This document shows, in pieces, positions 1 through 64,000 of a stretch of 64,000 bases of DNA; within the stretch, counting starts at the first letter, position 1, and the number at the start of each line of letters is the position of its first letter. The DNA comes from Candidatus Woykebacteria bacterium (lineage in GTDB: Bacteria; Patescibacteriota; Microgenomatia; Woykebacterales; RBG-16-39-9b), in the NCBI GenBank assembly GCA_040876265.1, contig JBBDPN010000001.1, positions 118,208-182,207 on the forward strand. The letters run 5' to 3'. The translations under genes and the position numbers were made by a program. The notes under the pieces were generated by a model that saw nothing but the letters and a program-made list of their open reading frames with translations, searched no databases and was not told where the DNA came from.

Positions 1-11
1 GCACAGCGCCT

Positions 12-341
12 ATGGGAGATGATATATTTAATTATCTGAGCCAGAGACAAGGAAGATTTGGTTTTATACTTGGTAGCGAAAATAAACTTATACTGCCTGA
101 TCTGGAAGAGCCAGCAGAAGTTAGAGAATTGTCAACGCCGACCCAGGTTTGGAGAGAATTGTCCGTTGGTGATAAAGTAAGGTATCTGCGGAAAGAAAGT
201 GGCGATCTGTTGGGAGTAGTAAAAGAACTTCCAGGGGAGCAGATAATAAATTCTGGTATTTTGGCACAAGTAGCAAAAGTAGCTTTTAACTCCAAACAGG
301 AATTACTTTTGCCAGCAGCCAATTTAGAAATAATTGAGTAA
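12..341 (+). CDS. hypothetical protein; the frame is open to the window edge, so it may be 5'-partial
   Basis: Six-frame ORF with no recognisable motifs. No in-frame stop lies between position 3 and the ATG at 12. Confidence 0.3.
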   Translation: MGDDIFNYLSQRQGRFGFILGSENKLILPDLEEPAEVRELSTPTQVWRELSVGDKVRYLRKESGDLLGVVKELPGEQIINSGILAQVAKVAFNSKQELLLPAANLEIIE

Positions 342-346
342 TTTTT

Positions 347-1582
347 ATGGAGCAAACTCATACGCAAGAAAAGAAAACTTCGGGCCAAAAAATCACTCGA
401 TTTTTGCCTAAACTAGCGTTTATCGCAATAGTGTTTGTTTTTGGTATCTGGGTCGGGCAAAGTGTTGTCCTACCGTTTGCACCAGAGAGACCACCGCTTT
501 TTAATATCTCCGGTAAAGAGACACCCAATCAAATAAAAGCTGATTTTACTCCGTTTTGGCAAGCTTGGGACAAGGTTACCACCGAGTATTTAGAAAGAAA
601 TAAACTAGACCCGCAAGATCTGATCTACGGTGCTATCTCGGGTATGGTCCGAGCCATAGGCGATCCGTATACTGTTTTCCTTGACCCACAGCAGAATAGC
701 GAGTTTGAACTTTCACTTTCAGGCACCTATGAAGGAGTGGGTATAGAGCTTGATGTTCGGGACGAGCAGCTTGTGGTTGTAGCTCCAATCGATGGCACAC
801 CGGCTCAAAAAGCTGGGGTGAAAGCTGGGGATAAGATACTTGAAATTGATGGAACGGATACACGGGCCTTGACTATACAGGAAGCTGTTCAAAAGATCCG
901 TGGTGAAAAGAATACAGATGTTGTTTTGAAGTTGCAACGTAACGGAAAGACGCTAGATATTAAAATAACTCGGGCAAGAATAGTCATCGAGAGTGTCAAG
1001 TTTGAAGATCTTGGTGGAAAAGCGGCGAAAATCCAAATCACTCGGTTTGGCGATAACACCTTGCCTGAATGGAGTAAAGCAGTAAATAAATTTGTTGCTG
1101 GTAATTACAAAAAGTTAGTTCTTGATTTGCGCAATAACCCTGGTGGTAGGTTGGATCTTGCAATATCGATCTCAGCCGATTTTGTTGACAAAGGCACGAT
1201 TACAATGCTGGAGGAAGAAGCCTCTGGAAAGCAAATACCTTTCAAGACAGAGTCTGTTCCACGACTAAAAAATATAGAAACAGTCGTTTTAATCAATGAA
1301 GGTAGTGCTTCAGCTTCGGAGATAGTCGCTGGTGCTCTGCGAGATATTTTGGGAACAAAATTGGTAGGCCAGACCTCATTTGGTAAGGGTACCATCCAGA
1401 GAGTTGATGGTTTACCAAAAGGTGCTGGACTACATATCACGTTCGCTAAATGGCTCACTCCTAAAGGTACTTGGGTAAACAAAAAAGGCTTGAAGCCAGA
1501 TGTGCAAGTGAAGTTGACTGATAAAGATATAGCCGCAAAACGCGATCCCCAACTATCCAAAGCTCTCCAACTCCTCAAATAG
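347..1582 (+). CDS. ctpA: C-terminal processing (tail-specific) peptidase, S41 family
   Basis: N-terminal TM anchor, a PDZ-like segment (GVKAGDKILEIDG) and S41 motifs (LRNNPGG; catalytic-region EGSASASE). Typical Ctp length. Confidence 0.85.
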   Translation: MEQTHTQEKKTSGQKITRFLPKLAFIAIVFVFGIWVGQSVVLPFAPERPPLFNISGKETPNQIKADFTPFWQAWDKVTTEYLERNKLDPQDLIYGAISGMVRAIGDPYTVFLDPQQNSEFELSLSGTYEGVGIELDVRDEQLVVVAPIDGTPAQKAGVKAGDKILEIDGTDTRALTIQEAVQKIRGEKNTDVVLKLQRNGKTLDIKITRARIVIESVKFEDLGGKAAKIQITRFGDNTLPEWSKAVNKFVAGNYKKLVLDLRNNPGGRLDLAISISADFVDKGTITMLEEEASGKQIPFKTESVPRLKNIETVVLINEGSASASEIVAGALRDILGTKLVGQTSFGKGTIQRVDGLPKGAGLHITFAKWLTPKGTWVNKKGLKPDVQVKLTDKDIAAKRDPQLSKALQLLK

Positions 1583-1596
1583 ATCTCGGACAGTCG

Positions 1597-1615
1597 GACA
1601 GGGTCCGTCCCTGTC
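1597..1615. repeat. Palindromic hairpin GACAGGG-TCCGT-CCCTGTC, a variant member of a four-copy intergenic family
   Basis: Read directly: a 7-bp inverted repeat just after the ctp stop codon, preceded by a GGACAG direct repeat. Related copies lie at 14067, 59747 and 61135. Confidence 0.5.
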
Positions 1616-1724
1616 ATCATATATTTATGGCTCCAATTGATTGGACTTTGTGATAAACTAATCTTCTTCGGCCTGCTGGTCGATTTTTCATTTGCACACT
1701 TACAACATAAGGAGGAGATAGGCG

Positions 1725-2684
1725 ATGGTCGATCAACCTGAAAGTGTGGTTGTTCATACCCCAGAGATCCCAGAGTTGAAGAAGGTTAAGGACGGGAAGG
1801 TTCGGAGTATCTTCGAGTTTGACGGAGGGCTCCTGCTCTTTGTGGCCTCTGACAGGATCAGTGCCCGGGATAAGGTGCTGCGGCCAGGCATCCCAGGTAA
1901 AGGCCGGGTGCTAAACAGCATGAGTACCCTCTTCTTTCAGTTAACCTTTGGTATAGCCCCGAACCATATGGTGAGGGAAGAGCAGCTGCCACCACCCTCG
2001 CGTCAGAGGTTGGCTGAGCTCTACGAGGCCTACCCCTGGCTTTCTGGTCGAACGATGGTTGTCCGGGCTGGTCAGGTAGTGCCGATCGAGTTCATCTTCC
2101 GTGCTCACAGCACTGGGTCGTTCTATAAGGCTTACACAGAGTCCGGGGGTTTCGAGAAAGGGGCGACAGTCCTGGGGTACTATTGTCCTCTGGGGATGAA
2201 AAACGGAGATCCGTTCCCGGAGCCAATCTTTACCCCTTCTACGAAGGCTCCCGCCGGAGAACACGACGTTAACGTTACCTATGAAAAGGCCTACGAGCAC
2301 CTGTTGAGAGAGACTGATCTAGGCGTTTCCAAGGCTCGCAGAGTGCTCAACTGGGGTCAGACGCGCGGCCTAGCCCTTACGACATGGGGTTACCGATACG
2401 CTCGAGAACATGGGTTTATCCTGGCTGACCACAAGATCGAAGTGGTTCTGGTTCAAGGTGGAGTCGAGTTGATCGGCGACGAACTTTTTACGCCTGACTC
2501 GTCCCGCTTTCTTCGGCTTGAGGATTTCGAGCGCGGGAACATCGTTCATTACGATAAAGAGCCAGTTAGGGAAGAACTCGACGAAATGTGGGCTGGGAAA
2601 AGCACCCCGCCCAGATTACGTCAGGGCGCCGTGGAGGAAACCGCGCAAAGGTACAGGGCCATCCACGATGCTCTAGTCGTATAA
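1725..2684 (+). CDS. purC: SAICAR synthetase-like protein (long, ADE1-type PurC) with a divergent active-site motif
   Basis: GKVRSIFEFDGGLLLFVASDRISARDKV matches the PurC GKVRDIYE...ATDRISAFD motif with F changed to R. KGRVLNSMSTLFFQ matches KG.LLT..S.FWF, and LADHKIE...DELFTPDSSRF matches the C-terminal PurC motif. Strong RBS AAGGAGGAG. GC content is much higher than the flanks. Confidence 0.7.
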   Translation: MVDQPESVVVHTPEIPELKKVKDGKVRSIFEFDGGLLLFVASDRISARDKVLRPGIPGKGRVLNSMSTLFFQLTFGIAPNHMVREEQLPPPSRQRLAELYEAYPWLSGRTMVVRAGQVVPIEFIFRAHSTGSFYKAYTESGGFEKGATVLGYYCPLGMKNGDPFPEPIFTPSTKAPAGEHDVNVTYEKAYEHLLRETDLGVSKARRVLNWGQTRGLALTTWGYRYAREHGFILADHKIEVVLVQGGVELIGDELFTPDSSRFLRLEDFERGNIVHYDKEPVREELDEMWAGKSTPPRLRQGAVEETAQRYRAIHDALVV

Positions 2685-2741
2685 GAAGAACGAAGAGATG
2701 CAACAACGGCGTCAAGCCTTCTAGCTTGGCGCCTTTCCATT

Positions 2742-2770
2742 TTGACAGACAAGCGGGTGAGATGTATAAT
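2742..2770 (+). promoter_or_regulatory. Perfect consensus sigma70 promoter (TTGACA-17 nt-TATAAT)
   Basis: TTGACA at 2742-2747, a 17-nt spacer, and TATAAT at 2765-2770. An RBS AAGGAG (2794-2799) and a GTG at 2808 follow downstream. Confidence 0.55.
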
Positions 2771-2807
2771 CCTCGGCTATCAAGATCAAGCAGAAGGAGA
2801 GAATACA

Positions 2808-3464
2808 GTGCGTTTCTTCTGGCCAGCGATAACTGTTCTTGTGATCGTTCTCATGGCAATCCTTCTAATGTCCAACAACCGGGAGAGCGGTTCTTGGCAT
2901 CTCTCCGGGGATCGGGATGAGATAGAGATTAAGATTTTGCCCTCTCCTACAACCATCTCCGGCCCAACGGTTGAGGCAGATGAAGAGTTTCCAGGTGGGT
3001 GTCCGCCCCAACAAGTCGTAAAGACGGCGGTGAACTACCAAGGTCAGCCAGTTCAATCGTTCAGTAAGGAGTTTCTAAACCTGCTTGAGCCGATTGAGCT
3101 CCCAAACGGTGTAGTTGGAGCGAAGCTGGAAACAAGTAACTTCTGCGTGTTCGAGATCAACGGGTTGATCTTTGGTGAGTTTGATGGACACCTAGACGTT
3201 GAGGGTCGGTGGGTTTCCGGACAAGAATTTCGTGACTTCCTGGACCAGAGAGGTATTCAGGATGATATCTGCCAGATCATCTGGGCTAGGTGTCAACAAG
3301 AGCCGATCGACCCAGAAACACCTGAGGTACCGAACCAGCAGAGAGATAGAGATCATGGGGCGTTTACCGACCAGTTTGGTAAGCGCCTCTCTTCGTTTGT
3401 TGACATAAAGACTACAAAATGGTTTAATAAATTTTTAGAATGCATCGGTCGGAAAGGGGAATAG
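2808..3464 (+). CDS. hypothetical small membrane/secreted protein (one N-terminal TM helix)
   Basis: The ORF track calls an ATG at 2742, but that codon is the -35 hexamer of the promoter. A GTG at 2808, in frame and 8 nt after AAGGAG, is the more plausible start. TM segment ITVLVIVLMAILLM. No known motifs. Confidence 0.45.
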   Translation: MRFFWPAITVLVIVLMAILLMSNNRESGSWHLSGDRDEIEIKILPSPTTISGPTVEADEEFPGGCPPQQVVKTAVNYQGQPVQSFSKEFLNLLEPIELPNGVVGAKLETSNFCVFEINGLIFGEFDGHLDVEGRWVSGQEFRDFLDQRGIQDDICQIIWARCQQEPIDPETPEVPNQQRDRDHGAFTDQFGKRLSSFVDIKTTKWFNKFLECIGRKGE

Positions 3465-3477
3465 CCAGCATAACTAG

Positions 3478-3501
3478 ATAGCCCGAAGGGGCTATTTTTT
3501 T
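3478..3501 (+). terminator. Intrinsic terminator-like hairpin (TAGCCC-GAAG-GGGCTA) followed by T7
   Basis: A 6-bp GC stem with a GAAG tetraloop and a 7-T run, immediately before the ATG at 3502. Confidence 0.5.
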
Positions 3502-3549
3502 ATGCCTTGGTTTGCCCGAGAGATAAACGCACATTACAAGGAGGTTACG

Positions 3550-4527
3550 GTGCCCAGTAAACCTTGGACAGACTTTCCGGTTGTCGTTTCTGCCAATCAG
3601 TTTGGTCCGAAGTTCCTGATCAAAGAGCTCTTCCCCCTAGCTGATCGCATGAGGGATGTGGCTGAAAATGGAGGCAACAACTCTCTGCAGGGACACGAGG
3701 TGTTCCTGCTTTTCTACGAGGCCTCCACCAGAACTATCACATCTTTCAAACGGGCAACGAAACTTCTTGGCGCCGATTACGACTATACGGAGAGCGCTAG
3801 GCAGTTTTCATCGGCTATCAAAGGCGAAAGTCTTGAGGATACGGTTAGAATCCTCAACGGCTACTACTACAGTCTGATCGTCATTCGTTATGACGAAACA
3901 GGGGGTGCCGCAAGGGCCGCTAGAGCCTCAGAGATCCCCGTGATCAATGCTGGTGATGGTAATGGTGAGCATCCGACCCAAGCGCTGTTGGATCTGTACA
4001 CCATCTATAGCCAGTTCAGTCACTTCGACGGGCTTCGCGTAGCGTTGGTCGGTGATCTGCATAATAGTCGAACTATCCACTCGTTGGCGACGTTACTCGC
4101 CAAGATGGGAGGAGTGGAGCTTTCGCTGGTCTCGCCAAGCAAATTTCGTATAGATGATCACCACACAAGACCCTTTCTCGTCGAGAGTGGTTGCAAATTT
4201 AAGGAGGTAAGCAACCTCATGGAAGTAGCTGGGGAGGTGGATGTTGTTTACCTCACGAGACTTCAGACGGAACGCCTCAAGGCGGTGACCAAAAGTAACG
4301 CCTTGGACTGGGGTGGCGAGGGAAACGTGTGCGTTTGCATTAATGACGAAGTTCTAGGTGCGATGCAGAAAGAAGCAATCATCCTGCACCCCCTGCCTAG
4401 GAGTGATGACTTCGTGGAGCTGCCTGAAAAGCTCGATACCGACCCCCGAGTTCAAATCTTTCAGCAGGCCCAGAACGGACTCTTTGTTCGGATGGCCCTG
4501 TTGGAGATGATACTTGGGGTGTCATAG
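3550..4527 (+). CDS. pyrB: aspartate carbamoyltransferase catalytic chain-like protein (ATCase/OTCase fold)
   Basis: STRT motif (ASTRTITSFK), HPTQALLDL, TRLQTER (Asp-binding R/Q) and HPLPR motifs typical of PyrB. Likely start is the GTG at 3550, 6 nt after AAGGAGG. The alternative ATG at 3502 abuts the terminator T-tract. High-GC island. Confidence 0.7.
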   Translation: MPSKPWTDFPVVVSANQFGPKFLIKELFPLADRMRDVAENGGNNSLQGHEVFLLFYEASTRTITSFKRATKLLGADYDYTESARQFSSAIKGESLEDTVRILNGYYYSLIVIRYDETGGAARAARASEIPVINAGDGNGEHPTQALLDLYTIYSQFSHFDGLRVALVGDLHNSRTIHSLATLLAKMGGVELSLVSPSKFRIDDHHTRPFLVESGCKFKEVSNLMEVAGEVDVVYLTRLQTERLKAVTKSNALDWGGEGNVCVCINDEVLGAMQKEAIILHPLPRSDDFVELPEKLDTDPRVQIFQQAQNGLFVRMALLEMILGVS

Positions 4528-4544
4528 GCTAGAACCTGCCAAGA

Positions 4545-4580
4545 ACCGGAGCGACCGTAGGTTGCTCCGGTTAACTTTTG
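4545..4580 (+). terminator. Hairpin (AACCGGAGC ... GCTCCGGTT) followed by AACTTTT, downstream of the ATCase-like gene
   Basis: 9-bp inverted repeat read directly. The T-tract is weak. Confidence 0.4.
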
Positions 4581-4654
4581 AAAACAATTTAGTTACATTT
4601 TTGATAAAATATCAACAAGGTTGATGTTTTACACCCATTAGTAATGGATATAAA

Positions 4655-5803
4655 ATGAAAATAATGCTCAAAAAGTATAAAAATCAGGTATTTATTATTG
4701 GCGGTTTAGTAGCCGTTTTTTTGCTGGCGGTGATTGTGGGTACGGCTATTGGAGTTTCGTACCCAAATTGGTCAAAAAACCTTTCTTTTCTCCCCGACTT
4801 TTTGAAACCGGCTTCAGGTGTTGAAGAAGTCACTCAAAACGGTGAAAAAGTTATTCGTACAGTAGAGGAGTCGGCTGTTATTGACGTGGCTGACAAGGCC
4901 TCACCAGCCGTTGTTTCAATCGTAGCTTCGCAGGCAACCCTTGATCCGGCTCAAGGTGTTCAAACAGATCAGCAAGGTATCGGGACTGGGTTTATTGTTC
5001 GTAAAGATGGAGTGATCTTGACCGCCTCTCACGTTGTAGATGATGATAGCATCAGCTATAAAGTTGTAACCCGCGATGAAAAACAATTCGACGTTATACA
5101 GATAGATAAAGACCCTTCTGTCGATTTCGCTATTTTAAAAATAAAAGCAGGGGGTTTACCGATCTTAAAATTAGCTGACTCGGATTCTGTAAGAGTTGGT
5201 CAGAAAGTTGTGGCCATCGGTAATGCTCTTGGTCGTTTTAGCAACACCGTGACAGTGGGAGTGGTGTCCGGTGTTGGCCGTGGGGTAGCTGCTTCAAATG
5301 CGTCTGGTATCTCTCAAGGAACCTTAGAAAATGTCATCCAGACAGACGCTGCGCTCAATCCGGGAAACAGTGGTGGTCCACTGCTGGATCTTTCTGCCAA
5401 CGTAATCGGGATAAATTTTGCCACTACTGTTGGCGCGGAGAACATCGGCTTTGTCATACCAGCCAATAGTGTAGAGCCAGTCCTTCAGCAATATCTAGCA
5501 GAGGGTAGAATAATTCGCCCGTTCCTAGGTATTTCTTATGTAATTGTTGACGAGACAACTTCAGTGCTGCAAGGTATTCCTCAAGGTGTCTTTGTCCAAA
5601 GAGTGCTGGCTGGCACACCTGCAGCAAAAGCAGGTTTGGAAGCAGGAGACGTGATAACAAAGTTTGGTGGGCAAAAGTTGGATGAAAATCAAACGCTTTC
5701 TAGAGTGATTGGTAAATTCAAGGTGGGTCAAACAATTGAGTTGGAAGTAAACCGAGATGGGAAGACTGTTAAACTGAAGACAACACTTACAGAAGCCCCA
5801 TGA
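4655..5803 (+). CDS. htrA: HtrA/DegP-family periplasmic serine protease with a C-terminal PDZ domain
   Basis: N-terminal TM helix. Trypsin-like motifs (TASHVV; DAALNPGNSGGPLLD) and a PDZ segment (GLEAGDVITKFGG). Confidence 0.85.
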   Translation: MKIMLKKYKNQVFIIGGLVAVFLLAVIVGTAIGVSYPNWSKNLSFLPDFLKPASGVEEVTQNGEKVIRTVEESAVIDVADKASPAVVSIVASQATLDPAQGVQTDQQGIGTGFIVRKDGVILTASHVVDDDSISYKVVTRDEKQFDVIQIDKDPSVDFAILKIKAGGLPILKLADSDSVRVGQKVVAIGNALGRFSNTVTVGVVSGVGRGVAASNASGISQGTLENVIQTDAALNPGNSGGPLLDLSANVIGINFATTVGAENIGFVIPANSVEPVLQQYLAEGRIIRPFLGISYVIVDETTSVLQGIPQGVFVQRVLAGTPAAKAGLEAGDVITKFGGQKLDENQTLSRVIGKFKVGQTIELEVNRDGKTVKLKTTLTEAP

Positions 5804-5863
5804 TCTATCTGCTTCTTTGACACCTGCGTTTGCAACCCCGTAAAATAAATCCTAAAGGGTTAT

Positions 5864-7141
5864 ATGTTGGAAAAACTAAAATCACACTCGTTTAGGCAGG
5901 ATATTTATCTTTTCTTAACCTTTATTCTTTTTGCCTCTATTGTTATTACGGTAGATAGCCTCTCGACGCTTCGGAACACACAGACCCAAGCTACCCACAC
6001 AATTGAAACTTTACTCTTTGATGATTTCAATTCCTCCTCTTTGAATACAACTTTGTGGGGAAGCGCAGTTACGAGGAGTAATTCTCATGTTCAGATTAGT
6101 AACGGCACCGTGAGAATAAAGGTTGACAACCTGCCGGATACATATGCGCAGCTTTATTCCAAAAAGAGTTTTCCTGTAGGTTCCACTTTCGAAACCAGGA
6201 TAAACGTTACCGGGGGGCAATCATACGATCACAAAACTATTGGTTTCTCCAATTCTAGAGCGGGTAGTGATTGTAGCAATGGGGAAACAGAAGCGGTGGT
6301 GTGGAGAGGTGGGGATAAGGACAAACGCGTCCTAGCTGAAAGCGGGGGTAGTGTTACTTGCCCCATTATACAATCATCTTACCCCGCTGGTTGGCGAACG
6401 ATAAAAATTGTTAGAGTAAGCAGTAGTGAAGCTAGGATTTATGAGGACGGTGTGCTACTAAAAACTTTTAATTCCAATATTCCTACGGGGAATTTACCTG
6501 TTCGAATTAGCGGTTATACTCACGAGACAAGCTGGCCTTCAACAGAAATTTGGATGTACGTGGATTGGGTCAAAGTGACCAAACCAAAAGCTCACTCGAC
6601 CGCACCGCCGCCGTCCCTACCAAAAAGCAGTAAAGGTACCAGCAGTGGTGGATCTTCACCTCCTGCAGCACAACCAAGTCCCACAGATGCTACAAAAACT
6701 TCTTCGAGCAAAAATATTCTGAATTCGCTGAACTTAAAAATTTCTATCCCTTATTTGCTGGGTAAAATAAATTTACCAATTAAATTCTCCAAAGTCTCGA
6801 AGAGCTTGGAAGTTTTACCAGGAAGAGTAGAGTATAGTGTTAATGTGAGAGGGGATGAAATACTGCTGGGCAAGGTCTATACACTTACCGTTGGGGGAGG
6901 TAAGGTTTTAAGTAAGAAAGTTAGATTCAACGCGAAAGCACCGAAAATGAAAGTAAATGTTGGCAGCCTTATTCTAGGTGATGTCAACTCAGATTCGGTG
7001 ATCAATAATGGGGATGATGACCTATTTGTGGATTTTCTGGTTGGTCAAAGTGTAGATGGCGATGTAAATGCCGATGGTGCTACCAATTCACTGGACTGGG
7101 CGATAATTCTTAAGAATTTTGATAAAATAGGAGACAGATGA
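5864..7141 (+). CDS. secreted protein with a ConA-like lectin/glucanase-like domain, a Pro/Ser-rich linker and a C-terminal dockerin-like domain
   Basis: Signal/TM anchor at the N-terminus. The C-terminus carries two dockerin-like Ca-binding repeats (GDVNSDSVINNGDDDLFVDFLVGQ; DGDVNADGATNSLDWAIILKNF). A PSLPKSS...SSPPAAQPSPTD linker lies between the domains. Confidence 0.6.
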   Translation: MLEKLKSHSFRQDIYLFLTFILFASIVITVDSLSTLRNTQTQATHTIETLLFDDFNSSSLNTTLWGSAVTRSNSHVQISNGTVRIKVDNLPDTYAQLYSKKSFPVGSTFETRINVTGGQSYDHKTIGFSNSRAGSDCSNGETEAVVWRGGDKDKRVLAESGGSVTCPIIQSSYPAGWRTIKIVRVSSSEARIYEDGVLLKTFNSNIPTGNLPVRISGYTHETSWPSTEIWMYVDWVKVTKPKAHSTAPPPSLPKSSKGTSSGGSSPPAAQPSPTDATKTSSSKNILNSLNLKISIPYLLGKINLPIKFSKVSKSLEVLPGRVEYSVNVRGDEILLGKVYTLTVGGGKVLSKKVRFNAKAPKMKVNVGSLILGDVNSDSVINNGDDDLFVDFLVGQSVDGDVNADGATNSLDWAIILKNFDKIGDR

Positions 7142-7827
7142 CAATTACAAAACTGCTCATTACCTCCGGGTTAATTATTTTCTCAACCACTTCTTTTAGT
7201 CAAGTTGCTCTCGCCCAGGAAAAAAATTCCGAAATCATACTTTATCCAAGCTATCGGGAGGTCCGAGTTGGGGAGAATTTCAAAATTGATGTGTTGGCCA
7301 AATCTGATGCGCCTCTAATTGGAGGAGATGTAAAGATAAGTTTTGACCCGCGGGTGATTGAGGTCGTTTCTATCGACACCGGTCAGGCTTTTGATAGCGT
7401 ACCTTTGAAAAAGGTGGAAGAAGGGAAGATTACTATCACTGCCATTAACGAGCGTGAGGGAAATCTATTCAGTGGTGTGGGTAGGGTGGTTACTTTGAAT
7501 TTGAAAACAATTGATGCTGGGGATACTAGTCTGAAAGTTGATTTTGATCCAGGAGCTTCAACCGATTCAAATTTAACTAGCGCCGAAGTTTCCGATACTT
7601 TAGCAAAGGTGGATAGCTCAACGTATATTGTTGGCGGCCCGTTGGAGAGAGCAGTTGGATCAGCTAAAAGATTTGTTATGGCGGTAGCTCCGCTCTTTAT
7701 TTTCTTAATTTTCGCAGGAATAGTTGCTTACGTAGGTTTTAGGTGGTGGAAGTACCGAGAGCAGCAACCAAAAGACGTCTTTATTCCTAGAAAAGTCCCG
7801 TTGGACAAGCCCCCAGAGGCGTCTTAA
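7138..7827 (+). CDS. cohesin-domain protein with a C-terminal transmembrane anchor
   Basis: Cohesin-like beta-sandwich signature (VRVGENFKIDVLAKSD...GGDVKISFDPRVIEVVSI; TLNLKTIDAGDTSLKVDFD). C-terminal TM helix (APLFIFLIFAGIVAYVGF) with a basic tail. Its ATGA start overlaps the stop of the dockerin gene. Confidence 0.6.
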   Translation: MTITKLLITSGLIIFSTTSFSQVALAQEKNSEIILYPSYREVRVGENFKIDVLAKSDAPLIGGDVKISFDPRVIEVVSIDTGQAFDSVPLKKVEEGKITITAINEREGNLFSGVGRVVTLNLKTIDAGDTSLKVDFDPGASTDSNLTSAEVSDTLAKVDSSTYIVGGPLERAVGSAKRFVMAVAPLFIFLIFAGIVAYVGFRWWKYREQQPKDVFIPRKVPLDKPPEAS

Positions 7828-8585
7828 TAATTTTTGACAAAAGTATCCCCGTCGATCTCATAAAAAAGTAACCCGTTTGGCTTCAAAACACTTGCGGCCC
7901 GGTCAAAGAGTTTTCGGTAAATCTTTAACCCATCTCTACCGCCATCCAGGGCTATAGTTGGTTCCCAGCGACTTACCTCTGGTTGAAGTTTTTTTAGCCT
8001 GGTAGTTGGTATGTAAGGCAAATTAGCCACAATAAAATCAGCCTTTTCGGTGACAGATTCCAAGAGGTCGCCCTTAAGCAAACTTATTTTTTTCGAAAGC
8101 CCGTGGTGGCTAATGTTTTGTTTTGCGACATTGTAAGCATCATTATCTATCTCAGTTGCAAATATTTTCGCAAACGGGACTGCCTTTGCTAAAGCAATCG
8201 CGATATTTCCGCTGCCGGTCCCGACATCAACAATTGTTAGCTGATCGTGTTTCCAGTGGTTTTTCCGATTTCTGTTTGGAATAGAGTACACTTGCTTTAT
8301 TACTTCGGTAACCAGATCTTCTGTCTCCGGCCTGGGTACCATTACTCTTTTGTCAACGTAGATTTTCAACCCACAAAATTCTTTATAGCCTAAAATGTAA
8401 GCCAACGGCTCACTCTGAGCCCGTCTTTTAACAAATTCTTTAAGTTTTGTTGCGTGGCCTGTTTTTAGCCTGAAGTTGGGAAAAGCTTTTACAAACGATC
8501 GGTCCCTTTTCAGTAGGTGGGAGAGAATTATCTCGGCTTCGGTTAGGTCGATTTCGCTTTGCTGTAAAGCCGCCTCAATTAACAT
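7824..8585 (-). CDS. prmC: release factor glutamine N5-methyltransferase
   Basis: SAM motif VGTGSGNIAIALA and NLPY(I) substrate motif. Immediately downstream of prfA. Confidence 0.85.
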   Translation of the reverse strand: MLIEAALQQSEIDLTEAEIILSHLLKRDRSFVKAFPNFRLKTGHATKLKEFVKRRAQSEPLAYILGYKEFCGLKIYVDKRVMVPRPETEDLVTEVIKQVYSIPNRNRKNHWKHDQLTIVDVGTGSGNIAIALAKAVPFAKIFATEIDNDAYNVAKQNISHHGLSKKISLLKGDLLESVTEKADFIVANLPYIPTTRLKKLQPEVSRWEPTIALDGGRDGLKIYRKLFDRAASVLKPNGLLFYEIDGDTFVKNY

Positions 8586-8607
8586 GTCCTAGTATTATAC
8601 ATGTGTG

Positions 8608-9504
8608 TCAAGTAGAAATCGATTTTTTTGTAGCAGTTAGAATTGGATCCAAGTTACCGGCGAGGATTTCTTCGATATGATGCCAAGATTTGTTTATGCG
8701 GTGGTCAGTGATCCGATCTTGCGGAAAGTTGTAAGTGCGGATTTTTTCGCTTCGCTCCCCAGTGCCCACCTGAAGTTTGCGGGAAAGAGCCACTCCTTCT
8801 TTTTCAGCCGCCTTTTGAGCCTCGTAAATTCTCGACCTTAAGATAGATAGAGCCCTTTCCTTATTTTGAAATTGCGAACGTTCTGATTGACAAGTGACAA
8901 CTACATTCGTTGGCAGGTGAGTCACACGAACAGCTGTTTCTACTTTTTGGACGTTTTGGCCACCATGACCAGAAGCGTGGTAGGTTTCTATCTTCAAATC
9001 TTTTGGATCCAAATGAAATTCCCGGTCGGATATTTCTGGCAGCACAGCGACGGTCGCAGTAGAGGTGTGGATGCGACCCCCGCTTTCCGTCTTTGGTACT
9101 CTTTGAACCCGATGAACACCGGATTCGGCTCTTAAATTTTCATAAACTGGCGCTCCGCTAACTTGGAATACTACTTCTTTGATGTTGCCAATTCCACCCT
9201 CATTGAGAGAAAGTTGCTGGACCTTCCAACCCTTGTTTTCGGAAAAACGCGTGTACATACGATAGAGATCTGCCGCAAAAAGACCAGCCTCACTACCACC
9301 GGCGGCCGCGCGTATTTCCATTATAACGGAACTTGGAGGAGACTCCACTGATGGTTTTGAAGACCCAAGCAGCTGCTTTTTCTGACTTTCCAAGGCCGCG
9401 ATTTCCTCCTTGGCAAGAGCCTCCATAGAAGGGTCGGCCAACAATCGCTGGGCTTCTTGCATTTTTTTATCCAGCTCTTCTATTTGTTTTTCTAAATAGT
9501 TCAT
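8608..9504 (-). CDS. prfA: peptide chain release factor 1
   Basis: GGQ motif (SGHGGQNVQKVETAVRVTHLPT) and an RF1-type PxT region (RVQRVPKTESGGRIHTS). Confidence 0.85.
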   Translation of the reverse strand: MNYLEKQIEELDKKMQEAQRLLADPSMEALAKEEIAALESQKKQLLGSSKPSVESPPSSVIMEIRAAAGGSEAGLFAADLYRMYTRFSENKGWKVQQLSLNEGGIGNIKEVVFQVSGAPVYENLRAESGVHRVQRVPKTESGGRIHTSTATVAVLPEISDREFHLDPKDLKIETYHASGHGGQNVQKVETAVRVTHLPTNVVVTCQSERSQFQNKERALSILRSRIYEAQKAAEKEGVALSRKLQVGTGERSEKIRTYNFPQDRITDHRINKSWHHIEEILAGNLDPILTATKKSIST

Positions 9505-9557
9505 GTCTTTATTTTACTATTATTTACCGAGAAGTTTTAAGTTGTGGGTTTGGTAAT

Positions 9558-9875
9558 CTAATTTTGTTTGCGGAGAAGCTCCATCATTTCACGTAGGGTC
9601 TGGGGTCGCTGCTTTTCCTCTTTCTCTTTACCTTTATCTTCTTTCTTTGCTTTTAGCACTTGCGCGCTGCTAGTAGCTTCTTTTTCCTGTCTTTGGAAAC
9701 GTTCAACTCTTCCTTCGGTGTCAATAAATTTTGCGCTCCCTGTGTAGAAAGGGTGACAATTACTACAAATCTCCACGCGGATTTCCTCCTTGGTGCTACC
9801 AGTGGTAAAGCTGTTACCACAAGCACAGGTTACGCGGGCCTGCTGAAAATATGTTGGGTGAGTATCTGCCTTCAT
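9558..9875 (-). CDS. rpmE: 50S ribosomal protein L31 (zinc-binding type) with a Lys/Glu-rich C-terminal extension
   Basis: MKADTHPTY...CACGNSF...[10 protein letters not shown]. The likely start is the second Met of the track ORF 9558..9896. Confidence 0.8.
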
Positions 9876-9941
9876 GTTAGATCGAAAGTTTATCATAAAA
9901 ATTTGGGTTTAACAAGGATGGGGGCTGGGGTTTCATATGAA

Positions 9942-9969
9942 TTGATTTGGCGCACACTATTGTTATAAA
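9942..9969 (+). promoter_or_regulatory. sigma70-like promoter (TTGATT-16 nt-TATAAA) ahead of the locus-1 operon
   Basis: Hexamers and spacer read directly. The ATG at 9981 follows with almost no leader. Confidence 0.4.
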
Positions 9970-9980
9970 ATCAAGTTAAT

Positions 9981-10670
9981 ATGGACAATCTGCCGTCTGC
10001 CCCGGAGGGTACTGAGCCACAAATAGAAGAAGATCACACTTCCGCCGAAACTCCTGTGGAAAGAGAACCGTCCAAGCCTTCTCCAGATGATTACGAGAAA
10101 GAGATGCTTAAAAATATAAATAGCGCCTTTGAGCAGGATGGTGCTGGTACGGAAGCGCATCGAGAAGAGGCTCGGCAGGAAGGGGTAGAAAAGGCAAAGG
10201 AATTACTGAGACCAGAAGAAGCATTAGATCCGACGCAGCCTGTTCCGGGGCGACCAATTCAATCCCAAGCTGATAGGTCTGAGGGTGAGGTAAACGAAGT
10301 AAGAGCAGGGGAGGCGGCAGTACCAGAAATATCGGTAAGAGAGGTGCAGCCATTACCTCCTCGACCAATAGAGAAGCAACCGCCTGTGTTAGCTGAAGAA
10401 GTAATGGAAAGACCACCGTCGCCATCTGTAGATGAGATGCCTGTCGGTCCACCTAGCCCCACCGAACCTCAGCAAGTGGAAATTTCGCAGGACGTACCTT
10501 CACAGATCCAGGAGAGACCACTGCCAGTTGTTGAACCCGCTCCTTCAAGATCAGACCCTTCTCCAGGGAGAGTACCAGCTGCAAAAAGACCAGATTTGGG
10601 TTTGGGTGATTCAGCGCCAACCATGTATAAGGAAAGACAAGAATTAAGGGCCGCGGCTGGCCAAAAGTAA
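9981..10670 (+). CDS. hypothetical Pro/Glu-rich low-complexity protein
   Basis: No TM helix and no catalytic motifs. Highly acidic and proline-rich. Lies directly upstream of the ATPase. Confidence 0.4.
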   Translation: MDNLPSAPEGTEPQIEEDHTSAETPVEREPSKPSPDDYEKEMLKNINSAFEQDGAGTEAHREEARQEGVEKAKELLRPEEALDPTQPVPGRPIQSQADRSEGEVNEVRAGEAAVPEISVREVQPLPPRPIEKQPPVLAEEVMERPPSPSVDEMPVGPPSPTEPQQVEISQDVPSQIQERPLPVVEPAPSRSDPSPGRVPAAKRPDLGLGDSAPTMYKERQELRAAAGQK

Positions 10671-10673
10671 TAT

Positions 10674-13217
10674 ATGCAACTATTAATTACTATCGTCACT
10701 GTATTTTTCTTTTTTATCTTCTTTTTTATTCTCATCATTGCTCTGGCGATGCTGCTTCGTTTTCGGAACCGAAAAGAAAAATCACTCGAATACACTCAAC
10801 TTGAAGTTAAACTCCCTCGGAACAACGAAATAAAAATAGAGTCAACTGAAAGTTTTTTCACCTCGCTTTACAGTTTGTTTCGGCATGGTGTTCAGGGGTT
10901 TTTATCAGGTCAGGAGCATATCGGTTTTGAGATAGTATCTCAAGGAGGAGTAATAAAATTTTTTGTTACTGCGCCAAATCCACTGCTTTCCTTGGTCGAA
11001 AAGCAAATACATTCTTTTTACCCGGAAGCAGAAATTAATTCGGTGGAGGAATACAACATTTTTCAGCCCGGTCTCTATGTTGATCTGGTCGAACTTTCTT
11101 TACGCTCCCCAGCCTTCCGACCGATAATTCGCTACAACCAATTGAAGGAAGTCGAGACGATGAACGCGATTACGACCGCGATGAGTAAGCTCGATAGTGA
11201 AGAAGCGATGGCGTTACAAATACTTATTTCTCCGGCTGGAATTGGGTGGCAGGGTGCTGGTTTTTCCCAGATACACAAGGCGCAAACAGTTGAGAAAAAG
11301 GGAATAATGACGCCATTTAATTTACCTCCCTCCTACCAACAGCAGCAAGAGGCTCCACCGCAACCGGAAGCGAGAACCGAAAGTATTACTCAGGAACCTT
11401 ACAAAAAAATTGAGGAAAAAGTCTCTAAGCCTGGATTTGAGACGGTAATACGAATTGTGGTTTCAGCGAAAAATAAGCTGACCGCTCTCGCCTACATAGA
11501 AAACATGGTTGGGGCTTTTGGTCAATTTAATGATCCGACCGCCAATGGTTTCAGAAAACGTCGGTTTCCCTGGACTCTCACGAAAGTTCTTTCCTTGCGC
11601 CAATTTATTTATAAAATGATGCCTTTTTGGTTTGGTAAAATGATTTTAAACTCAGAAGAACTAGCAACCATATTTCATTTTCCAAACAAAAACGTGGTAA
11701 CACCAAATATTGATTGGCTGCTTTACAAAAAGGCAGCCGCTCCAAACGTAGTGCCAAAAGAAGGGCTTTATCTTGGAAAAAGCATATTCCGAGGTGTAGA
11801 AACAAAAATCTATATTCAGCCAGATGATCGCCGGCGCCACATGTATATTATTGGGCAAACCGGTACCGGGAAGAGCGAATTTATGAAAATTATGGCGGTC
11901 CAGGATATAAAAGAGGGTAAAGGGGTTTGCTTTATAGATCCTCACGGAGGTGCGATTGAGGATATTTTGTTACAAATTCCACCGGAGCGGGCCGAAGATG
12001 TAATTCTTTTCGACGCTGGTGATACCGAAAGACCTCTTGGGATAAATATTCTAGAAACTCGGACTGAAGAGGGGAAACACCAAATGGTAAACCATTTCAT
12101 CCACCTTCTTTACAAACTTTATGACCCAAAGCGCACCGGTATCATGGGTCCGCGACTCGAGCGAGCAATCCGAAATGTGATGCTCACGGCAATGAGTGAG
12201 CCAGGTAGTACCTTGGTTGAAGTCCTGCGGCTGCTGATCGATCCTCAGTTTGTGAAAGAAACCCTACCAAAAGTTACCGACCCGTTAGTTCGTCGCTACT
12301 GGACTGATGAGGTGGCCCAAACCACCACTTTTCACAAAAGTGAAGTAATGGGTTATTTTGTTTCCAAATTTGATCGTTTTGTGACTGAAAAGCTAATGCG
12401 AAATATTATTGGGCAAAGCAAAAGCGCTTTTGATTTTCGGGACGTGATGGATAGTGGCAAAATTCTCCTTGTTGATCTATCAAAAGGAAAAATAGGCGAG
12501 GAAAATTCTAACTTTCTTGGGCTTGTGCTCGTACCGCGTATTTTGGTTGCGGCGATGAGTAGGGTGGATGTGCCCGAAGAGCAGCGACGAGATTTTCACC
12601 TTTACGTGGATGAGTTTCAAAATTTTGCCACTCCTGATTTTGCCCAGATACTTTCAGAGGCCCGAAAATACCATCTGGATTTGACGGTGGCCAATCAATT
12701 TATCGCCCAAATACAGGAGGAGGGAATACGCGAAGCCGTATTTGGTAACGTGGGTACCCTGATTGCTTTTCGGGTTGGCGTGGACGATGCTAAGTATTTG
12801 GAGTTCCAATTTGATCCGGTATTCAAAAAAGAAGATTTGATCAATAACGCTTTAGGGCACGCCTACGTCCGACTGCTTGTCGACGGGCAGCCCTCGTATC
12901 CATTTTCCATGGCGACAGATTGGGAAATGATGCAGGCGGTTACCAGAAACAAAGAAGTCGCCGAATCTATCGTCGAGCTGTCAAGGCTCAAATACGGTCG
13001 CGATCGGCAAATAGTTGAGGCGGAGATAAACCAACGAGCCGGCCTCGACGAGACGCCCACCACCATGCCAGAACCAGCTAAACCAGTTCCACCCCAAGCT
13101 GCCAAATCCGCCCCGACGCAACAACCGTTGCCGCAAGCCCAACCAGTTCAACAACCCACACCAGCCGTTCAAGAAACTTCCCTTCAACAAAACCTCCAAA
13201 AAACCGGAGGCGGGTAA
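10674..13217 (+). CDS. membrane-anchored P-loop ATPase of the FtsK/HerA/VirB4/TrwB (T4SS coupling protein-like) superfamily
   Basis: N-terminal TM helix. Walker A GQTGTGKSEF (compare TrwB GATGTGKS), Walker B HLYVDEFQNF, and EARKYHLDLTVANQ (RKY-type motif of DUF87/VirB4/HerA). Gln/Pro-rich C-terminal tail. Paralog of 34633..37401. Confidence 0.7.
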   Translation: MQLLITIVTVFFFFIFFFILIIALAMLLRFRNRKEKSLEYTQLEVKLPRNNEIKIESTESFFTSLYSLFRHGVQGFLSGQEHIGFEIVSQGGVIKFFVTAPNPLLSLVEKQIHSFYPEAEINSVEEYNIFQPGLYVDLVELSLRSPAFRPIIRYNQLKEVETMNAITTAMSKLDSEEAMALQILISPAGIGWQGAGFSQIHKAQTVEKKGIMTPFNLPPSYQQQQEAPPQPEARTESITQEPYKKIEEKVSKPGFETVIRIVVSAKNKLTALAYIENMVGAFGQFNDPTANGFRKRRFPWTLTKVLSLRQFIYKMMPFWFGKMILNSEELATIFHFPNKNVVTPNIDWLLYKKAAAPNVVPKEGLYLGKSIFRGVETKIYIQPDDRRRHMYIIGQTGTGKSEFMKIMAVQDIKEGKGVCFIDPHGGAIEDILLQIPPERAEDVILFDAGDTERPLGINILETRTEEGKHQMVNHFIHLLYKLYDPKRTGIMGPRLERAIRNVMLTAMSEPGSTLVEVLRLLIDPQFVKETLPKVTDPLVRRYWTDEVAQTTTFHKSEVMGYFVSKFDRFVTEKLMRNIIGQSKSAFDFRDVMDSGKILLVDLSKGKIGEENSNFLGLVLVPRILVAAMSRVDVPEEQRRDFHLYVDEFQNFATPDFAQILSEARKYHLDLTVANQFIAQIQEEGIREAVFGNVGTLIAFRVGVDDAKYLEFQFDPVFKKEDLINNALGHAYVRLLVDGQPSYPFSMATDWEMMQAVTRNKEVAESIVELSRLKYGRDRQIVEAEINQRAGLDETPTTMPEPAKPVPPQAAKSAPTQQPLPQAQPVQQPTPAVQETSLQQNLQKTGGG

Positions 13218-14068
13218 TGAGTGAAGAAGCCCCTGGTCCAAGTGAAGAAGATTTGAGCCCAAGTGATTTGGAGAGCGACGGGGGAGAGAAAGGCGAATCG
13301 GGATTTGAGGCTAAGAGATTTTTGGATTCTGAGAAGAGCAGGATCTCAGATGAATGGAAAGCGGCTGTAGTCGAGTCGATTGAGCAAAGCAATGAATTTG
13401 GTAAAAACCCATTAAAACCAGTTATTCAGCAATACTACGATGGTTCTTCAGCTTCTCACGCTGTTCAGTGCGCGACCAATAGGGTGGTTTATAGCGGGTT
13501 TATGAGTGAGACACTTCAAGGAGTTCTTGAGTCCGAAGAAAGCGCAGGCGCAGAAAAAGAAATTGCCGCCGAAATACTTCCAGAAGTCGAGTTTCAAAAT
13601 CAGCTGAATTCTACCTTGTCGCAGTTGATGGTTGCCGATCTTTTGACTTACAAACAAGTTCACGACCCCGCTTATCCAGCAGAGAAGAAAATAGGGATTG
13701 TCGATAGCGATCCAAAAAGAGAGCGGGGGAGTTTCCCGATTGTCTCTCGGGAGCTACAAAGACTAAAATCTGACCTTGAAAAGTTACAACCGCAGTTGCG
13801 GGCCAGACTAGAGAGTCTGCACGAAAAATATCCTGATGAATTTTCAGAAAATCCCCAAGTTGCTGAAATCTACGAAAGATTTATAGCTGAGACAAAAAGT
13901 GCAGGCCAGATGGTTGAAGCGGCAGTGCAAGCCAATGATGTTGGCCAAGCCAGCGATCTAGACATAGCAATGAAAAGGCTAGTCGGCCATTTTGCAGATG
14001 GCGCATTTGTCGCCGAAGACGTCGTCAGCGCACATGCTTTAAGAAAAATGAAAGAGGTAGAGAAGTGA
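13217..14068 (+). CDS. hypothetical acidic protein translationally coupled to the ATPase
   Basis: Its ATG overlaps the ATPase stop (TAATG). No recognisable motifs. Confidence 0.45.
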   Translation: MSEEAPGPSEEDLSPSDLESDGGEKGESGFEAKRFLDSEKSRISDEWKAAVVESIEQSNEFGKNPLKPVIQQYYDGSSASHAVQCATNRVVYSGFMSETLQGVLESEESAGAEKEIAAEILPEVEFQNQLNSTLSQLMVADLLTYKQVHDPAYPAEKKIGIVDSDPKRERGSFPIVSRELQRLKSDLEKLQPQLRARLESLHEKYPDEFSENPQVAEIYERFIAETKSAGQMVEAAVQANDVGQASDLDIAMKRLVGHFADGAFVAEDVVSAHALRKMKEVEK

Positions 14069-14085
14069 CAGGGCCTGGCCCTGTC
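14067..14085. repeat. Palindromic hairpin GACAGGG-CCTGG-CCCTGTC, followed by GGTTGGTGGG
   Basis: Perfect 7-bp inverted repeat overlapping the stop of 13217..14068, sited between convergent genes. Confidence 0.55.
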
Positions 14086-14098
14086 AGGGGTTGGTGGG

Positions 14099-14419
14099 TC
14101 AGGATTTTTTGGAGGAAAGTCTTTGCTGGTGGTACTGCGTGAGAAAGCCAGTGACGAAACTATCTAACATCTCATCGCTTACCGCTGCAACATCTTTATC
14201 AGTTTTTTGTTTATATAATTTTGCTATTTCTACTTTCATTTCTTCGGGAGGGAGAGAATTGAGTCGAGACATTTCTTTTTCATCATTCAATGCGGTAGCA
14301 ACTTCTAGATAGAGTTTTTGTGACAATAAATTATTCAAATTAATTATAAAGGTCCGCGCGTCATCATCTTTGACACCATTTTCTTTGAGAATTTTAATTA
14401 CCTTATTTAAGTCAGCCAT
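14099..14419 (-). CDS. hypothetical small helical protein
   Basis: ORF only. Downstream of the 776-aa gene on the same strand. Confidence 0.4.
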   Translation of the reverse strand: MADLNKVIKILKENGVKDDDARTFIINLNNLLSQKLYLEVATALNDEKEMSRLNSLPPEEMKVEIAKLYKQKTDKDVAAVSDEMLDSFVTGFLTQYHQQRLSSKKS

Positions 14420-14425
14420 AGTTTT

Positions 14426-16756
14426 TTAACCTCCTGGTTGTAGTATTCTTCTAGCTTGTTCCAATCCTTCGGGAGTCAAGACATTGAAATTACCACCAGC
14501 TGGTACCCAGTGAAGAGCCTCGGTGAGTTGGTGCATCGCTACTGGGTCACCAGCTTCCGCTTGGGTGACCAAAGTTGCAATCTCTGCTTGAGTAGGGAAG
14601 TCTTCGACGGGTATTCCAGAAGCGGCAACATTGGTATGCATCTCCTGAAGCATATCATAATTGGCTTGGATGTGAGCGCCAAAAAGCTGCGCATTATCCG
14701 GGCCCCAGTCGATACTATGACCAGAATTGGCGAGTAATTCACCAACAGTAGTTCCTTGAGGTATTTCGACAGATTGGGCAAATTCTGGATTTGCTAGTAC
14801 CTCTGAGAGTGTTGGTGCTTCTGCCACAGGTGGTTGGTCAACACCAGTGGGTACTTCTTCTCCTGGTGTTACCACATCTCCTGGTTCAGGCTCGGGTGTT
14901 GGTGTAGGTGTTGGTGTCTCTTCCGGTACTGGAACTGGTTCAGGAGTTGGGGTTTCAGTGGGTACGGCAGCTTCTTCACCAGGTCCAACTGGACCGTGCT
15001 GCTCGCCAGGACCATGAACATGGGCAGCGTCGCCACCTCCACGGGTTGCATCAAACAGGTCCCAGCCTAGGGAACCCAAACTAGTAATCATTGAAATACC
15101 TCGCATACCGGCAGTAAAACTTCTTAATACGTTGTTATAATTTGCAAATCGGGTGTTCAGTGTTTCGAGGAGACTTATTTGAGCTGCTCGGGAGAGATCC
15201 GTGGCCCAGTTTTCGGCTTGTCCTTTCTTAAGCAGAGATTGTCTGGTTACCTCATTCATAGTCGCGTCGTATCTATCTAGCTCCCCACTTTCTTTGTATT
15301 TCAAAGCCTCTTCAGATCTTTTGACAAGGATCTCGACTTTTGACTCATCCTCGATACCAGCTCTGTCTCTAAATATTTTCCTCATGTTGCTTAGTCGAAA
15401 CTTGTCAATAATACTGCTACCGACCCGACTCAAACCAACACCAACTAACGAGCGTAAAAACCTGCTGGCAAATATACCAGAGCCAGGAAGGAGAAGGGTT
15501 GGTAGGACAGTGGTTACGCCACCAACGGCTCCGCCGGTTAGCCACGCAGCCAAATTTTTGTCACTTAAGTTAATATTATCCAGCGCGGCTCTACCTTGAT
15601 TTAAAAGAAGTCTGCCGACAGGAGTTTTCTCAATACCTTCCTTTAGAGCTGCTCTTTTCTTGTCCAGAGCGCTTTCCTCGCGTTTCTCAGGTTTTTCTTG
15701 GAAACGCTCATGAGCCCGTGCCCTTTTTTGTCTTTCCTTTTCAGCCCTGGTCTCCTCTTTACTGAGTACTTTATCCTCTTGTTTCGACTCTTCTTGAATA
15801 GTTTTTTGCTCAGCCGCACCTTTATAACGATCAGCCATTGCTTGAGCAAGCATATTTTGTGTTTCAAAACTATCTTTATGGTATGTTTGGCCGTTCTCAT
15901 CTTGCAGTGTGAAAAGTTCGCGGTGGGGAGGTACATCTTCTGTTTCTCGTCTCAAGATTGTGTAAGTGTGATGACCAACAGTAAAACTGTTTACCTTACC
16001 TTCCTCGGTTCCCAGCTGGTCAAAAGTATTTTGGACTTGTTGTCGAGTACTTTCATCATAAAGTTCTGGGCGCTGACCACTCAGCAGCCCTCTTAATCTC
16101 GTACCGATCCTGCTGGCCCATTCCTGAAATGCAGATTGGTTTGCTGGTACTTCTTGGTCGGTAACTATGTGGCCTTGAGCCTTACCTACCAGATCCTCTA
16201 CAGCCTGTTGCGGACCCTCAGGTTCTTCAGGGACCTTTTCAGTTGGTTCTTCTGGGGGTGGGGGAGGGCTTGGTGCACCTTCATCACCCTCAGGTTGTGA
16301 CTCTACTGGTGGGGAGGCATCTTCTGGTGCTGGCATCGGCGGCAATTCCTCTTCAGCTTTTTCTGTTGGATACTCGATCTCATCCAAGGGGACCCCAGCA
16401 TCAGATCCTCCAACACTTATATAATGTCGGCCCTCTTTTTCGCCGAGGTATCCAAGTACTGTGATCGGTTGATCGGTGTCTTTGTTTTTCCAGGTAGCTT
16501 CGCCTAGTTTGATATCAGGTGGTTGTTCTGCTTGTGCACCAGGACCATTTGCCCTCAAATCTTCAAGTTGCTCACGAGAAGCGGCAGGTTCGCCGTCGTG
16601 TCCTTCTTCAGACCCGTCTTTTTTCCTGCCTTTATCTGGGGGTTTTCTGCCGGGAGAAGCTTCAAATTGGATATTTTGATCCTCTGGGTCGTTATCGACC
16701 GCACTGTCTAGCGATTCGTCTTGAGGAAGTTCTGGGCCGGTTTCTGGTAGCATCAA
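14426..16756 (-). CDS. large hypothetical protein (776 aa) with acidic/Pro-rich disordered regions, PT-repeat linkers and a central hydrophobic segment
   Basis: PTETPTPEPVPVPEETPTPTPTPEPEP linker and a PPPPPEEPTEKVPEEPE stretch. Hydrophobic segment GGAVGGVTTVLPTLLLPGSGIF. No catalytic motifs. Confidence 0.5.
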   Translation of the reverse strand: MMLPETGPELPQDESLDSAVDNDPEDQNIQFEASPGRKPPDKGRKKDGSEEGHDGEPAASREQLEDLRANGPGAQAEQPPDIKLGEATWKNKDTDQPITVLGYLGEKEGRHYISVGGSDAGVPLDEIEYPTEKAEEELPPMPAPEDASPPVESQPEGDEGAPSPPPPPEEPTEKVPEEPEGPQQAVEDLVGKAQGHIVTDQEVPANQSAFQEWASRIGTRLRGLLSGQRPELYDESTRQQVQNTFDQLGTEEGKVNSFTVGHHTYTILRRETEDVPPHRELFTLQDENGQTYHKDSFETQNMLAQAMADRYKGAAEQKTIQEESKQEDKVLSKEETRAEKERQKRARAHERFQEKPEKREESALDKKRAALKEGIEKTPVGRLLLNQGRAALDNINLSDKNLAAWLTGGAVGGVTTVLPTLLLPGSGIFASRFLRSLVGVGLSRVGSSIIDKFRLSNMRKIFRDRAGIEDESKVEILVKRSEEALKYKESGELDRYDATMNEVTRQSLLKKGQAENWATDLSRAAQISLLETLNTRFANYNNVLRSFTAGMRGISMITSLGSLGWDLFDATRGGGDAAHVHGPGEQHGPVGPGEEAAVPTETPTPEPVPVPEETPTPTPTPEPEPGDVVTPGEEVPTGVDQPPVAEAPTLSEVLANPEFAQSVEIPQGTTVGELLANSGHSIDWGPDNAQLFGAHIQANYDMLQEMHTNVAASGIPVEDFPTQAEIATLVTQAEAGDPVAMHQLTEALHWVPAGGNFNVLTPEGLEQARRILQPGG

Positions 16757-16776
16757 CTACAATTATATAAAGTAAC

Positions 16777-17988
16777 TCACTTACTAGTCAATTTTCGCAG
16801 GAGTTCACTCTCTTTGATGGTTTCTTGCTTACCGGTAGAAAGATCCTTAATAGTAACTAGGCCACTTTTTACTTCATTTGGGCCGAGAATAGCGGTGTAG
16901 GGTATCTTTTTATTATCGGCGTATTTTAGTTGTTTATCGAGTTTTTCGTCAGGTTCCAAATAAATTTCGGCACTTACACCTCGGCTGCGTAACCGCGATA
17001 CAAGAGCAAGAGAGTCGTTCAAAAGATTTTCCTTAAAAATAGTAACTAGTATTTGAGTGGACGGGGAGTAATTTGGTAATAGCTTCTGCTCGTCGGCTGC
17101 CTCTATTAGCCGATCAAAGCCGAATGAAAATCCAACCGCTGGCGTTTTACTACCAGTAAATTTACCGATCAGATCATCATAGCGACCACCACCTCCGACA
17201 GAGCCACCGGTGTAACCTTCGACTTCCATTTCAAAGATCAAGCCTGTGTAGTAGTCAAGGCCTCGAGCAAGAGTAGGATCAAAAGCATAAGTATCTTTGT
17301 CCATTTTTGAGTCCTCTAGGTATCCAAAAACCTTCTCTACGTTTTTAGTTGGGGAAGAATCTTTTATTCTTTTCAAGAGCGCTTTTGCTTCACGAGCGTC
17401 ATAGCCGGTCCTTTTGAGCTGTTCGATCACCCCTACCTCACCCACCTTTTGTATCTTATCTAATATTCTTACCACTTCTACCGGCAGAGAGCGGAAAGTA
17501 TCACGATCATTTATTTTCATAACGAAATTTTTGAACCCAATGTTTTGCATTGAGACAATTGCTCCTTTCACGATTTCGGCATCGGCTAATAGGGAAGAGG
17601 TACCAATGGTGTCAAAATCTACTTGTAGGAATTCCCTAAAACGCCCCCTCTGAGGATTTTCTGCTCGCCAGACCGGTTGGATTTGATAGCGGTTAAACGG
17701 TTTTTGCAGAGATGGGTATTGTGTGATCAGACGGGCCAACGGGACGGTTTGATCAAACCTCAAGGCGACTTGCCGGCCGCCGCGATCGGTAAATTCGAAA
17801 ATAAGTTTTTCTTCCTCGCCGTACTTGCCACGCAGTGTCTCGGCAAATTCAATAGCCGAAGTTTCAAGTGGTTCAAAACCAAATTTTTCCAGGGAAGACT
17901 TTACTTTTTCCAGAACAAAAATCCGCAGTTTTGCATCCTGCGGTAAAAAATCCCTAAAACCTTTTGGTGTGGCAACTTTTACTGCCAT
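16777..17988 (-). CDS. hisS: histidine--tRNA ligase
   Basis: Class II motifs PKGFRDFLP, RYQIQPVWRAENPQRGRFREFLQ and GGGRYDDL. Confidence 0.9.
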   Translation of the reverse strand: MAVKVATPKGFRDFLPQDAKLRIFVLEKVKSSLEKFGFEPLETSAIEFAETLRGKYGEEEKLIFEFTDRGGRQVALRFDQTVPLARLITQYPSLQKPFNRYQIQPVWRAENPQRGRFREFLQVDFDTIGTSSLLADAEIVKGAIVSMQNIGFKNFVMKINDRDTFRSLPVEVVRILDKIQKVGEVGVIEQLKRTGYDAREAKALLKRIKDSSPTKNVEKVFGYLEDSKMDKDTYAFDPTLARGLDYYTGLIFEMEVEGYTGGSVGGGGRYDDLIGKFTGSKTPAVGFSFGFDRLIEAADEQKLLPNYSPSTQILVTIFKENLLNDSLALVSRLRSRGVSAEIYLEPDEKLDKQLKYADNKKIPYTAILGPNEVKSGLVTIKDLSTGKQETIKESELLRKLTSK

Positions 17989-18040
17989 ATGAAGAACATT
18001 CTAACACAGCTTTAAGGCTAATTTCTACTCAGAAAAGGTG

Positions 18041-19183
18041 TTATTGGTTTGCCGAGGGGGTAGCAGAGCTGGTTGATTCTGTTGGTTTTGAAATTTCACG
18101 TTTTGCGATAGCGATAAAGACTTTAGTTGCGGTCATTTGCCCTTTTGTATCTACGCTGCCAACCGCAACAATTACATCGCCCACTTTGATGTCGGTAATA
18201 GTTGCAGCATTTTCTTGACCCTTGGTTTCTATACTTACATTCTTTGCAGCGACGACAGAAAATTCTCTATCGGTTTGAACAAGGTGAGTGAGGGTTATAG
18301 AGTTTCCATCGATCTCCTTAACATTTCCCAAGACCGCGTGTCTTTTAGCTAGTGCTTTCTTCACGACAACAACAAATTTCGCGGTTCCACTTGTATCGTC
18401 GTTGCTTATACCGACGACAGAAATTTTATCTCCAGCTCTTAAATTTTCTAAAGCTACCGTGGATTTTCCTTTGGTAGATATGGAGAGGAACTTGGTGAAA
18501 TCGTCCGTAAAGATGTTTTTTATGTCCCCTTGGGCCGTTTCTATAGTAAGAGTAGAGGAGCCTAATGCGGTGAGGGTTCCAAAGACGTGGGTTTTCTTGA
18601 AAGTGGTAGCGGCTTTTTTAAGTTCGGACGATTGTGTTGCGAGTTTATCCTTCAAGTCCTCAATTCGCTCTTTGTTTTTCTCCACAACATCAGTGGTTTC
18701 GGCGGCGACCAGCACTCGTCTGGCTGCAATTATTTCTTGAAGATAAAGCACATTTACCGTTGCTTGGGAACTTTCACCAGTCTTTTCATCAAAGGCGTAA
18801 ATGCTAACCTGTGTCTCACCTTCAGCTAAGTTTATTTTTGCTTCAAACCGGCCGCCTTTTGTCTCGGCGATTACATCTTCTTTGCCGCCGGTGATCGCCA
18901 CCACTGCGTCTTTTCCAGTTGTGCCCTCTACACTGATACTGCTTTCGTCAGTAACAACACCATCGGCTGGGGAGGTGATATTTAACAGGATGCCGGCGAT
19001 TTCAACGGTCGGAGCCTTTGCATCCTGACTATCTTTGGAAAAATTCTTAGCGATCATCAATATGCCAACCAAAAGAGTAATGAGTAGGAAAACAATGAAA
19101 ATTATAAGAAGCTTGGAAATGCCTTTTTGGCGTTCTGACATAGGAAACTTTACTATCTTAACTAGTATTTGTAGTCTAGTCAA
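18041..19183 (-). CDS. hypothetical secreted/membrane-anchored protein with Thr/Ser-rich beta-type repeats
   Basis: N-terminal TM helix. No enzymatic motifs. Confidence 0.45.
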   Translation of the reverse strand: MTRLQILVKIVKFPMSERQKGISKLLIIFIVFLLITLLVGILMIAKNFSKDSQDAKAPTVEIAGILLNITSPADGVVTDESSISVEGTTGKDAVVAITGGKEDVIAETKGGRFEAKINLAEGETQVSIYAFDEKTGESSQATVNVLYLQEIIAARRVLVAAETTDVVEKNKERIEDLKDKLATQSSELKKAATTFKKTHVFGTLTALGSSTLTIETAQGDIKNIFTDDFTKFLSISTKGKSTVALENLRAGDKISVVGISNDDTSGTAKFVVVVKKALAKRHAVLGNVKEIDGNSITLTHLVQTDREFSVVAAKNVSIETKGQENAATITDIKVGDVIVAVGSVDTKGQMTATKVFIAIAKREISKPTESTSSATPSANQ

Positions 19184-19302
19184 GTGAGCTTGTCAGTCGA
19201 AAATTTCTATGCTAGTATCGTTCTACCCATAAGTTATAACTTGTAAGTTTTGAAGTCTTGAGATATCTTAAATCTTACATCTTAGAACTTAGATCTGAAA
19301 AA

Positions 19303-19962
19303 ATGGATATAACTTTTCTAGATAACTCTTCATTTAGGATCAAGGGGAAAACAGCCGTTGTAATCTTGGATCCTTACGAGGATTTAAACGGTAAAAAATT
19401 TCCCAAACAAACCGCCGATATAGTGACGGTTAGTCACGATCACGAGGGTCATAACGCTTACCTTTCTGTGGATGGGGATCCAATTGTGCTTACAGGACCA
19501 GGGGAGTACGAGATAAAAGAAATAAAAGCAGTGGGTGTTCCTTCTTTTCATGACGAAAAGGAGGGTAAGAGCCATGGGAAGAACACCATCTTCAACATGA
19601 AGATAGACGGGCTCTCGGTTTGCCATCTGGGTAGTTTTGGACAAGGAGAGCTCACAACAAGCCAGATGGAAACAATCGGCAATGTTGATATTTTACTTAT
19701 TCCAACTGGTGGGGTGGATACTATGGATGCAGCAACTGCGACAAAAATAATTTCCGAGCTGGAACCGAAGATTGTTATCCCAATGCATTACTTGGAAGCT
19801 GTTGGACAAAAGAATAAGGTCGGGCGAGCGGAACTTGAACCAGTCGAGAATTTCCTAAAAGAGATGGGGTCGGAAAAAGCGCAACCACAAGACAAGCTGA
19901 CTATTTCTAAGGAAAAATTACCAGAAGAGTTGCAAGTGGTGCTATTACAAGGCAAAGGCTAA
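19303..19962 (+). CDS. metallo-beta-lactamase-fold metal-dependent hydrolase (UPF0173-like)
   Basis: HDHEGH metal-binding motif and an overall MBL-like pattern. The likely start is the Met at 19303 rather than the track start at 19258. Confidence 0.65.
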   Translation: MDITFLDNSSFRIKGKTAVVILDPYEDLNGKKFPKQTADIVTVSHDHEGHNAYLSVDGDPIVLTGPGEYEIKEIKAVGVPSFHDEKEGKSHGKNTIFNMKIDGLSVCHLGSFGQGELTTSQMETIGNVDILLIPTGGVDTMDAATATKIISELEPKIVIPMHYLEAVGQKNKVGRAELEPVENFLKEMGSEKAQPQDKLTISKEKLPEELQVVLLQGKG

Positions 19963-19985
19963 TAGAAGTCGGGGATTTGTAAGCT

Positions 19986-21338
19986 ATGGCAACTAAAACG
20001 AATAAAGAAACAAGTAAATGGATGACCGCTGTTGGTGGTAGGATACCGCCCCAAAGTATTGATGCAGAAATTGGGGTACTAGGTTCATTGCTTATCGATA
20101 AAGACGCGGTAGTAAAAATTGCAGAAGCTTTGTCAGCCGAACATTTTTACCAAGACCGCCATAGCCAAATATATAAGGCGATCCTTTCACTTTACGAAAA
20201 AAGGTTACCCAGTGATCTGGTTACGTTGACGGAGGAACTCAAAAAAGCCAAAAATTTTGAAGAAGTTGGAGGGGCCAGTTACTTAACCACTTTAGTAAAT
20301 TCGGTACCAACTAGCGGACATATCGAACATTACGCACAGCTTGTGCGCGAGGCCGCAACGAAAAGAGCCTTGATTAGCGCCTCTGGTACAATAAGTGAGG
20401 CTGCCTTTGACCCGGATGCTGATGCTAAAGATTTGCTTGAGTTTGCCGAGACAACCCTTTTTGGAATAAGCCAACAACACCTGAAGCAGAACTTTGTCCC
20501 TCTACGAGAAGCTCTAGCGTCTAGTTTTGATAGGCTAGACGAACTCCACAAAAAAGGCTCTGGTTTGCGGGGTATAGCGACAGGATTTGGCGACCTGGAT
20601 AAAAAACTTTCTGGAATGCAGACCGCCAACCTTCTGATACTGGCGGCCCGGCCTAGTGTTGGTAAAACTACTTTGGCGATGAATATTGCCGAACAGGTAG
20701 GGATAAATGAAAAAATCCCAGTTGGGATCTTCTCACTTGAAATGAGTCAGGGTCAGCTGGTTGATCTCATGCTGGCTTCTCAGAGCGATATTGATGCCTG
20801 GAAGATAACGACGGGTAATCTCTCGGAAAGTGACTTTGAGGCAATTTCGACAGCCATGGGTACTTTGGCCGAGGCTCCGATATTTGTAGATGACACACCG
20901 GGAATTAGTGTAATGGAGATACGGACGAAAGCCAGGAGGCTGCAACTCGAATATGGGATGCAACTACTTGTAGTTGATTATTTACAATTGATACGCGGGC
21001 GTAATTTGGAAAATCGGGTACAGGAAGTTTCAGAAATATCACAAGCGTTGAAAAACCTTGCCAGGGAGCTAAATATTCCAGTTTTAGCTATCTCACAGTT
21101 ATCCCGGGCCGTTGAGGCTCGTCAAGCAAAAATACCGCAACTTGCAGATCTACGGGAGTCTGGAGCGATAGAACAAGACGCCGACGTGGTGATGTTTCTT
21201 TATCGAGAAGACCCAGACCATCTTGAAAATATTAAACTCTCAGTCGCTAAACACCGTAATGGGCCTCTAGGAGAGGTGGATCTACGCTTTGTGGGCGAAC
21301 GCCGCCGCTTCTACGGCGTCGAAAAAACCCGTGGGTAA
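19986..21338 (+). CDS. dnaB: replicative DNA helicase
   Basis: DnaB N-terminal motif (DAEIGVLGSLLID), Walker A (ARPSVGKTT), SLEMS, and the RecA-like C-terminal motifs LSQLSRAVE and ADLRESGAIEQDAD. Confidence 0.9.
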   Translation: MATKTNKETSKWMTAVGGRIPPQSIDAEIGVLGSLLIDKDAVVKIAEALSAEHFYQDRHSQIYKAILSLYEKRLPSDLVTLTEELKKAKNFEEVGGASYLTTLVNSVPTSGHIEHYAQLVREAATKRALISASGTISEAAFDPDADAKDLLEFAETTLFGISQQHLKQNFVPLREALASSFDRLDELHKKGSGLRGIATGFGDLDKKLSGMQTANLLILAARPSVGKTTLAMNIAEQVGINEKIPVGIFSLEMSQGQLVDLMLASQSDIDAWKITTGNLSESDFEAISTAMGTLAEAPIFVDDTPGISVMEIRTKARRLQLEYGMQLLVVDYLQLIRGRNLENRVQEVSEISQALKNLARELNIPVLAISQLSRAVEARQAKIPQLADLRESGAIEQDADVVMFLYREDPDHLENIKLSVAKHRNGPLGEVDLRFVGERRRFYGVEKTRG

Positions 21339-22586
21339 ATGCTAAATTCCAAACTCCAAATACCAAATTTTCTAAAATCGAAAAAACTGATTTTCTTTGG
21401 TTTGTTGATTATTGTATTGGGCGTTGGTGCTTTGTTGATAAAAACTTACGTTGGAGACCTGCGGCCGGCGATTTTACCGCCGAAGGAAGATCTGCCGGAA
21501 ATAATTGAAAAGCAAAATACTGGTGAGGGAGTAGATTTTCCTCTAGAAATAGCTGGAGATTTCAAAATCGGCGTCTTTGCTAAAGACATGGGCAGCGCTC
21601 GCGATTTGCAATTCTCTCCTGGCGGTACATTACTAGTTTCCTCAAAAGAGAGTGGTACTGTTTACGCTTTGCCAGACAAAAATAAGAACGGTAAGGCAGA
21701 TGAAAAGGTGGAAGTTCTAACTGGTTTGGATAAACCGCACGGACTTGCGTTTTACCCATTCGACACAGCTACAGGTAAACAAGTTAAACTTTTTGTAGCG
21801 GAGCTGCGAAGAGTTTCAAGGTATTCCTGGGACGAAAAAAATCTCAAAGCAACATTTGAAAAAAAGCTTTTTGATCTGCCTTACAGCGGGGGACATAGTA
21901 CTCGCAGTGTTGTGATTGATAACGACGGTAAGCTCTTTGTATCCATTGGTTCTTCATGTAACGTGTGTGTGGAAGAACATCCCTGGCTCACAACGATTGT
22001 TGTCTCAGATACGCAAGGTAGCGACCCAAAAGTTTACGCCGAGGGGCTACGCAACAGCGTTTTTATGACGATAAACCCCGCAACCGGACAACTTTGGGCT
22101 ACAGAAATGGGCAGAGATTGGCTTGGCGATGATTTGCCACCTGATGAAATAAATATTATTCGAGAGAGTGCAGACTACGGGTGGCCTTACTGCTGGGGGG
22201 ATAAAGTACACGATGCCGATTTTGATCCAGAGGGTAAATTCAAAGGTAGATGCGAAAAAAGCGTTGCCCCAGCCTTTAAAATCCAAGCCCATTCTGCGCC
22301 ACTTGGTTTGATATTTATAAACTCTGCTCAATTTCCAGAAAGTTGGCAAGGAGATCTGCTAGTTAGCTATCATGGAAGTTGGAACCGTAGCGTTCCGACA
22401 GGCTACAAAGCGGTTCGATTAAAAGTTGACGGTGAAAAAGTAACTGGTCAAGAGGATTTCATCTTGGGATTTCTACAAGGTTCAAACGCTCTAAGCAGAC
22501 CGGTTGATCTCGAATTTGATAAAAACGGAAGTCTTTTTATTTCTGACGACAAAATCGGTGTGATCTACAAGGTAGTCAAGAATTAA
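21339..22586 (+). CDS. PQQ-dependent sugar (glucose/sorbosone) dehydrogenase-like beta-propeller protein
   Basis: N-terminal TM/signal. C-terminal SRPVDLEFDKNGSLFISDDKIGVIYKV resembles the YliI/sGDH family blade motif. Overall identity is weak. Confidence 0.55.
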   Translation: MLNSKLQIPNFLKSKKLIFFGLLIIVLGVGALLIKTYVGDLRPAILPPKEDLPEIIEKQNTGEGVDFPLEIAGDFKIGVFAKDMGSARDLQFSPGGTLLVSSKESGTVYALPDKNKNGKADEKVEVLTGLDKPHGLAFYPFDTATGKQVKLFVAELRRVSRYSWDEKNLKATFEKKLFDLPYSGGHSTRSVVIDNDGKLFVSIGSSCNVCVEEHPWLTTIVVSDTQGSDPKVYAEGLRNSVFMTINPATGQLWATEMGRDWLGDDLPPDEINIIRESADYGWPYCWGDKVHDADFDPEGKFKGRCEKSVAPAFKIQAHSAPLGLIFINSAQFPESWQGDLLVSYHGSWNRSVPTGYKAVRLKVDGEKVTGQEDFILGFLQGSNALSRPVDLEFDKNGSLFISDDKIGVIYKVVKN

Positions 22587-22673
22587 TGGTGGGCAAGGAG
22601 GGATTCGAACCCTCAAGGTGTTGCCACCATAGGTTTTTGAGACCTACGCGTATACCAGTTCCGCCACTTGCCC
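22587..22673 (-). tRNA. tRNA-Leu (anticodon CAA), type II with a long variable arm
   Basis: Manual fold of the minus strand: acceptor GGGCAAG/CTTGCCC, D-stem GCG/CGC, anticodon stem TAGGT/ACCTA with loop CTCAAAA (anticodon CAA), long variable arm, T-arm GAGGG-TTCGAAT-CCCTC, discriminator A, encoded CCA. Confidence 0.85.
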
Positions 22674-22692
22674 GCGAGGTTGATAGAAGGCA

Positions 22693-22721
22693 ATTATATC
22701 TAATTTAGGTGTGAGTATCAA
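22693..22721 (-). promoter_or_regulatory. sigma70 consensus-like promoter (TTGATA-17-TATAAT) driving tRNA-Leu
   Basis: Read on the minus strand about 20 nt upstream of the tRNA 5' end. Confidence 0.5.
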
Positions 22722-22825
22722 TGAAAGATGATAATGAGAAAATGTGGTGGGTAGACCGACGCAGCGGTAGTTGGTTTCGCTTCGAGGGTCTACCCAAGTG
22801 TGTCTTTAGACAAACCGCCTCCCTT

Positions 22826-23086
22826 CTAGTTATTATGGTTTGACGTTTGGCCAGTCAGAGACGGATCACTCAGCATCCGCTTGGCTTTATCCTCCTGTCG
22901 TTCACCGAGACTATGAAGCGCATAGAACGCATCGTATATGGCGTGGTTGATTAAATTCACGCCTTGCTCGTTGAGTTCCTGCGCTTGGTCTCGGCGTAAG
23001 CGGAGAAAGCGGTGGAGTCGGCGGAAAAGCTCCTCCTCCAAGTCCAGACTACTCCTATCTGAGATTTGAGCCGTTGGAGTGTACAT
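22826..23086 (-). CDS. hypothetical small protein in a GC-richer patch next to the tRNA
   Basis: ORF only. Local GC is above the genome background. Confidence 0.3.
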   Translation of the reverse strand: MYTPTAQISDRSSLDLEEELFRRLHRFLRLRRDQAQELNEQGVNLINHAIYDAFYALHSLGERQEDKAKRMLSDPSLTGQTSNHNN

Positions 23087-23195
23087 GCCCCATCATCTCC
23101 TTTCTGGACTTAATTTTACTATTTTTAGGCTCAAAAAAGCAAACAAGCGTAGAGTTGGTAGACAGCAGCTGGCAGTTTGTAGTAAATTTTTCTCT

Positions 23196-23756
23196 ATGAT
23201 TTCGGTTACAGAACTTAGAGCCGGTACTACTTTTAAAGATTCCCAGGGCATCTGGGAGGCAATTAAATACTCTCATACTAAGATGGGACGGGGAAGCGCC
23301 AGTATAAAAGTGAAAGTAAAAAATTTAAAAACAGGGACCATTGTCGATAAGACATTTACATCCGGTCAGAAGGTAGATGATCTGAGCGTCACCAAGAAGG
23401 AGGGCCAGTTCCTCTATGCAGACGGTAGCAACCTTGTTTTTATGGAGAAGAAGACTTTTGAACAATTCACTTTACCGAAAACAGCCGTTTTCCAGGCAGA
23501 AAAATTTCTAAAGGAAAGCGAAACTTATGATCTTACCTTTGCCGAAGATAGCGTGATTGGTGTTGAAATACCGCGAACAGTTGTTCTCAGAGTAGACGAG
23601 ACGGGACCGGCGATAAAAGGGGATAGTGTTTCGGCTGCTTCCAAAGACGCTACGCTCGAAAACGGTTTGAGCTTAAAGGTTCCGTTATTTATTAAAACAG
23701 GGGATAAAATCAAAGTAGATGCACGGGCAGGAAAATACGTGGAGAGAGTCAGGTAG
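23196..23756 (+). CDS. efp: elongation factor P
   Basis: MISVTELRAGTTFKDSQG ... KMGRGSASIKVKVKNLKTG matches the EF-P domain I KOW region. About 187 aa from the internal Met of track ORF 23079..23756. Confidence 0.85.
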   Translation: MISVTELRAGTTFKDSQGIWEAIKYSHTKMGRGSASIKVKVKNLKTGTIVDKTFTSGQKVDDLSVTKKEGQFLYADGSNLVFMEKKTFEQFTLPKTAVFQAEKFLKESETYDLTFAEDSVIGVEIPRTVVLRVDETGPAIKGDSVSAASKDATLENGLSLKVPLFIKTGDKIKVDARAGKYVERVR

Positions 23757-23765
23757 AGATAGAGG

Positions 23766-24206
23766 TTACCTAATCAGAAAAACTAATGCTGCTGCACTTA
23801 CCGCCACACCAGTTACTAACCCTGAAGCGAAATTTACGTTTACTTGTATGTGTTTGTGGTATTTGTTGAAGAGAGAGACAAGCGGTAGTTTTATTAGTGG
23901 AGTTTGGATATGACGCGAAAAAGCCATTATAAAATCTGGTAGGGTTGCCAAAAAAGCACCTAGGATAATTATTGCTTGACGCGGATCACCTTGGGAGATC
24001 AGAAAAACTAAAGCTATCCCAAAAATGTAATCGACAACTACACCACCGATCACCTTCTTACTAAAAGGCGCTTCAGGTGAGCCATCCCAGTGGGGAGTTG
24101 CATCCAGCACAAAGTGCGACGCAAAAGCTACCGGAAGAGCGATGGTAGGTTCGGGGATGGAATGAGCGATAGCTGCCCCAACGAGCAAGTGAGGTGTTGA
24201 TAACAT
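23766..24206 (-). CDS. hypothetical integral membrane protein (possibly YdjM/DUF457-like)
   Basis: Several TM helices. HxxxD-like segment FASHFVLDATPHWDG. Weak assignment. Confidence 0.4.
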   Translation of the reverse strand: MLSTPHLLVGAAIAHSIPEPTIALPVAFASHFVLDATPHWDGSPEAPFSKKVIGGVVVDYIFGIALVFLISQGDPRQAIIILGAFLATLPDFIMAFSRHIQTPLIKLPLVSLFNKYHKHIQVNVNFASGLVTGVAVSAAALVFLIR

Positions 24207-24308
24207 GTTAAGTTTAAATTTTACTTCAAATATGATAATATGTCAATCGCTTCGCGATTAGTAATTCGTTAGAATTAGCAAGCGCTTTGAGTTTAACAAA
24301 ATAAAAAT

Positions 24309-24932
24309 ATGCTAGCTGAGATTATAAGTTTTTTGGCAAATAGTTTAACCATCACGGTGCTCGTCGCTTATGTGTTTGCGTTGTGGGCGGCACTGGTAGC
24401 TTGGACTTGGATAGATATAGTCTCCCGAACCGATAGCCCGCTGTATCGTCTGGGAGCGATTTTGATAGTGGCGACTGGAGCTATTCTTGGGTTCGCTATT
24501 TATTTGCTTTTGCGACCAAATATCACCAAAGATGAAGTACAACTGCGAGAGATAGAGGAAGCACTACTAGCCTCCCAAACTTCCTGGCAAAGCTGCCCGA
24601 AGTGTAACTACCCAGTAAAAGAGGAATTTTTGTATTGTACCAATTGTTCGGAAAAGCTGATGTTGGAGTGTAAAAACTGTAATCGGGAAATAAATATTTC
24701 GTGGAATATCTGTGCCTACTGTGGGAGCCGACAAAGAGAGGAAGAGGTAAAGATTGTTATTTCGACAAGACCAAAACTGAACCTCAGGGAGACAGGAGTG
24801 GCAGTTTTCTCCAGCATAAGCGGCCTTTTGCGGAAATTGAATGAAAGTAGAAACAGTCTTACCAAAACTCAGAATGGGCCCGGCGCAAAGAGTAGAAAGA
24901 GCAAAAGAGCAATTAAAAGCAAACAGGTGTGA
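24309..24932 (+). CDS. membrane protein with a C-terminal double zinc-ribbon
   Basis: Two N-terminal TM helices, then CPKCNYP...CTNCSEKL...CKNCNREI...CAYCG (four CxxC pairs). Confidence 0.5.
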   Translation: MLAEIISFLANSLTITVLVAYVFALWAALVAWTWIDIVSRTDSPLYRLGAILIVATGAILGFAIYLLLRPNITKDEVQLREIEEALLASQTSWQSCPKCNYPVKEEFLYCTNCSEKLMLECKNCNREINISWNICAYCGSRQREEEVKIVISTRPKLNLRETGVAVFSSISGLLRKLNESRNSLTKTQNGPGAKSRKSKRAIKSKQV

Positions 24933-25959
24933 TGCTCTTCTAGTATCAAACACTGTCAACCGTTACTACCTATCTGGTTGGCAGGGCGATGCGGAAAGTG
25001 GTTACATTCTGGTAACTGCGAAAAAACCAATTCTTATTACCGACTCCAGGTACACCGAACACGCTACTAGCCAGACAAATGGATTTGAAATTGTTGAAGC
25101 AAATGAAGGTATTGGCCCGACCTTAAAAAAATTAGTCGAAGGCTATCACCTCTCTTCCGTTGGGTTTGAATCTCACGATTTATCTGTTTTTGAACACAAA
25201 AGAACAAAAGAATTTATTAAGCCAGTACAGTTGGTTCCTGTGGCGCATTTGATCGAGGAAATAAGGGCAGTCAAGGATGAAACTGAGATTGAAAATATAA
25301 AAAAGGCAATAGCGACCGCCGAAAAAGCCTTCAAGCATATCCTTACGTTCATCCGGCCCGGGTTAACAGAGAAAGAAGTTGCTTGGGAAATGGAGAAATA
25401 TATGAGGGAGGACGGAGCTGCGAAAATGGCTTGGGAACCTTTTATTGTGGCAGCTGGAACAAACGCTTCGATGGCACATTATGGAGCGGGGGAGACAAAA
25501 ATAGAAAAAGGGGATATGGTGCAGATAGATTACGGCTGTGTATATGAGGGATATCACTGTGATATCTCCCGAGTTGTTTTTGTCGGCAAGCCAACGGACA
25601 AACAAAAAGAAATTTACAACCTGGTGTATGAAGCGCAGAAAATCGGTATAGAGTTGGTAAAGAGTGGACGAGACGCACAATTGATTGACAGAAAGGTGAT
25701 TGATTTCTTGAAAAAGCGAACGCGATACTACTACAAACACTCACTTGGTCACGGAGTTGGATTGGAGGTGCATGAGCCCCCTTACGTGAGCAGCCGCCGG
25801 AAAAATAAACTGGCTGCGGGTAATGTAATTACGATAGAGCCAGGGGTTTACATACCAGGTTGGGGTGGAGTGCGAATTGAGGACATGATTCTTGTAACCA
25901 AAACTGGTAGCGAGGTGCTTACCAAACTCCCTAAAAAAATCGAAGAAGTAACTATTTAG
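24874..25959 (+). CDS. pepP: Xaa-Pro aminopeptidase / prolidase, M24B family
   Basis: M24 metal-ligand motifs DYGCVYEGYHCDISRVV, HSLGHGVGLEVHEPPYV and EPGVYIPG. The start is ambiguous (ATG at 24841 or 24874). Either overlaps the previous gene by 59-92 nt. Confidence 0.8.
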   Translation: MGPAQRVERAKEQLKANRCDALLVSNTVNRYYLSGWQGDAESGYILVTAKKPILITDSRYTEHATSQTNGFEIVEANEGIGPTLKKLVEGYHLSSVGFESHDLSVFEHKRTKEFIKPVQLVPVAHLIEEIRAVKDETEIENIKKAIATAEKAFKHILTFIRPGLTEKEVAWEMEKYMREDGAAKMAWEPFIVAAGTNASMAHYGAGETKIEKGDMVQIDYGCVYEGYHCDISRVVFVGKPTDKQKEIYNLVYEAQKIGIELVKSGRDAQLIDRKVIDFLKKRTRYYYKHSLGHGVGLEVHEPPYVSSRRKNKLAAGNVITIEPGVYIPGWGGVRIEDMILVTKTGSEVLTKLPKKIEEVTI

Positions 25960-26504
25960 TCATGTATTTTAAATGAATCGGCTACTTGAGTGCATAAGTT
26001 AATGAGGTCTTTATTATTGGGTGGGGAAGTGTGACAGTCAAATACTAAAAATTGGTCGTCTCGGATATTTTCGGCACCGTTTACATAATAAACTAGGGTA
26101 TGAGCGTTGTCCTGATTAACTATAGCTTTTTTCGCCGGTAGTCCAGAAAAAATAGCGTCAGTGAAGGTCAAGTTTTTGTGCGAAGGGTCTGCCTGGTTTA
26201 TTTCGTCCAATACGGCAATGATTAGCAGCACATCGCCGTCTTTAAATCCGGGTAGGAGTGTGTTTCTCTCTAGATCCAAGTTACCAATAGTGTGGTAATC
26301 CGTACCTTTTATTTGGATCGTTCTTGGTACTAAATTTGTTGGATAGTTGAAAGAAAATTTAATTGCTGCAATTTGGCCGGTGTACGTGCGCCAGCCTGAT
26401 TTTAAATCGACGGAATAATTTGTCCGGTTGAAGCTACTATAGACCCCAAATCCAGCCAGAACTATAAGCAATAAACCTACGATCACAAGTGATATCTTGA
26501 CCAT
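25956..26504 (-). CDS. hypothetical secreted protein (N-terminal TM/signal)
   Basis: ORF with an N-terminal hydrophobic segment. No motifs. Confidence 0.4.
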   Translation of the reverse strand: MVKISLVIVGLLLIVLAGFGVYSSFNRTNYSVDLKSGWRTYTGQIAAIKFSFNYPTNLVPRTIQIKGTDYHTIGNLDLERNTLLPGFKDGDVLLIIAVLDEINQADPSHKNLTFTDAIFSGLPAKKAIVNQDNAHTLVYYVNGAENIRDDQFLVFDCHTSPPNNKDLINLCTQVADSFKIHD

Positions 26505-26508
26505 TGGT

Positions 26509-26796
26509 TTAATTTGAGGACGATGGTGTAGCTGTTTGTGATGACTGCGTGGCGGTTTTTGCTGATGGGGTGGCCTCGGAAGAGGGTGTAGCTATTTGGC
26601 TGCTGTTGGTTCCTGTTTTGATTTCAACGCTTGGAACAGGAGTTGCGTCTGGATCATAAAAATAAAGAGCGGTTGTGATGATGGCTAGCATTAGAACACC
26701 AATCACGCTCCCCGCGACTACATTGCGCCAATCTATTCTCAGAGGACTGTAAACTACGGTCGGTTTGTTCTGGGCGGGCTCTTCGGGCATATACAT
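26509..26796 (-). CDS. hypothetical small membrane protein with a Ser/Thr-rich tail
   Basis: ORF with one TM helix. Confidence 0.35.
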   Translation of the reverse strand: MYMPEEPAQNKPTVVYSPLRIDWRNVVAGSVIGVLMLAIITTALYFYDPDATPVPSVEIKTGTNSSQIATPSSEATPSAKTATQSSQTATPSSSN

Positions 26797-26862
26797 TTAT
26801 TTTGTCCAAATTTGCCAACCTTGTCAATGACAGGTTGAATTTGGTAGAATTCTGAAGTCCAA

Positions 26863-28368
26863 ATGAAAATATCGATAGAAAAAGAAAATTTGAGCAAAGT
26901 AAGAGCAGATGCTCTAGCAGTTTTTTTGTTCGCTGGAGAAAAACCCTCTGGCGAAATGCAAAATCTAGATAAAGCCTTGGCGGGAGCAATAGGCGAGGCT
27001 ATAAAGCTTGGTGATTTTAAAGGCAAACTTTACGAAGTCACCTCAATTTATACTCACGGTAAAATCAACGCAACCCGTATCTTCCTAGTTGGGAAAGGAA
27101 AGAAAGGTGATTTTGAACCTCGTTACGCGCGTAATTTGGCCGGGAGCGCCGCGAGAAAAGCCCTTAGTGTAGGGGCAAAAAAAATAGCTATACACCTTGG
27201 TGATCTGGTAGATGGTGAGCGAGCAATTGAAGGGGTTGGTTTAGCTGTCTTTGACCCAGCTCTTTATAAGACGAAAAAAGAAGATAAAAGTGAAATAGAT
27301 GAGTTAATACTTGTCGGCGACGTGAATTTACAAGCGATAAAACACTCACAAGCGGCTGTAGAATCAATAAATTGGGTAAGGAAATTAATTAGCGAACCGG
27401 CCAACGTAATGACTCCGAAAGAAATGGTTCTAGAGGCAAGGAAATTGGCCAAGGAATACAAATTTGACTTAGAGGTGATCGACGAGGAGGAAGCAAAAAA
27501 GAAAGGAATGGGCGCTTTTGCAGGTATTGCTAGGGGGAGTGAGGAACCTTCGTATTTGGTTATCTTCAAGTATAATCCGCTTCGCGGCTTGCGACCACTT
27601 CGTGGGCTACAAGCTTCAGGTATCAAAAAGAAGCCAACGCTTGGAGTGGTAGGTAAGGGAATTACTTTCGATAGCGGTGGGATTTCGATAAAACCAAGTG
27701 AGAAAATGCACGAGATGAAAATGGATATGTCGGGCGCGGCAGCAGTATTTGGTTTTATGAGGTTGGTTGGGGAGCTGCGGCCAAAAATAAACGTGCTTGG
27801 AGTAACTCCTTTGACAGAAAATTTACCTGGCGGTAAAGCCCTAAAACCTGGTGATGTTCTCAAGGCATTCAACGGTAAGACAATCGAAGTTTTAAATACT
27901 GATGCCGAAGGTCGTGTGGTCCTTGCCGACGGTCTCTCTTACGCAGCAAAACTCGGCGCGACACATTTGGTAGATTTAGCCACTCTGACAGGTGCAGTGG
28001 TAGTTGCGCTAGGGTTTGAGGCTTCTGGGTTAATGGGCCGTCCCAATTCTTGGGTGGACGATGTGCAAAATGCAGGTGAAGCAGCCGGGGAGAGAATTTG
28101 GCAGCTGCCAATTTACCCAGAGCATAAAGAACTTTTACGCAGTGAAATTGCTGACGTTGCCAACCTTCCGCCAAGTAGAGCTGCTGGAACAATTGCCGGT
28201 GGCGTGTTTTTGCAAGAATTTGTACCAGAAAAAATTCCTTGGGCCCATCTGGATATAGCTGGAACTGCATATCTTGAAAGCGAAAAGCCTTTTATGGCGA
28301 AAGGCCCAACCGGTGTTGGAGTTCGGACCTTGATAAAGCTGGTCGAACAACTAGAGAAGGAGAAGTAA
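26863..28368 (+). CDS. pepA: leucyl aminopeptidase, M17 family
   Basis: M17 signature NTDAEGRVVLAD plus upstream metal-binding region GKGITFDSGG. Confidence 0.85.
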   Translation: MKISIEKENLSKVRADALAVFLFAGEKPSGEMQNLDKALAGAIGEAIKLGDFKGKLYEVTSIYTHGKINATRIFLVGKGKKGDFEPRYARNLAGSAARKALSVGAKKIAIHLGDLVDGERAIEGVGLAVFDPALYKTKKEDKSEIDELILVGDVNLQAIKHSQAAVESINWVRKLISEPANVMTPKEMVLEARKLAKEYKFDLEVIDEEEAKKKGMGAFAGIARGSEEPSYLVIFKYNPLRGLRPLRGLQASGIKKKPTLGVVGKGITFDSGGISIKPSEKMHEMKMDMSGAAAVFGFMRLVGELRPKINVLGVTPLTENLPGGKALKPGDVLKAFNGKTIEVLNTDAEGRVVLADGLSYAAKLGATHLVDLATLTGAVVVALGFEASGLMGRPNSWVDDVQNAGEAAGERIWQLPIYPEHKELLRSEIADVANLPPSRAAGTIAGGVFLQEFVPEKIPWAHLDIAGTAYLESEKPFMAKGPTGVGVRTLIKLVEQLEKEK

Positions 28369-28377
28369 ACCCGACAA

Positions 28378-29199
28378 ATGTTACCAATTTTACTAAAGAT
28401 CGGTCCTATTACAGTCTACTCATTTGGTTTTTTCCTCATCCTAGCTTACTTTGCGGCTACATTTATCCTTTGGCGGGAGGGTAAGCGACAAGGTTATAAT
28501 GAGGAAAGACTGCTCGACCTTTCAGTTATTTCTTTGGTAGCGGCGTTGGTTGGTGGTAGGCTATACTACGTTATTTTAAACTGGCCGCTTTTCGCTGACG
28601 AACCGCTTAGTAGCCTTTCATTTTGGCAAGGCGGCTTCGCTTACCACGGCAGCTTAATTGCCGTCCTTTTGGTTAGTATCTACTTTATCTTAAGGTGGAA
28701 ATGGACTTTCTTTCAAATAGCGGATATTGGAGCAATATCGGCTTCAGCTGCGCTTACCTTGGGCAAAATTGGTAGTTTCTTGGCTGGAGTGGATTTTGGT
28801 GCCAGTTCTTCACTTCCGTGGGCGGTCCGGCTTCCAGGTTTGGTTGGTGCCCGTCATCCAGTACAGCTGTATGAAGCTGGTGCATATTTTATAATTTTTT
28901 TGGTCCTTTATTTTCTTTATTTTAAATACTTAGCTTCAAAGAATATGAGAAGTGGCAGAGTTTTTTTTATCTTTCTGGTCGCGACCAGTATAATTAGGGC
29001 AATACTAGAATTTTATAGAGCCGATCCACATACGCTGCTGGGTGTTCCCACCGCGACAATAGTCAGCGTATTGATTGCAGCGGCCTCTTTAATTGCTATA
29101 TACTATTTTCAGATTCGGGACGCGCGGAGTGATCTCAAAGGGTTTTTGGAGATTTTTTTTGGTATCAACACCAGATTTCTTAAAAGGATAAAATTTTAA
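28378..29199 (+). CDS. lgt: prolipoprotein diacylglyceryl transferase
   Basis: Lgt N-terminal motif (IGPITVYSFGFFLILAYF), WQGGFAYHGSLIA signature, multiple TM helices. Confidence 0.8.
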   Translation: MLPILLKIGPITVYSFGFFLILAYFAATFILWREGKRQGYNEERLLDLSVISLVAALVGGRLYYVILNWPLFADEPLSSLSFWQGGFAYHGSLIAVLLVSIYFILRWKWTFFQIADIGAISASAALTLGKIGSFLAGVDFGASSSLPWAVRLPGLVGARHPVQLYEAGAYFIIFLVLYFLYFKYLASKNMRSGRVFFIFLVATSIIRAILEFYRADPHTLLGVPTATIVSVLIAAASLIAIYYFQIRDARSDLKGFLEIFFGINTRFLKRIKF

Positions 29200-29202
29200 A
29201 CT

Positions 29203-29541
29203 ATGTTGGAGGGGTTGAAACAACAGCTTGAAGCGGAAAGAAATAATCTTGCAGGACAGCTGGATATCTATAAAAAAGATGATCCATTGCGTGATCCGGA
29301 TCAAAGCCTATCTCATACCCAAGATGATGTGATTACAGTTTCTGAAGGCCACGATCGTATAGACGCGACCCGTAGAGAGCTAAAGATTAGATTGCGAGAA
29401 GTGGAAAAGGCTTTGGGAAAAATCGAAAACGGTAAATATGGTATTTGCGAAAATTGCGGAAATAAAATTGTCCCAGAGCGTCTCAAAGCAAACCCAACAG
29501 CAGTATTTTGTATGGATTGTGAGAGGAAAGTTCAGCGCTAA
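29203..29541 (+). CDS. DksA/TraR-family C4 zinc-finger protein
   Basis: CENCGNKI...CMDCE C4 finger after a coiled-coil N-terminus. Confidence 0.7.
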   Translation: MLEGLKQQLEAERNNLAGQLDIYKKDDPLRDPDQSLSHTQDDVITVSEGHDRIDATRRELKIRLREVEKALGKIENGKYGICENCGNKIVPERLKANPTAVFCMDCERKVQR

Positions 29542-29605
29542 GCTGTTGGGGGTACTTGATCAGTTTAGCTTTATGGTTTATAAATAAAGTTAGGGAGTTT
29601 AGTTT

Positions 29606-29995
29606 ATGGCAGCAAAAATATTAGTTGTAGAAGACGACCAATTTCTAAGGGAGCTATATGACGAGCTATTAAAGGGAGAAGGGTACGATGTGGATCTTGC
29701 CCCTGATGGCGAGATAGGGCTCTCGAAACTTCAACAGGGCGGTTACGATCTAGTCCTTTTAGACATCATGCTACCAAAGATAGATGGTCTGGAGATACTT
29801 CGTCGGGTTAAAAACAAGCCCGCCGAAAAACCAAACGGTACAGTAATCTTGCTTACCAACCTTGGTCAAGACTCAATAATTAAAGAAGGCTTTAATTTGG
29901 GAGCGAGCGGCTACCTGATTAAAAGTGCGATGAACCCAGATCAAGTGCTTTCAGAGATCAAAGTATTTCTATCAAAGGGAAGTGCCCCCAAATAA
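29606..29995 (+). CDS. stand-alone response regulator receiver domain (CheY-like)
   Basis: ILVVEDD...DLVLLDIMLP (phospho-acceptor Asp) ... conserved K in LIKS. No output domain and no adjacent kinase. Confidence 0.8.
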   Translation: MAAKILVVEDDQFLRELYDELLKGEGYDVDLAPDGEIGLSKLQQGGYDLVLLDIMLPKIDGLEILRRVKNKPAEKPNGTVILLTNLGQDSIIKEGFNLGASGYLIKSAMNPDQVLSEIKVFLSKGSAPK

Positions 29996-30027
29996 AATGC
30001 TACTTTAGACCGCCTCTGGGTTTTTAA

Positions 30028-30939
30028 ATGCAGCAGTTTACTGTCAGAGTGAAACCAAAAGAAGCAAGAGTTGATAAATATTTGGCACGGGTTTCAAAAT
30101 CACTTTCTCGATCTCAAGCAAAAAAACTCATCAAGAAAAATTTGGTGTGGGTAAACGAAAGAAAAATAGATCCCGATTATGAGATTCGAAAGGGCGATAA
30201 AATCAAATTCGAAATACCCCTGCCAACACCGTCTGAAATTATCCCTCAAAATATCCCACTAGATGTTGTTTATGAGGATGAGGATGTATTGGTAATCGAC
30301 AAAGAAGCCGGTATGGTGGTACATCCAACAGTTGGGCACCCAAAAGATACCCTGGTCAACGCTCTGCTTTTTTATTTGAAGAATAGTTTGGGAGAAAGTG
30401 AAAAAAGTTTTCGTCCTGGAATTGTACATAGACTTGATAAGGGTACCTCCGGCCTTATGGTTTTGGCAAAAAACGAGGTGGCCCTGGCCAACTTAAAAAA
30501 ACAATTCAAAGACCGAAAAGTTGGTAAGAAATATTTAGCGTTGGTAGCAGGTAAGGTCGAGCCTTCCATCGGAATTATAAAAAAACCCATTGGTCGCCAC
30601 CCGGTGAAAAGGCAAAAATTTACTGTAGCCCAGCAAGGTAGGGAAGCGTTAACGACTTATAAGGTACTTGAGAATATCGGAAATAAATTTTCGCTGGTGG
30701 AGGTAGAGCCAAAAACCGGTCGGACCCACCAGATCCGAGTACATCTTTCTTCAATTGGGTACCCGATTGTTGGCGATAAACTATACGGTGGAAAGCCGGC
30801 GCCGAGAATTTTTTTGCACGCAGCTTTTTTGGAATTTAGCCACCCTAAACATAAGAAAAAACTTAAGTTTGAAAGCGAACTTCCCATAAAATTGAAAGAG
30901 ATGCTAGATAAAACTCAATTCGGAAAAATCAAAAAATGA
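30028..30939 (+). CDS. rluD: 23S rRNA pseudouridine synthase, RluA/RluD family (S4 domain plus catalytic domain)
   Basis: HRLDKGTSGLMVLAKN catalytic Asp motif with an N-terminal S4-like domain. Confidence 0.85.
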   Translation: MQQFTVRVKPKEARVDKYLARVSKSLSRSQAKKLIKKNLVWVNERKIDPDYEIRKGDKIKFEIPLPTPSEIIPQNIPLDVVYEDEDVLVIDKEAGMVVHPTVGHPKDTLVNALLFYLKNSLGESEKSFRPGIVHRLDKGTSGLMVLAKNEVALANLKKQFKDRKVGKKYLALVAGKVEPSIGIIKKPIGRHPVKRQKFTVAQQGREALTTYKVLENIGNKFSLVEVEPKTGRTHQIRVHLSSIGYPIVGDKLYGGKPAPRIFLHAAFLEFSHPKHKKKLKFESELPIKLKEMLDKTQFGKIKK

Positions 30940-32627
30940 CAACCGTTTTCGTTGATATTGCCTTGATTTTAACTCTTACCGCAGTTGCCGCCGCGATTTT
31001 TTCCAGGTTGAAACAACCGATACTTCTAGCCTATTTGCTGGTTGGGATAATCGCTGCTTCCAGTGGGATATTCTCTCAAGTAACTAGTGGGGAAACCCTA
31101 GATTTTTTGGCAGAGCTAGGAATCGCCTTTGCCTTATTTCTAATTGGTTTGGAACTAAAATTTTCAAACGTCAAACATATTGGAAAAGCATCGATATTTG
31201 TTGGTCTTGGTCAAGTAATTTTTACAACTGCCGTTGGATTTTTGGTTGTTCAAAGACTTGGGTTTAGTTTTACCGAAGCTGCATATCTAGCTGTAGCGTT
31301 GACTTTTTCAAGCACGATTATTGTTATAAAGCTTTTAGAGCAAAAGAGGGATCTAGACTCGCTTTATGGAAAGATCACGACCGGTTATTTAATTGTTCAA
31401 GATTTTGTTGCGGTAGGTGCTCTTATATTAGTTGCTTCTATTGGAAAGGGGGGCGGAGCAGGCGAATTCCTCTATACAGCGGCGGCTGGCGTATTTTTGG
31501 TGGCCTCGGTTTTAATTTTAAACAAATACGTTCTGCAAAATCTGTTTGATCTCCTGGCAAAAAATTCAGAGGTACTTTTCGTAGCTAGTATTGCTTGGGC
31601 GTTGATTTTCGCTGCCGTTTCGACTTTTTTGGGGTTTTCGATCGAGATAGGAGCTTTTTTGGCAGGTCTTGGTTTGGCGAGCCTACGAGAAGAGCAGCAA
31701 ATAGCTTCTTGGATAAGGCCGCTGCGAAACCTTTTCGTTATTTTGTTTTTTCTTAGTATTGGTCTTCAGCTTTCAATCACAACCATTTTATCAGTAGCGG
31801 CTGCTGTAGCAGTTCTCTCCGTTTTTGTTCTTGTTGGAAATCCGCTGATCATGATGATTATTATGGGGGTTTTGGGATTTAGGCGGAGAACATCTTTTCA
31901 CGTAGCCACAACAAGTGCTCAAATTTCCGAATTTTCATTGATATTTGTCGCCCTTGGCCTAAAGCTTGGGTTTGTGGGGGACCGAGTGGTAAATTTGACT
32001 ACCTCAGTGGCGCTTGTAACAATAGTTTTTTCTACCTATCTTATCGCATACTCTTCCAAAATCTATAGAACACTCTCCCCTTACTTGAAATTTTTTGAGC
32101 GAAAAGCTCTGCAAGAGAGGGCAACTACCGGAGGAAAAGATTTTAGCGATCATGTAGTTTTAATAGGGGCGGGTAGACTTGGACTGAATATATTGAAAGC
32201 GCTGAGAAAGAAAGGGTTAGAAGTAGTTGTGGTCGAGTTTAACCCTACGATTGCGAAGGGCCTGGAGAGCGAGCAGGTACCGGTGGTTTATGGAGATATC
32301 TCTGATCCTGAAATCTTCGAGAAGGCGATTGGTAGGGGTTCTATGTTGGTAATCTCAACAGTTTTTGACGTGGAAGATACTCAAACTTTACTTGATGAGG
32401 TAAAAAAATTACCACGAAGACCGCCTGTGGTTGTTACCAGCCCACTACCAGAGACCGCCTTAGAGTTTTATAAAGCTGGTGCTGCTTACGTAATTATCCC
32501 CAGAATACTTAGCTCCCATTTGGTTGAGCAGTATGTTCTTTCGGAAAGATTCGAAGATCTGAAAGACGGGAAACTACGTAAGGAGCATATTGAGGAGTTG
32601 ACGAGTAGAGAGTTGAAGCCGATTTAA
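30936..32627 (+). CDS. CPA2-family cation/proton antiporter with a C-terminal RCK/TrkA-N domain (Kef-like)
   Basis: About 11 TM helices, then a Rossmann GxGxxG (VVLIGAGRLGLNILKAL). Confidence 0.8.
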   Translation: MTTVFVDIALILTLTAVAAAIFSRLKQPILLAYLLVGIIAASSGIFSQVTSGETLDFLAELGIAFALFLIGLELKFSNVKHIGKASIFVGLGQVIFTTAVGFLVVQRLGFSFTEAAYLAVALTFSSTIIVIKLLEQKRDLDSLYGKITTGYLIVQDFVAVGALILVASIGKGGGAGEFLYTAAAGVFLVASVLILNKYVLQNLFDLLAKNSEVLFVASIAWALIFAAVSTFLGFSIEIGAFLAGLGLASLREEQQIASWIRPLRNLFVILFFLSIGLQLSITTILSVAAAVAVLSVFVLVGNPLIMMIIMGVLGFRRRTSFHVATTSAQISEFSLIFVALGLKLGFVGDRVVNLTTSVALVTIVFSTYLIAYSSKIYRTLSPYLKFFERKALQERATTGGKDFSDHVVLIGAGRLGLNILKALRKKGLEVVVVEFNPTIAKGLESEQVPVVYGDISDPEIFEKAIGRGSMLVISTVFDVEDTQTLLDEVKKLPRRPPVVVTSPLPETALEFYKAGAAYVIIPRILSSHLVEQYVLSERFEDLKDGKLRKEHIEELTSRELKPI

Positions 32628-32634
32628 CTAGCGG

Positions 32635-33657
32635 ATGAACACCGTAAGAGCCGCCCGAACCCCAATCTGGGAAAAACAAAAATCAAAGAAAAAACGAGCC
32701 AGAATTATCAGATTAGCTATTTTCATAGTGATTTTGTTTGTTTTGGTAAATCTGGTAATTAAACTGCCTGGAGTATACAAGGACCTGAACACCCCTTTCC
32801 CGCAACTACCGAGAACAGAAGAAAGAAATTTCAGTGTGGATGTTTCTTTCCGAACGAATATATTGCTGGTTTCTTTTGAAGACGAAAATCGCTTGGTAGA
32901 TACCGCGATAGCTACCTACGAGCCGGTGGATAAAAAACTGAGTGTTGTTTTTTTCGATCTGGGAGAGCTTAAAAAGCTTCGCATCAAAACAAATAATGTT
33001 TTCAGAAACCAAGGGATAGATGGGCTGGAGCAATTTGTAACTAGTGGTTTGGGTGTGCCAATCGATGGCTATCTTGCCTTTGAGGACCCAACGCTGAGGT
33101 TTGATAGTAAGAACACAGCGGCAGCGGTCGAGAGTATGAAAAGTGTTGTAGCTCCCTTCAAATTGATTTCCGCTAAGGGTGATTTAAACAATACACTAAA
33201 AACTGATTTAACCTCAGGTCAACTACTTAAGCTAGTCTTTGTGGTAAGAGGAGCAAATTATTCTGAGGATAACAATTTTTCACTTACCGATAGAGACACT
33301 GGTAATTTGCAAACTGAGAAAATAGACGACCTAATAGCGGGTTTATTTTTCGATCAAAAAGTTTTGCAAGAGGGAGCGGCGATTACGATAGTAAACGCTT
33401 CTCAGGTGATAGGGGTCGGTAGTACTCTTGGTCGATATTTAACCAACCTTGGAGCTAACGTTGTAGGTATAGAGGCTCAAGAGAGCGTCAGCAAAGAAAC
33501 CCGCTTAATTGTTCAGAATGAAAAACCAGAAGTTACGAAGAGATTGGAATCTATATTAAAATTTAAAAAGGAGAGGGCGAGGGATGAAGATCAATTTCCT
33601 GGTGATATCCAAATTATCATCGGTCGGGACGAGGCTGAGAAGTTGACTTTACCTTAG
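32635..33657 (+). CDS. LytR-CpsA-Psr (LCP) family cell-envelope phosphotransferase-like protein
   Basis: Basic N-terminus with a TM anchor. LCP-like core (RTNILLVSFEDENR...DTAIATY). Confidence 0.5.
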   Translation: MNTVRAARTPIWEKQKSKKKRARIIRLAIFIVILFVLVNLVIKLPGVYKDLNTPFPQLPRTEERNFSVDVSFRTNILLVSFEDENRLVDTAIATYEPVDKKLSVVFFDLGELKKLRIKTNNVFRNQGIDGLEQFVTSGLGVPIDGYLAFEDPTLRFDSKNTAAAVESMKSVVAPFKLISAKGDLNNTLKTDLTSGQLLKLVFVVRGANYSEDNNFSLTDRDTGNLQTEKIDDLIAGLFFDQKVLQEGAAITIVNASQVIGVGSTLGRYLTNLGANVVGIEAQESVSKETRLIVQNEKPEVTKRLESILKFKKERARDEDQFPGDIQIIIGRDEAEKLTLP

Positions 33658-33734
33658 AGGTTTTGGTATAATAAATGTGATCTCTCTCCTTTCTTCCGAG
33701 GAACGGCCAAAATTAGCCGTTCCTAAAGATGAGA

Positions 33735-33764
33735 AGCCCCGCTTTGCGGGGTTTCTCGTATTTT
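33735..33764 (+). terminator. Intrinsic terminator-like hairpin (GCCCCGC-TTT-GCGGGG) followed by a T-rich tract
   Basis: Read directly, downstream of the LCP gene. Confidence 0.45.
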
Positions 33765-33771
33765 GGGGTGG

Positions 33772-33801
33772 TTGACTAAACAGGGGCCGAATAAATACAA
33801 T
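33772..33801 (+). promoter_or_regulatory. sigma70-like promoter (TTGACT-18-TACAAT) ahead of locus 2; the mRNA is nearly leaderless
   Basis: Hexamers read directly. The ATG at 33810 lies 8 nt after the -10. Confidence 0.45.
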
Positions 33802-33809
33802 ATATCTTA

Positions 33810-34496
33810 ATGCCAAAAGAACTTTCTCACGAGGCGGATCCGGAGCATGTTCCTGACGTAGTTTTTGCCTCACCGTTTGAATTAAAACCACGCAGAGTAC
33901 TGGTAACGCTACTTATTGGTGCTATCATAATTGCGCTTGGGTTTATCGGTTACTACGCAATCGAGACCTTCTTCCTAAAAGAGGCAACTCCACTGCCACC
34001 GATTGTAATAAAGAGTGGCACCCAAACCGCCCAAAAAGCCACTTCCTCCGCCAAAAAATCCGAAACAACGAAGTTAACGAAAAGTTTTAAAGATAGTTTT
34101 TATAATATTTCGTTCAACTATCCAGAAAACTGGGAGGAGAAATCAAAATCTGAGGTAGAAGCTTGTCAACCTAGTGTTGGCCCCAAGGACATAAAAAACT
34201 CTGGTTTCAGTATTTGCGAATTTGGACTGAGTTCAGTTGAAGATACAGCTAATATACCGGATAAGAGTGTAGTTTCCTTGCGGAAAAGTTTAACTGTAGG
34301 GGGTAAAAGTGCTGTTAGGCAAGTTGTGACGGAAAACAGTAAAGACCAGGTGTTTGCTTACGTAGGAGGTGTGACTCACAGCAATCAATCTGGGACATTA
34401 ACAATAATCGGTTGGTCAGAAAATAGCGGTCTAACAACAAGTGAGTTTGTAAACTTATTTGACCAAATTCTTTCAACGTTCAAACCCCTTGATTAG
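33810..34496 (+). CDS. hypothetical secreted protein (TM anchor plus a Ser/Thr/Lys-rich linker)
   Basis: ORF with an N-terminal TM helix. No motifs. Confidence 0.45.
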   Translation: MPKELSHEADPEHVPDVVFASPFELKPRRVLVTLLIGAIIIALGFIGYYAIETFFLKEATPLPPIVIKSGTQTAQKATSSAKKSETTKLTKSFKDSFYNISFNYPENWEEKSKSEVEACQPSVGPKDIKNSGFSICEFGLSSVEDTANIPDKSVVSLRKSLTVGGKSAVRQVVTENSKDQVFAYVGGVTHSNQSGTLTIIGWSENSGLTTSEFVNLFDQILSTFKPLD

Positions 34497-34632
34497 TCGT
34501 TAGTTATAAGCTCCAAGTTTTAAGTAGTAAGCCCTCAGTTCTAAACCTCTTATAACTCGTTGACTTTTAGGTTCGTTTGAGATAAAATTTGGCATGTTGT
34601 AGAATTAAAAGGAGAGGTAGAGAGAGGTTTTT

Positions 34633-37401
34633 ATGTTTATAGCGATCATAGCCGCTATTTTGATCATATCATTTTTGCTGGCCTGGAGAGCGGCCAGAAA
34701 ACTGGAGGGAGGCAAATCCTCGGAAATTTCTAATGGGGTTCTTCTTTCCATTTCACTTCCACGCGAAAATGAAAAGCTTCCAACCGCCGCCGAGCAAATG
34801 TTTGCTTCTCTTCACGGTATTTTAGACTTTACTCCTGGAATACAAGAGCATTTATCACTTGAAATGGCCAGCTCTTTGGATGGAATAAAGTTTTATGTTT
34901 TTGCCCCGACGGCTTTTAAAAATTTCGTCGAGAGTCAAATCTACGCTCAATACCCGGACGCTGAGATACGAGAGGCGGTAGACTACGCTAAAAGTATTCC
35001 GGCAGGCAGCTTTGTTTCATCCACAGAGATAGTTCTCGATAAAGAATTTATATTTCCAATTAAAACATTTCGTGACTTCGAAGTAGATCCGCTTGCGGCT
35101 ATCACCAGCGCTTTGGTTAGTGTCCAGCCTGGGGAACAACTTTGGGTCCAGTTGCTGGTGCGGCCAGTTGATGATTTTTGGCAAGACAGAGGTCACGAAT
35201 ACGTCCAAATGGTTCGGGAGGGAGTTTCGCCAGTTACACTTAGCCCCCAAGACATTATTATTGATGTTGGCAAAAGTTTTATGTCAATTGGTGGCAATGT
35301 CGCTACCCACATTATGAAGGGGCCGCAGCCTTACGAGGAACCAAGGGGTGGGGTACAGCAGTACGTGCGACTTTCGGCTGGGCAAGAGCTGACTTTAAAG
35401 ATGCTTGAAAACAAGTTGTCTAAGATAGGCTTTGAGACGAAAATTCGTCTGGTTGCCGTTTCAAACTCGAAAGAGGGTGCCGAGTCCAGACTATCTGGTC
35501 TGATCAGCTCGTTTAAACAATACGCCACCGCCAACCTAAATAGTTTCGTCGCCGACCCCGAAAGTCCGGAACCAGACACCCTGGTTAAGCAGTATCAAGA
35601 CAGGAGTTTTCCGGAGAGAGAAGCTGGAAATTACATTTTGACAACCGAGGAGCTAGCTTCCATCTACCACCTTCCAAATGTATCGGTAGAGACACCAACT
35701 ATTAGCTGGACGGGTGCCAAAAAAGGCGAACCCCCGCTAAATATACCTACGACTTCAGCGACGATGCTCGGCGAGACTTACTACCGAGACTACAGAACAA
35801 AATTTGGAATTAAAAGAAGTGATCGAAGAAAGCACATGTATATTATTGGTAAGACAGGTACGGGAAAAAGTACGCTAATAAAAAACATGATAATACAGGA
35901 TATGAGGTCTGGTGAGGGAGTCGCCGTGCTTGATCCTCACGGGCAGCTTATCGACGAGTTGCTCGAATTTGTGCCCGAGAACCGGATAGAGGACGTGGTA
36001 ATCTTAAACCCAGCTGATGCTGAATACCCAATTTCCCTAAACATGTTGGAAATGGTAGATCCAAAGCAGCGCACGTTGATGGGCGATACGATGTTGGATG
36101 TTTTTAAAAAATATTTTGCTGATAGCTGGGGTCCCAGGCTTGAATATATTTTAAAAAATTGTATTCTAACGCTATTAGAAGTTCCAAACACGTCGCTCCT
36201 TTCTGTTACTAGACTTTTGACAGATCGAGATTACAGAAAGCACATAGTAGGGCTAATTAAAGATCCGCAAATGAAACTTTTTTGGAATAATGAATTTGCT
36301 CGTATGGAACAAAACGAGAGGTTGATCACCGAAGCTATTAGTCCAATTCAAAACAAAGTCGGTCAATTTTTAAATTCTGAATTGATTAGAAATATTGTCG
36401 GTCAACCAAAAAGTAGTATCAAAATGGATGATATTATTAATTCCGGAAAGCTTTTCTTTATAAATTTGGCGACGGGAAGAATCGGCGGTAATAATACGGC
36501 GTTGCTTGGCGCCATGATTGTTTCCCAACTGCAGTTTGCGGCGATGAGACGCGTGGATGTTCCCGAAGAACAAAGACGGGATTTCTTTCTTTACGCTGAC
36601 GAATTCCAAAACTTTGCTACCGATTCCTTTGCGACAGTTTTATCTGAAGCAAGAAAATATCGCCTTGATCTTACCTTGACCCACCAGTATATTGAGCAAA
36701 TGCCCGAGACAGTAAAGGAAGCTGTGTTTGGTAATATAGGGACTCTCATTTGTTTTACAGTTGGACCGACCGACGCTCGTTTTTTGGAGCGGGAGTTTAC
36801 CCCAGTCTTTCTGGAAAATGATCTAATTACTTTGGGTAGGTACGAGATGTATCTAAAATTGCAAATAGATGATACTCAAAGCCAGCCTTTTTCCGCAGTT
36901 AGCCTAGCTCCGGCGACCGATGCGACTAATACTAAAGAAAGAGCTATTTCTGCTTCTAGGACAAAGTACGGTCGTGGTGTGGAGAACGTAGAAAAAATTA
37001 TCAAAAAATGGATCGAAACAAGATTTAAGGCTGGCCAACCGCCACAACCGCCAGCTTGGGCAACAGCAGAGGAGACGAGAATCAAAGAATCTCCGGTCGA
37101 GGGTGACAAAAAGGAAGAGGAGGCCATGGTTATCGGTACGCAGAAAAGTGAGGGTGTTTATACACCACCAAAACCCTTTACTAGGGAGAGTATTCCGGGG
37201 TTATCGGCCGAAAGTAGCCCGGAGACTACAGGTTTAAGACCGCAAGAGGCGGATAATGGAGAAGTTGATATATACAGATTTCCGGAAATAAACACCCAAC
37301 CAGAAGCTGCACAGCAAGACGCAAAAGTACCTGGAGGGAGTTCGGGCCATGAAAGAACCGACGATTATCATGGGAAGCAAAACTTTCCCAAGGATACATA
37401 A
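34633..37401 (+). CDS. membrane-anchored FtsK/HerA/VirB4/TrwB-superfamily P-loop ATPase, paralog of 10674..13217
   Basis: Same architecture and motifs as locus 1: RRKHMYIIGKTGTGKST, DFFLYADEFQNFATD, EARKYRLDLTLTHQ, AVFGNIGTLICFTVG. Collinear similarity along the N-terminal domain as well. Confidence 0.7.
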   Translation: MFIAIIAAILIISFLLAWRAARKLEGGKSSEISNGVLLSISLPRENEKLPTAAEQMFASLHGILDFTPGIQEHLSLEMASSLDGIKFYVFAPTAFKNFVESQIYAQYPDAEIREAVDYAKSIPAGSFVSSTEIVLDKEFIFPIKTFRDFEVDPLAAITSALVSVQPGEQLWVQLLVRPVDDFWQDRGHEYVQMVREGVSPVTLSPQDIIIDVGKSFMSIGGNVATHIMKGPQPYEEPRGGVQQYVRLSAGQELTLKMLENKLSKIGFETKIRLVAVSNSKEGAESRLSGLISSFKQYATANLNSFVADPESPEPDTLVKQYQDRSFPEREAGNYILTTEELASIYHLPNVSVETPTISWTGAKKGEPPLNIPTTSATMLGETYYRDYRTKFGIKRSDRRKHMYIIGKTGTGKSTLIKNMIIQDMRSGEGVAVLDPHGQLIDELLEFVPENRIEDVVILNPADAEYPISLNMLEMVDPKQRTLMGDTMLDVFKKYFADSWGPRLEYILKNCILTLLEVPNTSLLSVTRLLTDRDYRKHIVGLIKDPQMKLFWNNEFARMEQNERLITEAISPIQNKVGQFLNSELIRNIVGQPKSSIKMDDIINSGKLFFINLATGRIGGNNTALLGAMIVSQLQFAAMRRVDVPEEQRRDFFLYADEFQNFATDSFATVLSEARKYRLDLTLTHQYIEQMPETVKEAVFGNIGTLICFTVGPTDARFLEREFTPVFLENDLITLGRYEMYLKLQIDDTQSQPFSAVSLAPATDATNTKERAISASRTKYGRGVENVEKIIKKWIETRFKAGQPPQPPAWATAEETRIKESPVEGDKKEEEAMVIGTQKSEGVYTPPKPFTRESIPGLSAESSPETTGLRPQEADNGEVDIYRFPEINTQPEAAQQDAKVPGGSSGHERTDDYHGKQNFPKDT

Positions 37402-37428
37402 TACAAATTTGACGAAAGGAGGCCACCC

Positions 37429-38160
37429 GTGTCAGCAAACAAAATTGATCTTATAAGACAAGCGCTTTCAGCAGCGGAAAGTAGTATAAAATTAGCTAGA
37501 CAGCTACTCTCTGAAATTGAATCTGAAAAAGGTAAGGGAAGACAAAGAGCAAAGGAACTGCCTGGGCTGGTAGGGATATTCGACGGTAAGGACATGACTA
37601 CTGAAAAAGGGGAAAAACACCCAGTTCCAGAAAACTACGCGTCCAAAAGTATTTTAGTGGTAGGGGACACATTAAAATTGGTTGAGGGTGGTGGAGAAAA
37701 GAGATTTAAACAAATAGAGCATGTAAAGAGGCACAAAACTACTGGGATTTTGGCCAAAAAGGAAGGCAAATGGACTGCAGTGACGTCCGAAGGTTCTTAC
37801 CGACTTTTACCGGCTGCGGTTGATCACTTTGGAGGGGATGTCAGTGACGAGGTGCTAATACAGTTGCCGGCAAGCAATCTCCAAACTACTTGGGCGGCGG
37901 TAGAAAAAATAATGAAAAAAGGGCCGTCTCAGAAAGGGGAAGATAAGAAACCACCGGTGGCTGAGGAAAAAGTAAAAATAGAGAAAAAAGAAGAAGAAGT
38001 TAGAGGTAAAAGCGAGGCTAAAGAAGATGGGAAAGACAAACTACCACAAAAGACTGAGCAACCGAAGGAGGAAAAAGAGCCAGAGAAGAGTAAACCAGAA
38101 GTCAAGGAAGATGTAAAAGAGCCTGTAGCCGCTACCACAACCGAAGAGGAGCTACAATGA
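37429..38160 (+). CDS. hypothetical protein with a Lys/Glu-rich low-complexity C-terminus
   Basis: Begins 27 nt after the ATPase stop. No motifs. Confidence 0.45.
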   Translation: MSANKIDLIRQALSAAESSIKLARQLLSEIESEKGKGRQRAKELPGLVGIFDGKDMTTEKGEKHPVPENYASKSILVVGDTLKLVEGGGEKRFKQIEHVKRHKTTGILAKKEGKWTAVTSEGSYRLLPAAVDHFGGDVSDEVLIQLPASNLQTTWAAVEKIMKKGPSQKGEDKKPPVAEEKVKIEKKEEEVRGKSEAKEDGKDKLPQKTEQPKEEKEPEKSKPEVKEDVKEPVAATTTEEELQ

Positions 38161-38162
38161 AT

Positions 38163-39008
38163 CTATTCTTCTAAATCATCGTCGGCTTCGCGTTCTTTCT
38201 CGGCAAGGGATTCCAAAGATTGATCTTGGTTGCTAGAGAGAAGTGTAGAAACCTCTACTTCTTCGATATCATCATCAGCCTCTGTCGGTAGAGGAGCCTG
38301 GCTTGAAAGTAAGTTCAGAGTTTCTTCTCGGACATAGGGGGTGAAAGGGGAGTTGGTAGTAGGAAACGGGGAAGAGGATACTTTTTTTGATCTATAGACC
38401 TCGCGTAAAAAAATTGCGACCTGAGGCTTTGGGTTTTCCGATTTTTCGCTCTTTATATATACCGATTTGATAATCCCTTCAAACTTACTTCCTATTTTGA
38501 TATCTTGCATCATTCTTTTTGCTAAACCCCCCGGGATCTTACCAAGCCTTCTACCACCGCTAGAAAGGACTACAAGATTGCTTTTTTGAGGAGAAAGCTG
38601 AGTTTTATCACCGGTTCGCAAGGCTACTAAAATCGAAGTCATAGCGGTATCCTCCAAAATACTGGTGCAAGTTTTGCCCGATTCTTCCAAAAATAAGTCA
38701 CCTTTTAGCGACGAAAAAATCTGACCCTCGTTAACCTCTGTTTTTCTTATCGAAGATAGTTTAGCTAGGTTTTTAGCGGCTATGGAATTGTAGGGATCCA
38801 ACTCCAACACTTTCCTATAAAGTTTCTTTGACTCAGCAACTTTTCCTGTCTCAGCGAGAGATCTAGCTAACCTATTGAGAGTATCCACATCTTCGGGGTA
38901 TTTCTTTAACAGTTCCTGATTTAGTTGTAGGGCCTTTTGCCAATTGTTTTCCAAAGCAGCATCTATTGCTTCGTCAACTAAAGGATCGATTGATATCTGA
39001 CTAACCAT
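38163..39008 (-). CDS. TPR-repeat protein
   Basis: N-terminal TPR-like helices (ALQLNQELLKKYPEDVDTLNRLARSLAETGKVAESKKLYRKVLELDPYN). C-terminal region unassigned. Confidence 0.5.
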   Translation of the reverse strand: MVSQISIDPLVDEAIDAALENNWQKALQLNQELLKKYPEDVDTLNRLARSLAETGKVAESKKLYRKVLELDPYNSIAAKNLAKLSSIRKTEVNEGQIFSSLKGDLFLEESGKTCTSILEDTAMTSILVALRTGDKTQLSPQKSNLVVLSSGGRRLGKIPGGLAKRMMQDIKIGSKFEGIIKSVYIKSEKSENPKPQVAIFLREVYRSKKVSSSPFPTTNSPFTPYVREETLNLLSSQAPLPTEADDDIEEVEVSTLLSSNQDQSLESLAEKEREADDDLEE

Positions 39009-39103
39009 GGTGAGATTTCTTCCTTAGTCTAAAGTATAATGAAATAAGTGCAGCTTTTGTCAAGAGGTATTATAGTTTAAATAAATTTGTATAATACTAG
39101 TCT

Positions 39104-39871
39104 ATGTCTGGTCACAGTAAATGGTCGACAATAAAGAGACAAAAAGGAGCAACTGACGCCAAGCGTGGTGCTGCTTTTACAAAGGCGGCTAATGCAATTA
39201 CTATTGCAGCGAGGGAGGGTGGGGCGAACCCGGAAACCAATTTTAAACTAAGACTCGCGGTAGATTCCGCTAAACGGGTTAACATGCCTAAGGGCAATAT
39301 TGAACGGGCGATTGCTAGGGGTAGCAGTGTAGGGAAAGACGGGCCAAATCTTGAAGAAGTTACTTATGAGGGCTTTGGACCTGGTGGAGTTGGTATTTTG
39401 GTGGAAGCGGTAACAGATAACCGTCAACGCACTGCTCAGGAGGTACGCAGCGCCTTTGATAGAAGCGGCGGTAGGCTTTCCGGACCAGGTTCCGTGGATC
39501 ATTTTTTTAAGCCAGTGGCAGAAATTGTGTTGCGCGTTGACAGTAATATAGATCCCGATCAGCTACTTTTGACAGCAGCAGAAGCTGGAGCGGAAGATGT
39601 TGAAGCCAGTGGCAGTGAGGCGGTTGTTTACTGTAAAGTTACCGATCTGGAAAGAGTTAAAAATAATCTTTCCGCACGGGGTTTGGAAGTAATTGAAACC
39701 AAAATAAGCCGCCAGCCAACAACTACGATAAAAATCGAGGAGGAAAAACTAGCTGCTTCTGTCCTTTCTCTGGTCGACAAACTGGAGGAACTTGCGGACG
39801 TACAAACAGTGTACGCCAATTTTGACATTCCGGAAGAGGTTTTAAAAAAGGAGGTGTACGGATCTAAATGA
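39104..39871 (+). CDS. yebC: YebC/PmpR-family transcriptional regulator
   Basis: MSGHSKWSTIKRQKGATDAKRG N-terminal signature. Confidence 0.85.
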   Translation: MSGHSKWSTIKRQKGATDAKRGAAFTKAANAITIAAREGGANPETNFKLRLAVDSAKRVNMPKGNIERAIARGSSVGKDGPNLEEVTYEGFGPGGVGILVEAVTDNRQRTAQEVRSAFDRSGGRLSGPGSVDHFFKPVAEIVLRVDSNIDPDQLLLTAAEAGAEDVEASGSEAVVYCKVTDLERVKNNLSARGLEVIETKISRQPTTTIKIEEEKLAASVLSLVDKLEELADVQTVYANFDIPEEVLKKEVYGSK

Positions 39872-39905
39872 ATCAGTAAGACAAACGCAGAAGATTGCGC
39901 TTAAA

Positions 39906-40172
39906 ATGCCCGGTAATGAGAGTTGGGGTGTACATACAAGATTCGTTGAATTAATCGAAGAAGTTGGAGAGCTTGCCAACGCAATTCAGACAGAAGAAGG
40001 GTACAAAACAAAAAATCGGAAGAAATCAGAAATTATTGATTCGATTTGCGATGTACTTTGGGAGATATTGCTAATCGCGGGTATTTATAAGATCGACTTA
40101 AACAAAGAGTATCCAAAAGTTATAAAACAAATTAACGAACGCCGCGAAAAGGGTGAGTTTGATTATGTATAA
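39906..40172 (+). CDS. MazG-like nucleotide pyrophosphohydrolase domain protein (small)
   Basis: EEVGELANAIQ ... DVLWEILLIA matches the MazG EExxE/D helix pair. Confidence 0.55.
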   Translation: MPGNESWGVHTRFVELIEEVGELANAIQTEEGYKTKNRKKSEIIDSICDVLWEILLIAGIYKIDLNKEYPKVIKQINERREKGEFDYV

Positions 40173-40199
40173 ACCGTATAATTATACCTATATTCGAGG

Positions 40200-40739
40200 T
40201 TGGATATGCTAATTATTGGGGTAGATCCTGGTACCGCCACAACAGGGTGGGGGGTTATACGAAAAACAAAGGGTAAGAGTGAAAATGCCAAAAATGGTAA
40301 TTCACTGCAACTTATTGATTTTGGCTGTATTCTCACAAAGTCTACCGACGAAATGGGTGATAGGCTGTTTATCCTGAGGAGAAGTTTACAAAAAATAATA
40401 AAAGAGCACCGGCCAGAGATGATGGTGATTGAAAGATTATTTTTTGGGGCCAATGCAACCAGTGCTCTTTCAGTTGGGCAGGCGAGGGGAGTGGTATTAC
40501 TAGTCGCCAGGGAGAATAAATTAAAAACTTACGAGTACACTGGTCTACAGGTAAAACTCACTGTCGCCGATCATGGTCGAGCGGATAAAAAGGCTGTCCA
40601 AAGAGCAGTAAAGAAGCACTTGGGAATTACTCGTTTACGAAACCCGAAAGATCAATTTGGTCGCGAGGTTTTCCGTTTTAGAGATGATGCTTACGACGCG
40701 GTCGCTGCGACTATCTGCCATGTCATAAAAACGTTTTAG
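40200..40739 (+). CDS. ruvC: crossover junction endodeoxyribonuclease RuvC
   Basis: IIGVDPGTATTGWGVI catalytic Asp motif, ERLFFGAN, DAVAATICH. Confidence 0.85.
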   Translation: MDMLIIGVDPGTATTGWGVIRKTKGKSENAKNGNSLQLIDFGCILTKSTDEMGDRLFILRRSLQKIIKEHRPEMMVIERLFFGANATSALSVGQARGVVLLVARENKLKTYEYTGLQVKLTVADHGRADKKAVQRAVKKHLGITRLRNPKDQFGREVFRFRDDAYDAVAATICHVIKTF

Positions 40740-40749
40740 TGTGTAGTTT

Positions 40750-41526
40750 ATGGTAATCACCAAAAGGCAAAAGATATTTGTCAGCAGTTTACTTTTATCG
40801 GCAACAACATCGTCCTTGCCTTTTGTTGGCGAAGGAAATGAGCTACCGTTCTTAGCGGTGGTCTTGATTGCCAGCTATTTTCTTTCAGTATGGTCGATTT
40901 ATGGACAATTTTCGATCTTTGAGTTGGTAAGTCTATTCGTATTGCCAGTCACACTCACAGCAAGCTTTGGCCTTTTTTTAACTCAATTTGAGGTTGGTAC
41001 GCTAACACGGATAATTTTAGCAATAGGTTACGTGGTGGCAATTTACACTATTTTACTTTCCGAGAACATTTTCAATGTTTCGGTGGAGCGAAACATACCA
41101 CTTATCCGGGCGGCCAGAACTGTAGGATATTTAGCAACTCTTTTCGTCTCGTTTGCTTTCTTTACGTTGCTTTTCGGGCTGGACTTAAATAACTTAATTT
41201 TTTCAGTAGCTTCCACCGTAGTTGCCGTCCTATTGTTTGCCCAGGGAATTTGGCAGATTGAATTAAAATATACTGACCCAAAGCGGCTTATCTATTACTC
41301 GTTAATTCTAGGTCTTATCACTGGTGAGATTGCCGCGGCTCTCAGTTTTTGGCCTTTGGAACCGCCGAAACTTGGAATTGCTATGACTACTGCCGTCTAT
41401 GTTTTACTCGGAGTTTCTGGCCACCATATAAGAGAGGATTTGAGTAAGCGCACCGTCACAGAGTATTTGTTGGTTGCCGGTGGAGTAATACTGCTTCTTA
41501 TCCTTACGACCAGTTGGGGTATTTAA
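40750..41526 (+). CDS. hypothetical polytopic membrane protein
   Basis: Six to seven predicted TM helices. No motifs. Confidence 0.45.
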   Translation: MVITKRQKIFVSSLLLSATTSSLPFVGEGNELPFLAVVLIASYFLSVWSIYGQFSIFELVSLFVLPVTLTASFGLFLTQFEVGTLTRIILAIGYVVAIYTILLSENIFNVSVERNIPLIRAARTVGYLATLFVSFAFFTLLFGLDLNNLIFSVASTVVAVLLFAQGIWQIELKYTDPKRLIYYSLILGLITGEIAAALSFWPLEPPKLGIAMTTAVYVLLGVSGHHIREDLSKRTVTEYLLVAGGVILLLILTTSWGI

Positions 41527-42305
41527 TTATTTTAAAAAATTCCCCAGGGTTGCGCACCCAAATTATTTATAAAAGTCAGCCCAGTTATTTTTTTGCTACA
41601 CAGATCCGAGAGTGGAGGAGTAAAATAGAAAGGCGGAAAGATCCCCCATCAAGAGTAGTACGAGCCCAAGGCAGCTAAATGATATAGTATGATATAGTTA
41701 GTTTTCACGCGTGGAAAGTATCAAAACTATAGGGTAGGGTAAGCGGTTGGTTTTTCGGGTTTGATCATAAAAAACCCGAATGAGTTGTGCCTGAACTTCC
41801 TAAGACTCATGGGGGCCCTCTCCTCCGAGGGAAGAAGGTTAAAAAGTAGCCACGAAATTGATATTTTACCCATATGTAACAATCAATTTTGACATTGTTT
41901 TTATAAGTGAGTAATAAAATTACAGCTACCGTGAGTCCGGCTTAAAGCTAAAATCATTAAAATCTACTGTTATAACGAGCAAAACATCGATTGGACTGCT
42001 AAAGGCCGTGGGCCGAAGGCCCCATCTATCTAAGATCCACCAGTATAAAAACGAGGCGCTCAGATGCTCTAGGCGAGGTTTTTATCTACTAGGAGCATAC
42101 TAGCATCCCCGCCGAAGGGAAAATAGAAACCCTATCAAATAGAAAGTAAAGAGGACTAAACAGCTTTTGTTTTACGAGCCAAAATAGTACACCCCTCTCT
42201 TGACAGCGTAACCAGGGTGTGGTTAAATTTATACAGACTGAGTATAATCACCATTACACTCAGTCGATTAAGCTCCCCCGGATGGAGATTTGTTAAAATA
42301 AAATT

Positions 42306-43247
42306 ATGCTGCCGCACATCGAAGATTTTCTTTTATCCTTGCAGACTAACAACTATTCCCCCGAAACTGTCTATAATTATGATCGTGATTTAAAAGTTTT
42401 CGACCAATTTTTATCCGAAGCTGGCACTTCCTTTGATAAAGTTGATAAAACCACCATCGCCCGCTATAAGGCCTACCTCACGTCTCGCGACAGAAAAACG
42501 CCAATTAGCTTGAAAGAACAAGAAAAAATTCTAGTTTCACGTTCGGTAAATAGAATGCTGTCTAGTTTACGCAGCTTCTTAAAATTCCTTATTGAGATGG
42601 ATAAGCCGGTGCCCGTGCCGCCAGAAGCAGTGAAGCTAACCAAGACGGAGAGAAAGCACCCACAGGTGGCTGAGATGAACGAACTGATCAGCCTTATTGA
42701 GGCTCCAAATAAGTTTGAGAAAGATAAGCTAGTGACGCTGCGTAATCGGGCGATACTTGAAGTCCTTTTTGCCACCGGTATGCGCATTTCGGAACTTTGT
42801 TCATTAAATAGAAACCAGATTGACGATTCTGGAAAAATATTTATTATGGGTAAGGGTAAGAAGCAGAGGTTCGTCTATCTCACGCCCCGTGCTACCGAGC
42901 ATCTAAATAGGTACCTTTCTACCCGAAAGGACATTCTACCCGCTCTTTTTATCCCCTATGCCGGTCAAAATGTGAATAGCGCCAAAAAAAGAATCGCGAC
43001 AAATTATTTACAAGCTAAGATAAAGGAGTATCGGGAGAAATTGAAAATAAACGTTCCTACGAGTGCTCACAGTCTGCGGCATGGCTTTGCGACGTACCTG
43101 GCGGAGGAGGGAGCCTCACCAGCGGCAATTCAGATCCTTCTTGGTCACGAGTCGCTGGATACGACTACCCGTTATGTTCACGCCAGTGATCGCTTCGCCC
43201 AAGAAACTCACCGCAAATACCACCCCCTGGCTGAGGCTGATGATTAA
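42306..43247 (+). CDS. tyrosine site-specific recombinase, XerC/XerD-like
   Basis: Tyrosine recombinase catalytic residues in ATGMRISE, HSLRHGFATYL and LLGHESLDTTTRYVH. Confidence 0.8.
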   Translation: MLPHIEDFLLSLQTNNYSPETVYNYDRDLKVFDQFLSEAGTSFDKVDKTTIARYKAYLTSRDRKTPISLKEQEKILVSRSVNRMLSSLRSFLKFLIEMDKPVPVPPEAVKLTKTERKHPQVAEMNELISLIEAPNKFEKDKLVTLRNRAILEVLFATGMRISELCSLNRNQIDDSGKIFIMGKGKKQRFVYLTPRATEHLNRYLSTRKDILPALFIPYAGQNVNSAKKRIATNYLQAKIKEYREKLKINVPTSAHSLRHGFATYLAEEGASPAAIQILLGHESLDTTTRYVHASDRFAQETHRKYHPLAEADD

Positions 43248-43279
43248 ACTATTTCCAGAAGCTATGCGCTACCAAAAAA

Positions 43280-44869
43280 TCAAATAGAAATAATGTACCC
43301 TTCATTCGGTTTTAATTTAAACCGTGATAGATCTACCACCTTACCTATTTCGTCACCCAATGAAGTATCGCAGATAATTTTAGGGTTTGGGTATTCTATA
43401 GAAATACTGCAGTTCTTATTAGAAAAATTTAATAATACTAATACCTTTTCCTTTCCGTCCCTTCGAATATAGGCGAAAACATCTTTACCCGGCATTGGTA
43501 ATGGAACGTAGGATCCCCTTCTAAGTGCCTCGTTCTTGTTGCGAAGACTGATGAGCTTCTTATAAAGTGAAAGCATTGAGTGCCGGTTTTTACTTTGGTT
43601 TCTTACATTTACTTTACGATAGTTTCCAGCAACTGGTAACCAAGGCTCGACTCTAGAAAAACCGGCATATTTACTACTGTCCCATTGCATAGGCGTCCTT
43701 ACAGGGTCACGCCCACCCTCTAAGCCTTCTTGCCCCGCAGAATTTCTATCGGTAATTTTTTCTTTTGGTATACGGACGTTTTTTAACCCTAACTCATCAC
43801 CATAATAAATAAAAGGAATCCCCCTCAACGTGAGTAAAAGCATAGCCGCCACTCGTGCAGCGCTTTGATCTAGTCTGCTAGATACTCTAGCGCGATCATG
43901 GTTGCTCAGAACATAGTTTGGGATGTGATGAGGTTTTAATGATCGTTCGTAAGTGTCGATAAATTTTTTAAAGCTTTTTGCATTCCAAGGAAGAAGTAAT
44001 AAATTAAGATTCAATGGCGCACAACGCGATGAATTATAATTTTTATAATAATCTATCATTCCTGGAATATCGGTGTAGTCTTCTGTTACCATAAATTTAT
44101 CTTCATAACTTTCTAGTAACTTACAAAACCTTATCAGTATTTTAAATCTTTCGGGCTGATTCATACTGTAAACATGATTCAGTTTCTTATACGGATCATC
44201 TACACCATCTTGGTAGTTATAATTAGGTAGGTCATCTCTAAACAAGGCATCTTTAACGAGCATATGGACCGCGTCAACTCTAAACCCGTCCACTCCTATA
44301 TCCATCCAAAACTTTAAGATTTTTGTCATCTCCTTCAGAATTGCTGGATTTCTCCAATTTAAGTCTGGTTGTTCTTTATAAAAAGAATGAAGATAGTATT
44401 GTCCCGTTCGCTTATCATATTCCCAAGCAGATCCACCGAATACACTTAACCAATTATTCGGAGGGGAGCCGTCTTCTTTAGGGTCCGCCCAAATATAATA
44501 ATCCCGTTTAGGATTATATTTTGAGGACTTAGATTCTAAAAACCATTTATGTTGTTCAGAGGTATGATTTGGAACAAAATCAAGAAGCACCTTTATATTT
44601 CTTTTATGCGCCTCCCCTATTAACTTGTTAAACTTGCTTAAGTTACCAAAAACAGGATCAATTTCTAAATAATCTGCTACATCATAACCCCCGTCAAGCA
44701 TAGGCGATTTAAAAATAGGCGAAAGCCAAATGGCGCCAACGTTTAGACAGTTTTCGGCATTATTACTTAAATAATCAAGTTTTTGGATAAGACCGGCTAA
44801 ATCTCCCACCCCATCGTTGTTAGAATCTTTAAAACTTTTTGGGTAAATTTGATATACTACCATAGTCAA
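43280..44869 (-). CDS. GH13 alpha-glucosidase (oligo-1,6-glucosidase / trehalose-6-phosphate hydrolase-like)
   Basis: GH13 regions I (VLLDFVPNHTS) and II (DGFRVDAVHML). N-terminus typical of oligo-1,6-glucosidases (YQIYPKSFKDSNNDGVGD). Confidence 0.85.
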   Translation of the reverse strand: MTMVVYQIYPKSFKDSNNDGVGDLAGLIQKLDYLSNNAENCLNVGAIWLSPIFKSPMLDGGYDVADYLEIDPVFGNLSKFNKLIGEAHKRNIKVLLDFVPNHTSEQHKWFLESKSSKYNPKRDYYIWADPKEDGSPPNNWLSVFGGSAWEYDKRTGQYYLHSFYKEQPDLNWRNPAILKEMTKILKFWMDIGVDGFRVDAVHMLVKDALFRDDLPNYNYQDGVDDPYKKLNHVYSMNQPERFKILIRFCKLLESYEDKFMVTEDYTDIPGMIDYYKNYNSSRCAPLNLNLLLLPWNAKSFKKFIDTYERSLKPHHIPNYVLSNHDRARVSSRLDQSAARVAAMLLLTLRGIPFIYYGDELGLKNVRIPKEKITDRNSAGQEGLEGGRDPVRTPMQWDSSKYAGFSRVEPWLPVAGNYRKVNVRNQSKNRHSMLSLYKKLISLRNKNEALRRGSYVPLPMPGKDVFAYIRRDGKEKVLVLLNFSNKNCSISIEYPNPKIICDTSLGDEIGKVVDLSRFKLKPNEGYIISI

Positions 44870-44988
44870 GAGATGAATTTAATAATTGTGTTAAGCAACT
44901 TATGTTCGAGAAGTCCATAAATGCAGATTGTACTTCAAAAACGCTTCCTTATAATATTGGGTTTACTTGCTAAAATTATTATAACAAA

Positions 44989-46137
44989 ATGAGAATTGCA
45001 GTGATTGGATCAGTTTCAAAACCAACTCGTTATGAGACTCCCGGTGGGGTAGAAGTTTGGACCTCCCTATTTTTGTTAGAGTCTATAAAAAGAGGACATG
45101 TATTTGATTTATACTCCCTTAGGGATTCGCTACAAATACCAAATAAAATTAATCTAATCACAGTGTCTAACAAGGGAGTTGACGAGATTAAAAACTCTAA
45201 ATCGTTTGGGGAAAAACACCAACGAGAATATGATAGCGCCTCCTTACTAGGTATATTCTTTTCAAGAATAACGCTACTTATCAAAGAAAACGAACAGAGC
45301 TATGATATTGTTATTAACAGTTCGGGAAGCCCGTTATTAACTGTAAACTGGGATTTTTATAAAAAACCACTTTTAACGATTGCACATTTTGCGGCCTTTG
45401 AACCATTTGTAAGTTATTTTGAATATTTTCCTTTACCCAACAATATTTTTTACGCGTTTCCAAGTCTTCGTGAGTCTGAACTAGCTAAGGAAATACCTGG
45501 AAAGCAAAAATTTCATATTCCACACGGGGTAGACGTTGAAAAAATTACATTTAGGGAAAATGGAGCTAGAAACATACTTTGGTTTGGGCGGCTAGATCCA
45601 ACAATGCCTAAGGGTCTTATTGAAGCAATTCATATTTCCAATAAAATGGAGATCCCTATAGATATATACACACACGTTGAAGATATTAGTTATTTTAAGA
45701 GAACCGTTAAGCCACTTTTAACAAAATATACTAATTTTCAAATTAATACACCGCGTAATGATTTTTTTAATAAGGCTAAACTTTTCCTTTTACCATTAGG
45801 TTGGGAAGAGCCTTTTGGCTTAACGATACTTGAATCTATGGTTAGTGGAACACCAGTAGTTGCTTATGCGAAAGGAGCTGTTCCAGAGATAGTGAGGGAC
45901 GGTGAAACTGGTTTTATCGTAAACTCTTCAGACGATGATTTAAGAGGTGACTGGATTATTAAAAAAACTGGAATCGAGGGTTTGTGTGAAGCAGTTAAAA
46001 AGATCTATAAGATGCCAGACTCTCAGTACGCAGCAATGAGAAAAGCTTGCAGAAAGAATGCAGAAACCAACTTTACCACCGGTAAAATGGTAGATTCATA
46101 TGAAACTGCTTACCGAAAGATATTATCAGGTCATTAG
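44989..46137 (+). CDS. glycosyltransferase family 4 (GT-B, group 1)
   Basis: EPFGLTILESMVSGTPVV...GETGFIV (E-x7-E region). Confidence 0.7.
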   Translation: MRIAVIGSVSKPTRYETPGGVEVWTSLFLLESIKRGHVFDLYSLRDSLQIPNKINLITVSNKGVDEIKNSKSFGEKHQREYDSASLLGIFFSRITLLIKENEQSYDIVINSSGSPLLTVNWDFYKKPLLTIAHFAAFEPFVSYFEYFPLPNNIFYAFPSLRESELAKEIPGKQKFHIPHGVDVEKITFRENGARNILWFGRLDPTMPKGLIEAIHISNKMEIPIDIYTHVEDISYFKRTVKPLLTKYTNFQINTPRNDFFNKAKLFLLPLGWEEPFGLTILESMVSGTPVVAYAKGAVPEIVRDGETGFIVNSSDDDLRGDWIIKKTGIEGLCEAVKKIYKMPDSQYAAMRKACRKNAETNFTTGKMVDSYETAYRKILSGH

Positions 46138-46183
46138 GAGATCTATATTCAATTGAGTTTGTATTTAACTGCTGCCCCTTTAT

Positions 46184-47488
46184 TTATGTGGTGAAGTCTA
46201 GTATTGTGGCGGCGGTCCAAGCCTGTTCGTGGGCCCCGTAATGGCCTCCGTGTTCCACGTACTCTTTTATCTTCCCATCAAAAGCACAATAAAGCTCTAG
46301 CATTGTACCAAACTGACTAACCGCGTTGATCACGGAACTTTTTATTTGCTGGGCCTCTTTTTTATAGCCAAAATTTTCAAACCCCTCTGCGATAAGACCG
46401 TTATCAAAAGGCCAAACAGAACCATTGTGGTAGCTGCAGGGATCAAAAAACTTTGATTCTGTACTCAGTGTACGGATTCCTGCGCCCTCAACAAAAAGAT
46501 CTGGATTTAGTAATCTATGTACAACGTCTGGCATATACTGATCCTCAATTATAGACTCTGGCTTGCCGTTCTCTATAATAGACGCCCACATACAATGACC
46601 AGGGTTGCTTCTTACCGAAAGTATGTGTGCTATTTGGCCAAAGATGGCATAAACAAAGTAGTACAAATCCTTGCTGCGCATGAGAAACTTATTATTAAAC
46701 TCCTTTTTTAATTGATCGGCTCTACTTTTTAGGGTCTCTGCTCTGGTTTTATCTATATTTTCGTAGATCCTTGACCAGAGTCTCAGAGCCTTCCAGTAAT
46801 AACTTTGAACTTCAACCAAAGCGATTGGTTCTTTTGGAGGCTCTCCATAGATGAGAATAGAGTCAATGCTATCCATCCAGCCTTGATTTACCAAACCTCC
46901 GTGATCTTCTGGTCTCTGAAGTTGATATTCGAGAAAAAGTTTGTTGCCACTTTTTGGACTAAATTTTGTTAAATATTCAAAGGCTTTTTCGGCGGCAGGC
47001 AAGATATCCTCAAACAAATTCTTGTCGTTCGTAGCGTTATAATATTCCGCTGCCAGAATGAGGAAAAGAGGGGTAGCATCAACAGAGTCGTAGTTTCTTA
47101 TTGTTTTATTTGGGTAAACATACCAGTTTATTGGTTTTTTTGTGAGATAATCATACCCTTTCTCGCGGTATTCATGAACCATTTTTCCGGGTTTCTCCCC
47201 ACTTTTCAGATTTATTTCTTTTCCCCGCAACCTGATTGCTGTCCGGATAGTGTGTCGAATGATCCGTAGGAATATCTCGTCTGGTTTTTTCTCGTAGACT
47301 CTTAGTAATTTCAGACAGGTGATCATCGAGTCCCGTCCAAAATAAGCAGCGTAGCGGTCGTCCTTTCCAGAGGCGTTTATGCCAAGCGGGGTTTCTAATT
47401 CTAAGATAGCTTTATAAGCTAGATCACGTAGGGATTTTAGACCTTGTCTTTGTAGTGGTTTGTGTTGTTGATGCAGCTTTTTTGCCAT
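46184..47488 (-). CDS. (alpha/alpha)6-barrel glycoside hydrolase, GDE_C / amylo-alpha-1,6-glucosidase-like
   Basis: FGRDSMI, NQGWMD and YHNGSVWPFDN motifs as in the GDE_C family. The start overlaps the upstream GT4 gene by 65 nt; an internal alternative start is possible. Confidence 0.55.
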   Translation of the reverse strand: MAKKLHQQHKPLQRQGLKSLRDLAYKAILELETPLGINASGKDDRYAAYFGRDSMITCLKLLRVYEKKPDEIFLRIIRHTIRTAIRLRGKEINLKSGEKPGKMVHEYREKGYDYLTKKPINWYVYPNKTIRNYDSVDATPLFLILAAEYYNATNDKNLFEDILPAAEKAFEYLTKFSPKSGNKLFLEYQLQRPEDHGGLVNQGWMDSIDSILIYGEPPKEPIALVEVQSYYWKALRLWSRIYENIDKTRAETLKSRADQLKKEFNNKFLMRSKDLYYFVYAIFGQIAHILSVRSNPGHCMWASIIENGKPESIIEDQYMPDVVHRLLNPDLFVEGAGIRTLSTESKFFDPCSYHNGSVWPFDNGLIAEGFENFGYKKEAQQIKSSVINAVSQFGTMLELYCAFDGKIKEYVEHGGHYGAHEQAWTAATILDFTT

Positions 47489-48500
47489 TTACTATTTCAT
47501 AATACAATTTTTCGTACTCATCTACCATCCTCTTTAAATTAAAGGTTTCTTTAACATGGTTTCTGCAGTCTCTCCTTGAAATTGATCGAATTTTTTTGAT
47601 TGCTTTTAGCATATCTTTTTCTTTTTCGACAATAAAGCCAGTTTTTCTACTTACAATAATCTCTGGCACCGAGCCTTTATTAAACGCTACAACCGGGCAA
47701 CCACAGGCCATTGCCTCGATCATTGTAAGTCCAAAGGGTTCACTCCAAGTGATGGGGTGCAGTAAACACAGGGCCTCCTTCATCAATTTGTTTCTTTCCG
47801 CCTCGTCAACTTCTCCGATCCATCTTATTTTTCCATTTGAGAGTCTGGGTGCGACGTACTGGTTGAAATAAGCGACGTCGAATTTATCCAATTTAGCGGC
47901 TATGATAAGCTCCATTTTCAGAGCCATGGCAATATCCATCGCGATATGTGTCCCCTTCTCCAAAGAAATTCTACCAACAAAAAGTAAATAATTTTTTGGC
48001 CGAGCGCTGAAAGGAAATTTTTCGATCGGAATACCATGGTGAATTGTTTTCCGCCAATTTAATTTCGGTCCTCCTTTTCGCTGCGAGTCAGAGATAGAAA
48101 CAAACTTTAGGTTTTTGTATTCTTCATAGATGTTTCTGTTTTCCAAATTGAAGGCGCCGTGGAAAGTAGTAATAGTAGGTATTGGTGAGAAATACGCTGC
48201 GGAGAAGCTATAATAATCGAGATGATTGTGGATCACATCAAACTGGGTAGCCCCCTTGTACGCTCTAGCGACGTTTAGTAGTGTGAAAGCCGCTTCATCG
48301 GCGGTGTGCATTGCTCTAAGTGAGTGTGAGGATCCAGGTATTAATTTTGCAGATGTCTCTGAATCCCCAGAAGCAAAAAGAGTTACATCGTGGCCTCTCT
48401 TAACGAGTTCTTCAGTTAGATAATAAACAATGCGCTCAGTTCCACCGTACCGTCTTGGCGGTACCCTTTCAATAAGAGGAGCTATTTGTGCAATTTTCAT
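47424..48500 (-). CDS. glycosyltransferase family 4 (GT-B, group 1)
   Basis: N-terminus MKIAQIAPLIERVPPRRYGGTE...GHDVTLFASGD and C-terminus EPFGLTMIEAMACGCPVV...KTGFIV. Confidence 0.8.
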   Translation of the reverse strand: MKIAQIAPLIERVPPRRYGGTERIVYYLTEELVKRGHDVTLFASGDSETSAKLIPGSSHSLRAMHTADEAAFTLLNVARAYKGATQFDVIHNHLDYYSFSAAYFSPIPTITTFHGAFNLENRNIYEEYKNLKFVSISDSQRKGGPKLNWRKTIHHGIPIEKFPFSARPKNYLLFVGRISLEKGTHIAMDIAMALKMELIIAAKLDKFDVAYFNQYVAPRLSNGKIRWIGEVDEAERNKLMKEALCLLHPITWSEPFGLTMIEAMACGCPVVAFNKGSVPEIIVSRKTGFIVEKEKDMLKAIKKIRSISRRDCRNHVKETFNLKRMVDEYEKLYYEIVNGKKAASTTQTTTKTRSKIPT

Positions 48501-48614
48501 TGGGTGTGGTTGTTTTGGGCAACCGGTTGGGCGGGATAAAATATTTTAACCCATTTTGGGTATTTATTCAAGTTGAAACGCCTCCCGACCGCTCATAGAG
48601 CAAATCAGGAGGCG

Positions 48615-49097
48615 TTAAAGATGTAGCCTACCGTGTCTGGGTCGGTAGCGCCGCTGTCGCTGGTTTTCACTGTCTCGATCTACCTCCAAAGAAGCAGTAG
48701 CACCGAACTCATATACATAGCCACATGCGAGGCACGTGCTGAACGCACCATACAGGTCTTCTTCGAACAACATGGACCCATTGCAGCGTGGGCAACTCCT
48801 GGGTGGCTTGCCGTCGGCGACAAGGTCGTTTGGTGAACTAGGAGCTTCTGCGGCGGATTGTTTTACCTTCTCTTCCACCATTGGCCCTTCGACGGCAGTT
48901 GCGTGAAGTGGTAGTGGGAGTTCCAGGGTAAAGGTTTTCAGAGGCGGTTGGGTTTCTGCTGAAGGAATCGCTGGCGGTGGTGCTACCGCTGCCGACTCTT
49001 TCACTTCAGCTGGTTCTACTAGTTCCAAACCTCGATCCGTGGGCAGTTTTCGCTGTTTGGAAAAAAACCTGTGGATCCACTCTCCCAACTGGGACAT
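48615..49097 (-). CDS. hypothetical protein with a C-terminal zinc ribbon
   Basis: CPRCNGS...CLACGY. Confidence 0.4.
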   Translation of the reverse strand: MSQLGEWIHRFFSKQRKLPTDRGLELVEPAEVKESAAVAPPPAIPSAETQPPLKTFTLELPLPLHATAVEGPMVEEKVKQSAAEAPSSPNDLVADGKPPRSCPRCNGSMLFEEDLYGAFSTCLACGYVYEFGATASLEVDRDSENQRQRRYRPRHGRLHL

Positions 49098-49358
49098 GGT
49101 AACACCTCCTTTCTTCGTGGTGCGTCCCCTCTGGTGGCTATTTGGTTGTTAAAGAAGCGCGTCTGATCAAGATATTATCAAGGCTGCTTCCCAATTACAA
49201 TAAGTATTTTTAAGCCCCTATTTTTCTATGGGATAAATGTAGTTTTGGATATGAAATGTCCTGTAGTATTGACAAGTGGGACGATAAAATATAAACTATA
49301 GGACTGTTAATTTGCAGGTTCGTTGCTTGCAATTGCTGCTTTTTGCAGCTCTAACAAC

Positions 49359-49401
49359 AAAGCCCCTAACCCGCCAACCGGCGGGAGGGGCTTTGCCTTT
49401 T
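49359..49401. terminator. Strong GC-rich hairpin with flanking A/T tracts; a bidirectional terminator candidate downstream of 49428..50246
   Basis: AAAGCCCCTAACCCGCC-AACC-GGCGGGAGGGGCTTT then GCCTTTT, read directly. Confidence 0.5.
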
Positions 49402-49427
49402 ACTAATTAACAAATCGAAATTTTGGC

Positions 49428-50246
49428 TTAAACCTTCTCGAGTAGTCGTACACCGAAAACACGTTCGATTATTTTCAGAGCAACTCCTACTGCGATTAGA
49501 AGCAACGGCCAGTTTGGCAAGTTGCCACCAGTTACTGGTAGTCCTTCAGCGGCGGCTAAGACTTGTCCTGGTCTTGGAGCCGGACCTGGGAGTACGGCAG
49601 TTGGTTGATCGCCGGGATCCATAGGTTCACCGCCCCTGTCAGGTAGCGGACCGCCTATTACACTGTGATTTACATCGTTATCGATATTTATTTCGAAGTT
49701 GATGTCCCCAGTTTTGATTGATGCATCTCCAGTGTTCTTATTTGCTTCATTTTCACCCGTGTTAAGGTCTGCTCCTATATTGTTTTGCAAATCCACATTG
49801 TTATTCACATTAATATTCAGGTTATTCTTGATCCTAGTTTCGGCTTTGTTTACTGAGTCTGCACCAGTGTTCTCATTGCTGGATGTTAGGAATGGACCGC
49901 AACAAATAAGGTTGGTGTTGGTATTGAACACGTCAGCACCATTAGCCTTGTTTGTTATATTTACATGGCCGCTTATATCCCCTGTTTGAATAGACGCATC
50001 ACCAGTGTTTTTATTAGCTTCATTCTTTCCCGTGTTCGCTTTTACGCTTATGTTGTTAGTTATATTTGCGTTGTTGGTACTATTAATTGTTGTGTTGTTT
50101 TCTACAGAAACTTCAGCCTTGTTTACTGAGTCTGCACCGGTGTTGGTGTTACTAGCAGTACTAGCGAGAGCTGCAGTACCGATAAGAAGTACGCTGGCAC
50201 CTGCAGCGGCAGAAGATGTTATAACTTTTGTCCAGATGTCTTTCAT
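49428..50246 (-). CDS. secreted Asn/Thr-rich repeat protein with a C-terminal LPxTG-type sortase anchor
   Basis: Signal peptide. Two copies of the NTGADSxNKAE...NTGxNEANKNTGDASIxTGD module. C-terminal LPVTGG, then a hydrophobic helix, then a KIIERVFGVR tail. Confidence 0.6.
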   Translation of the reverse strand: MKDIWTKVITSSAAAGASVLLIGTAALASTASNTNTGADSVNKAEVSVENNTTINSTNNANITNNISVKANTGKNEANKNTGDASIQTGDISGHVNITNKANGADVFNTNTNLICCGPFLTSSNENTGADSVNKAETRIKNNLNINVNNNVDLQNNIGADLNTGENEANKNTGDASIKTGDINFEINIDNDVNHSVIGGPLPDRGGEPMDPGDQPTAVLPGPAPRPGQVLAAAEGLPVTGGNLPNWPLLLIAVGVALKIIERVFGVRLLEKV

Positions 50247-50252
50247 GGTTAC

Positions 50253-52511
50253 TTAACGTTTCACCCCCTTAAATAATGCCCTCCTTGTCAATGAAAATAC
50301 TATTCCAAGTGCCACCGGATACATCAAGTTCATGAGATTGAAATCATCAAACAGCCCTCTCTCAGAGTTGAAGCGGGCTATTGGCGGAGCTTGTCCATCG
50401 TTATCCGTACCTAGAACCAGTGTTTGTACATCTGCATCTCCAGGTGATTTAGCTGTGTTTGATCCACCGTTTGTTTCAAGGCTAGGTCCACTAGCTGCTC
50501 CAAATGCAAGTAGCGTCTGATTTGCTCCGTTTATAGTAGAGCTGGTCGGTCTGGAAGAACTTTTACTGCTACTTGCGGATTTGCTGAGAGGCTCGTTGAT
50601 ATTTACACCAGACAGGGTTTTTTCGCCGTTCACGATGTCGCCGTTAAACTGACCAAAAATATTCACAATTGTCAGTAAAAATCTGCTGCCAATGAAGGTA
50701 TTGTTTAGAAAGTTGGCGATGTTGGCAGCTATATTTACGTCACCGGTTTTTATCGAACCGCTTCCTGTATTGTATGAAGCACTATTATCACCAGTGTTCG
50801 CATTTAGGTTTACGTTGTTTACGAGCGTTCCAGTGTTGTTGACAGTGATATCAGTTTCGTTCTCGACATTATTTGCTGCTTCATTGAAACTATCTGCACC
50901 AGTGGTATCATTGGCCGCTACTATACTTCCGTCTGGGTTTACAGTGAAAGTGAAGAATGGTGAGTAGACGCTGCCCTGCTCCCCTCCGAAGAGCTGTCCT
51001 GTCCAACTACCCATGTTGTTTATAAGTACCATCCAGATATCGCCACCGCTGCCAACTGCCGAGGTGTTGGCTACAGTAGAGACGTTTAAGTTTGCATCCA
51101 CATCACCAGTGTCGATGTAACCACCACCGGTGTTTTTACTGGCGTCATTACCACCAGTGTTGCCGTTTAAATTTACATTGTTCTGTACGTCGGCAAGGTT
51201 GTTGAGGTCGATACTGGTATTGTTGCTTGTTGAATTGTTTGCTGTATTTTCTGAACCCGCGCCGGTAGTTGAATTACCAGCTAGTAAGTCTAAACCAGAA
51301 CCATTGGTACCTGTTCCACCTTCATTTATACCTTTTAGAACGATATCTCCGTCCAGGGTGCCAAAAATGTTCACCACTCCCAGCAGCAGTTCTCCGCCAC
51401 CGCCAAGAAACACATTATTGAGGAAGTTTATAAGGTTAAAAGCAATGTTGGCATCCCCGGTCGTAACGCTTCCGTTGCCAGTATTTTTATCAGCAGTATT
51501 GTTTCCTGTATTTGAGGTGAGGTCATAATTATTTATTAAGTTTCCGAAATTATCGACCAATATAGTGTTTGAGTTGTTCGAAGTGTTAGTTGCGCTGTTT
51601 AAAGAATCTTCTCCAGTAGCATTGTTTCCAGCAAAGGCACCACCGCCCGGAATATAAGTGGGGGTTATTTTGCTGTAATCAATGACGATATCGCCGGTCT
51701 GATCATCCATTACGTTGAAGACAGAGGCGCCAACGTTTACGTTGTTAGCTGTATTTACGGCCGTTAATATTACGTCAGAGTCACCGGTGGTAACTATCCC
51801 GTTCCCTGTGTTTTTATCAGCGCTATTGTTACCTGTGTTGCTATCAAAATCAACATAGTTGTAAAGATCGGCGTCATTATCTATACTCGTGCCCGTTTCA
51901 TTGTTTGTATTATTGTCGGCCATATTAAATGATCCAGAGCCTGTCTTATCATTTGCCGCTTCTAGATCCTTTATACTTACAGTTCCACAACTGCCACCGC
52001 TTCCACATGAGCCCACCGAACCAATGCTAATAGTGTTAGCGGTTGTTTCGACGTTGCCTGCTAAGCTAGCGTTTCCAGTATTGACTAGACCGTTCCCAGT
52101 ATTTTTATTAGCACTGTTGTCGCCGGTATTACTATCTCCCTCAACCAGATTATCTATTTTAGCTGTATTATTTATATCGGTGTTACTCGTATTATTAGTG
52201 TTCGTACCAGCTTCGTTGTAAGAATCTGCGCCGGTATTGCTGTTTATTGCTGCCGCGGCAGCTGCAGCCTCAGCGGCGGCCTTTTTAGCCTCCTGACCAG
52301 CCTTCCATTGCTGGTACCAATTATTTGGATCTTTCCAATTTACTTCTTGAGTTGTGCTAGTTGTCTGGGTTGACGGAGTGGCTTCTTGGGCCATCACTAC
52401 GCTAGCCGGAAGCACAAAAGTATAAGAAAATGCAACAAGGACACTTATAAATATGCGTAATATTTTATTTCTTAAGTTAGTTCTCATCTTCTCGTTATTC
52501 TTTAAGGGCAT
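50253..52511 (-). CDS. large secreted Asn/Thr/Gly-rich repeat protein, paralogous to its neighbours
   Basis: Signal peptide. Many degenerate copies of the same module (SNTGDNSANKNTGNGxVTTGDA). C-terminal hydrophobic segment plus basic tail, with no LPxTG. Confidence 0.6.
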   Translation of the reverse strand: MPLKNNEKMRTNLRNKILRIFISVLVAFSYTFVLPASVVMAQEATPSTQTTSTTQEVNWKDPNNWYQQWKAGQEAKKAAAEAAAAAAAINSNTGADSYNEAGTNTNNTSNTDINNTAKIDNLVEGDSNTGDNSANKNTGNGLVNTGNASLAGNVETTANTISIGSVGSCGSGGSCGTVSIKDLEAANDKTGSGSFNMADNNTNNETGTSIDNDADLYNYVDFDSNTGNNSADKNTGNGIVTTGDSDVILTAVNTANNVNVGASVFNVMDDQTGDIVIDYSKITPTYIPGGGAFAGNNATGEDSLNSATNTSNNSNTILVDNFGNLINNYDLTSNTGNNTADKNTGNGSVTTGDANIAFNLINFLNNVFLGGGGELLLGVVNIFGTLDGDIVLKGINEGGTGTNGSGLDLLAGNSTTGAGSENTANNSTSNNTSIDLNNLADVQNNVNLNGNTGGNDASKNTGGGYIDTGDVDANLNVSTVANTSAVGSGGDIWMVLINNMGSWTGQLFGGEQGSVYSPFFTFTVNPDGSIVAANDTTGADSFNEAANNVENETDITVNNTGTLVNNVNLNANTGDNSASYNTGSGSIKTGDVNIAANIANFLNNTFIGSRFLLTIVNIFGQFNGDIVNGEKTLSGVNINEPLSKSASSSKSSSRPTSSTINGANQTLLAFGAASGPSLETNGGSNTAKSPGDADVQTLVLGTDNDGQAPPIARFNSERGLFDDFNLMNLMYPVALGIVFSLTRRALFKGVKR

Positions 52512-52606
52512 TTAGAAATTCACATATTTTGAACTTTTAAATACCCTTCTGGGTTCCCCCGCCCTCTGTAAAGAGGGCGGGGTCCACCAGAAAAAGCAAT
52601 TACGCT

Positions 52607-53737
52607 TTAAACCTCCTCACCGTTGAGGATGTTTTCGTTGACTTCGGTAGTTACTTCTACCTCAACGTCAGTGTCACCAGTGTCGATATCGTCACCGGTG
52701 TTTTTGTTGGTTTCGTTCTTACCAGTGTTAGCTTTGACTTCGCCGTTGTTGTCAACGTCTGAGTTGTTGTTTTGGTTGACGTCTAGGTCGTTTTTGACCT
52801 CTGCTTCTGCTTTGTTGTAGGAATCGTTTCCAGTTTTTTCGTTGGAGCTTTCCAATTCAACATCGCAGCAAACGTCTACATCAGCTTCGTTGGAGTTAGC
52901 TTTGTTTTCGATAACTACTTCAACGTCGGCATCACCAGTATCGACTTCACCTTCACCGGTGTTTTTGTTAGCTTCGTTGTAGCCGGTGTTTGCCCAAACA
53001 TCAACGTTGTTGTCAATATCAGCGTTGTTGTTTTGGTTGATATCGGTGTAGTTCTTAATCTCAACCTCAGCTTCGTTGTAGGAGTCTGCTCCAGTGGTAT
53101 CGTTGGAAGCGCTTACGCTACCTCCACTGCCACCACCAACGCTGGCTTTATTCTCGTTTACCATATTAGTAATGCTGACGACTACGTCGGCATCACCAGT
53201 ATCAACACTACCGCCACCGGTATTTTTGTTGGCTTCGTTGCCACCGGTGTTGGCTTTTACGCTAACGTTATTGTCTACGTCAGCGTTGTTGTTTTGGTTA
53301 AGGTCCAATTTGTTCTTAACCTCAACTTCAGCCTTGTTTTTGGAGTCAGCACCTGTTTTGTTGTTAGAAGCTGACAAGTCACCTTCACAACCACAATTTT
53401 CCACACTGACAACATTGGAGTTGGCTTGGTTACTGATTGAAACAGTAGCGTTTGCATCTCCTGTCTTTACGGAACCTTCACCAGTATTTTTGTTGGCTTC
53501 GTTTTTACCAGTGTTGGATTTTACGCTGATGTTGTTAGTGATGGATGCGTTGTTGTTTTGGTTGACGTTTACGTAGGTTTCTGATTCCACTTCAGCTTTG
53601 TTGTAGGAATCAGCCCCAGTAGTGTCGTTGCTTGCAGTTGCTGCCATGGCCGGAGCAATTGCAAAGGCCAAAGATGCAGCACCGCTCAGAGCTGCGTGGA
53701 TTAGTTTTGTCTTTGTCATGTTTTCACCCCCTTTCAT
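52607..53737 (-). CDS. secreted repeat protein with four tandem modules of about 88 aa
   Basis: Signal peptide. Four near-identical units (TGADSYNKAEVE..NQNNNADxDNNVSVKANTGxNEANKNTGxGSVDTGDADV), each ending in a Cys pair (CGCEGD; CCDVELE). Confidence 0.6.
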   Translation of the reverse strand: MKGGENMTKTKLIHAALSGAASLAFAIAPAMAATASNDTTGADSYNKAEVESETYVNVNQNNNASITNNISVKSNTGKNEANKNTGEGSVKTGDANATVSISNQANSNVVSVENCGCEGDLSASNNKTGADSKNKAEVEVKNKLDLNQNNNADVDNNVSVKANTGGNEANKNTGGGSVDTGDADVVVSITNMVNENKASVGGGSGGSVSASNDTTGADSYNEAEVEIKNYTDINQNNNADIDNNVDVWANTGYNEANKNTGEGEVDTGDADVEVVIENKANSNEADVDVCCDVELESSNEKTGNDSYNKAEAEVKNDLDVNQNNNSDVDNNGEVKANTGKNETNKNTGDDIDTGDTDVEVEVTTEVNENILNGEEV

Positions 53738-54174
53738 TTGTTAATGTTTCTTTGCTTGTAATTAGTTTTCCCTCGCGCCAAACGTGCCTTAATCAAATAC
53801 TGGCAGATAAGCAGAAATAAGTACTTCCTAAGTCGGTCTTGACTTGGCAGAAGATGAGCAGACAGACCAATTATTATTAGTCTGATAGGAAAAACTCTTA
53901 AGTTACATCTCCTATTCTAAATACAAAGAACCTGCCCTGTCAATACTCTTCTTATTTTAGATAGATACGTCCATCAATGTCAACTACCAATCGAGCAATT
54001 GTATTGATATATTAATGCTTTTTGTCAAGGCGACTCTATAATCAAATATAAATAATGAGAAAACCCTATTCGTATAAGGTGTTCTAAGTATATGACGATA
54101 GTAATGAAAAGTTTGTTACAACTAAAAAGAAAAGTGGCTGCTAGTTATTTGCTGAGGGTTATCGAGAAAATGGA

Positions 54175-54762
54175 TTAGAAAGTAATCACCAAAGTTTCCT
54201 TTGGGTCGCTGACATCGCCAACTTCTAGCTTAAATTTCTTCTCGCTGGGAAAAACAACAAACCCAACGTTGCTTTTTTTTGTTGATTCTGGCCTAATCTG
54301 GACGGACCCTTGATGAACTGAAGGCGCAAATTTACTACCGTCCTCTCTTACAAGCCTGAAAAGGTCTACTGGAAACGCATAAAGCGCTACCGGGTAGGGA
54401 TTTTCTACCTCCATATTGATAACTAAAAATACTTTACCCTCTATTGGGTTAGCTCTTTTTCCCTGAACAAGTATATAGTCGCCAAATTCGGCGTTTGTAA
54501 TGCGGAGCTTAAAATTACCATCGGTCCTTAGTCTTTCTTCGGTTCTGGCAACTACCTCATAGGATTTATTTATCTCGATAACTTTGCTGCCATTTATCCC
54601 ACTAGGTTTTATGAAGACAAATAGTAAAACAATCAGAGCTAATACCGCACCCGAACCTAAAAGGATTTTTTTTATGTTCTTATTTAGCAGCTGTCTATAA
54701 GCAATAAATTTGTTCAACATAAAGCGCCGCCTATTATGCTTTATAGTCTTATAGTTTGTCAA
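54175..54762 (-). CDS. hypothetical secreted protein (N-terminal TM anchor), last gene of the Clp-like operon
   Basis: Overlaps the upstream ATPase gene by 4 nt. No motifs. Confidence 0.45.
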   Translation of the reverse strand: MTNYKTIKHNRRRFMLNKFIAYRQLLNKNIKKILLGSGAVLALIVLLFVFIKPSGINGSKVIEINKSYEVVARTEERLRTDGNFKLRITNAEFGDYILVQGKRANPIEGKVFLVINMEVENPYPVALYAFPVDLFRLVREDGSKFAPSVHQGSVQIRPESTKKSNVGFVVFPSEKKFKLEVGDVSDPKETLVITF

Positions 54763-57212
54763 GTGGAAAATAAAAGTTGGTTATTTTGTAGGGAAATGTT
54801 AACCGCCGAGCCGCGCCTTAGTTCTCCGGATAGTATTTTTTGGGCTATGTGACCCTCAATATTGTCTGCCAAAAATCGCTTTAACGGCCTTGCCCCGTAC
54901 GTTGGGTCGAAACCAGATTTGGCGATCCAAGCAGTAGCTTGCGGCTCGATTGTAAGAACCACATCCTGTTTTTTGAGGCGTCCAGCGAGCTCCTTTATCA
55001 AAAGGCCAACTACTTCTACTATTTCGCTTTCGGTTAGGGGTTTGTAAACAATAATATCGTCAAATCGGTTTAGAAATTCGGGCTTAAAAACCCCCTCGCG
55101 TTGCAGCTTCTCTAAAAGCAATTTTTTTAAATCTTCTATCGGGACATTTTGCTGGACGGATTCCCGGATGTACTCGGCTCCAGCGTTTGAAGTGGCGATG
55201 ATTATGGTATTGGAAAAAACTATTTTTCGACCAGTTACATCCTCCAAGACGCCGTCATCCAAAACCGGTAAAAAGGCTTCCTGTATTTTTGGCTCTGCTT
55301 TCTCCATCTCATCAAGCAGCACTAGTGAGTATGGGTTGCGTCTTATTTTTTCAGTAAAATCGCCGCCCTCTTCATATTGGCCAGTGCCTGGAGGTGCGCC
55401 GATTAGTCGATTTATTGCCTGCTCTGATTGGTACTCACTCATATCAATCCGGATTATTTTTTCCTCATCGCCAAAGTAAAGAGATGCTAACGCTTTGGCA
55501 GTTTCGGTTTTTCCAACACCAGTGGGTCCCAAAAATAAGAAGCTGCCGATTGGTTCACTCCCACTCCTTTCGATACTTCGCGCCCGTCTTAGAGCATTGG
55601 ATATAGCTTTGACCGCTTCTTCTTGGTCAACTATTCTTTGGTGGACCACCTTTTCTAGGTGGATCAGCTTTTCCGCTTCCTCTCCACCGGCGAGTTTAAC
55701 CGGCATTTTGGTTTTTTGACTAATCACGTCCTCGAGGTCGGAAACTTCTAACAAGTGTTTTTTCTGCAAGGAGATGGCAGCAGCTGCTTCGTCAAGTAAA
55801 TCTATTGCTTTTCCAGGTAAAACTCGATCCACAAAATATCTTTCCGAAAGTTCAACGACTCGTTGGATTGCTTTGTAAGTGATAATTACCTTGTTTCTTT
55901 TTTCTATTGCTGGTACCGCCTGCTCCAAAATGCGGATTGCAACATCTCCAGTCGGTTCTTCCAGATTAACGGTCTCAAACACAGATGCGAACGTGCCTTG
56001 GGGTTCAATAAAGCGGCGGTAAGCTTCTCTTGTACTGGTAGCAATTACTTGGAGACGACCAGAACCCAGAGAGTTGATTAAGTGACCGGTTATGTTTACA
56101 CCTGTACCAGAGCCGCCGGCGATGTTTTCAATACCTGGCATATACAAAATTACATTGCCAGCGTGGGTTAGTTCGTTTAAAAGATTTTGCAATCTTTGCT
56201 CTAGTTCCCCCGGTGCAGCTCCAGCCAAAAGAGAAGTGACGTCGATTTCGATAAACCGTTTGTATTCCAGAGCCGGTGGTAGTAACCCACTCATGGATCG
56301 CACGGCCAGGCCGCGTACTATCGTGTTTTTACCGATCCCGGGGGGTCCCAAAAGTAGCACATTCTTCTTGACACTGCGGGCTAAAACTTCCTGTACTTGA
56401 GCTATTTCAGCATCTTTACCAACCAGTGTTTCATGTTCTCGGCTCTTGCGAATATCCTTTGATAAATCTACCGAGTAGCTTTCGGTCTCTGGTGTCCAAC
56501 CACCAAGCCAAGATTCACTTATCCCCGGACCTAAACTATCAACCGGCTTCTCCCAGAAGTGACTTTTGTCAGCGTCAAAGTAGTCTCGCGCCCAGAAAAC
56601 GATGTTGAGTAGATCGTTATCCTTCACCTCTTTGTTAAAAAGTAAATTTTTTAGTTCGGGCGTTTGCGATATCAAAGCCAGCAAAATATCCAGCTTGTCT
56701 AGGTAATTTCTGGATTCTTTTTCGGCCCAGGCTCGAGCGTAAGAAAGGGTTTCGTCAAAGTTTATTTTCCGCCCAGTCAGCTGTGGGTCTTGAAACAGCT
56801 TGTTGAGCTCTTCCATTGAAATATCTGCCTTCTCAATCACAAAAAGGACTTTTTTGTTTCTCAGTAAAGGGAGAAGAAGTCGGTGCAAATCCTGTCTGTT
56901 GCCGGCATTGGAAAGTAATTTTGCCGCCTCCAGCGAGATACTGTTAGCCAAATTTTGACCAGACGTAAAAGGTGTGGGCCTTTCCTTCAAAATTTTCTCG
57001 CGATAAAAGATCTCAAAAACAAAAAATATGATTGACACAGCTAGTACCAGATAAAAGATTTTATTACCCCCGGTGCTGCTGGTGAGTATCAGCATCAGTA
57101 GAAGGGCTGCGGCGAGAAGAACGCGGACGGCTACTACCAAAATAGTAGAGTACAGACTAGAAAAAGCAGCCGCGCCAAATATTCTGGATGTGTTAGGCGA
57201 AAATTGCTCCAT
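54759..57212 (-). CDS. membrane-anchored Clp/Hsp100-family AAA+ ATPase (ClpB/ClpC-like) with a degenerate first nucleotide-binding domain
   Basis: Two N-terminal TM helices, then Clp_N-like repeats. D1 carries GPPGIGKNT (Lys kept, Thr changed to Asn) and the Walker B position reads VILYMPGIEN, with no DE pair. D2 is canonical: GPTGVGKTETAKALA, LLDEMEKA, ATSN. Confidence 0.75.
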   Translation of the reverse strand: MEQFSPNTSRIFGAAAFSSLYSTILVVAVRVLLAAALLLMLILTSSTGGNKIFYLVLAVSIIFFVFEIFYREKILKERPTPFTSGQNLANSISLEAAKLLSNAGNRQDLHRLLLPLLRNKKVLFVIEKADISMEELNKLFQDPQLTGRKINFDETLSYARAWAEKESRNYLDKLDILLALISQTPELKNLLFNKEVKDNDLLNIVFWARDYFDADKSHFWEKPVDSLGPGISESWLGGWTPETESYSVDLSKDIRKSREHETLVGKDAEIAQVQEVLARSVKKNVLLLGPPGIGKNTIVRGLAVRSMSGLLPPALEYKRFIEIDVTSLLAGAAPGELEQRLQNLLNELTHAGNVILYMPGIENIAGGSGTGVNITGHLINSLGSGRLQVIATSTREAYRRFIEPQGTFASVFETVNLEEPTGDVAIRILEQAVPAIEKRNKVIITYKAIQRVVELSERYFVDRVLPGKAIDLLDEAAAAISLQKKHLLEVSDLEDVISQKTKMPVKLAGGEEAEKLIHLEKVVHQRIVDQEEAVKAISNALRRARSIERSGSEPIGSFLFLGPTGVGKTETAKALASLYFGDEEKIIRIDMSEYQSEQAINRLIGAPPGTGQYEEGGDFTEKIRRNPYSLVLLDEMEKAEPKIQEAFLPVLDDGVLEDVTGRKIVFSNTIIIATSNAGAEYIRESVQQNVPIEDLKKLLLEKLQREGVFKPEFLNRFDDIIVYKPLTESEIVEVVGLLIKELAGRLKKQDVVLTIEPQATAWIAKSGFDPTYGARPLKRFLADNIEGHIAQKILSGELRRGSAVNISLQNNQLLFST

Positions 57213-57552
57213 ATATTGAAAAAATTGCCAGTAGCGGCAACACCATCCAAATAATAAAAATCCCCGTCTCGATTATTAAAATCAATCCAAGAATTACGAT
57301 ATCAAATAAAATTATTATACTTTTGAAAAAGGCACCAATAAATATCGCTGTGCGCACCAGTCCCTCACGGTATTCATTTTTCCAGGGCCGGAAAAAAGTT
57401 GTGAAAAGCTCCTTAAAAGAAAAAAGGTGAACAAATGCAGCAAATACCCAACGTAAAATTTTTATCAAAGTTATCGGAGCTTCCAAAAACCACCAGCGGA
57501 GGAATTCAATTGGAAGTTTGGCCAAATATAGAGAGACGGCAGGCGCGTTCAT
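57193..57552 (-). CDS. hypothetical small polytopic membrane protein, first gene of the Clp-like operon
   Basis: Three to four TM helices. Overlaps the ATPase start by 20 nt. Confidence 0.4.
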   Translation of the reverse strand: MNAPAVSLYLAKLPIEFLRWWFLEAPITLIKILRWVFAAFVHLFSFKELFTTFFRPWKNEYREGLVRTAIFIGAFFKSIIILFDIVILGLILIIETGIFIIWMVLPLLAIFSIYGAIFA

Positions 57553-57659
57553 AATTTTGAGTATAGCGAAAAATTACATCTGGCTTCAGCTAGTTATAAT
57601 TTCGAACCTCAGCGAGATATAATTTAATTAACTCTAGTTTAACAAAATTGAGGTTTTTG

Positions 57660-58940
57660 TTAAACCAACTCGTCGTAGAGACGGAGGTGGTCAAGGAGGA
57701 GGCGGGTTATCAGGAATTTGTGGCGGACACGTTCTCTTCCTTTCTCCCCCATTTCTTTTTCCCTATCGGGATTTCTTATTAAATAAACTATTTTTTCAGC
57801 GGTCTCAGCTGCAGTGGTAACTAAAAACCCTGTTTCCCCGTCAACTATTTGCTCGACTATTCCGCCAGCTTTACCACCGATTACTGGCTTTCCCTTCCAC
57901 ATCCCTTCACTTACGGTGAGACCAAAGCCTTCGCGGGTGGATTTTTGAATTATTGCGTCGCTAGCCACTTGAAAAGCGTTTACAGCCATATCCCCCACTC
58001 CGTCGAGATTGCTGAGAATAAAAATTCCTGGATCGCTTTTAGCGTATTTTTTCAAATCCACGATGATATCGGTTGCTTCTGGATCGTCTGGAGCAAAAGC
58101 ACCTATGAGAGCTAGCTGTAAATCTGGTATTTCTTTTTTGGCGGCACGGTATGCATCCATCACCCCCCATGGATCTTTCCAGGGGTCAAAGCGTGAAATT
58201 TGAGAGACTAGTGGTTTATCTGGCTTTAACCCAAATCTATCTACTACTTGGTCGGCTGCAAATTTGTCCAAGGGATTATTTTTTTGGCTGAGAGGATCGA
58301 TAGCTGGAGCAATTATTCGAGCCTTTTCGTAATCTAAATCCGGCCCCAGATACTTTCTCATTGTAAAGATGTAGCGATCGTATTTTTGAATGTATGGCAA
58401 CAGGAAGCGCCAGGTAAAAAGATTTGGATGCGATGTATCTATATGACAGCGCCAGATGGCTGGGTGGAGATTTTTGTGAAACTCGCTTATTGCAACAAAC
58501 TGAGGATCGTGAATTACCCATACATCGGAGCGTTTATCGTTGAAGAACTCTGCTACCTCCTCGTTTGTCTTTAGAAATTCGTCTTTTTGAACGTCAGTGA
58601 GTTCCCCCTTTTTCCCCTGCAGCTGGTTGTGGATTTCTTTGGTGATCCGAAAAAAATTGTTATCTTTTCTGGATACAAACCAGTCGGCATCCAAACCGAG
58701 CCCTTTGAGAAGAGGAACAAGGGAGCGTAGTATTTCGGCAACTCCCCCACCCGAGGGTGAAGTGTTTAGGTGGATGACGCGGATACCTTTGAGCTTTTTA
58801 GCTAGTTTTTCGATCTCAGCGTAGGTCTGCCCTGGAGCAACATCTTTATAATTTGCAATAGGAATTGGATCAAAAGGGACTTCTCGTATCATGGCAGGCG
58901 TACCTTTCGCTTTTGTTTGGAAACCTTTGCTTTGAACCAA
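57660..58940 (-). CDS. treT: trehalose glycosyltransferring synthase TreT-like (GT4)
   Basis: Collinear similarity to archaeal/bacterial TreT: HLNTSPSGGGVAEILRSLVPLL, WRCHIDTS, VSQISRFDPWKDP, REGFGLTVSEGMWKGKPVIGG...VDGETGFLV. Confidence 0.75.
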   Translation of the reverse strand: MVQSKGFQTKAKGTPAMIREVPFDPIPIANYKDVAPGQTYAEIEKLAKKLKGIRVIHLNTSPSGGGVAEILRSLVPLLKGLGLDADWFVSRKDNNFFRITKEIHNQLQGKKGELTDVQKDEFLKTNEEVAEFFNDKRSDVWVIHDPQFVAISEFHKNLHPAIWRCHIDTSHPNLFTWRFLLPYIQKYDRYIFTMRKYLGPDLDYEKARIIAPAIDPLSQKNNPLDKFAADQVVDRFGLKPDKPLVSQISRFDPWKDPWGVMDAYRAAKKEIPDLQLALIGAFAPDDPEATDIIVDLKKYAKSDPGIFILSNLDGVGDMAVNAFQVASDAIIQKSTREGFGLTVSEGMWKGKPVIGGKAGGIVEQIVDGETGFLVTTAAETAEKIVYLIRNPDREKEMGEKGRERVRHKFLITRLLLDHLRLYDELV

Positions 58941-59115
58941 CTCGGGGTTCGTAGCCCACGGAGTGGTCGCAGCATCGCGGAGTACTCGGCTTCGGCACGA
59001 AGTGCTGATGGCATAGAATACGAGCGTGCTATAGCAGGTCCTTTTCCGCGTTTCTTCACTATAGTTTCTACTTTAACAAAAATTGGTTGACGTGTGAAGC
59101 AGGCCGTTAGATAAT

Positions 59116-59472
59116 GTGTCTATGATACGGCTGGCTGATAAAAAATGCGTGCCTTGTGACGACCCTTCCATCCCCAAGCTATCTCAAGAAGAGGCGGAAA
59201 ATTTGAACCAAGAGGTGGACGGTTGGGATTTGGAAGAAAAAAATGGTCACTTGCAGATTTCGAAGCAGTTTAAGTTTAAAGATTTTAAGGAGTCGCTGGG
59301 GTTCGTGAACAGGGTTGGAAATACCGCCGAGGAGCAAAATCACCATCCCAACCTATACATTATTTATAACAAAGTAAAAGTAATTCTCTACACCCACGTT
59401 ATAGCCGGTTTACACGAAAACGACTTCATCATGGCAGCAAAGATTGACGAACTGATAAAACAGAGAATATAG
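59116..59472 (+). CDS. phhB: pterin-4-alpha-carbinolamine dehydratase (PCD/DCoH)
   Basis: EEQNHHPNLYIIYNKVKVILYTH matches the PCD [E]-x3-H-H-P signature. Confidence 0.8.
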   Translation: MSMIRLADKKCVPCDDPSIPKLSQEEAENLNQEVDGWDLEEKNGHLQISKQFKFKDFKESLGFVNRVGNTAEEQNHHPNLYIIYNKVKVILYTHVIAGLHENDFIMAAKIDELIKQRI

Positions 59473-59545
59473 TCTCCTTTTTATAGATTAGAGGAGATTG
59501 GTAGTAACCGAGAAGAATTGGAGAATCAAAGATTAGGTGTGAAAC

Positions 59546-59665
59546 TTACTTGCGGCGTTTGCTAGCTTTTTTTGCCAGCATCTCAGCCTTTATTGCAAGT
59601 CTTTTCTTGGTCTTTTTTGAACGGGATTTCTTTTTCTTACCCACGCCCGTACTTCTTTTTGCCAT
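59546..59665 (-). CDS. candidate small, highly basic protein (39 aa), not in the ORF track
   Basis: Manual translation: MAKRSTGVGKKKKSRSKKTKKRLAIKAEMLAKKASKRRK. Intergenic. Ribosomal-protein-like composition but no family recognised. Confidence 0.3.
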   Translation of the reverse strand: MAKRSTGVGKKKKSRSKKTKKRLAIKAEMLAKKASKRRK

Positions 59666-59746
59666 ATACGTAACTATACACTATTTACCTTCCGCTACTC
59701 TACTATAGAATTTTTGGTGTAAGATACGAAATAATATGCTTAGCTT

Positions 59747-59765
59747 GACAGGGCCTGGCCCTGTC
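59747..59765. repeat. Palindromic hairpin GACAGGG-CCTGG-CCCTGTC, followed by CTGGGTTGATAGG
   Basis: Identical 19-mer to the copy at 14067. Located just beyond the intrinsic terminator of 59826..60425. Confidence 0.55.
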
Positions 59766-59825
59766 CTGGGTTGATAGGACGGGAAAAACTGAAAGCAGCC
59801 CCTGCGTTTCACGCGAAAGAGCTGC

Positions 59826-60425
59826 TTATTTTGGGCCGAGAACTTGATCGAGCCAGGGTTTGTCCTTTCTTACCTCTCGGACAGCTTGCACCCACTCCTC
59901 ACCGTGCTTTATCAATTCAGAATAGATGTCGGGACCCCTCCTGTTCAGGGGTATAGGTCCGTTTATAGAAGTCGTGGCAAAGAAGAAGTCAGTTGTATCT
60001 TCATCCACCCAAGCTTGGATTTTTCTTCTCCAGTGGGCATATCTGGCGACTTTGTCCACGCAATCTTGCTGGTGAAAGCCGCCAAGGACCAGCTCGTCAA
60101 TTGGCGTGGGAAGTTGGTCAAAGACGAACTTGAGCCGCGGGTACAGCCTAAATTCACAATGTTCCGCAAATGAAACCCCATACCCTATCACTAGATCAGA
60201 CGGCGCTACTTCGATGAGTTCTGAAGTGCGTGTCAAATCTGGCGTTTTTGACCCTGTATGCGCAGAGAAAAAGAGCCAGGTAACCTGGAATCCCCCTCTT
60301 CTGTAGCGGTAGTCGATTATTTTGTTCAACCTGCGTGGGTCTCTACCTCTCTCCTTCAGGTATCTTCCTTCGAGTGACGTTTCCACATATTCTCTAATTG
60401 GGTACAAGAACAGATAGACTTTCAT
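59826..60425 (-). CDS. hypothetical protein
   Basis: ORF with a good downstream hairpin plus T-tract terminator (59790-59826 on the minus strand). No confident family. Confidence 0.45.
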   Translation of the reverse strand: MKVYLFLYPIREYVETSLEGRYLKERGRDPRRLNKIIDYRYRRGGFQVTWLFFSAHTGSKTPDLTRTSELIEVAPSDLVIGYGVSFAEHCEFRLYPRLKFVFDQLPTPIDELVLGGFHQQDCVDKVARYAHWRRKIQAWVDEDTTDFFFATTSINGPIPLNRRGPDIYSELIKHGEEWVQAVREVRKDKPWLDQVLGPK

Positions 60426-60523
60426 CTTCCTCCCCCTTCTTGGTTGGGAGTATTATAGCAAATTATTTGCTCTGCAATTTTGGTATTATTAAAATAATCA
60501 AGGTCAGGAACGGAGGAGATCAT

Positions 60524-60991
60524 ATGACTAGGACTGCGTTTAGACTATACAGACTCCCAAGAGATGCGGACGAGCTGGGAGAGAGATTTGCCAAATACCT
60601 GGAGGCTCCAGAGATGGAGTCTGTCATTGTATATTTTCTCAATGCGGTCCCAAAAGCACCCTCGCTTCAGGGAGTAGCAATGGTCGTGCAGGTATCCGAA
60701 AAGTCAGGGTTCAAAATTCTAACTTTTTATTGCCTGGACGATACTGAAAAATGGGAGAACGGAGAACCGTCTACCACCTACTTGAGCACTGCCTATGGGA
60801 ATATATCAAAGACCTTTGAATTGGTGCCCGGAGTGGAGGTGACCGTACTCTTCTACAAAACAAGAGGAAGGGAAATAGTACAGGTCGCGGAGGATCTCGA
60901 GGAAGAACTCGAGAAAAGGAATCCGTTGCGCGACCAACTGTTTGGCGATGCATCGCCATTCCATCTCGCCGCCGCAAGCGTAGACAGGTAA
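60524..60991 (+). CDS. hypothetical protein, divergent from 59826..60425
   Basis: The Met at 60524 follows RBS GGAGGAG by 6 nt. The track start at 60398 lacks an RBS. Confidence 0.45.
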   Translation: MTRTAFRLYRLPRDADELGERFAKYLEAPEMESVIVYFLNAVPKAPSLQGVAMVVQVSEKSGFKILTFYCLDDTEKWENGEPSTTYLSTAYGNISKTFELVPGVEVTVLFYKTRGREIVQVAEDLEEELEKRNPLRDQLFGDASPFHLAAASVDR

Positions 60992-61134
60992 ACTAGAAAC
61001 ACCATTAGAGGGCGGTCCTTTGGATCGCCTTTCTTCTTTTTGGAACTTGAGATATTTTAGGCAGCGGTCTACTACGATACTGCGCAGTATCGTAGTTGAA
61101 AAAGTTATGTGTGGAAAGGGTGCAGACAAGTCCT

Positions 61135-61153
61135 AACAGGGTCTGGCCCTGTC
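61135..61153. repeat. Palindromic hairpin AACAGGG-TCTGG-CCCTGTC, followed by CTAGGTTGATAGG
   Basis: Six of seven stem positions match the family. Located directly 3' of rarA between convergent genes. Confidence 0.5.
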
Positions 61154-61174
61154 CTACTGTCCTAGGTTGATAGG

Positions 61175-62497
61175 TCAGTCTTTTTTGTTTTTGAGCTTTT
61201 CGAGGTGATCGCGGATGTAGCGTTCGTAGCCGATGGCTTTTGGTTCGTAATAGCGGCGACCCTTTAGTTTATCGGGCAGAAATTGTTGGGTCACGTGACC
61301 GCCGGGAAAATCGTGAGCGTATTTGTAACCCCGACCGTACCCTACCCCCTTCATTAAATCAGTCACTGGATTGCGCAAGTGCAAAGGTACTGGTTCGTTG
61401 AGAGTCCTTTTTACGTCAGACTTCGCGCGTTTCAGAGCCATGTATGAAGCATTGGATTTCGGAGTCGTCGCCAGATAAGTTGCCGCGTGAGCCAGGTTGA
61501 GAGCGGCCTCTGGAAGGCCGACGAATTGTACCGCTTGCGATGCAGCTACAGCAAGAGGTAGCGCTTTTGGATCAGCGTTGCCCACGTCCTCACTAGCAAG
61601 AATGATCATGCGACGAGCAATAAATTCTGGATCTTCCCCAGCTTCCAGCATCCGCGCTAGCCAATAGACAGACGCGTCTGGATCCGAGCCTCTCATGGAT
61701 TTGATAAAAGCAGAAATGGTGTTGTAGTGCTCTTCCCCGCCCTTGTCATAGAGAAGTTTTTTACTCCCAAGGGCTTGAGTAATTTTTGGCAGATCAATCA
61801 GTCTTTTCCCGGCTTTGGTCCGAGTAAGGTTGGTCGCAATTTCCAAAGCATTTAGAACGATACGGCTGTCACCATTGGAAGCCTCCAAGAGTAGGTCCAA
61901 CGCTTCCTTTGTTGCAGTTGCTTTAAAAATTCCTAAACCCTTGTCTTTATCTTTTAAAGCCCTCTCAACTATGATTTTAATGTCTTCCCTACCCAACCGA
62001 TCAAGAGTTAAGACTTTGCTTCGCGAAAGTAGCGGGCCAATCACCTCAAAAGAAGGGTTTTCGGTTGTCGCACCGATTAAAATAACAGTCCCGTCTTCAA
62101 CGTGCGGAAGCAAATAAGCTTGTTGGGCTTTATTCCAGCGGTGGATCTCATCTATACAAAGAATGGTTCGTGTGTTCTCGCTTTCCGAGCGCTCTTTAGC
62201 CTCTTTTACCACTTTCTTAATCTCGTTTACGCCCACCTCAACAGCTGAATAAAAAACAAAACGACTTTTTGTTTCATTGGCGATTATCTTTGCGAGCGTC
62301 GTCTTACCGCTGCCTGGTGGTCCCCAAAATATTAGACTCGGGATTTTATCTTGTCTCAGCAGGGTTGAAATTAGTTTGCCCCTGCCCACTAGATGTTTTT
62401 GACCCACAAACTCGCTCAATTTTTGCGGCCGCAGACGGTCTGCCAGAGGTTTGTTCGTCACAGGGTGAATATTATCGGGTTTTTTACGTTTCGTCAA
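61175..62497 (-). CDS. rarA: replication-associated recombination protein A (MgsA/RarA AAA+ ATPase)
   Basis: FWGPPGSGKTTLAKIIA, ILCIDEIHRWNKAQQ, LIGATTENPSFEV. Confidence 0.85.
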   Translation of the reverse strand: MTKRKKPDNIHPVTNKPLADRLRPQKLSEFVGQKHLVGRGKLISTLLRQDKIPSLIFWGPPGSGKTTLAKIIANETKSRFVFYSAVEVGVNEIKKVVKEAKERSESENTRTILCIDEIHRWNKAQQAYLLPHVEDGTVILIGATTENPSFEVIGPLLSRSKVLTLDRLGREDIKIIVERALKDKDKGLGIFKATATKEALDLLLEASNGDSRIVLNALEIATNLTRTKAGKRLIDLPKITQALGSKKLLYDKGGEEHYNTISAFIKSMRGSDPDASVYWLARMLEAGEDPEFIARRMIILASEDVGNADPKALPLAVAASQAVQFVGLPEAALNLAHAATYLATTPKSNASYMALKRAKSDVKRTLNEPVPLHLRNPVTDLMKGVGYGRGYKYAHDFPGGHVTQQFLPDKLKGRRYYEPKAIGYERYIRDHLEKLKNKKD

Positions 62498-62513
62498 CGA
62501 GGCAGCAGCGGAT

Positions 62514-63107
62514 TTATTTCATTTCAGTGTAAGAGGTTTCCACAAGACGGCAGTTTTCGTCAAAAACAAAACTAGTGATCGAGGCCATGGAAATATTGTA
62601 AGAGCGCAGTAGTTGCAATGGTTTTTCCTCTAGCGAAAGTCGCAATGCTAAGATGGGAAACTCGTGAGAAACGCAGATAATTTCTTGACCAGTGTGTTTC
62701 TGGCAAATGGTAAGGGCAAATTTTTTCATTCGCTCTGCCAAGGCGGTGAGATTTTCCGGCAGATCTGGTGCGTCTGGGTCGGTAAGAAAAGCCTCGTAGT
62801 AATTGTTGTTAAAAAGCATTTCGTATTTGTAGGCTTGCCAGTAAGTGGAGTCTGCCTCCGTCAATTCGTAAGAATGAGTGATCGGTACTTTTGGAAAGGC
62901 CTTGGCGATTATGTTGGCGGTTTCGTAAGCTCGTTCAAGCGGTGATGTGTAAATATGAACGATGGGTTTTCCTTTAAAAAAACGGACTGTCTTCTCGGCC
63001 TTTTTCTCGCCAGGGGCAGTTAAGTGGAGCCCGGGAATTCTACCTGGTTCAATCCCATCCGGGTTATCGTAAACCGAGTGGCGTACGTAGTGGGCTGTAC
63101 TTCTCAT
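62514..63107 (-). CDS. histidine phosphatase superfamily protein (phosphoglycerate mutase-like, branch 1)
   Basis: N-terminal RH(S) motif (YVRHSVYDN) and a second His in CVSHEFPI. Modest confidence. Confidence 0.55.
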   Translation of the reverse strand: MRSTAHYVRHSVYDNPDGIEPGRIPGLHLTAPGEKKAEKTVRFFKGKPIVHIYTSPLERAYETANIIAKAFPKVPITHSYELTEADSTYWQAYKYEMLFNNNYYEAFLTDPDAPDLPENLTALAERMKKFALTICQKHTGQEIICVSHEFPILALRLSLEEKPLQLLRSYNISMASITSFVFDENCRLVETSYTEMK

Positions 63108-63268
63108 TTAATTTTCCAAAAATGGGATATACCCCAGAGTAAAAGAAGGATACCAAATATGATCGTGAAGTTGATTTTTAGTAGGTCTAGGCCGTTTAAA
63201 ATGAGGGCAACGCCAAAGATGATAAGGACTATTGGCAGAAACCTTGGACCTTCATGGTGGAAAATCAT
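63104..63268 (-). CDS. candidate small membrane protein (54 aa), not in the ORF track
   Basis: Manual translation: MIFHHEGPRFLPIVLIIFGVALILNGLDLLKINFTIIFGILLLLWGISHFWKIK. RBS GGAGGTGA lies 9 nt upstream. Its stop overlaps the ATG of the phosphatase gene (ATGA). Confidence 0.4.
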   Translation of the reverse strand: MIFHHEGPRFLPIVLIIFGVALILNGLDLLKINFTIIFGILLLLWGISHFWKIK

Positions 63269-63328
63269 AAAACCCGTCACCTCCTATGGGAAACTTTAAA
63301 CTAAACAGTGCTAAGTTTCAAGCTAGGG

Positions 63329-64000
63329 CTAGAGAATTTTCATGGTGTGCTGGTAGCTTTCTTCGATCACAGTTTCAGCAATTTCTGGTGTGAAATCGTA
63401 TGGAGCCAGGGTCAGGCCTGCTTTTGGTTCTATCGGGACAATATTTATGTTTGGGTACATACATTTTATGAGTTCAATTTCGTAGCGGATGGTCTGGTAC
63501 TGGGCGATATCCCGAGCGTCAAGAATAGCTTCAATAAAGTTTCTTGGCGGCTTTTTGACATCCCCAGCGTACCCGGCGTTTATAGCGTAGATGACGCCGC
63601 AGCCCTCTTTTGCTAGTTCAAAAAGCGGTAGATTGTCGGTGACTCCCCCATCGGTGTAAACCTTATCGCCGATTTGAACTGGCGGGAAAATACCAGGAGT
63701 AGCACTACTGGCCATAAGGGCGGGAATAATTTCACCAGTGCGAAACCAGGCGTCTTGGCCAGTTTCAAAATCGGTTGCTCCTATAGCAAGTTTGGTTTTC
63801 AGATCTTCAAACTCTCGAAACGGCAACCGCTTTCCCAAAAATTCCTCTATTTTGCTTGAATCACCAAGGCTTTTGGCGTTTAGACCCTGCGAAGCAAACC
63901 TTTTTAATAGTTGCAACGGTGAAAGACCGATAAAGGATTTTGTGACAAAAGAAAAAAGTATTTTCAGATCAGTGAAGGAATTAAAGGTGTGGGGATCGTA
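63329..64000 (-). CDS. patatin-like phospholipase, 5' end beyond the window
   Basis: C-terminal catalytic DGG motif (VYTDGGVTDNLPL). The track start at 63916 is a TTG. The reading frame stays open upstream to the window edge (..FIGLSPLQLLKR..). Confidence 0.6.
   Translation of the reverse strand, partial: YDPHTFNSFTDLKILFSFVTKSFIGLSPLQLLKRFASQGLNAKSLGDSSKIEEFLGKRLPFREFEDLKTKLAIGATDFETGQDAWFRTGEIIPALMASSATPGIFPPVQIGDKVYTDGGVTDNLPLFELAKEGCGVIYAINAGYAGDVKKPPRNFIEAILDARDIAQYQTIRYEIELIKCMYPNINIVPIEPKAGLTLAPYDFTPEIAETVIEESYQHTMKIL

Follow-up and report, generated by a model that had tools for sequence, protein, structure and literature searches.

The question raised by this locus was why genes for a SAICAR synthetase homolog (purC), a membrane protein (X) and an aspartate carbamoyltransferase catalytic chain (pyrB) lie together in a GC-rich segment that is flanked by two housekeeping genes, ctp and htrA, in a Candidatus Woykebacteria (CPR) MAG. 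The whole 64-kb stretch of DNA that was analysed is referred to as the window. The segment is probably a reduced copy of a modular, recombining biosynthetic cassette kept at this site, with ordinary enzymes that act independently of each other. Among the ideas of the preliminary description, that of a remnant of an acquired nucleotide-biosynthesis fragment fitted best, since dapA, purB, purE, purC, X and pyrB were found in the same slot of relatives.

Cassette variants between ctp and htrA

A variable cassette was detected in the ctp-htrA slot of nine related assemblies, with a repertoire of dapA, purB, purE, purC, X, a zinc-ribbon ORF (zf) and pyrB. The slot contained purC-X-pyrB in L002, purB-purC-X-zf followed by a leader and two ORFs in L003, purB-purC in L087, dapA-purB-purC-X-pyrB in L090, orf-purB-purE-purC(frameshift)-pyrB(stop) in L091, pyrB only in L092/L093 and dapA-X-zf-pyrB in L099. 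The pur genes were found without pyrB in L003 and L087 (purB-purC), and pyrB without purC in L092 and L099. The window held a reduced version, namely the pur leader with purC, the promoter P_X with X, and a second leader with pyrB; as the same arrangement was recovered in independent assemblies from other samples, the segment is not an assembly artefact. A homologous pur-leader block precedes purC in the window and L002 and purB in L087, L003 and L090, and, judged from this shared leader, purB is cleanly deleted in the window behind it.

A REP-like palindrome (GACAGGG-tccgt-CCCTGTC, 1597..1615, plus strand) was located just after the ctp stop, with homologous counterparts in L002, L003, L087 and L099. 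It had been described as flanking the island and is a real member of a genome-wide repeat family (GACAGGG-N5-CCCTGTC, 4 copies in the window vs 0.08 expected), but it does not mark the island border in particular, because the copies are spread over the window at the ends of genes.

Recombination at the slot

L090 and L099 were closely similar in htrA (97% amino acid identity, 4-fold-site identity 0.90) and dapA (92% and 0.90, respectively), yet differed by a 2.5-kb indel of the pur module (purB-purC) and shared only 36% identity in X and 50% in the pyrB protein (4-fold identity 0.29). Their blastn comparison gave a mosaic of 92%, indel, 78%, none, 83%, none and 95.6%. Since near-identical strains differ by the purB-purC indel and by 50%-identical pyrB alleles, the slot recombines. 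The pur modules of L087 and L090 were 85% identical in nucleotides (4-fold identity 0.67-0.71), and ctp of L087 and L092/L099 had a 4-fold identity of 0.28-0.43. Between the window and L002, amino acid identity was 75-78% for the flanks, 64% for purC, 37% for X and at most 39% for pyrB. The histories of cassette and flanks are incongruent, and horizontal exchange has taken place at the locus.

We propose that Woykebacteria carry between ctp and htrA a modular cassette assembled from three module types: dapA; a pur module of the pur leader, purB, in some cases purE, and purC; and a module in which a strong promoter and the gene of the membrane protein X, in some cases with the zinc-ribbon ORF, are followed by the second leader and pyrB. 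The junctions between modules bear conserved regulatory blocks. Entire modules are gained, lost or swapped for alleles of deep divergence, and the most likely route is that imported DNA undergoes homologous recombination. DNA-uptake machinery and RecA are encoded by Patescibacteriota (PMC11809585); a phage or plasmid vehicle was looked for and none was found. Under this scheme, purC and pyrB would be transcribed separately and would have independent, not paired, roles in purine and pyrimidine metabolism.

Pathway context

No other pur or pyr gene, purB and purE included, was found in the 64-kb window plus 10 kb upstream (74 kb), and no PurB from the window's MAG was among the best 120 matches listed for the PurB profile, so purC and pyrB may lack pathway partners. 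It is conceivable, though unlikely, that both genes are leftovers of a larger cassette, without partners or a current role and on the way to pseudogenes through CPR genome reduction. Such decay would agree with the missing pur and pyr genes in the 74 kb, the loss of purB and purE in the window, the absence of pyrB in L003 and of purC in L092 and L099, and the state of L091, in which purC is frameshifted and pyrB has Q231A, R234Y and a stop codon in frame; most CPR, moreover, lack de novo nucleotide synthesis (PMC6744442). However, the purC and pyrB ORFs of the window are intact and all invariant catalytic residues are retained. The divergence of purC (64-70%) is similar to that of the housekeeping flanks though synonymous sites are saturated, which points to purifying selection, and non-coding elements (leaders, promoters and ribosome-binding sites) have been kept over the same divergence. 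In the preferred reading of a reduced, still functional cassette, the products of both enzymes may feed complete pathways.

purC and its leader

In the pur leader (1651..1688, plus strand), an extended -10 promoter TGATAAACT (1651-1659) is followed by a hairpin at 1668-1683 (TCGGCC-tgct-GGTCGA) and a T5 run at 1684-1688; the element would serve as promoter or as attenuator. L091 has the block twice, in variant form and with a compensatory stem (CTGATC/GATCAG). Conserved leaders of promoter, hairpin and T-run, one preceding the pur genes and one preceding pyrB, are a new finding. The purC ribosome-binding site AAGGAGGAG (1709-1717, plus strand) follows, and behind purC lies a terminator-like hairpin with a T-rich tail (GGCGTCAAGCC...GGCTTGGCGCC; 2708..2733, plus strand), which is conserved in L090, L002 and L003.

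The purC product (319 aa; 1725..2684, plus strand) matched Pfam SAICAR_synt (PF01259, 1e-44), and its best PDB match, over the full length and with 135 bits, was yeast Ade1 (1a48). Its NCBIfam score of 215.8 was below the equivalog cutoff of 251, and it fell beneath all PurC equivalog cutoffs. Every residue invariant across PurCs is retained. The DRISARD motif noted previously (SAFD to SARD) was present. About ten switched positions flanking catalytic residues (R48, F125, A/T/V127, H128, H236, I/L238, V240, V241, E279 and P280) and three insertions are specific to the Woykebacteria clade, the comparison set being 111 other long PurCs, which are nearly invariant for different residues at these positions. 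The clade is Woykebacteria-only, with 57-80% identity within it and at most 43% to anything outside. Judged from these comparisons, purC belongs to a divergent, Woykebacteria-specific subfamily of SAICAR synthetase homologs, with CAIR + Asp + ATP -> SAICAR as the predicted reaction; its specificity may be altered, because it scores below the NCBIfam equivalog cutoffs and about ten fixed substitutions lie beside catalytic residues.

A neofunctionalised ligase, by which the clade would join aspartate or another amine to a non-CAIR substrate, could account for the sub-cutoff scores, the ten switched positions with the three insertions, and the persistence of purC in genomes that lost purB. It is nevertheless improbable, in view of the retained PurC-invariant residues and of the linkage in relatives: purC lies directly 3' of, and overlaps, purB in four of them (bona fide by TIGR00928 scores of 364 and 363 against a cutoff of 326) and adjoins an AIRC-domain gene in one. 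The reciprocal swaps (F to V, V to F) on adjacent strands would also resemble compensated core repacking, and the switched positions presumably differ between E. coli-type and long-form PurCs as well.

X, pyrB and their regulatory regions

P_X (sigma-70 consensus TTGACA-17-TATAAT; 2742..2770, plus strand) is the sole 12/12 match in the region and is conserved in L002, L090, L099 and L003. From its position between purC and X, it should serve X and not the whole island. The consensus promoter reported earlier for the island thus exists but presumably drives X only, purC and pyrB each having a conserved promoter and leader of their own; the hairpins reported with it are present. X (218 aa; 2808..3464, plus strand) starts at GTG 2808 after GAAGGAG. 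A TTG start at 2742 (240-aa ORF) was rejected, since this TTG belongs to the -35 hexamer of P_X itself. At its N terminus X has a transmembrane helix; its Cys-containing domain evolves fast, with C65-P-P, F112-C113-x-F115, C155 and W159 invariant in the family alignment. It had no match in Pfam or NCBIfam, a search of 1.84 billion representatives gave only about 10 relatives, and its AF2 model was confident for helix 5-26 only. In L002, L090, L099 and L003, X lies just 5' of the pyrB leader.

The pyrB leader (3400..3501, plus strand), a candidate attenuator, overlaps the 3' end of X. Its promoter (-35 TTGACA 3400-3405, 17 nt, TTTAAT 3423-3428), in which the -10 has no canonical A at position 2, is followed by a T5 run in the predicted start region (3432-3436), a leader ORF MHRSERGIASITR (ATG 3440 to TAG 3479-3481) and a hairpin ATAGCCC-gaag-GGGCTAT (3478-3495) with a T-run to 3501. 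The leader is conserved in L092, L090, L002, L099, L106 and L003 and is variant in L091. The stems have at least four different sequences at the same position and folded significantly in 7/8; every copy includes a leader ORF of 9-13 codons, whose end falls inside the stem or 0-8 nt ahead of it. Rfam gave no match. By its layout, the element would be a leader-peptide transcription attenuator; it is not strictly tied to pyrB, as the L003 copy sits 5' of two unrelated small ORFs.

The pyrB product (325 aa; 3550..4527, plus strand; ribosome-binding site AAGGAGG 3538-3544) probably starts at GTG 3550, in agreement with the length in relatives (319-321 aa) and the public gene call; the in-frame ATG 3502 is less likely. 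It scored 278 bits against TIGR00670 (cutoff 237) and 271 bits against Arabidopsis PYRB (6ypo), and keeps S52, T53, R54, T55, S80, K84, R105, H134, Q137, R167, R229, Q231 and L267. The STRTI motif pointed out before was present, R56 to I being the sole change among the catalytic-chain positions compared. The motif changes had been taken as a sign of altered chemistry, but position 56 varies in the slot clade (I/V/M/S/L/F), and Arg56 of E. coli, with which STRTR ends, lies at the trimer interface and is not a ligand (PMC6056424). The predicted reaction is carbamoyl phosphate + Asp -> N-carbamoyl-aspartate. In a simple neighbour-joining tree of ATCases, L002 and L091 fell outside the slot clade. 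A hairpin after the pyrB stop (AACCGGAGC...GCTCCGGTT; 4544..4572, plus strand), read from the sequence, marks the right end of the GC-rich segment and was missed by the terminator scan because of its short T-run.

It was also suggested that the two enzymes form a repurposed pair modifying an aspartate-containing small molecule, as both use L-aspartate, are adjacent and share an unusual composition; this is very improbable, because the genes occur apart in relatives, are separate units with their own leaders and with a terminator, a promoter and an unrelated membrane-protein gene in between, purC is linked to purB and purE, and the substrate-binding residues are canonical in both, the ATCase keeping R167, R229 and Q231 for free aspartate plus the carbamoyl-phosphate site.

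Base composition

The GC maximum of the 64 kb coincided with 1600-4600; GC in 400-nt windows was 0.50-0.565 over 1601-4600 vs about 0.40-0.46 in the flanks, and the 2-kb window 2001-4000 (0.515) was the highest of all. GC3 was 0.613 for purC, 0.530 for X and 0.586 for pyrB (z = 4.9, 3.0 and 4.3, respectively), the top three values in the window, whose 48 other genes had a mean of 0.402 (sd 0.043). The GC-rich island described earlier was therefore confirmed by windowed GC and by the GC3 of all three genes. Synonymous-codon likelihood deviated, as had been expected of the island, for purC (z = -2.1) and pyrB (z = -2.2), but not for X (z = -0.1).

High GC3 is common to the cassette in all genomes compared, though 4-fold sites are saturated between them, so it is not the signature of a fresh donor; its persistence is a further new finding, and the raised GC3 is an old property of the cassette gene pool and no trace of recent import. 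A recent transfer of the entire 3-kb island out of a distant organism with higher GC, which the GC3 excess over the genome background (0.13-0.21) and the codon usage of purC and pyrB might suggest, is hardly credible, since each of the three genes has its nearest relatives at the equivalent site in other Woykebacteria, PurC has no clear donor outside its clade, pyrB nests among low-GC Microgenomates ATCases, and integrase, tRNA and direct repeat are all absent from the borders. Of the horizontal acquisition proposed before, exchange at the locus stands, on the incongruence of cassette and flanks, and a recent distant source does not.

Comparison with known systems

Like the long-form SAICAR synthetases (yeast Ade1 and Mycobacterium PurC; 1a48, 6yvq), purC aligns over its full length, is linked to purB in relatives and has all the motifs GKVR, DRIS, FTPSTKA, GEHD, D-x-K-x-E, DE..TPDSSR and DK..VR; unlike them, it is 37-43% identical to any non-Woykebacteria PurC, in addition to its sub-cutoff score, substitutions and insertions. 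The pyrB product resembles PyrB (TIGR00670; 6ypo as the closest solved structure) in passing the equivalog cutoff and in its carbamoyl-phosphate and aspartate ligands, length and domain order. It differs in the loss of Arg56 of STRTR across the slot clade and in its context, the window having no pyrI or other pyr gene nearby; allele classes within the slot are 42-50% identical.

E. coli pyrBI is controlled by a leader-peptide attenuator and by UTP-sensitive reiterative transcription at T-runs. The pyrB leader shares with it a promoter, a short leader ORF and an intrinsic terminator directly 5' of pyrB, and a T5 run where transcription is predicted to start. Unlike pyrBI, it has no sequence similarity to that leader and no Rfam family, its ORF is much shorter and stops at the hairpin foot instead of running through the hairpin (except in L091), it is A-rich and not U-rich, and its L003 copy precedes non-pyr genes.

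Flexible ('replacement') genomic islands are hot-spots between core genes at which alternative cassettes, such as O-antigen and capsule loci, are exchanged by homologous recombination. The cassette is like them in its fixed position between housekeeping genes, its divergent alleles in near-identical strains, its lack of integrase and transposase, its atypical composition and its mosaic identity with sharp breakpoints. In contrast to their surface polysaccharide loci, its cargo consists of central-metabolism enzymes (dapA, purB, purC and pyrB), its host has a reduced CPR genome, and conserved regulatory leaders lie at its module junctions.

Composition and boundaries of the segment between ctp and htrA

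The segment is bounded by ctp (347-1582, Peptidase_S41 and PDZ domains) on the left and by htrA (4655-5803, Trypsin_2 and PDZ domains) on the right, and contains three genes on the plus strand: a purC-like gene (1725-2684), an unannotated ORF of 218 amino acids (designated X) with its actual start at GTG 2808, and a pyrB-like gene of 325 amino acids with its likely start at GTG 3550. The window belongs to a MAG of Candidatus Woykebacteria (Patescibacteria/CPR), and the identical PurC protein is on record from the 532-kb contig of an NCBI MAG as well as from a Logan assembly of SRR27977662. GC content, calculated in 400-nt windows, was 0.50-0.565 over 1601-4600 as compared with about 0.40-0.46 in the flanks. 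GC3 values of purC, X and pyrB were 0.613, 0.530 and 0.586 (z = 4.9, 3.0 and 4.3), respectively, against 0.402±0.043 in the 48 other genes of the window, and were the top three values in it; the compositional signal of the segment sits at synonymous sites. The GC-rich segment reported in the preliminary description was confirmed by these values (z = 3.0-4.9) and by GC being higher here than anywhere else in the 64 kb, and the DRISARD motif in PurC and the STRTI motif in the ATCase were both present as it had read them.

The island had also been assigned its own consensus promoter. A perfect TTGACA-17-TATAAT does exist at 2742-2770, but lies between purC and X and is therefore the promoter of X (P_X), not that of the whole island. 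Similarly, the flanking palindrome (1597-1615) is one of a genuine family of REP-like palindromes (GACAGGG-N5-CCCTGTC; four copies, at 1597, 14067, 59747 and 61135, versus 0.08 expected), but this family is scattered at gene ends across the window. The copies at 14066-14104 and 59746-59784 share a common longer unit of 39 nt.

Variable gene content of the slot in related genomes

The slot between ctp and htrA is syntenic in nine further assemblies, with a variable cassette inside. It holds purC, X and pyrB in L002; purB, purC, X, a zinc-ribbon ORF, a leader and two unknown ORFs in L003; purB and purC up to the contig end in L087; dapA, purB, purC, X and pyrB in L090; orf118, purB, an AIRC-domain gene, purC with a frameshift and pyrB with an in-frame stop in L091; pyrB alone in L092 and L093; dapA, X, a zinc-ribbon ORF and pyrB in L099; and a leader with pyrB in L106. 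The purB genes of the relatives are genuine (364 and 363 against the TIGR00928 cutoff of 326), as is dapA (312 against the TIGR00674 cutoff of 206); the AIRC-domain gene of L091 ('purE') is a weak match. Orthologs of purC are located downstream of purB in L003, L087, L090 and L091, together with purE in L091, and pyrB was found both with and without purC. According to these contents, purC moves together with purB and purE, whose products catalyse consecutive purine steps. The earlier suggestion of a remnant of a nucleotide-biosynthesis fragment is supported by the occurrence of purB, purE, purC and pyrB in the same slot of the relatives, and the window cassette is a reduced version of the slot cassette.

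The control region bears on this reduction. In the window, the pur leader consists of an extended -10 element TGATAAACT (1651-1659), a hairpin TCGGCC-tgct-GGTCGA followed by T5 (1668-1688), and an RBS. A homologous leader precedes purC in the window and L002 (~9921-9960), and purB in L087 (5517-5555), L003 (8500-8535) and L090 (1207-1250), each with a TGCT-loop hairpin within ~10 nt of the extended -10 element and then a run of T5-6. In L091 it is duplicated (~2270-2300 and ~2745-2775), and the two copies carry the compensatory stem CTGATC/GATCAG. Since the same leader stands 5' of purC and of purB, purB has been cleanly deleted in the window lineage and the window purC keeps the control region of the cassette. 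The pur leader may act as an attenuator, or its stem may stabilise the 5' end.

No purB, purE or dapA was detected by tblastn in the window or 10 kb upstream, and no other pur or pyr gene (including carAB, pyrC, pyrD, pyrE and pyrF) was found by gene calls and Pfam scans in the 74 kb made up of the 64-kb window and 10 kb upstream. A PurB profile search gave no match from the 532-kb contig of this MAG among the best 120 matches, below which a distant purB would rank.

Some slot ORFs fall outside these pathways. A small treble-clef zinc-ribbon (zf_Tbcl) ORF, absent from the window, separates X from the pyrB leader in L099 (2289-2639) and L003 (~11655-11845). At 12028-12614 of L003, a pyrB-type leader is followed by two small ORFs (75 and 116 amino acids) with no Pfam match, which replace pyrB, and the second of them has CxxC...CxxC-like cysteines.

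Recombination and origin of the cassette

The closely related L090 and L099 are near-identical in htrA (97% protein identity, 4-fold site identity 0.90) and dapA (92% and 0.90, respectively), and the blastn comparison between them is a mosaic. Its outer parts are 92% (REP and dapA) and 95.6% (htrA) identical, a 2.5-kb block (pur leader, purB, purC and terminator) is present in L090 and missing from L099, and similarity is 78% at P_X and 83% at the pyrB leader, with none in X. The pyrB genes have no blastn similarity (50% protein identity, 4-fold identity 0.29). The 2.5-kb pur module of L090 is 85% identical to that of L087 (4-fold identity 0.67-0.71), as compared with 0.28-0.43 for ctp between those lineages. 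By its flanks the window is nearest to L002 (75-78% amino acid identity), but it is much farther from it in purC (64%), X (37%) and pyrB (at most 39%), and the pyrB closest to that of the window is the one of L092 (63-64%). Incongruence between island and flanks was thus seen for L090/L099, L090/L092, L087/L090 and window/L002. On account of this incongruence and of the L090-L099 mosaic, the slot is a recombination hot-spot in which modules are replaced. A first reading of purC as strictly vertical was overturned by the synonymous-site and mosaic analyses; purC is old and clade-specific, but shuffled inside the clade.

Horizontal exchange, as the preliminary description had proposed from composition, is supported by both compositional deviation and cassette-flank incongruence, and a recent import from a distant source is not. 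Cassette genes have GC3 values of 0.48-0.64 in all genomes versus 0.27-0.40 in the flanks, the exceptions being pyrB of L092 (0.40) and of L091 (0.33). In comparisons of the window with each of the other genomes, 4-fold sites have reached saturation (identity 0.22-0.39 versus 0.25-0.28 expected), in the flanks as well as in purC. Because of this saturation the high GC3 is not un-ameliorated donor composition, and the pyrB clade nests among ATCases of low-GC Microgenomates. Something must instead keep the GC3 raised, be it selection, re-import from GC-richer members of the gene pool, or biased gene conversion acting at the hot-spot. With synonymous sites that are saturated yet GC-rich, this very small genome offers a clean case for telling biased gene conversion from selection.

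No donor of PurC was identifiable by sequence comparison. Two contig scans for the PurC clade were empty and gave only generic matches at ≤40% identity with no Woykebacteria genomes, respectively; viral contigs, phage genomes and plasmids, searched for a vehicle, gave only generic PurC and ATCase at ≤44% identity and thus none. No mark of mobility was found at the slot, the only tRNA of the window being at 22587, its only integrase at 42306-43247, and flanking direct repeats being absent. The likely route of exchange would be DNA uptake followed by homologous recombination via the conserved flanks and regulatory blocks; DNA-uptake and recombination machinery has been reported in the phylum (PMC11809585).

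Sequence features of PurC, the ATCase and X

Residues 21-288 of PurC match the full-length domain PF01259 (SAICAR_synt, 1e-44), and residues 20-315 align end to end with yeast Ade1 (PDB 1a48, 1.8e-38). The protein scores under every NCBIfam equivalog cutoff (best NF010568, 215.8 bits versus 251; TIGR00081, 108.9 versus 189.9). It belongs to a Woykebacteria clade of seven proteins with three insertions, the members of which are 60-71% identical to the window protein and ≤43% identical to any other PurC. The invariant ATP-, Mg-, CAIR- and Asp-site residues were all kept across the clade and 111 other PurCs (D43, R44, S46, D49, E122, R126, G131, T170-A175, H180, D181, D235, K237, E239, D252, E253, T256-R261, D277, K278 and R282). 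About ten positions that are near-invariant in the 111 other long-form PurCs are switched and fixed in the clade (R48, F125, A/T/V127, H128, H236, I/L238, V240, V241, E279 and P280). As judged from the alignment, the clade is a distinct subfamily and not a product of decay. An altered specificity is possible, yet the gene context, with purC alongside purB and purE in the relatives, argues for the normal SAICAR synthetase reaction. Published work on Woykebacteria, on nucleotide metabolism in CPR and on the structures of PurC provided background, and nothing on the cassette was found in it.

The window PyrB scores 278.1 bits with TIGR00670, above the equivalog cutoff of 236.95, and 115.5 with the OTCase model TIGR00658, under its cutoff of 280.85; its alignment with Arabidopsis PYRB (271 bits) runs over the full length. 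Most slot ATCases (the window type, L090 and L099/L106) form one deep clade among low-GC Microgenomates ATCases in a rough neighbour-joining tree. Ligand residues were assessed in an alignment with 114 other ATCases, and the E. coli ATCase sequence served for numbering alone. The carbamoyl-phosphate site (S52, T53, R54, T55, R105, H134 and Q137) and the residues contributed by the neighbouring chain (S80 and K84) are kept in the window protein and its clade, as are R167, R229, Q231 and the HPLPR loop (L267) of the aspartate site. The sole change among the STRTR and ligand positions checked in the window ATCase is Arg56, which is Ile in the window, V/M/S/S/L/F in relatives and R in 106 of the 114 other ATCases; the position is variable even inside the clade (I/V/M/S/S), with L, F and others among additional slot alleles. 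In E. coli, Arg56 forms a C1-C2 trimer-interface bridge to Gly72 and is not a ligand (PMC6056424).

With all testable catalytic and ligand residues canonical in PurC and the ATCase, and the changed Arg56 being an interface residue, both enzymes appear to be ordinary ones. A repurposed PurC-PyrB pair, acting for example on an aspartate-containing small molecule, had also been proposed; this is disfavoured by the canonical residues, by the association of purC with purB and purE, and by the occurrence of pyrB without purC. A catabolic reading, in which the ATCase would work backwards and carbamate kinase would make ATP, was rejected, no carbamate kinase or pyrimidine-degradation gene being present in the 74 kb.

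One sub-lineage of slot ATCases (L099 2853-3815, L106, and the protein P0175 on an 846-kb contig) has S-E-R-T-L in place of S-T-R-T-R, with Glu replacing Thr53 of the carbamoyl-phosphate loop; these may not be normal ATCases. In the other Microgenomates L094 (GCA_964412475.1) and L096 (333-kb contig), the ATCase gene occurs alone with host-like GC3; it has a simple consensus promoter without a leader hairpin, and the ±10 kb around it contain no pyr gene. A solitary pyrB may be frequent in the superphylum.

X is a real but orphan family, for which 1.84 billion representatives yielded about 10 relatives. Its features are a transmembrane helix at the N-terminus and the invariant residues C-P-P, F-C-x-F, C and W, and its position between P_X and the pyrB leader is constant. 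AlphaFold2 from the single sequence gave a mean pLDDT of 42 and an unusable model. The likeness of X to the Calx-beta repeat proteins (P0244) and to P0245 was weak and appears to be driven by composition.

Other features of the window

After a phage-type integrase gene (42306-43247), GC falls to its lowest level in the window (0.35-0.38) over a stretch with genes for an alpha-amylase (43280-44869, minus strand, GC3 0.33) and a glycosyltransferase (44989-46137, GC3 0.28); the region 42306-46137 is a possible second island, rich in AT. Two large genes for paralogous ATPases (10674-13217 and 34633-37401) encode DUF8128 and DUF87/TraG- or TrwB-like domains, resembling type IV coupling proteins, and each is followed by a small unannotated gene. 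The minus-strand ORFs 50253-52511 and 52607-53737 contain periodic repeats of 261-264 nt (region 49800-53700, four copies of 211 nt at 63-74% identity, together with shorter families) and probably encode surface proteins built of repeats; neither has a Pfam match.

The pyrB leader and significance of the slot

In the window, the pyrB leader comprises a promoter (TTGACA 3400-3405, 17 nt, TTTAAT 3423-3428, then a T5 run) overlapping the 3' end of the X ORF, a short ORF from ATG 3440 to TAG 3479-3481 with its stop within the hairpin foot, a hairpin ATAGCCC-gaag-GGGCTAT with a T-run to 3501, and a conserved RBS block before pyrB. The -10 element of this promoter carries a T at position 2, and for that reason the consensus scan did not pick it up. 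The same layout of promoter, short ORF and intrinsic terminator-like hairpin was found in the window (3400-3501) and seven other loci: L092 (2925-3040), L090 (4300-4412), L002 (11644-11748), L099 (2690-2800), L106, L003 (11893-11990) and L091 (5723-5825). In L003 it sits before non-pyr genes. The leader ORF is present in all of them, with 9-13 codons, or 27 codons running through the hairpin in L091. The eight hairpins were folded singly, the MAFFT alignment having put L091 and L003 out of structural register. At least four stem sequences occupy the one position (ATAGCCC/GGGCTAT, AGCCC/GGGCT, ACGGCC/GGCCGT and AAACCGGC/GCCGGTTT), each followed by T6-7; seven of the eight stems fold better than shuffles, with few independent changes among them. 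An Rfam search of window 1-9000 at E≤1 revealed no riboswitch or leader family, its two matches being chance-level ones inside ctp.

The locus is a case of a CPR genome in which metabolic genes are exchanged as modules, two leaders are conserved and a GC3 anomaly persists. In the prevailing view CPR/Patescibacteria rely on their hosts for nucleotides, and the 'orphan' biosynthetic genes dispersed over their genomes tend to be written off as relics; in this one lineage, genes of that type form interchangeable modules, with control regions that are conserved, at a well-delimited hot-spot of recombination. Close strains carry different modules, and if the enzymes are active, the usable nucleotide intermediates differ by strain, a point of relevance to dependence on the host and to the choice of cultivation strategies. 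A much broader proposal, which we regard as speculative and rather improbable, is that Woykebacteria keep at this slot a stock of 'metabolic patch' modules (pur; pyrB with a dedicated leader-peptide attenuator; dapA) that regulate themselves and can stand in for one another, shuffled between strains by transformation and recombination and tuning which host-derived intermediates (e.g. AIR/CAIR, carbamoyl phosphate, aspartate) these reduced symbionts finish into nucleotides, with GC-biased gene conversion explaining the permanent GC3 rise. If true, it would represent strain-variable, recombination-driven metabolic complementation in CPR, and regulatory RNA would be linked to such a mechanism for a first time.

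The conserved pur and pyrB leaders are new, and provide concrete candidates for gene regulation in a group with almost none described. The E. coli pyrBI operon is controlled by a leader-peptide transcription attenuator. By analogy, the pyrB leader of this CPR lineage is a candidate attenuator of the leader-peptide type, as it resembles that of pyrBI in its promoter, short leader ORF and terminator-type layout.

Follow-up and report, generated by a model that had tools for sequence, protein, structure and literature searches.

A membrane-anchored cohesin and an adjacent dockerin-tailed protein as a probable surface-display pair in Candidatus Woykebacteria

Apart from type IV pili, the means of host or substrate attachment in CPR bacteria are largely unknown (PMC6744442). 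One question raised by a 64-kb stretch of Candidatus Woykebacteria DNA (the whole of which is referred to here as the window) is whether two of its genes, one with a dockerin end and the other encoding a membrane-bound cohesin, constitute a surface-display system and, if so, what such a system would hold on the cell.

The two open reading frames are located on the + strand, exactly at positions 5864–7141 (gene 1) and 7138–7827 (gene 2). Gene 1 encodes a 425-aa modular protein consisting of a leader, a ConA-like head, a linker, a beta module and a dockerin, and the 229-aa product of gene 2 is a type I membrane protein whose cohesin is extracellular. The gene 1 product is 100% identical to a 'hypothetical protein' at NCBI from a Candidatus Woykebacteria MAG, and the gene 2 product is 100% identical to a 'cohesin domain-containing protein' from Candidatus Woykebacteria. 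The adjacency and overlap described in a first-pass annotation of this DNA were borne out: at the translational-coupling junction (7129–7141, + strand), the start codon of gene 2 overlaps the stop codon of gene 1 in an ATGA at 7138–7141, and an AGGAG Shine-Dalgarno sequence (7129–7133) sits within the final dockerin codons of gene 1. A putative promoter-like site (5817–5846, + strand; TTGACA, an 18-nt spacer and TAAAAT, 11/12 matches in a consensus scan only) ends 17 nt 5' of the start codon of gene 1. The whole window contains one cohesin and one dockerin.

Gene 2 begins with a signal peptide (residues 1–26; 7138–7215, + strand) recognised from the sequence, modelled as a helix by AF2 (residues 2–26) and conserved in position in 17 homologues; cleavage would take place at its A-L-A|Q motif. 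It is followed by a beta sandwich (residues 30–165; 7225–7632, + strand), which had been called cohesin-like on account of the signature KISFDPRVIEVVSID. This signature is present, and the cohesin was found both by HMM search and by structure prediction, the two approaches that the first-pass annotation had put forward for refuting it. The match to Pfam PF00963 reached 32.7 bits (gathering score 24.1, E = 1e-7, residues 42–147), and the same match is precomputed for 14 of the 17 homologues. The AF2 model (pLDDT 75.6) has the fold of cohesins, an elongated 9-stranded beta sandwich with jelly-roll topology. When this model was compared with the PDB by Foldseek, the top 29 matches were all cohesins (best E = 7e-8), with a target-normalised TM of up to 0.75 against solved cohesins. 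Alignment of the homologues revealed an invariant patch on the cohesin, formed by LKxxDAGDT at residues 122–130 and DSN at 143–145.

The cohesin is tethered, as had been proposed, by a C-terminal transmembrane helix (residues 179–201; 7672–7740, + strand), with a Kyte-Doolittle hydropathy of 2.74 and contained in an AF2 helix spanning residues 168–209. The R-W-W-K that follows it fits the positive-inside rule. The remaining residues (202–229; 7741–7824, + strand) form a conserved cytoplasmic tail, YRWWK...VFIPRKVPLDKPP, with the motif VFIPxxVPLDKPP, which occurs in 17/17 homologues and also in the most divergent locus, L028; this tail had been overlooked in the earlier annotation. Neither SLH domains nor a sortase LPXTG motif were found in gene 2 by inspection of the sequence and Pfam search, the C-terminal transmembrane helix and cytoplasmic tail being present instead. 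C-terminal sorting, by sortase or otherwise, was considered as well and rejected, since the conserved motif lies after the transmembrane helix and not before it.

The C-terminal end of gene 1 is a dockerin (residues 367–425; 6962–7138, + strand) with two EF-hand-like Ca loops (nt 6980–7015 and 7061–7096), each followed by a helix (predicted by AF2 at residues 382–392 and 409–417). Both 12-residue loops, DVNSDSVINNGD at 373–384 and DVNADGATNSLD at 400–411, are canonical, with D or N at positions 1, 3, 5, 9 and 12 in a tandem loop and helix arrangement, and these positions are invariant or nearly so among 52 family members. The family shows almost no variation in the second loop and its helix (N-S-x-D-W-A-I-L-L-x-N-F-G-K-x-G), regardless of whether the cargo gene adjoins a cohesin gene, while helix 1 is variable; the window dockerin carries D420, at a position occupied by G in 96% of relatives. 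As a single sequence, it stays below the gathering score of Pfam PF00404 (14.2 bits for the full protein and 18.2 bits for the tail alone, against 22.9), but Dockerin_1 matches 24 of 42 tail-bearing relatives at E <= 0.001 (best E = 4e-10). The HMM search suggested in the first-pass annotation detects the dockerin at the level of the family, the single protein scoring below the cut-off. Furthermore, a profile built from six orthologous tails retrieved 28 chains from the PDB, 27 of which are dockerins (best 2y3n_B, E = 1.5e-6). Together with the canonical loops, this match upholds the earlier reading of two dockerin Ca-binding repeats at the end of gene 1. The AF2 model of this part has a pLDDT below 50 (residues 392–425) and was computed without Ca, its alignment comprising only 5 sequences.

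Between the linker and the dockerin there is an all-beta module of ~85 aa (residues 284–366; 6713–6961, + strand), which the earlier annotation had passed over. It matches a family HMM (E = 1.6e-36), has 7 predicted strands and was modelled with a pLDDT of 55–65; throughout the family it directly precedes the dockerin. When 27 members were combined in a profile, nothing significant was found in Pfam or the PDB, the best hit being a CD109 MG domain (E = 0.07). It is referred to as 'X-like' here, the label 'X module' being used by analogy.

The N-terminal half of gene 1 starts with a leader (residues 1–45; 5864–5998, + strand) comprising a basic N-region, a hydrophobic helix at 14–32 (hydropathy; AF2 helix 10–42) and then 'LRNTQTQA|TH'. 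This leader is either a Sec signal peptide, in which case it would be cleaved, or a signal anchor. A basic-x-AA motif occurs 10–15 residues past the leader helix in 28/37 family members and is degenerate in the window protein, whose weak site (TQA|T) suggests that the product may be N-terminally membrane-anchored. A pilin-like (class III) leader was rejected, as the pattern lacks G/A at -1 and E at +5. The linker (residues 242–283; 6587–6712, + strand) is rich in Pro, Ser and Thr and was modelled as a disordered stalk (pLDDT about 30); poly-Pro linkers are found at the same place in relatives.

The head (residues 46–241; 5999–6586, + strand) was modelled by AF2 with a pLDDT of about 80 as the ConA-like beta jelly roll typical of GH16 proteins, and its top Foldseek matches in the PDB comprise GH16 enzymes together with the pseudo-glucanase Rv0315 and the lectin Emp46p (best E = 3e-10). 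The fold was assigned by this structural comparison; the best match of the sequence profile against the PDB, also to GH16, had only E = 0.3. There is no Pfam match to the head, nor any GH match in Pfam or NCBIfam. Neither the head nor its homologues P0019 and P0022 contain ExDx(x)E, the catalytic motif of GH16, and in P0022 the conserved 'GETEA' reads GENQA. For want of the catalytic motif, the head was not filed as a GH16 enzyme, and lectin-like binding appears more likely than glucanase activity. Of the lectin/glucanase-like domain originally suggested, the ConA-like fold is retained and glucanase activity is the less likely part; the head is probably a glycan-binding module, judging from its sequence and model. 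A full-length search with gene 1 returned 3 relatives from the best 8000 word-sharing candidates, with the low-complexity linker suspected as limiting, and a search with the head alone returned one further relative. This ConA-like head type therefore seems rare, and its alignment is too shallow to yield a better model.

An important point is whether the two genes belong together in related genomes. A beta-module and dockerin gene lies immediately upstream of a transmembrane-cohesin gene in 13/13 distinct related loci, 8 of which were ascertained through the cohesin, and the pairing in that subset is therefore unbiased by selection. Of the 13 loci, 8 retain the ATGA overlap together with GGAG. 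This conserved adjacency supports the dockerin-tail gene and the transmembrane-cohesin gene as a cognate pair, the adjacency and co-conservation being partly explained by shared ancestry. The locus has a conserved order (HtrA / tail gene / cohesin / PrmC / RF1 / L31), and all the relatives with a named source are Candidatus Woykebacteria. The pair belongs to a syntenic locus that is core to the lineage and is not an oddity of a single reduced genome. A species-level genome scan with the cohesin alignment, which depends on two short peptide patterns, gave at least 2 loci.

Within this constant frame the head is replaced. When this syntenic locus is compared across three species, the heads have no similarity to each other, while identity is 75–77% for HtrA, 66–68% for PrmC, 70–76% for RF1, 56–61% for the cohesin and 45–60% for the tail. 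An exhaustive search yielded 54 cluster representatives with the tail at E <= 1e-10, and in 50/50 representatives checked it ends 0–2 residues from the C-terminus. Among 36 full-length members there are at least 16 unrelated head classes; despite this, 628 of 630 tail pairs align, with a median identity of 40%. Recognisable heads among 42 members include CBM96 in 3 and a disaggregatase repeat in 1, and no CAZyme catalytic (glycoside hydrolase) family was matched in gene 1 or the 42 relatives. A subset of the cargo leaders shares an N-terminal INPPY motif, and their conservation exceeds what a generic signal peptide needs.

The number of components also varies. One 279-kb contig carries 3 tail genes and 1 cohesin, and tail genes with no cohesin gene alongside occur at L007, L009, L013, L015, L021, L022 and L029. 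In addition, some relatives contain a second cohesin-dockerin tier: in P0019 a canonical dockerin (29.9 bits) is joined to the same ConA-like head, and this protein is encoded directly upstream of P0028, which combines a different cohesin with the tail described above (24.4 bits against PF00404, above the cut-off). The beta module is missing from the second dockerin type (P0019, L002), which differs in sequence and adjoins the second cohesin type; in L002:3099-4436 this cohesin type has its own transmembrane anchor. The rule that the dockerin gene is directly upstream of the cohesin gene is thus repeated for the P0019/P0028 pair, and these features suggest two separate cognate pairs rather than cross-wiring. 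The description of the module as minimal therefore holds within the window, with its single cohesin and single dockerin, but not for relatives with several cargo genes per anchor and, in some, the second tier.

We consider it likely that these genes form a non-cellulosomal surface-display operon, in which the cohesin protein is the anchor and the dockerin-tailed protein a cargo with an exchangeable head. The gene 2 product would be exported, deprived of its signal peptide and held in the cytoplasmic membrane by the C-terminal helix, with its single cohesin near the outer membrane face and its short conserved tail in the cytoplasm. The gene 1 product would be exported through Sec, and its dockerin, buttressed by the beta module, would fold around two Ca2+ ions and plug into the cohesin, mainly via the invariant second repeat and helix. 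The invariant cohesin patch and the near-invariant dockerin repeat fit a single interface common to many cargos. The Pro/Ser-rich stalk would project outward the ConA-like head, which most likely binds, without cleaving it, a glycan of a host cell or of some substrate. The ATGA overlap would couple the production of cargo and anchor. Anchor and tail stay constant across the lineage, with the head exchangeable, and further tail-bearing proteins encoded elsewhere probably share the same anchor. Points that speak against this model are the low pLDDT of the modelled dockerin, the Pfam score of the window dockerin below the gathering score, its D420 and the weak cleavage site of the gene 1 leader.

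One alternative, which we regard as unlikely, is that the tail binds some other partner (another cohesin type of the same genome, a cohesin of host or foreign origin, or the cell wall), or that it is only a Ca-binding stabiliser, the adjacency reflecting co-regulation. The second cohesin type, one example of which has its own membrane anchor, indicates several partners in the lineage, and the many tail genes without a neighbouring cohesin gene point the same way; cohesins beyond the 64 kb could possibly be the true partner of the tail in this organism. Against it, however, stand the upstream adjacency in all 13 loci, with translational coupling in most, the conservation of tail and transmembrane cohesin together while heads are exchanged, and the fact that the second cohesin type is adjoined by a dockerin type of its own without the beta module. 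Somewhat less probable still is an arrangement in which the gene 1 leader remains uncleaved and both proteins are embedded in the membrane, the cohesin-dockerin contact closing a loop at the membrane; the complex would then sense a ligand and signal through the gene 2 tail instead of being a passive stalk for display. The VFIPxxVPLDKPP motif is as conserved as the cohesin itself in the 17 homologues and the divergent L028, and both the unusual conservation of the cargo leaders, with INPPY in a subset, and the weak cleavage site of gene 1 would agree with such a sensor. On the other hand, basic-x-A-A, present in 28/37 leaders, is typical of signal-peptidase sites, the gene 2 tail contains no recognisable signalling domain and no regulator gene is located beside the locus. 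Moreover, a sensor of this kind needs the same cohesin-dockerin contact and would modify the display model rather than replace it.

The least probable of the alternatives, to which we give very little credence, is a mini-cellulosome, with the head acting as a GH16-type glucanase held on the cell and degrading polysaccharide for uptake. GH16 enzymes are the best structural matches of the head, the faint sequence match is to the same family, and carbohydrate-related heads (CBM96, disaggregatase repeat) exist among the relatives. However, the catalytic motif is missing from the window protein and both head homologues, the structural matches include the non-catalytic Rv0315 and the lectin Emp46p, GH matches are lacking in Pfam and NCBIfam and glycoside hydrolase families among the 42 members, and the anchor has one cohesin and is not a multi-cohesin scaffoldin.

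The display operon favoured here resembles several known systems. In Ruminococcus flavefaciens, the envelope-fixed single cohesin of ScaE takes cargo ending in an X module and a dockerin (ScaB and the cellulose-binding CttA); CttA is a non-enzymatic binding protein docked directly on ScaE for adhesion, and the genes lie in one cluster. The likeness to ScaE/CttA includes the single-cohesin anchor, the module and dockerin tail and the clustered genes, and the structures that best match gene 2 include cohesins of ScaB and ScaC (other scaffoldins of the same cellulosome, not ScaE). ScaE is joined covalently to peptidoglycan by sortase through LPXTG (review PMC12484212), whereas anchoring here is by a C-terminal transmembrane helix followed by the conserved cytoplasmic tail. 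No similarity of the beta module to known X modules was detectable, and the organism is a CPR bacterium in which no cellulosomal enzymes were seen. The type II system of Clostridium thermocellum (CipA XDoc with SdbA, OlpB or Orf2p; 2b59, 3kcp, 4fl4) likewise joins a beta-sandwich module and dockerin to a surface cohesin, and 2b59_B, 3kcp_A and 5k39_B are among the matches of the six-tail profile. The asymmetric conservation of the two repeats may point to a single dominant binding face, comparable to the single-mode CipA XDoc-SdbA complex and unlike the symmetric dual-mode type I. C. thermocellum anchors use SLH domains, SLH and sortase being the anchoring mechanisms listed in the review (PMC12484212); here the anchor is an integral membrane protein. 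The cargo in C. thermocellum is a scaffoldin that has several cohesins and carries enzymes, in contrast to the single binding head of the Woykebacteria protein.

Cohesins and dockerins outside plant-cell-wall degradation, often single copies without a cellulosome, are a further parallel, and the top structural matches of gene 2 include 2xdh, a cohesin from Archaeoglobus fulgidus, as well as 2jh2 and 2vo8, both cohesins from Clostridium perfringens. Such non-cellulosomal modules, reportedly described by Peer et al. in 2009 (cited in PMC10066038), are said to be scattered and mostly without known partners; here, in contrast, there is an adjacency-defined pair with a constant tail, a large set of exchangeable heads and a transmembrane anchor. 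The Ruminococcus bromii amylosome also puts cohesin-dockerin contacts to a non-cellulose role with cell-attached and adaptor parts, but its cargo consists of GH13 amylases (PMC4611034), while a catalytic domain could not be detected in the window protein. Classification as a cellulosome in the strict sense, which calls for a scaffoldin whose several cohesins integrate dockerin-bearing enzymes degrading plant cell walls, was rejected, with one cohesin and one dockerin in 64 kb and no catalytic glycoside hydrolase family matched in gene 1 or the 42 relatives.

The pair would represent a concrete candidate for a CPR attachment apparatus, in which a single socket in the membrane and a conserved plug would serve many exchangeable heads. 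It would be a cognate cohesin-dockerin pair outside Firmicutes, defined by invariant gene adjacency, its integral membrane helix would be a third anchoring mode beside SLH and sortase, and a module without a significant Pfam or PDB match is fused to its dockerin. The constant ends and swapped heads are an evolutionary pattern reminiscent of polymorphic surface-protein systems, and the small size of the pair (modules of roughly 140 aa) could allow its use as an orthogonal protein-assembly tag. A more far-reaching proposal, which we advance tentatively and hold to be rather doubtful, is that Woykebacteria possess a two-tier system of transmembrane cohesin, constant tail, cohesin-bearing adaptors and cassette-exchanged heads that diversifies rapidly, and that the cytoplasmic tail of the anchor might signal its occupancy inwards. 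If true, this system would be the main apparatus for host or substrate attachment in these presumed episymbionts with very small genomes.

The two ORFs of the first-pass annotation, gene 1 (5864-7141, 425 aa) and gene 2 (7138-7827, 229 aa), were recovered at exactly these positions on the plus strand, and they share the ATGA that it had described (7138-7141). The sequence AGGAG lies 4 nt 5' of the gene 2 start on the plus strand, within the final dockerin codons, and a promoter-like site near consensus (TTGACA, an 18-nt spacer and TAAAAT) is located at 5817-5846. Both products match NCBI entries on one 532-kb contig at 100% identity, labelled "hypothetical protein" (gene 1) and "cohesin domain-containing protein" (gene 2); the window derives from a MAG of Candidatus Woykebacteria, a lineage of the Candidate Phyla Radiation (CPR). 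The flanking genes are housekeeping genes, with an S41 protease, SAICAR synthetase, carbamoyltransferase and HtrA upstream, and PrmC, RF1 and L31 downstream. Gene 2 (+) and prmC (-) are convergent, and their stop codons overlap within one TTAA (7824-7827), so that no terminator fits between the two genes. The 64-kb window contains a single cohesin and a single dockerin. Elsewhere in it, a 229-aa Pro/Glu-rich ORF with no Pfam match is followed by an 847-aa DUF87/HerA-like and TraG-D_C-like ATPase (9981-13217 for both); the pair is syntenic in the related locus L001, where the ATPase carries precomputed Pfam matches to DUF8128, DUF87 and TraG-D_C. In the region of about 42000-46000, the cumulative GC skew reaches its maximum at ~42 kb, where gene orientation turns from mostly plus to mostly minus, and the lowest GC of the window is found at 44-46 kb (0.349 vs ~0.44 elsewhere).

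Five parts were distinguished in the gene 1 protein. The leader (residues 1-45) contains a hydrophobic helix, followed in 28 of 37 relatives by a basic-x-A-A motif that is degenerate in the window protein. Leaders of this kind (window 5864-5998 and proteins P0020-P0077) are conserved among cargo proteins with unrelated heads, as a hydrophobic helix and then, for example, IRDxRPxAA (28/37), and a subset has INPPY(S/T)G(K/R)DL N-terminal to the helix. This conservation exceeds what a generic signal peptide needs, and by analogy the leader may hold a targeting motif comparable to YSIRK. The head (residues 46-241) had been described as ConA-like and lectin/glucanase-like. No Pfam match was obtained for it; its AF2 model (pLDDT ~80) matches GH16 jelly rolls (best E = 3e-10), as well as the Rv0315 pseudo-glucanase and the Emp46p lectin, so that the fold stands. 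The glucanase side is less likely, since the GH16 catalytic motif ExDx(x)E was found neither in the head nor in its only two homologues; a GH16 enzyme was rejected, and we read the head as a binding module rather than an enzyme. One of these homologues, P0022 (315 aa, JGI metagenome, 40% identity), has a lipoprotein-like signal and a Cys-rich N-terminal region and lacks a dockerin, hence the head also exists as a module outside the cohesin-dockerin system.

A linker rich in Pro, Ser and Thr (residues 242-283) joins the head to a conserved beta module missed by the first-pass annotation (residues 284-366; seven predicted strands, pLDDT 55-65), for which no significant relative was found in Pfam or the PDB. 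In the dockerin (residues 367-425), there are two Ca loops, both canonical and 12 residues long. Its single sequence scores below the Pfam cut-off of 22.9 bits (14.2 bits in the full protein, 18.2 bits in the tail alone), and its AF2 fold is of low confidence. Support for its identity comes from the family level: of the 28 PDB sequences matched by a profile of six orthologous tails, 27 are dockerins (best E = 1.5e-6), and Dockerin_1 was detected in 24 of 42 relatives (best E = 4e-10). Where the conserved second helix ends, the window dockerin has D420 (nt 7121-7123), a position that is Gly in 96% of 52 family members (NFGK to NFDK).

The proposed cohesin of gene 2 was verified by Pfam (32.7 bits against a cut-off of 24.1). 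With its AF2 model (pLDDT 75.6, from 17 homologues), the best 29 Foldseek matches in the PDB were all cohesins (best E = 7e-8, target-normalised TM <=0.75), spanning cellulosomal types I, II and III and the non-cellulosomal cohesins of Archaeoglobus fulgidus and Clostridium perfringens. The protein begins with a signal peptide (site A-L-A|Q), and the expected C-terminal TM helix is present as a strongly hydrophobic stretch (residues 179-201) followed by R-W-W-K, which places the cohesin outside and makes the product a type I membrane protein. On the cytoplasmic side, a 28-residue tail (window 7741-7824, residues 202-229) carries VFIPxxVPLDKPP in all 17 homologues as well as in L028, the most divergent locus found, with the variants (V/I)F(I/T/V)P, 1-2 residues and (V/I)PLD(K/R/Q)(P/A)P. 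This tail is as conserved as the cohesin itself, and no match of its motif to a known motif or partner was found.

Loci gathered through cohesin homologues and tail homologues gave 13 distinct ones with a TM-cohesin of the gene 2 family, the window included. In all 13, the gene directly upstream of the TM-cohesin ends in the beta module plus dockerin; eight were found through the cohesin, which keeps this subset free of bias. Of the 13, 8 retain the 4-nt ATGA overlap, and the order SAICAR synthetase, HtrA, tail gene, cohesin, PrmC, RF1, L31 holds even for the most divergent tail (29% identity). The pairing is thus a rule.

When 1.84 billion representatives were searched exhaustively with HMMER for the 142-aa tail (beta module plus dockerin), 89 proteins matched, of which 54 reached E <= 1e-10. 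The tail lies at most two residues from the C-terminus in all 50 proteins containing both modules. Among 36 full-length members, the tails can be aligned in 628 of 630 pairs (median identity 40%) and the heads fall into at least 16 unrelated classes, with CBM96, fn3, Big_7, CARDB, disaggregatase repeat and cohesin among the identifiable domains. When one syntenic position was compared in three species, identities were 75-77% for HtrA, 66-68% for PrmC, 70-76% for RF1, 56-61% for the cohesin and 45-60% for the tail, and similarity between the heads was not detectable, indicating in-place replacement of the head. Tail genes are further found alone or in tandem arrays (loci L007, L009, L013, L015, L016, L019, L021, L022 and L029), and on one 279-kb contig three tail genes share a single cohesin gene's company, which argues for several cargos per anchor.

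A second type of pair was found in relatives. P0019, the nearest relative of the window head (46% identity), has a leader of the same kind, a homologous ConA-like head, three Ig-like repeats and a canonical dockerin (29.9 bits, above the cut-off) without the beta module. Its gene lies directly upstream, by 50 nt, of that of P0028 (locus L008, 44-2019), which consists of a leader, a different N-terminal cohesin, Ig-like repeats and a C-terminal beta module plus dockerin. P0028 has an adaptor-scaffoldin architecture, and the arrangement implies a putative two-tier assembly. In Woykebacteria GWB1_45_5, four second-type cohesin-dockerin genes, one of them a second TM-anchored cohesin, precede the tail-gene/TM-cohesin pair. 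The six clustered genes (L002, 75-6753, MHCN01000008.1) encode a dockerin protein; a cohesin with three Big_7, fn3 and dockerin; a 226-aa cohesin plus dockerin; a cohesin with CarboxypepD_reg and TM; and the pair. Where one protein of this cluster combines a cohesin with a dockerin of apparently the same type, self-polymerisation could result.

Taken together, the gene 2 cohesin would probably be tethered to the outer side of the membrane, where the gene 1 product, exported and freed of its leader, would dock by its Ca-loaded dockerin and display on its stalk the lectin-like head to a ligand. The analysis itself establishes the domain identities, the topology signals, the gene pairing, the replacement of heads and the presence of multiple cargo genes; secretion and cleavage, docking, its Ca dependence and the ligand are predicted from these. 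That the tail binds something other than the neighbouring cohesin seems unlikely; the P0019/P0028 and GWB1_45_5 clusters show that a dockerin gene directly upstream of its own cohesin gene recurs in an independent pair type, which strengthens the view that adjacent genes encode cognate partners. Helix 1 is variable across 52 tails, whereas their second Ca loop and helix (N-S-x-D-W-A-I-L-L-x-N-F-G-K-x-G) are near-invariant; on the cohesin, LKxxDAGDT and DSN form an invariant patch. From these we infer one dominant binding face common to all cargos, instead of the symmetric dual mode of type I dockerins.

An uncleaved leader would turn the complex into a membrane sensor signalling through the conserved gene 2 cytoplasmic tail; we consider this improbable, and it would modify the docking model rather than replace it. 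A mini-cellulosome with an active glucanase head is contradicted by the missing catalytic motif and is very improbable.

The closest analogues are anchoring cohesins that take X-module-dockerins. ScaE of R. flavefaciens anchors the X-module-dockerins of ScaB and the adhesin CttA, and SdbA, OlpB and Orf2p of C. thermocellum, with CipA, do likewise (PDB entries of the C. thermocellum system are among the sequence-profile and Foldseek matches). In contrast to these analogues, anchoring here is by an integral membrane helix that leads into a conserved cytoplasmic tail, the module adjoining the dockerin is without significant Pfam or PDB relatives, the cargo is one binding head and the host is a CPR bacterium. 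The anchoring mechanisms listed in a review (PMC12484212) are SLH and sortase, and non-cellulosomal cohesins and dockerins are, as cited in PMC10066038, widespread (Peer et al. 2009). In full-text literature searches, no account of such a system was found for CPR, Patescibacteria or Woykebacteria. In the strict sense, the gene pair is not a cellulosome. With these corrections, the first-pass reading of a secreted dockerin protein and a membrane cohesin module is supported: the pair belongs to the cohesin and dockerin families and, by analogy, appears to work in the manner of an anchoring cohesin/X-dockerin pair that is anchored in a new way and has a lineage-wide set of exchangeable heads.

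Follow-up and report, generated by a model that had tools for sequence, protein, structure and literature searches.

Patescibacteria rely on bacterial hosts, and the only species among them that is open to genetics has an essential T4SS, which lacks a relaxase and whose gene cluster includes no recognizable coupling protein. Homologues of the VirD4-type coupling protein (T4CP) in Patescibacteria were already reported in 2025, in a survey which, in the sections considered here, describes about two per genome, rarely near virB4 (Quinonero-Coronel et al., PMC12102498). The survey counted T4CP homologues by HMM and suggests exaptation; it found 5,713 in 2,918 of 3,035 genomes, only 148 of them near virB4, and counted VirB4 homologues as a separate set, present in 2,417 genomes, fewer than the number with a T4CP homologue (PMC12102498). 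Relaxases were found in only 103 genomes, and in S. epibionticum the T4CP homologue is non-essential for epibiotic growth, and the T4SS genes are essential (PMC12102498).

The locus described here comes from a Candidatus Woykebacteria MAG and lies within a 64-kb stretch of DNA, which was analyzed as a whole and is called the window; all coordinates refer to it. The orphan T4CP homologues of the survey belong to the same phylum, have about two copies per genome, and are encoded away from virB4 with no relaxase, and the window shows exactly this pattern, with two paralogues 21 kb apart and no T4SS genes found. The sections of that paper considered here mention no VirB4-like N-terminal domain, no small upstream or fused partner, and no variable slot (PMC12102498). 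An orphan coupling ATPase is already known, as far as those sections go; the VirB4-like front domain, the small disordered partner, and the clade-specific slot are unreported in them.

The original prediction listed five ORFs at this locus, and all were present as described when the ORF list was rechecked; by coding potential 5/5 are protein-coding in no frame but the annotated one, with scores like those of the window's housekeeping genes. The plus-strand operon is preceded by a promoter-like site, TTGATT-18-TAAAAT (9942..9971, +), which scored 9/12 matches in a consensus scan, a consensus match only and no sign of function. It encodes a disordered, Pro/Glu-rich protein of 229 aa that lacks a TM helix (9981..10670, +; native codon usage), the 847-aa membrane-anchored, T4CP-type ATPase of the DUF8128 family, referred to as paralogue 1 (10674..13217, +), and a 283-aa acidic protein in what we call the variable slot (13217..14068, +; native codon usage). 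A gap of 3 nt separates the stop codon of the 229-aa ORF from the ATPase ATG, and the start codon of the 283-aa ORF shares one base with the stop codon of the ATPase (TAATG), a GGAGG lying within the 3' end of the ATPase gene, in keeping with the predicted translational coupling of these two genes. Convergent with this operon is a separate minus-strand operon, headed by a promoter-like site with 11/12 matches, TTGACT-18-TATAAT (16762..16791, -), and encoding a 776-aa mostly disordered acidic protein with a TTG start and a conserved C-terminal domain (14426..16756, -) and a 106-aa helical protein (14099..14419, -). Between the two operons lies an inverted repeat, GACAGGGCC-T-GGCCCTGTC (14067..14085), a terminator-like hairpin that was read from the sequence and was unreported by a simple terminator scan. 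The GC content and codon usage of the locus are native, the flanking genes (PrmC, RF1, L31, HisRS, and DnaB) are syntenic in those clade genomes with enough flanking sequence, and the only tRNA of the window is at 22.6 kb.

The 847-aa ATPase begins with a hydrophobic stretch, residues 1 to 30, and this, together with the three motifs named in the original prediction, was found where it had been placed. The stretch contains a TM helix (residues 2 to 30; 10677..10763, +) with a hydropathy of 2.66, which is also a helix in the AF2 model, and is followed by a basic sequence, RFRNRKEK, so that by the positive-inside rule the rest of the protein should be cytoplasmic; a comparable N-terminal TM helix is found in 69 of 74 full-length homologues. 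There follows an N-terminal α/β domain, Pfam DUF8128 (residues about 40 to 345; 10791..11708, +), containing a disordered Gln/Pro-rich loop (residues 207 to 237; 11292..11384, +; pLDDT below 50). In the alignment this loop is longer in the Woykebacteria clade than in most homologues, and the insertion is common to the closest clade homologues and to the second ATPase of the window, paralogue 2. The motor domain (residues about 365 to 790; 11766..13043, +) is a RecA-like nucleotide-binding domain (NBD) with a helical insert at about residues 465 to 580. Its Walker A sequence, GQTGTGKS (residues 394 to 401; 11853..11876, +), is invariant at G394, T396, G397, G399, and K400 in 67 homologues, and the same set shows invariant Y644 and E647 to F651, and nearly invariant D646, in Walker B, LYVDEFQNF (residues 643 to 651; 12600..12626, +). 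The motif EARKYHLDL (residues 662 to 670; 12657..12683, +), followed by VANQ at residues 672 to 675, falls inside a Pfam TraG-D_C match (residues 641 to 709), and here E662, A663, R664, K665, and Q675 are invariant; the catalytic motifs of the motor are intact. The protein ends in a disordered Pro/Gln-rich tail (residues 796 to 847; 13059..13214, +; pLDDT below 50). Tails vary among homologues, some exceeding 1,000 residues; family members of 1,400 to 2,006 aa were considered as informative fusions and set aside, as the extra part is Pro/Ala-rich disorder with no Pfam domain.

The AF2 model (pLDDT 86, pTM 0.76) gave whole-length TrwK chains as its best Foldseek matches, and the N-terminal domain as modeled has the fold of the VirB4 N-terminal domain, a likeness that is structural only and derives from the AlphaFold prediction. 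An N-terminal membrane anchor and an NBD with an inserted all-α domain are both present in the protein, and the motor fold by itself fails to separate T4CPs from VirB4 or HerA. The original assignment to the VirD4/TrwB-VirB4-HerA group of membrane-anchored ATPases is borne out.

A search identified a Candidatus Woykebacteria MAG protein at NCBI with 100% identity to the ATPase; the identical database protein, P0001, carries PF26449 (DUF8128), PF01935, and PF12696, and the listed homologues also carry PF26449, with motor-domain matches recorded for part of them. More than 7,800 homologues were found, those from Woesebacteria, Shapirobacteria, Beckwithbacteria, and CPR3 sharing 52 to 56% identity over about 90% of the length, and the N-terminal domain alone retrieved 1,689 cluster representatives. 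Almost none of the distant cluster representatives has a name. Pfam TraG-D_C (26.9 bits; cut-off 22) and DUF87 both score above their cut-offs, and TrwB_AAD_bind (19.0 bits; cut-off 20.5) and T4SS-DNA_transf (17.2 bits; cut-off 20.1) fall just below for paralogue 1. The best NCBIfam matches are TraD models, at 54.8 bits against a cut-off of 366, and all NCBIfam T4CP models are far below theirs. PDB sequence searches returned TrwB and DotL only, and several close homologues are named [quoted passage not shown] in their sources. We conclude that the 847-aa protein, chromosomally encoded and well conserved, belongs to a Patescibacteria-wide family of T4CP-like (VirD4/TraG-type) P-loop ATPases with a DUF8128 domain.

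Paralogue 2 (34633..37401, +), encoded 21 kb away, is a 922-aa protein of the same architecture, including the N-terminal TM helix, with 36% identity to paralogue 1 over 779 residues (E value of 1e-151), and passes both TrwB_AAD_bind (47.5 bits, 1.5e-12) and T4SS-DNA_transf (25.5 bits). Downstream of it lies a gene for a 243-aa protein with no Pfam match (37429..38160, +). Relatives of this protein (35 to 39% identity by tblastn) are present in six other loci: in L074 and L076 immediately behind one ATPase copy of a tandem pair, in the space between the two, and in L056, L061, L066, and L067 3 to 4 genes downstream of the ATPase.

The 229-aa protein encoded upstream of paralogue 1 contains 37 Pro and 47 Asp plus Glu residues, and its N terminus, MDNLPSAPEG, is conserved in clade orthologues. 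Of 67 related loci, at least 48 have a small, co-oriented, disordered ORF that abuts the ATPase gene, and some lineages have a fused form in which the small protein replaces the TM helix of the ATPase; the predicted operon link between the Pro/Glu-rich gene and the ATPase is thereby upheld. The partner in other lineages carries a C-terminal Trp-rich helix motif, which is degenerate in the 229-aa protein, and an iterated profile of this motif matched only proteins that adjoin or are fused into these ATPases. The 229-aa protein is the positional equivalent of the family's small upstream partner. We conclude that the conserved genetic unit consists of two genes, the one for a small disordered protein and the ATPase gene directly downstream, and that the three remaining genes are clade-specific or strain-specific neighbors. 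A search with regular expressions for an N-terminal motif common to the upstream, downstream, and 776-aa proteins gave nothing beyond Pro/Glu-rich composition.

The 283-aa protein has 54 Asp plus Glu against 31 Lys plus Arg residues; a search of 5.8 billion proteins returned only itself, and its gene is absent from the closest relative, L085, where the slot behind the ATPase is empty, as it is in L088. Elsewhere the slot is occupied by proteins with unrelated bodies that share only an N-terminal leader of roughly 13 residues (MSGE-T/A-PGPSPE-), and the 283-aa protein begins with this clade-conserved leader, MSEEAPGPSEEDL. From the sequences compared, the leader is apparently under selection at the peptide level. 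One slot protein, from a sister genome, matches the HopA1 effector family. The 106-aa gene was found in 7/7 Woykebacteria-clade loci examined, the seven orthologues being aligned, with relatives at 44 to 58% identity in L054 and L081; relatives of the 776-aa protein share 27 to 36% identity in the same two loci, and the gene is also present in L085 and L090. A homologue search with the 776-aa protein returned essentially itself only, the word index being swamped by low-complexity words. Of 80 scanned loci, none but the Woykebacteria locus L054 showed the 106-aa or 776-aa gene as a neighbor of the ATPase gene, and the two were found in that position in Woykebacteria-clade loci only. None of the four neighbors of the ATPase gave a match above Pfam, NCBIfam, or PADLOC cut-offs.

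The larger ORFs of the 64-kb window were scanned for relaxase, VirB4, VirB6, and pilin families, and none was found, in agreement with the original statement that no relaxase or T4SS genes are visible near the ATPase. Linkage to a relaxase or T4SS channel was likewise lacking in 80 related loci, where housekeeping genes were found. The orphan status proposed for the ATPase holds as regards the window, which gave no T4SS context, and is qualified by the VirB4 that at least one sister genome sharing the locus has elsewhere: according to Table S1 of the survey, Woykebacteria GWB1_45_5, which has the same locus as L054, has VirB4 (PMC12102498). In short, the protein is best called an "orphan conjugation-type ATPase."

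Most likely the 847-aa protein is an exapted coupling ATPase. By analogy with TrwB, VirB4, and HerA, it would form a membrane-tethered ring that receives a macromolecular substrate and pushes it by NTP hydrolysis. The DUF8128 family may descend from the coupling ATPase of monoderm conjugation systems, since Bacillus plasmids still have full-length homologues at the head of conjugation operons, and would have been exapted in Patescibacteria, which have almost no relaxases. Most plausibly it would receive substrates there for a relaxase-less T4SS whose genes lie elsewhere on the chromosome, and its VirB4-like domain would be the means of docking. The small partner would probably serve as anchor or adaptor by way of its C-terminal helix, and in the Woykebacteria clade the leader-bearing slot protein is a candidate cargo or adaptor. 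Taken as a whole, an orphan T4CP-like ATPase of conjugative origin, exapted as a T4SS substrate receptor, is an explanation that we regard as probable, if not strongly so. The weak point of the partner idea is that the upstream protein of the window has no clear Trp-rich helix motif, and the proposal of cargo draws on a short conserved leader and the one HopA1-family match in a sister genome.

Counting against the T4SS link are the failure to find any T4SS gene in the 64-kb window, the 2,918 genomes with such ATPases against 2,417 with VirB4, and the non-essential T4CP homologue of S. epibionticum, whose T4SS genes are essential (PMC12102498). These survey results, with T4CP homologues in about 500 more genomes than VirB4, only 148 of 5,713 near virB4, and the S. 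epibionticum homologue dispensable while the T4SS is essential, would fit a stand-alone membrane translocase that is independent of any T4SS, acting in DNA uptake during transformation or as a substitute or helper of FtsK at division (PMC12102498). We consider this rather unlikely. An Xer-type tyrosine recombinase gene (Phage_integrase, 1e-27) does lie 1 to 6 genes downstream in 26 Microgenomatia-type loci, and a DivIC/FtsB-like gene (6e-12) 2 to 7 genes downstream in 20 loci; this neighborhood is absent from the window, however, and may be plain within-class synteny, NrdR, RNR, and SmpB being conserved there too. FtsK itself was rejected as an identity, as FtsK_SpoIIIE scored 12.5 bits against a cut-off of 24 and there is no multi-pass anchor or gamma domain, and no ComEC or competence genes were found beside the ATPase. 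Transcriptome papers on the Saccharibacterium TM7x reportedly mention FtsK, which hints at a canonical FtsK in the phylum.

The suggestion that the five genes together make up a single new system for secretion or translocation, with the disordered and 106-aa proteins as dedicated structural components or substrates, is unsupported as stated: the 283-aa gene has no detectable homologue, being unique to the source genome, and the 106-aa and 776-aa genes were found beside the ATPase in the Woykebacteria clade only and form a separate, convergent operon. The order of partner, ATPase, slot, 106-aa gene, and large gene does recur across Woykebacteria-clade genomes, the slot proteins share a leader under apparent selection, and one belongs to the HopA1 effector family; the housekeeping flanks of these genomes are equally syntenic, however, and the conserved order is therefore no proof of functional linkage. 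With the slot empty in L085 and L088, and only L054 of the 80 loci having the 106-aa or 776-aa gene beside the ATPase, we think such a system very unlikely. Still less credence is due to a coupling protein of an integrated conjugative or mobilizable element, or a HerA/MADS-type defense ATPase, although plasmid-borne homologues sit in conjugation operons, homologues are also found in Bacillus phage G and SPO1-like phages, and the best single HMM match is PADLOC mad8 (2.8e-18, residues 386 to 711), with weaker matches to HerA and DndH. A mobile element was ruled out by synteny, composition, and codon usage: the locus shows no tRNA flank, and no integrase, relaxase, or repeats were seen there, GC content and codon usage are native, and the chromosomal position is kept among relatives, with an identity that declines gradually as the Patescibacteria groups become more distant, the pattern to be expected from vertical descent. 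A defense system was rejected in turn, the only match being the mad8/HerA-like one on the ATPase itself, which in the case of MADS would stand without other mad genes; PADLOC gave no match for the four adjacent proteins or the 243-aa protein beside paralogue 2, and the neighbors include no Pfam nuclease match and no NurA, Sir2, or DUF4297 partner such as accompanies HerA in defense.

The DUF8128 family is the obvious candidate for both receptor and motor of the T4SS: it is well conserved phylum-wide, and one of its domains could dock in the manner of VirB4; should the T4SS link fail, the phylum still holds a near-universal membrane translocase. The architecture, the small partner, and a possible set of leader-tagged cargo offer concrete constructs for study, and the family bears on the evolutionary relation of VirB4 and T4CP ATPases. 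A broader synthesis, which we hold to be doubtful, would combine these elements. The family would be a distinct hybrid branch between VirB4 and T4CP, joining the N-terminal domain of the former to a motor like that of the latter, with a small disordered partner that is either separate or fused. Its role would be that of a self-contained translocase, or of the substrate receptor so far missing from the essential relaxase-less T4SS of Patescibacteria. In the Woykebacteria clade, its ATPases would recognize the MSGE-T/A-PGPSPE- leader on swappable cassette proteins encoded behind them, one of the HopA1 family; if true, CPR bacteria would have a new kind of polymorphic cargo system.

FtsK/SpoIIIE proteins have four TM helices rather than one, and the AF2 model offers no candidate for a gamma domain between motor and disordered tail. 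HerA is distinguished by the NCBIfam models, which score about 12 bits against cut-offs of at least 800 (NF040819, 12.8 against 970), and the ATPase has no HAS-barrel and no NurA. The two-domain plan is shared with VirB4 (TrwK of R388, and the TcpF and PrgJ types in monoderms), and the small upstream gene, sometimes fused, recalls the VirB3-VirB4 arrangement. At the sequence level the protein falls outside VirB4: TIGR00929 (VirB4_CagE) gave 19.9 bits against a cut-off of 643.1, AAA_10 an E value of 0.13, and CagE_TrbE_VirB no match, and a PDB profile search returned no VirB4. Unlike VirB3, the upstream partner is not a membrane protein but a soluble disordered protein with one amphipathic helix. 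TrwB of R388, VirD4, TraD, DotL, and Cag-beta resemble the ATPase in their N-terminal anchor and an NBD with a GxTGxGKS P-loop, and the helical insert and disordered C-terminal tail are also common to it and the classical T4CPs. It differs from these in its single TM helix, where they have two, in the VirB4-type N-terminal domain of some 300 residues that separates anchor and motor, and in the lack of an adjoining relaxase or T4SS.

Plasmid-borne counterparts on Bacillus, Priestia, and Shouchella plasmids are called "DUF87 domain-containing" proteins and show 23 to 29% identity over 81 to 85% of the query, the N-terminal domain included; a B. subtilis plasmid homologue aligns over residues 83 to 780 with 24% identity (E value of 7e-32), and related matches occur on haloarchaeal and Sulfolobus plasmids. 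The Bacillus-plasmid homologue shares the disordered acidic tail of the 847-aa ATPase, but has no TM helix in the one N terminus examined and no evident small upstream partner. These homologues, unlike the 847-aa ATPase, belong to conjugation operons. In one plasmid of B. subtilis the homologue is followed by a gene annotated "replication-relaxation family protein" and then by TcpE and a TcpF-type VirB4, and on a second plasmid by the TcpD and TcpE genes. From this gene position we infer that the plasmid homologues act there as the T4CP.

The plus strand of the locus encodes a Pro- and Glu-rich protein of 229 residues (9981-10670), the 847-residue ATPase (10674-13217), and an acidic protein of 283 residues (13217-14068); ORFs of 106 (14099-14419) and 776 residues (14426-16756) lie on the minus strand. 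ORF calling and reading of the sequence found all five, together with the ATPase motifs GQTGTGKS (residues 394-401), LYVDEFQNF (643-651), and EARKYHLDL (662-670), as the original prediction had described them. Codon usage is housekeeping-like for every ORF, in the annotated frame only. A gap of 3 nt separates the 229-residue ORF from the start of the ATPase gene. At the other end, the ATPase stop codon and the 283-residue ORF share one base (TAATG), and the 3' end of the ATPase gene contains a GGAGG. A promoter-like site with a consensus match precedes the 229-residue ORF, a stronger one (11/12 consensus matches) precedes the 776-residue ORF, and an inverted repeat (14067-14085) lies between the convergent genes. 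These signals and the gene layout give two convergent operons, one on the plus strand (the 229-residue, ATPase, and 283-residue genes) and one on the minus (the 776- and 106-residue genes).

More than 7,800 homologues of the ATPase were scored. Proteins from Woesebacteria, Shapirobacteria, Beckwithbacteria, and CPR3 share 52 to 56% identity over about 90% of its length, and all of them carry PF26449 (DUF8128) at the N terminus; the catalytic residues are intact in the homologue alignment. The ATPase passes the Pfam cut-offs of DUF87 (31.8 bits) and TraG-D_C (26.9 bits) and scores slightly under those of TrwB_AAD_bind and T4SS-DNA_transf. Its top NCBIfam matches are TraD-type coupling proteins, every score being far below cut-off, and PDB sequence searches, with the single protein or a 67-sequence profile, gave no matches other than the coupling proteins TrwB and DotL. 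An AlphaFold2 model built with 67 sequences was confident (pLDDT 86, pTM 0.76); it places a membrane-anchoring transmembrane (TM) helix at residues 2-30 (residues 1-30 are strongly hydrophobic), followed by an α/β N-terminal domain (about 40-345) with a disordered internal loop (207-237), a RecA-type motor (about 365-790) with a helical insert (about 465-580), and a disordered Pro/Gln-rich tail (796-847). A search with Foldseek ranked whole-length TrwK/VirB4 chains of the R388 type IV secretion system (T4SS) highest (E value 7e-16, about 900 aligned columns), then TrwB, with a TM-score of 0.63 (target-length normalized) over the motor. The motor fold therefore does not discriminate among type IV coupling proteins (T4CPs), VirB4, and HerA; sequence favors classification as a T4CP, and in the predicted structure the N-terminal domain resembles that of VirB4.

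The second paralogue (34633-37401) is 36% identical to the ATPase over 779 residues and passes TrwB_AAD_bind (1.5e-12). This 922-residue protein is followed by one of 243 residues (the pair spanning 34633-38160), which is found again close to homologous ATPases at six other loci: in two (L074 and L076) directly after one ATPase copy, between two tandem copies, and in the remaining four, three to four genes downstream. Two copies also lie side by side in locus L058, and such tandem or adjacent copies could hint at heteromeric function. Long family members (P0208, P0183, and others; 1,400 to 2,006 residues) carry about 900 to 1,200 residues of Pro/Ala-rich disorder after the motor and a short conserved terminal motif, GKLIMPS...GEVYVDERGNVIVGE. 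Many locus records (L003, L004, L007, L008, L037, and others) bear titles such as "uncultured Gammaproteobacteria," "Pseudomonadales," "Bathyarchaeia," or "Limisphaerales" despite typical Patescibacteria gene content, and look like mislabelled or contaminated MAGs.

We compared 80 loci from species-representative genomes by clustering their ORFs. None of the four neighbors in the window recurs outside Woykebacteria in this set. A co-oriented ORF of 60 to 300 residues abuts the ATPase start (its end lying between -30 and +130 nt from it) in at least 48 of the 67 loci with enough upstream sequence, an undercount, as greedy ORF picking occasionally took antisense ORFs. These partner ORFs are mostly of disorder-type composition, and in many lineages they share a C-terminal motif, LP-L/M-T..E...G......S.RWLAEWC.R.IK; an iterated jackhmmer profile of the motif matched only proteins adjoining these ATPases or, at two genome loci, the ATPase N terminus itself. 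In at least 12 homologues (including proteins P0036, P0043, P0062, P0088, P0090, and P0120 and those of loci L002 and L005) the disordered segment and helix of the partner are fused straight onto the front of the N-terminal domain, and these proteins lack the TM helix, which 69 of 74 unfused full-length proteins have. Given the abutting ORFs and the fusions, we conclude that the conserved unit is the partner gene plus the ATPase gene. The 229-residue protein is its positional member here: its N terminus, MDNLPSAPEG, is kept among clade orthologues, and its C-terminal helix motif is degenerate.

The genes for the 106- and 776-residue proteins were found in the Woykebacteria clade only. Seven clade genomes carry the former in well-conserved form; orthologues of the latter are 27 to 36% identical, with a conserved C-terminal domain. 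Since the flanking housekeeping genes are equally syntenic in the clade, the position of the two genes is by itself uninformative on function. The slot directly behind the ATPase gene varies. In the window it holds the 283-residue protein (13217-14068), for which a search of 5.8 billion proteins gave no homologue; in other clade loci it holds 317 residues scoring above the Pfam cut-off of the HopA1 effector family (L054, 6201-7154; 6.3e-7, 29.9 bits), 314 residues with a HEDLH motif (L081, 10545-11489), 199 residues (L090, 5408-6007), or two proteins with one domain in common (L089, 4560-6314; L091, 7497-8357). It is empty in L088; L085, the closest relative, whose ATPase is 83% identical, retains there only a 16-codon leader remnant (9509-9580). 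Apart from that common domain the protein bodies are mutually unrelated by BLASTP; the first 13 or so residues are conserved (MSEEAPGPSEEDL, MSGETPGPSPENL, MSGETLGPGPQEM, MNGEAPDLNPQEL), and the leader DNA shows synonymous third-position differences among the clade loci. A slot of this kind was not seen outside the clade among the clustered ORFs of the 80 loci. To judge from these sequences, it resembles a cassette site whose occupants keep a shared leader. The leader might tag proteins as cargo or adaptors for the ATPase, or its conservation could reflect translational coupling constraints.

The locus is chromosomal. A protein on a 532-kb contig of a Candidatus Woykebacteria MAG at NCBI matches the ATPase with 100% identity, and housekeeping genes flank the ATPase gene on one side (an HtrA-type protease, a cohesin-domain protein, PrmC, RF1, and L31) and the other (HisRS and DnaB), in a gene order also found in related genomes. 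Together with the unremarkable GC content and the distance of the single tRNA detected in the window (at 22.6 kb), this rules out a mobile element. Upstream of PrmC lies a secreted-looking gene pair (5864-7827), the second of which encodes a cohesin domain (Pfam, 9.9e-8); dockerin matches fall on the preceding genes in relatives (L081, 2094-4948; L083, 1-4317), which suggests that a small cohesin-dockerin surface assembly is kept in the clade. Elsewhere on the minus strand, three adjacent genes (49428-53737; 272, 752, and 376 residues) encode Asn/Thr/Gly/Asp-rich proteins with hydrophobic ends and the repeat unit NTGADS.N.AE ... NKNTG.G.V.TGDA; the 752-residue protein has no Pfam match. Also on the minus strand, a 160-residue protein (48615-49097) combines a Pro/Ala-rich N-terminal half with a zinc-ribbon-like CxxC...CxxC motif toward the C terminus (CPRCNGSM...CLACGY).

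The ATPase matched 460 plasmid records by tblastn. Query coverage of 81 to 85%, including the N-terminal domain, was obtained for plasmids of Bacillus, Priestia, Niallia, Peribacillus, Shouchella, and the haloarchaeon Natrinema; Sulfolobus plasmids were among the weaker matches. Plasmid-borne homologues lie in conjugation operons: on the B. subtilis plasmid NZ_CP032854, downstream of one that is annotated "DUF87 domain-containing protein," come a gene annotated "replication-relaxation family protein," TcpE, and a TcpF-type VirB4 (NCBIfam, 1.5e-253), and on CP120602 a homologue (24% identity over residues 83-780, E value 7e-32) precedes TcpD and TcpE genes. The NZ_CP032854 protein lacks a TM helix, and its disordered tail is acidic. 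Among phages, the match to Bacillus phage G gp156 (JN638751) covers 81% of the ATPase and takes in the N-terminal domain, and SPO1-like phages match residues 248-804.

The ancestor of the DUF8128 family was probably the coupling ATPase of monoderm conjugation systems, which fits the assignment of Patescibacteria T4SSs to the MPF-FATA type in a published survey (Quinonero-Coronel et al. 2025, PMC12102498). Of 3,035 Patescibacteria genomes in that survey, 2,918 carry VirD4-type T4CP homologues (5,713 in all, just 148 near virB4), 2,417 carry VirB4, and only 103 carry relaxases. Its authors describe the T4CP homologue of S. epibionticum as non-essential and regard exaptation as possible. Its Table S1 records VirB4 in Woykebacteria GWB1_45_5, the genome of L054, which bears the corresponding locus (ATPase 78% identical), so a T4SS is probably encoded elsewhere in this lineage. 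We propose that the ATPase forms a membrane-tethered ring that would receive and drive a macromolecule, most plausibly as the substrate receptor of a relaxase-less T4SS, docking via its VirB4-like domain, with the partner's helix as anchor or adaptor. The main rival, a role independent of any T4SS, seems less likely; it is favored by the excess of genomes with the ATPase and no detected VirB4 and by the dispensability reported for S. epibionticum (PMC12102498). Neighboring genes in Microgenomatia-type loci (L003-L069) also favor it: 26 loci have a Xer-type tyrosine recombinase one to six genes downstream of the ATPase, and 20 have a DivIC/FtsB-like gene two to seven genes downstream. Upstream in such loci are a putative NrdR, class II RNR, and PduO-type adenosyltransferase, named from sequence reading.

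The suggestion of a novel translocation module or an orphan conjugation-type ATPase is partly supported, the underlying observation being confirmed. In the portions of the literature searched, we found no published description of the architecture and partner of the DUF8128 group, nor mention of a VirB4-like N-terminal domain combined with T4CP-like sequence. The window fits exactly the pattern of the orphan T4CP homologues reported in PMC12102498: it carries two paralogues, and no T4SS gene was found among the larger ORFs scanned. The ATPase thus adds a new member to that already reported group, itself a variant of the T4CP kind; it resembles VirB4 (TrwK) in the predicted fold of its N-terminal domain and T4CPs in sequence.
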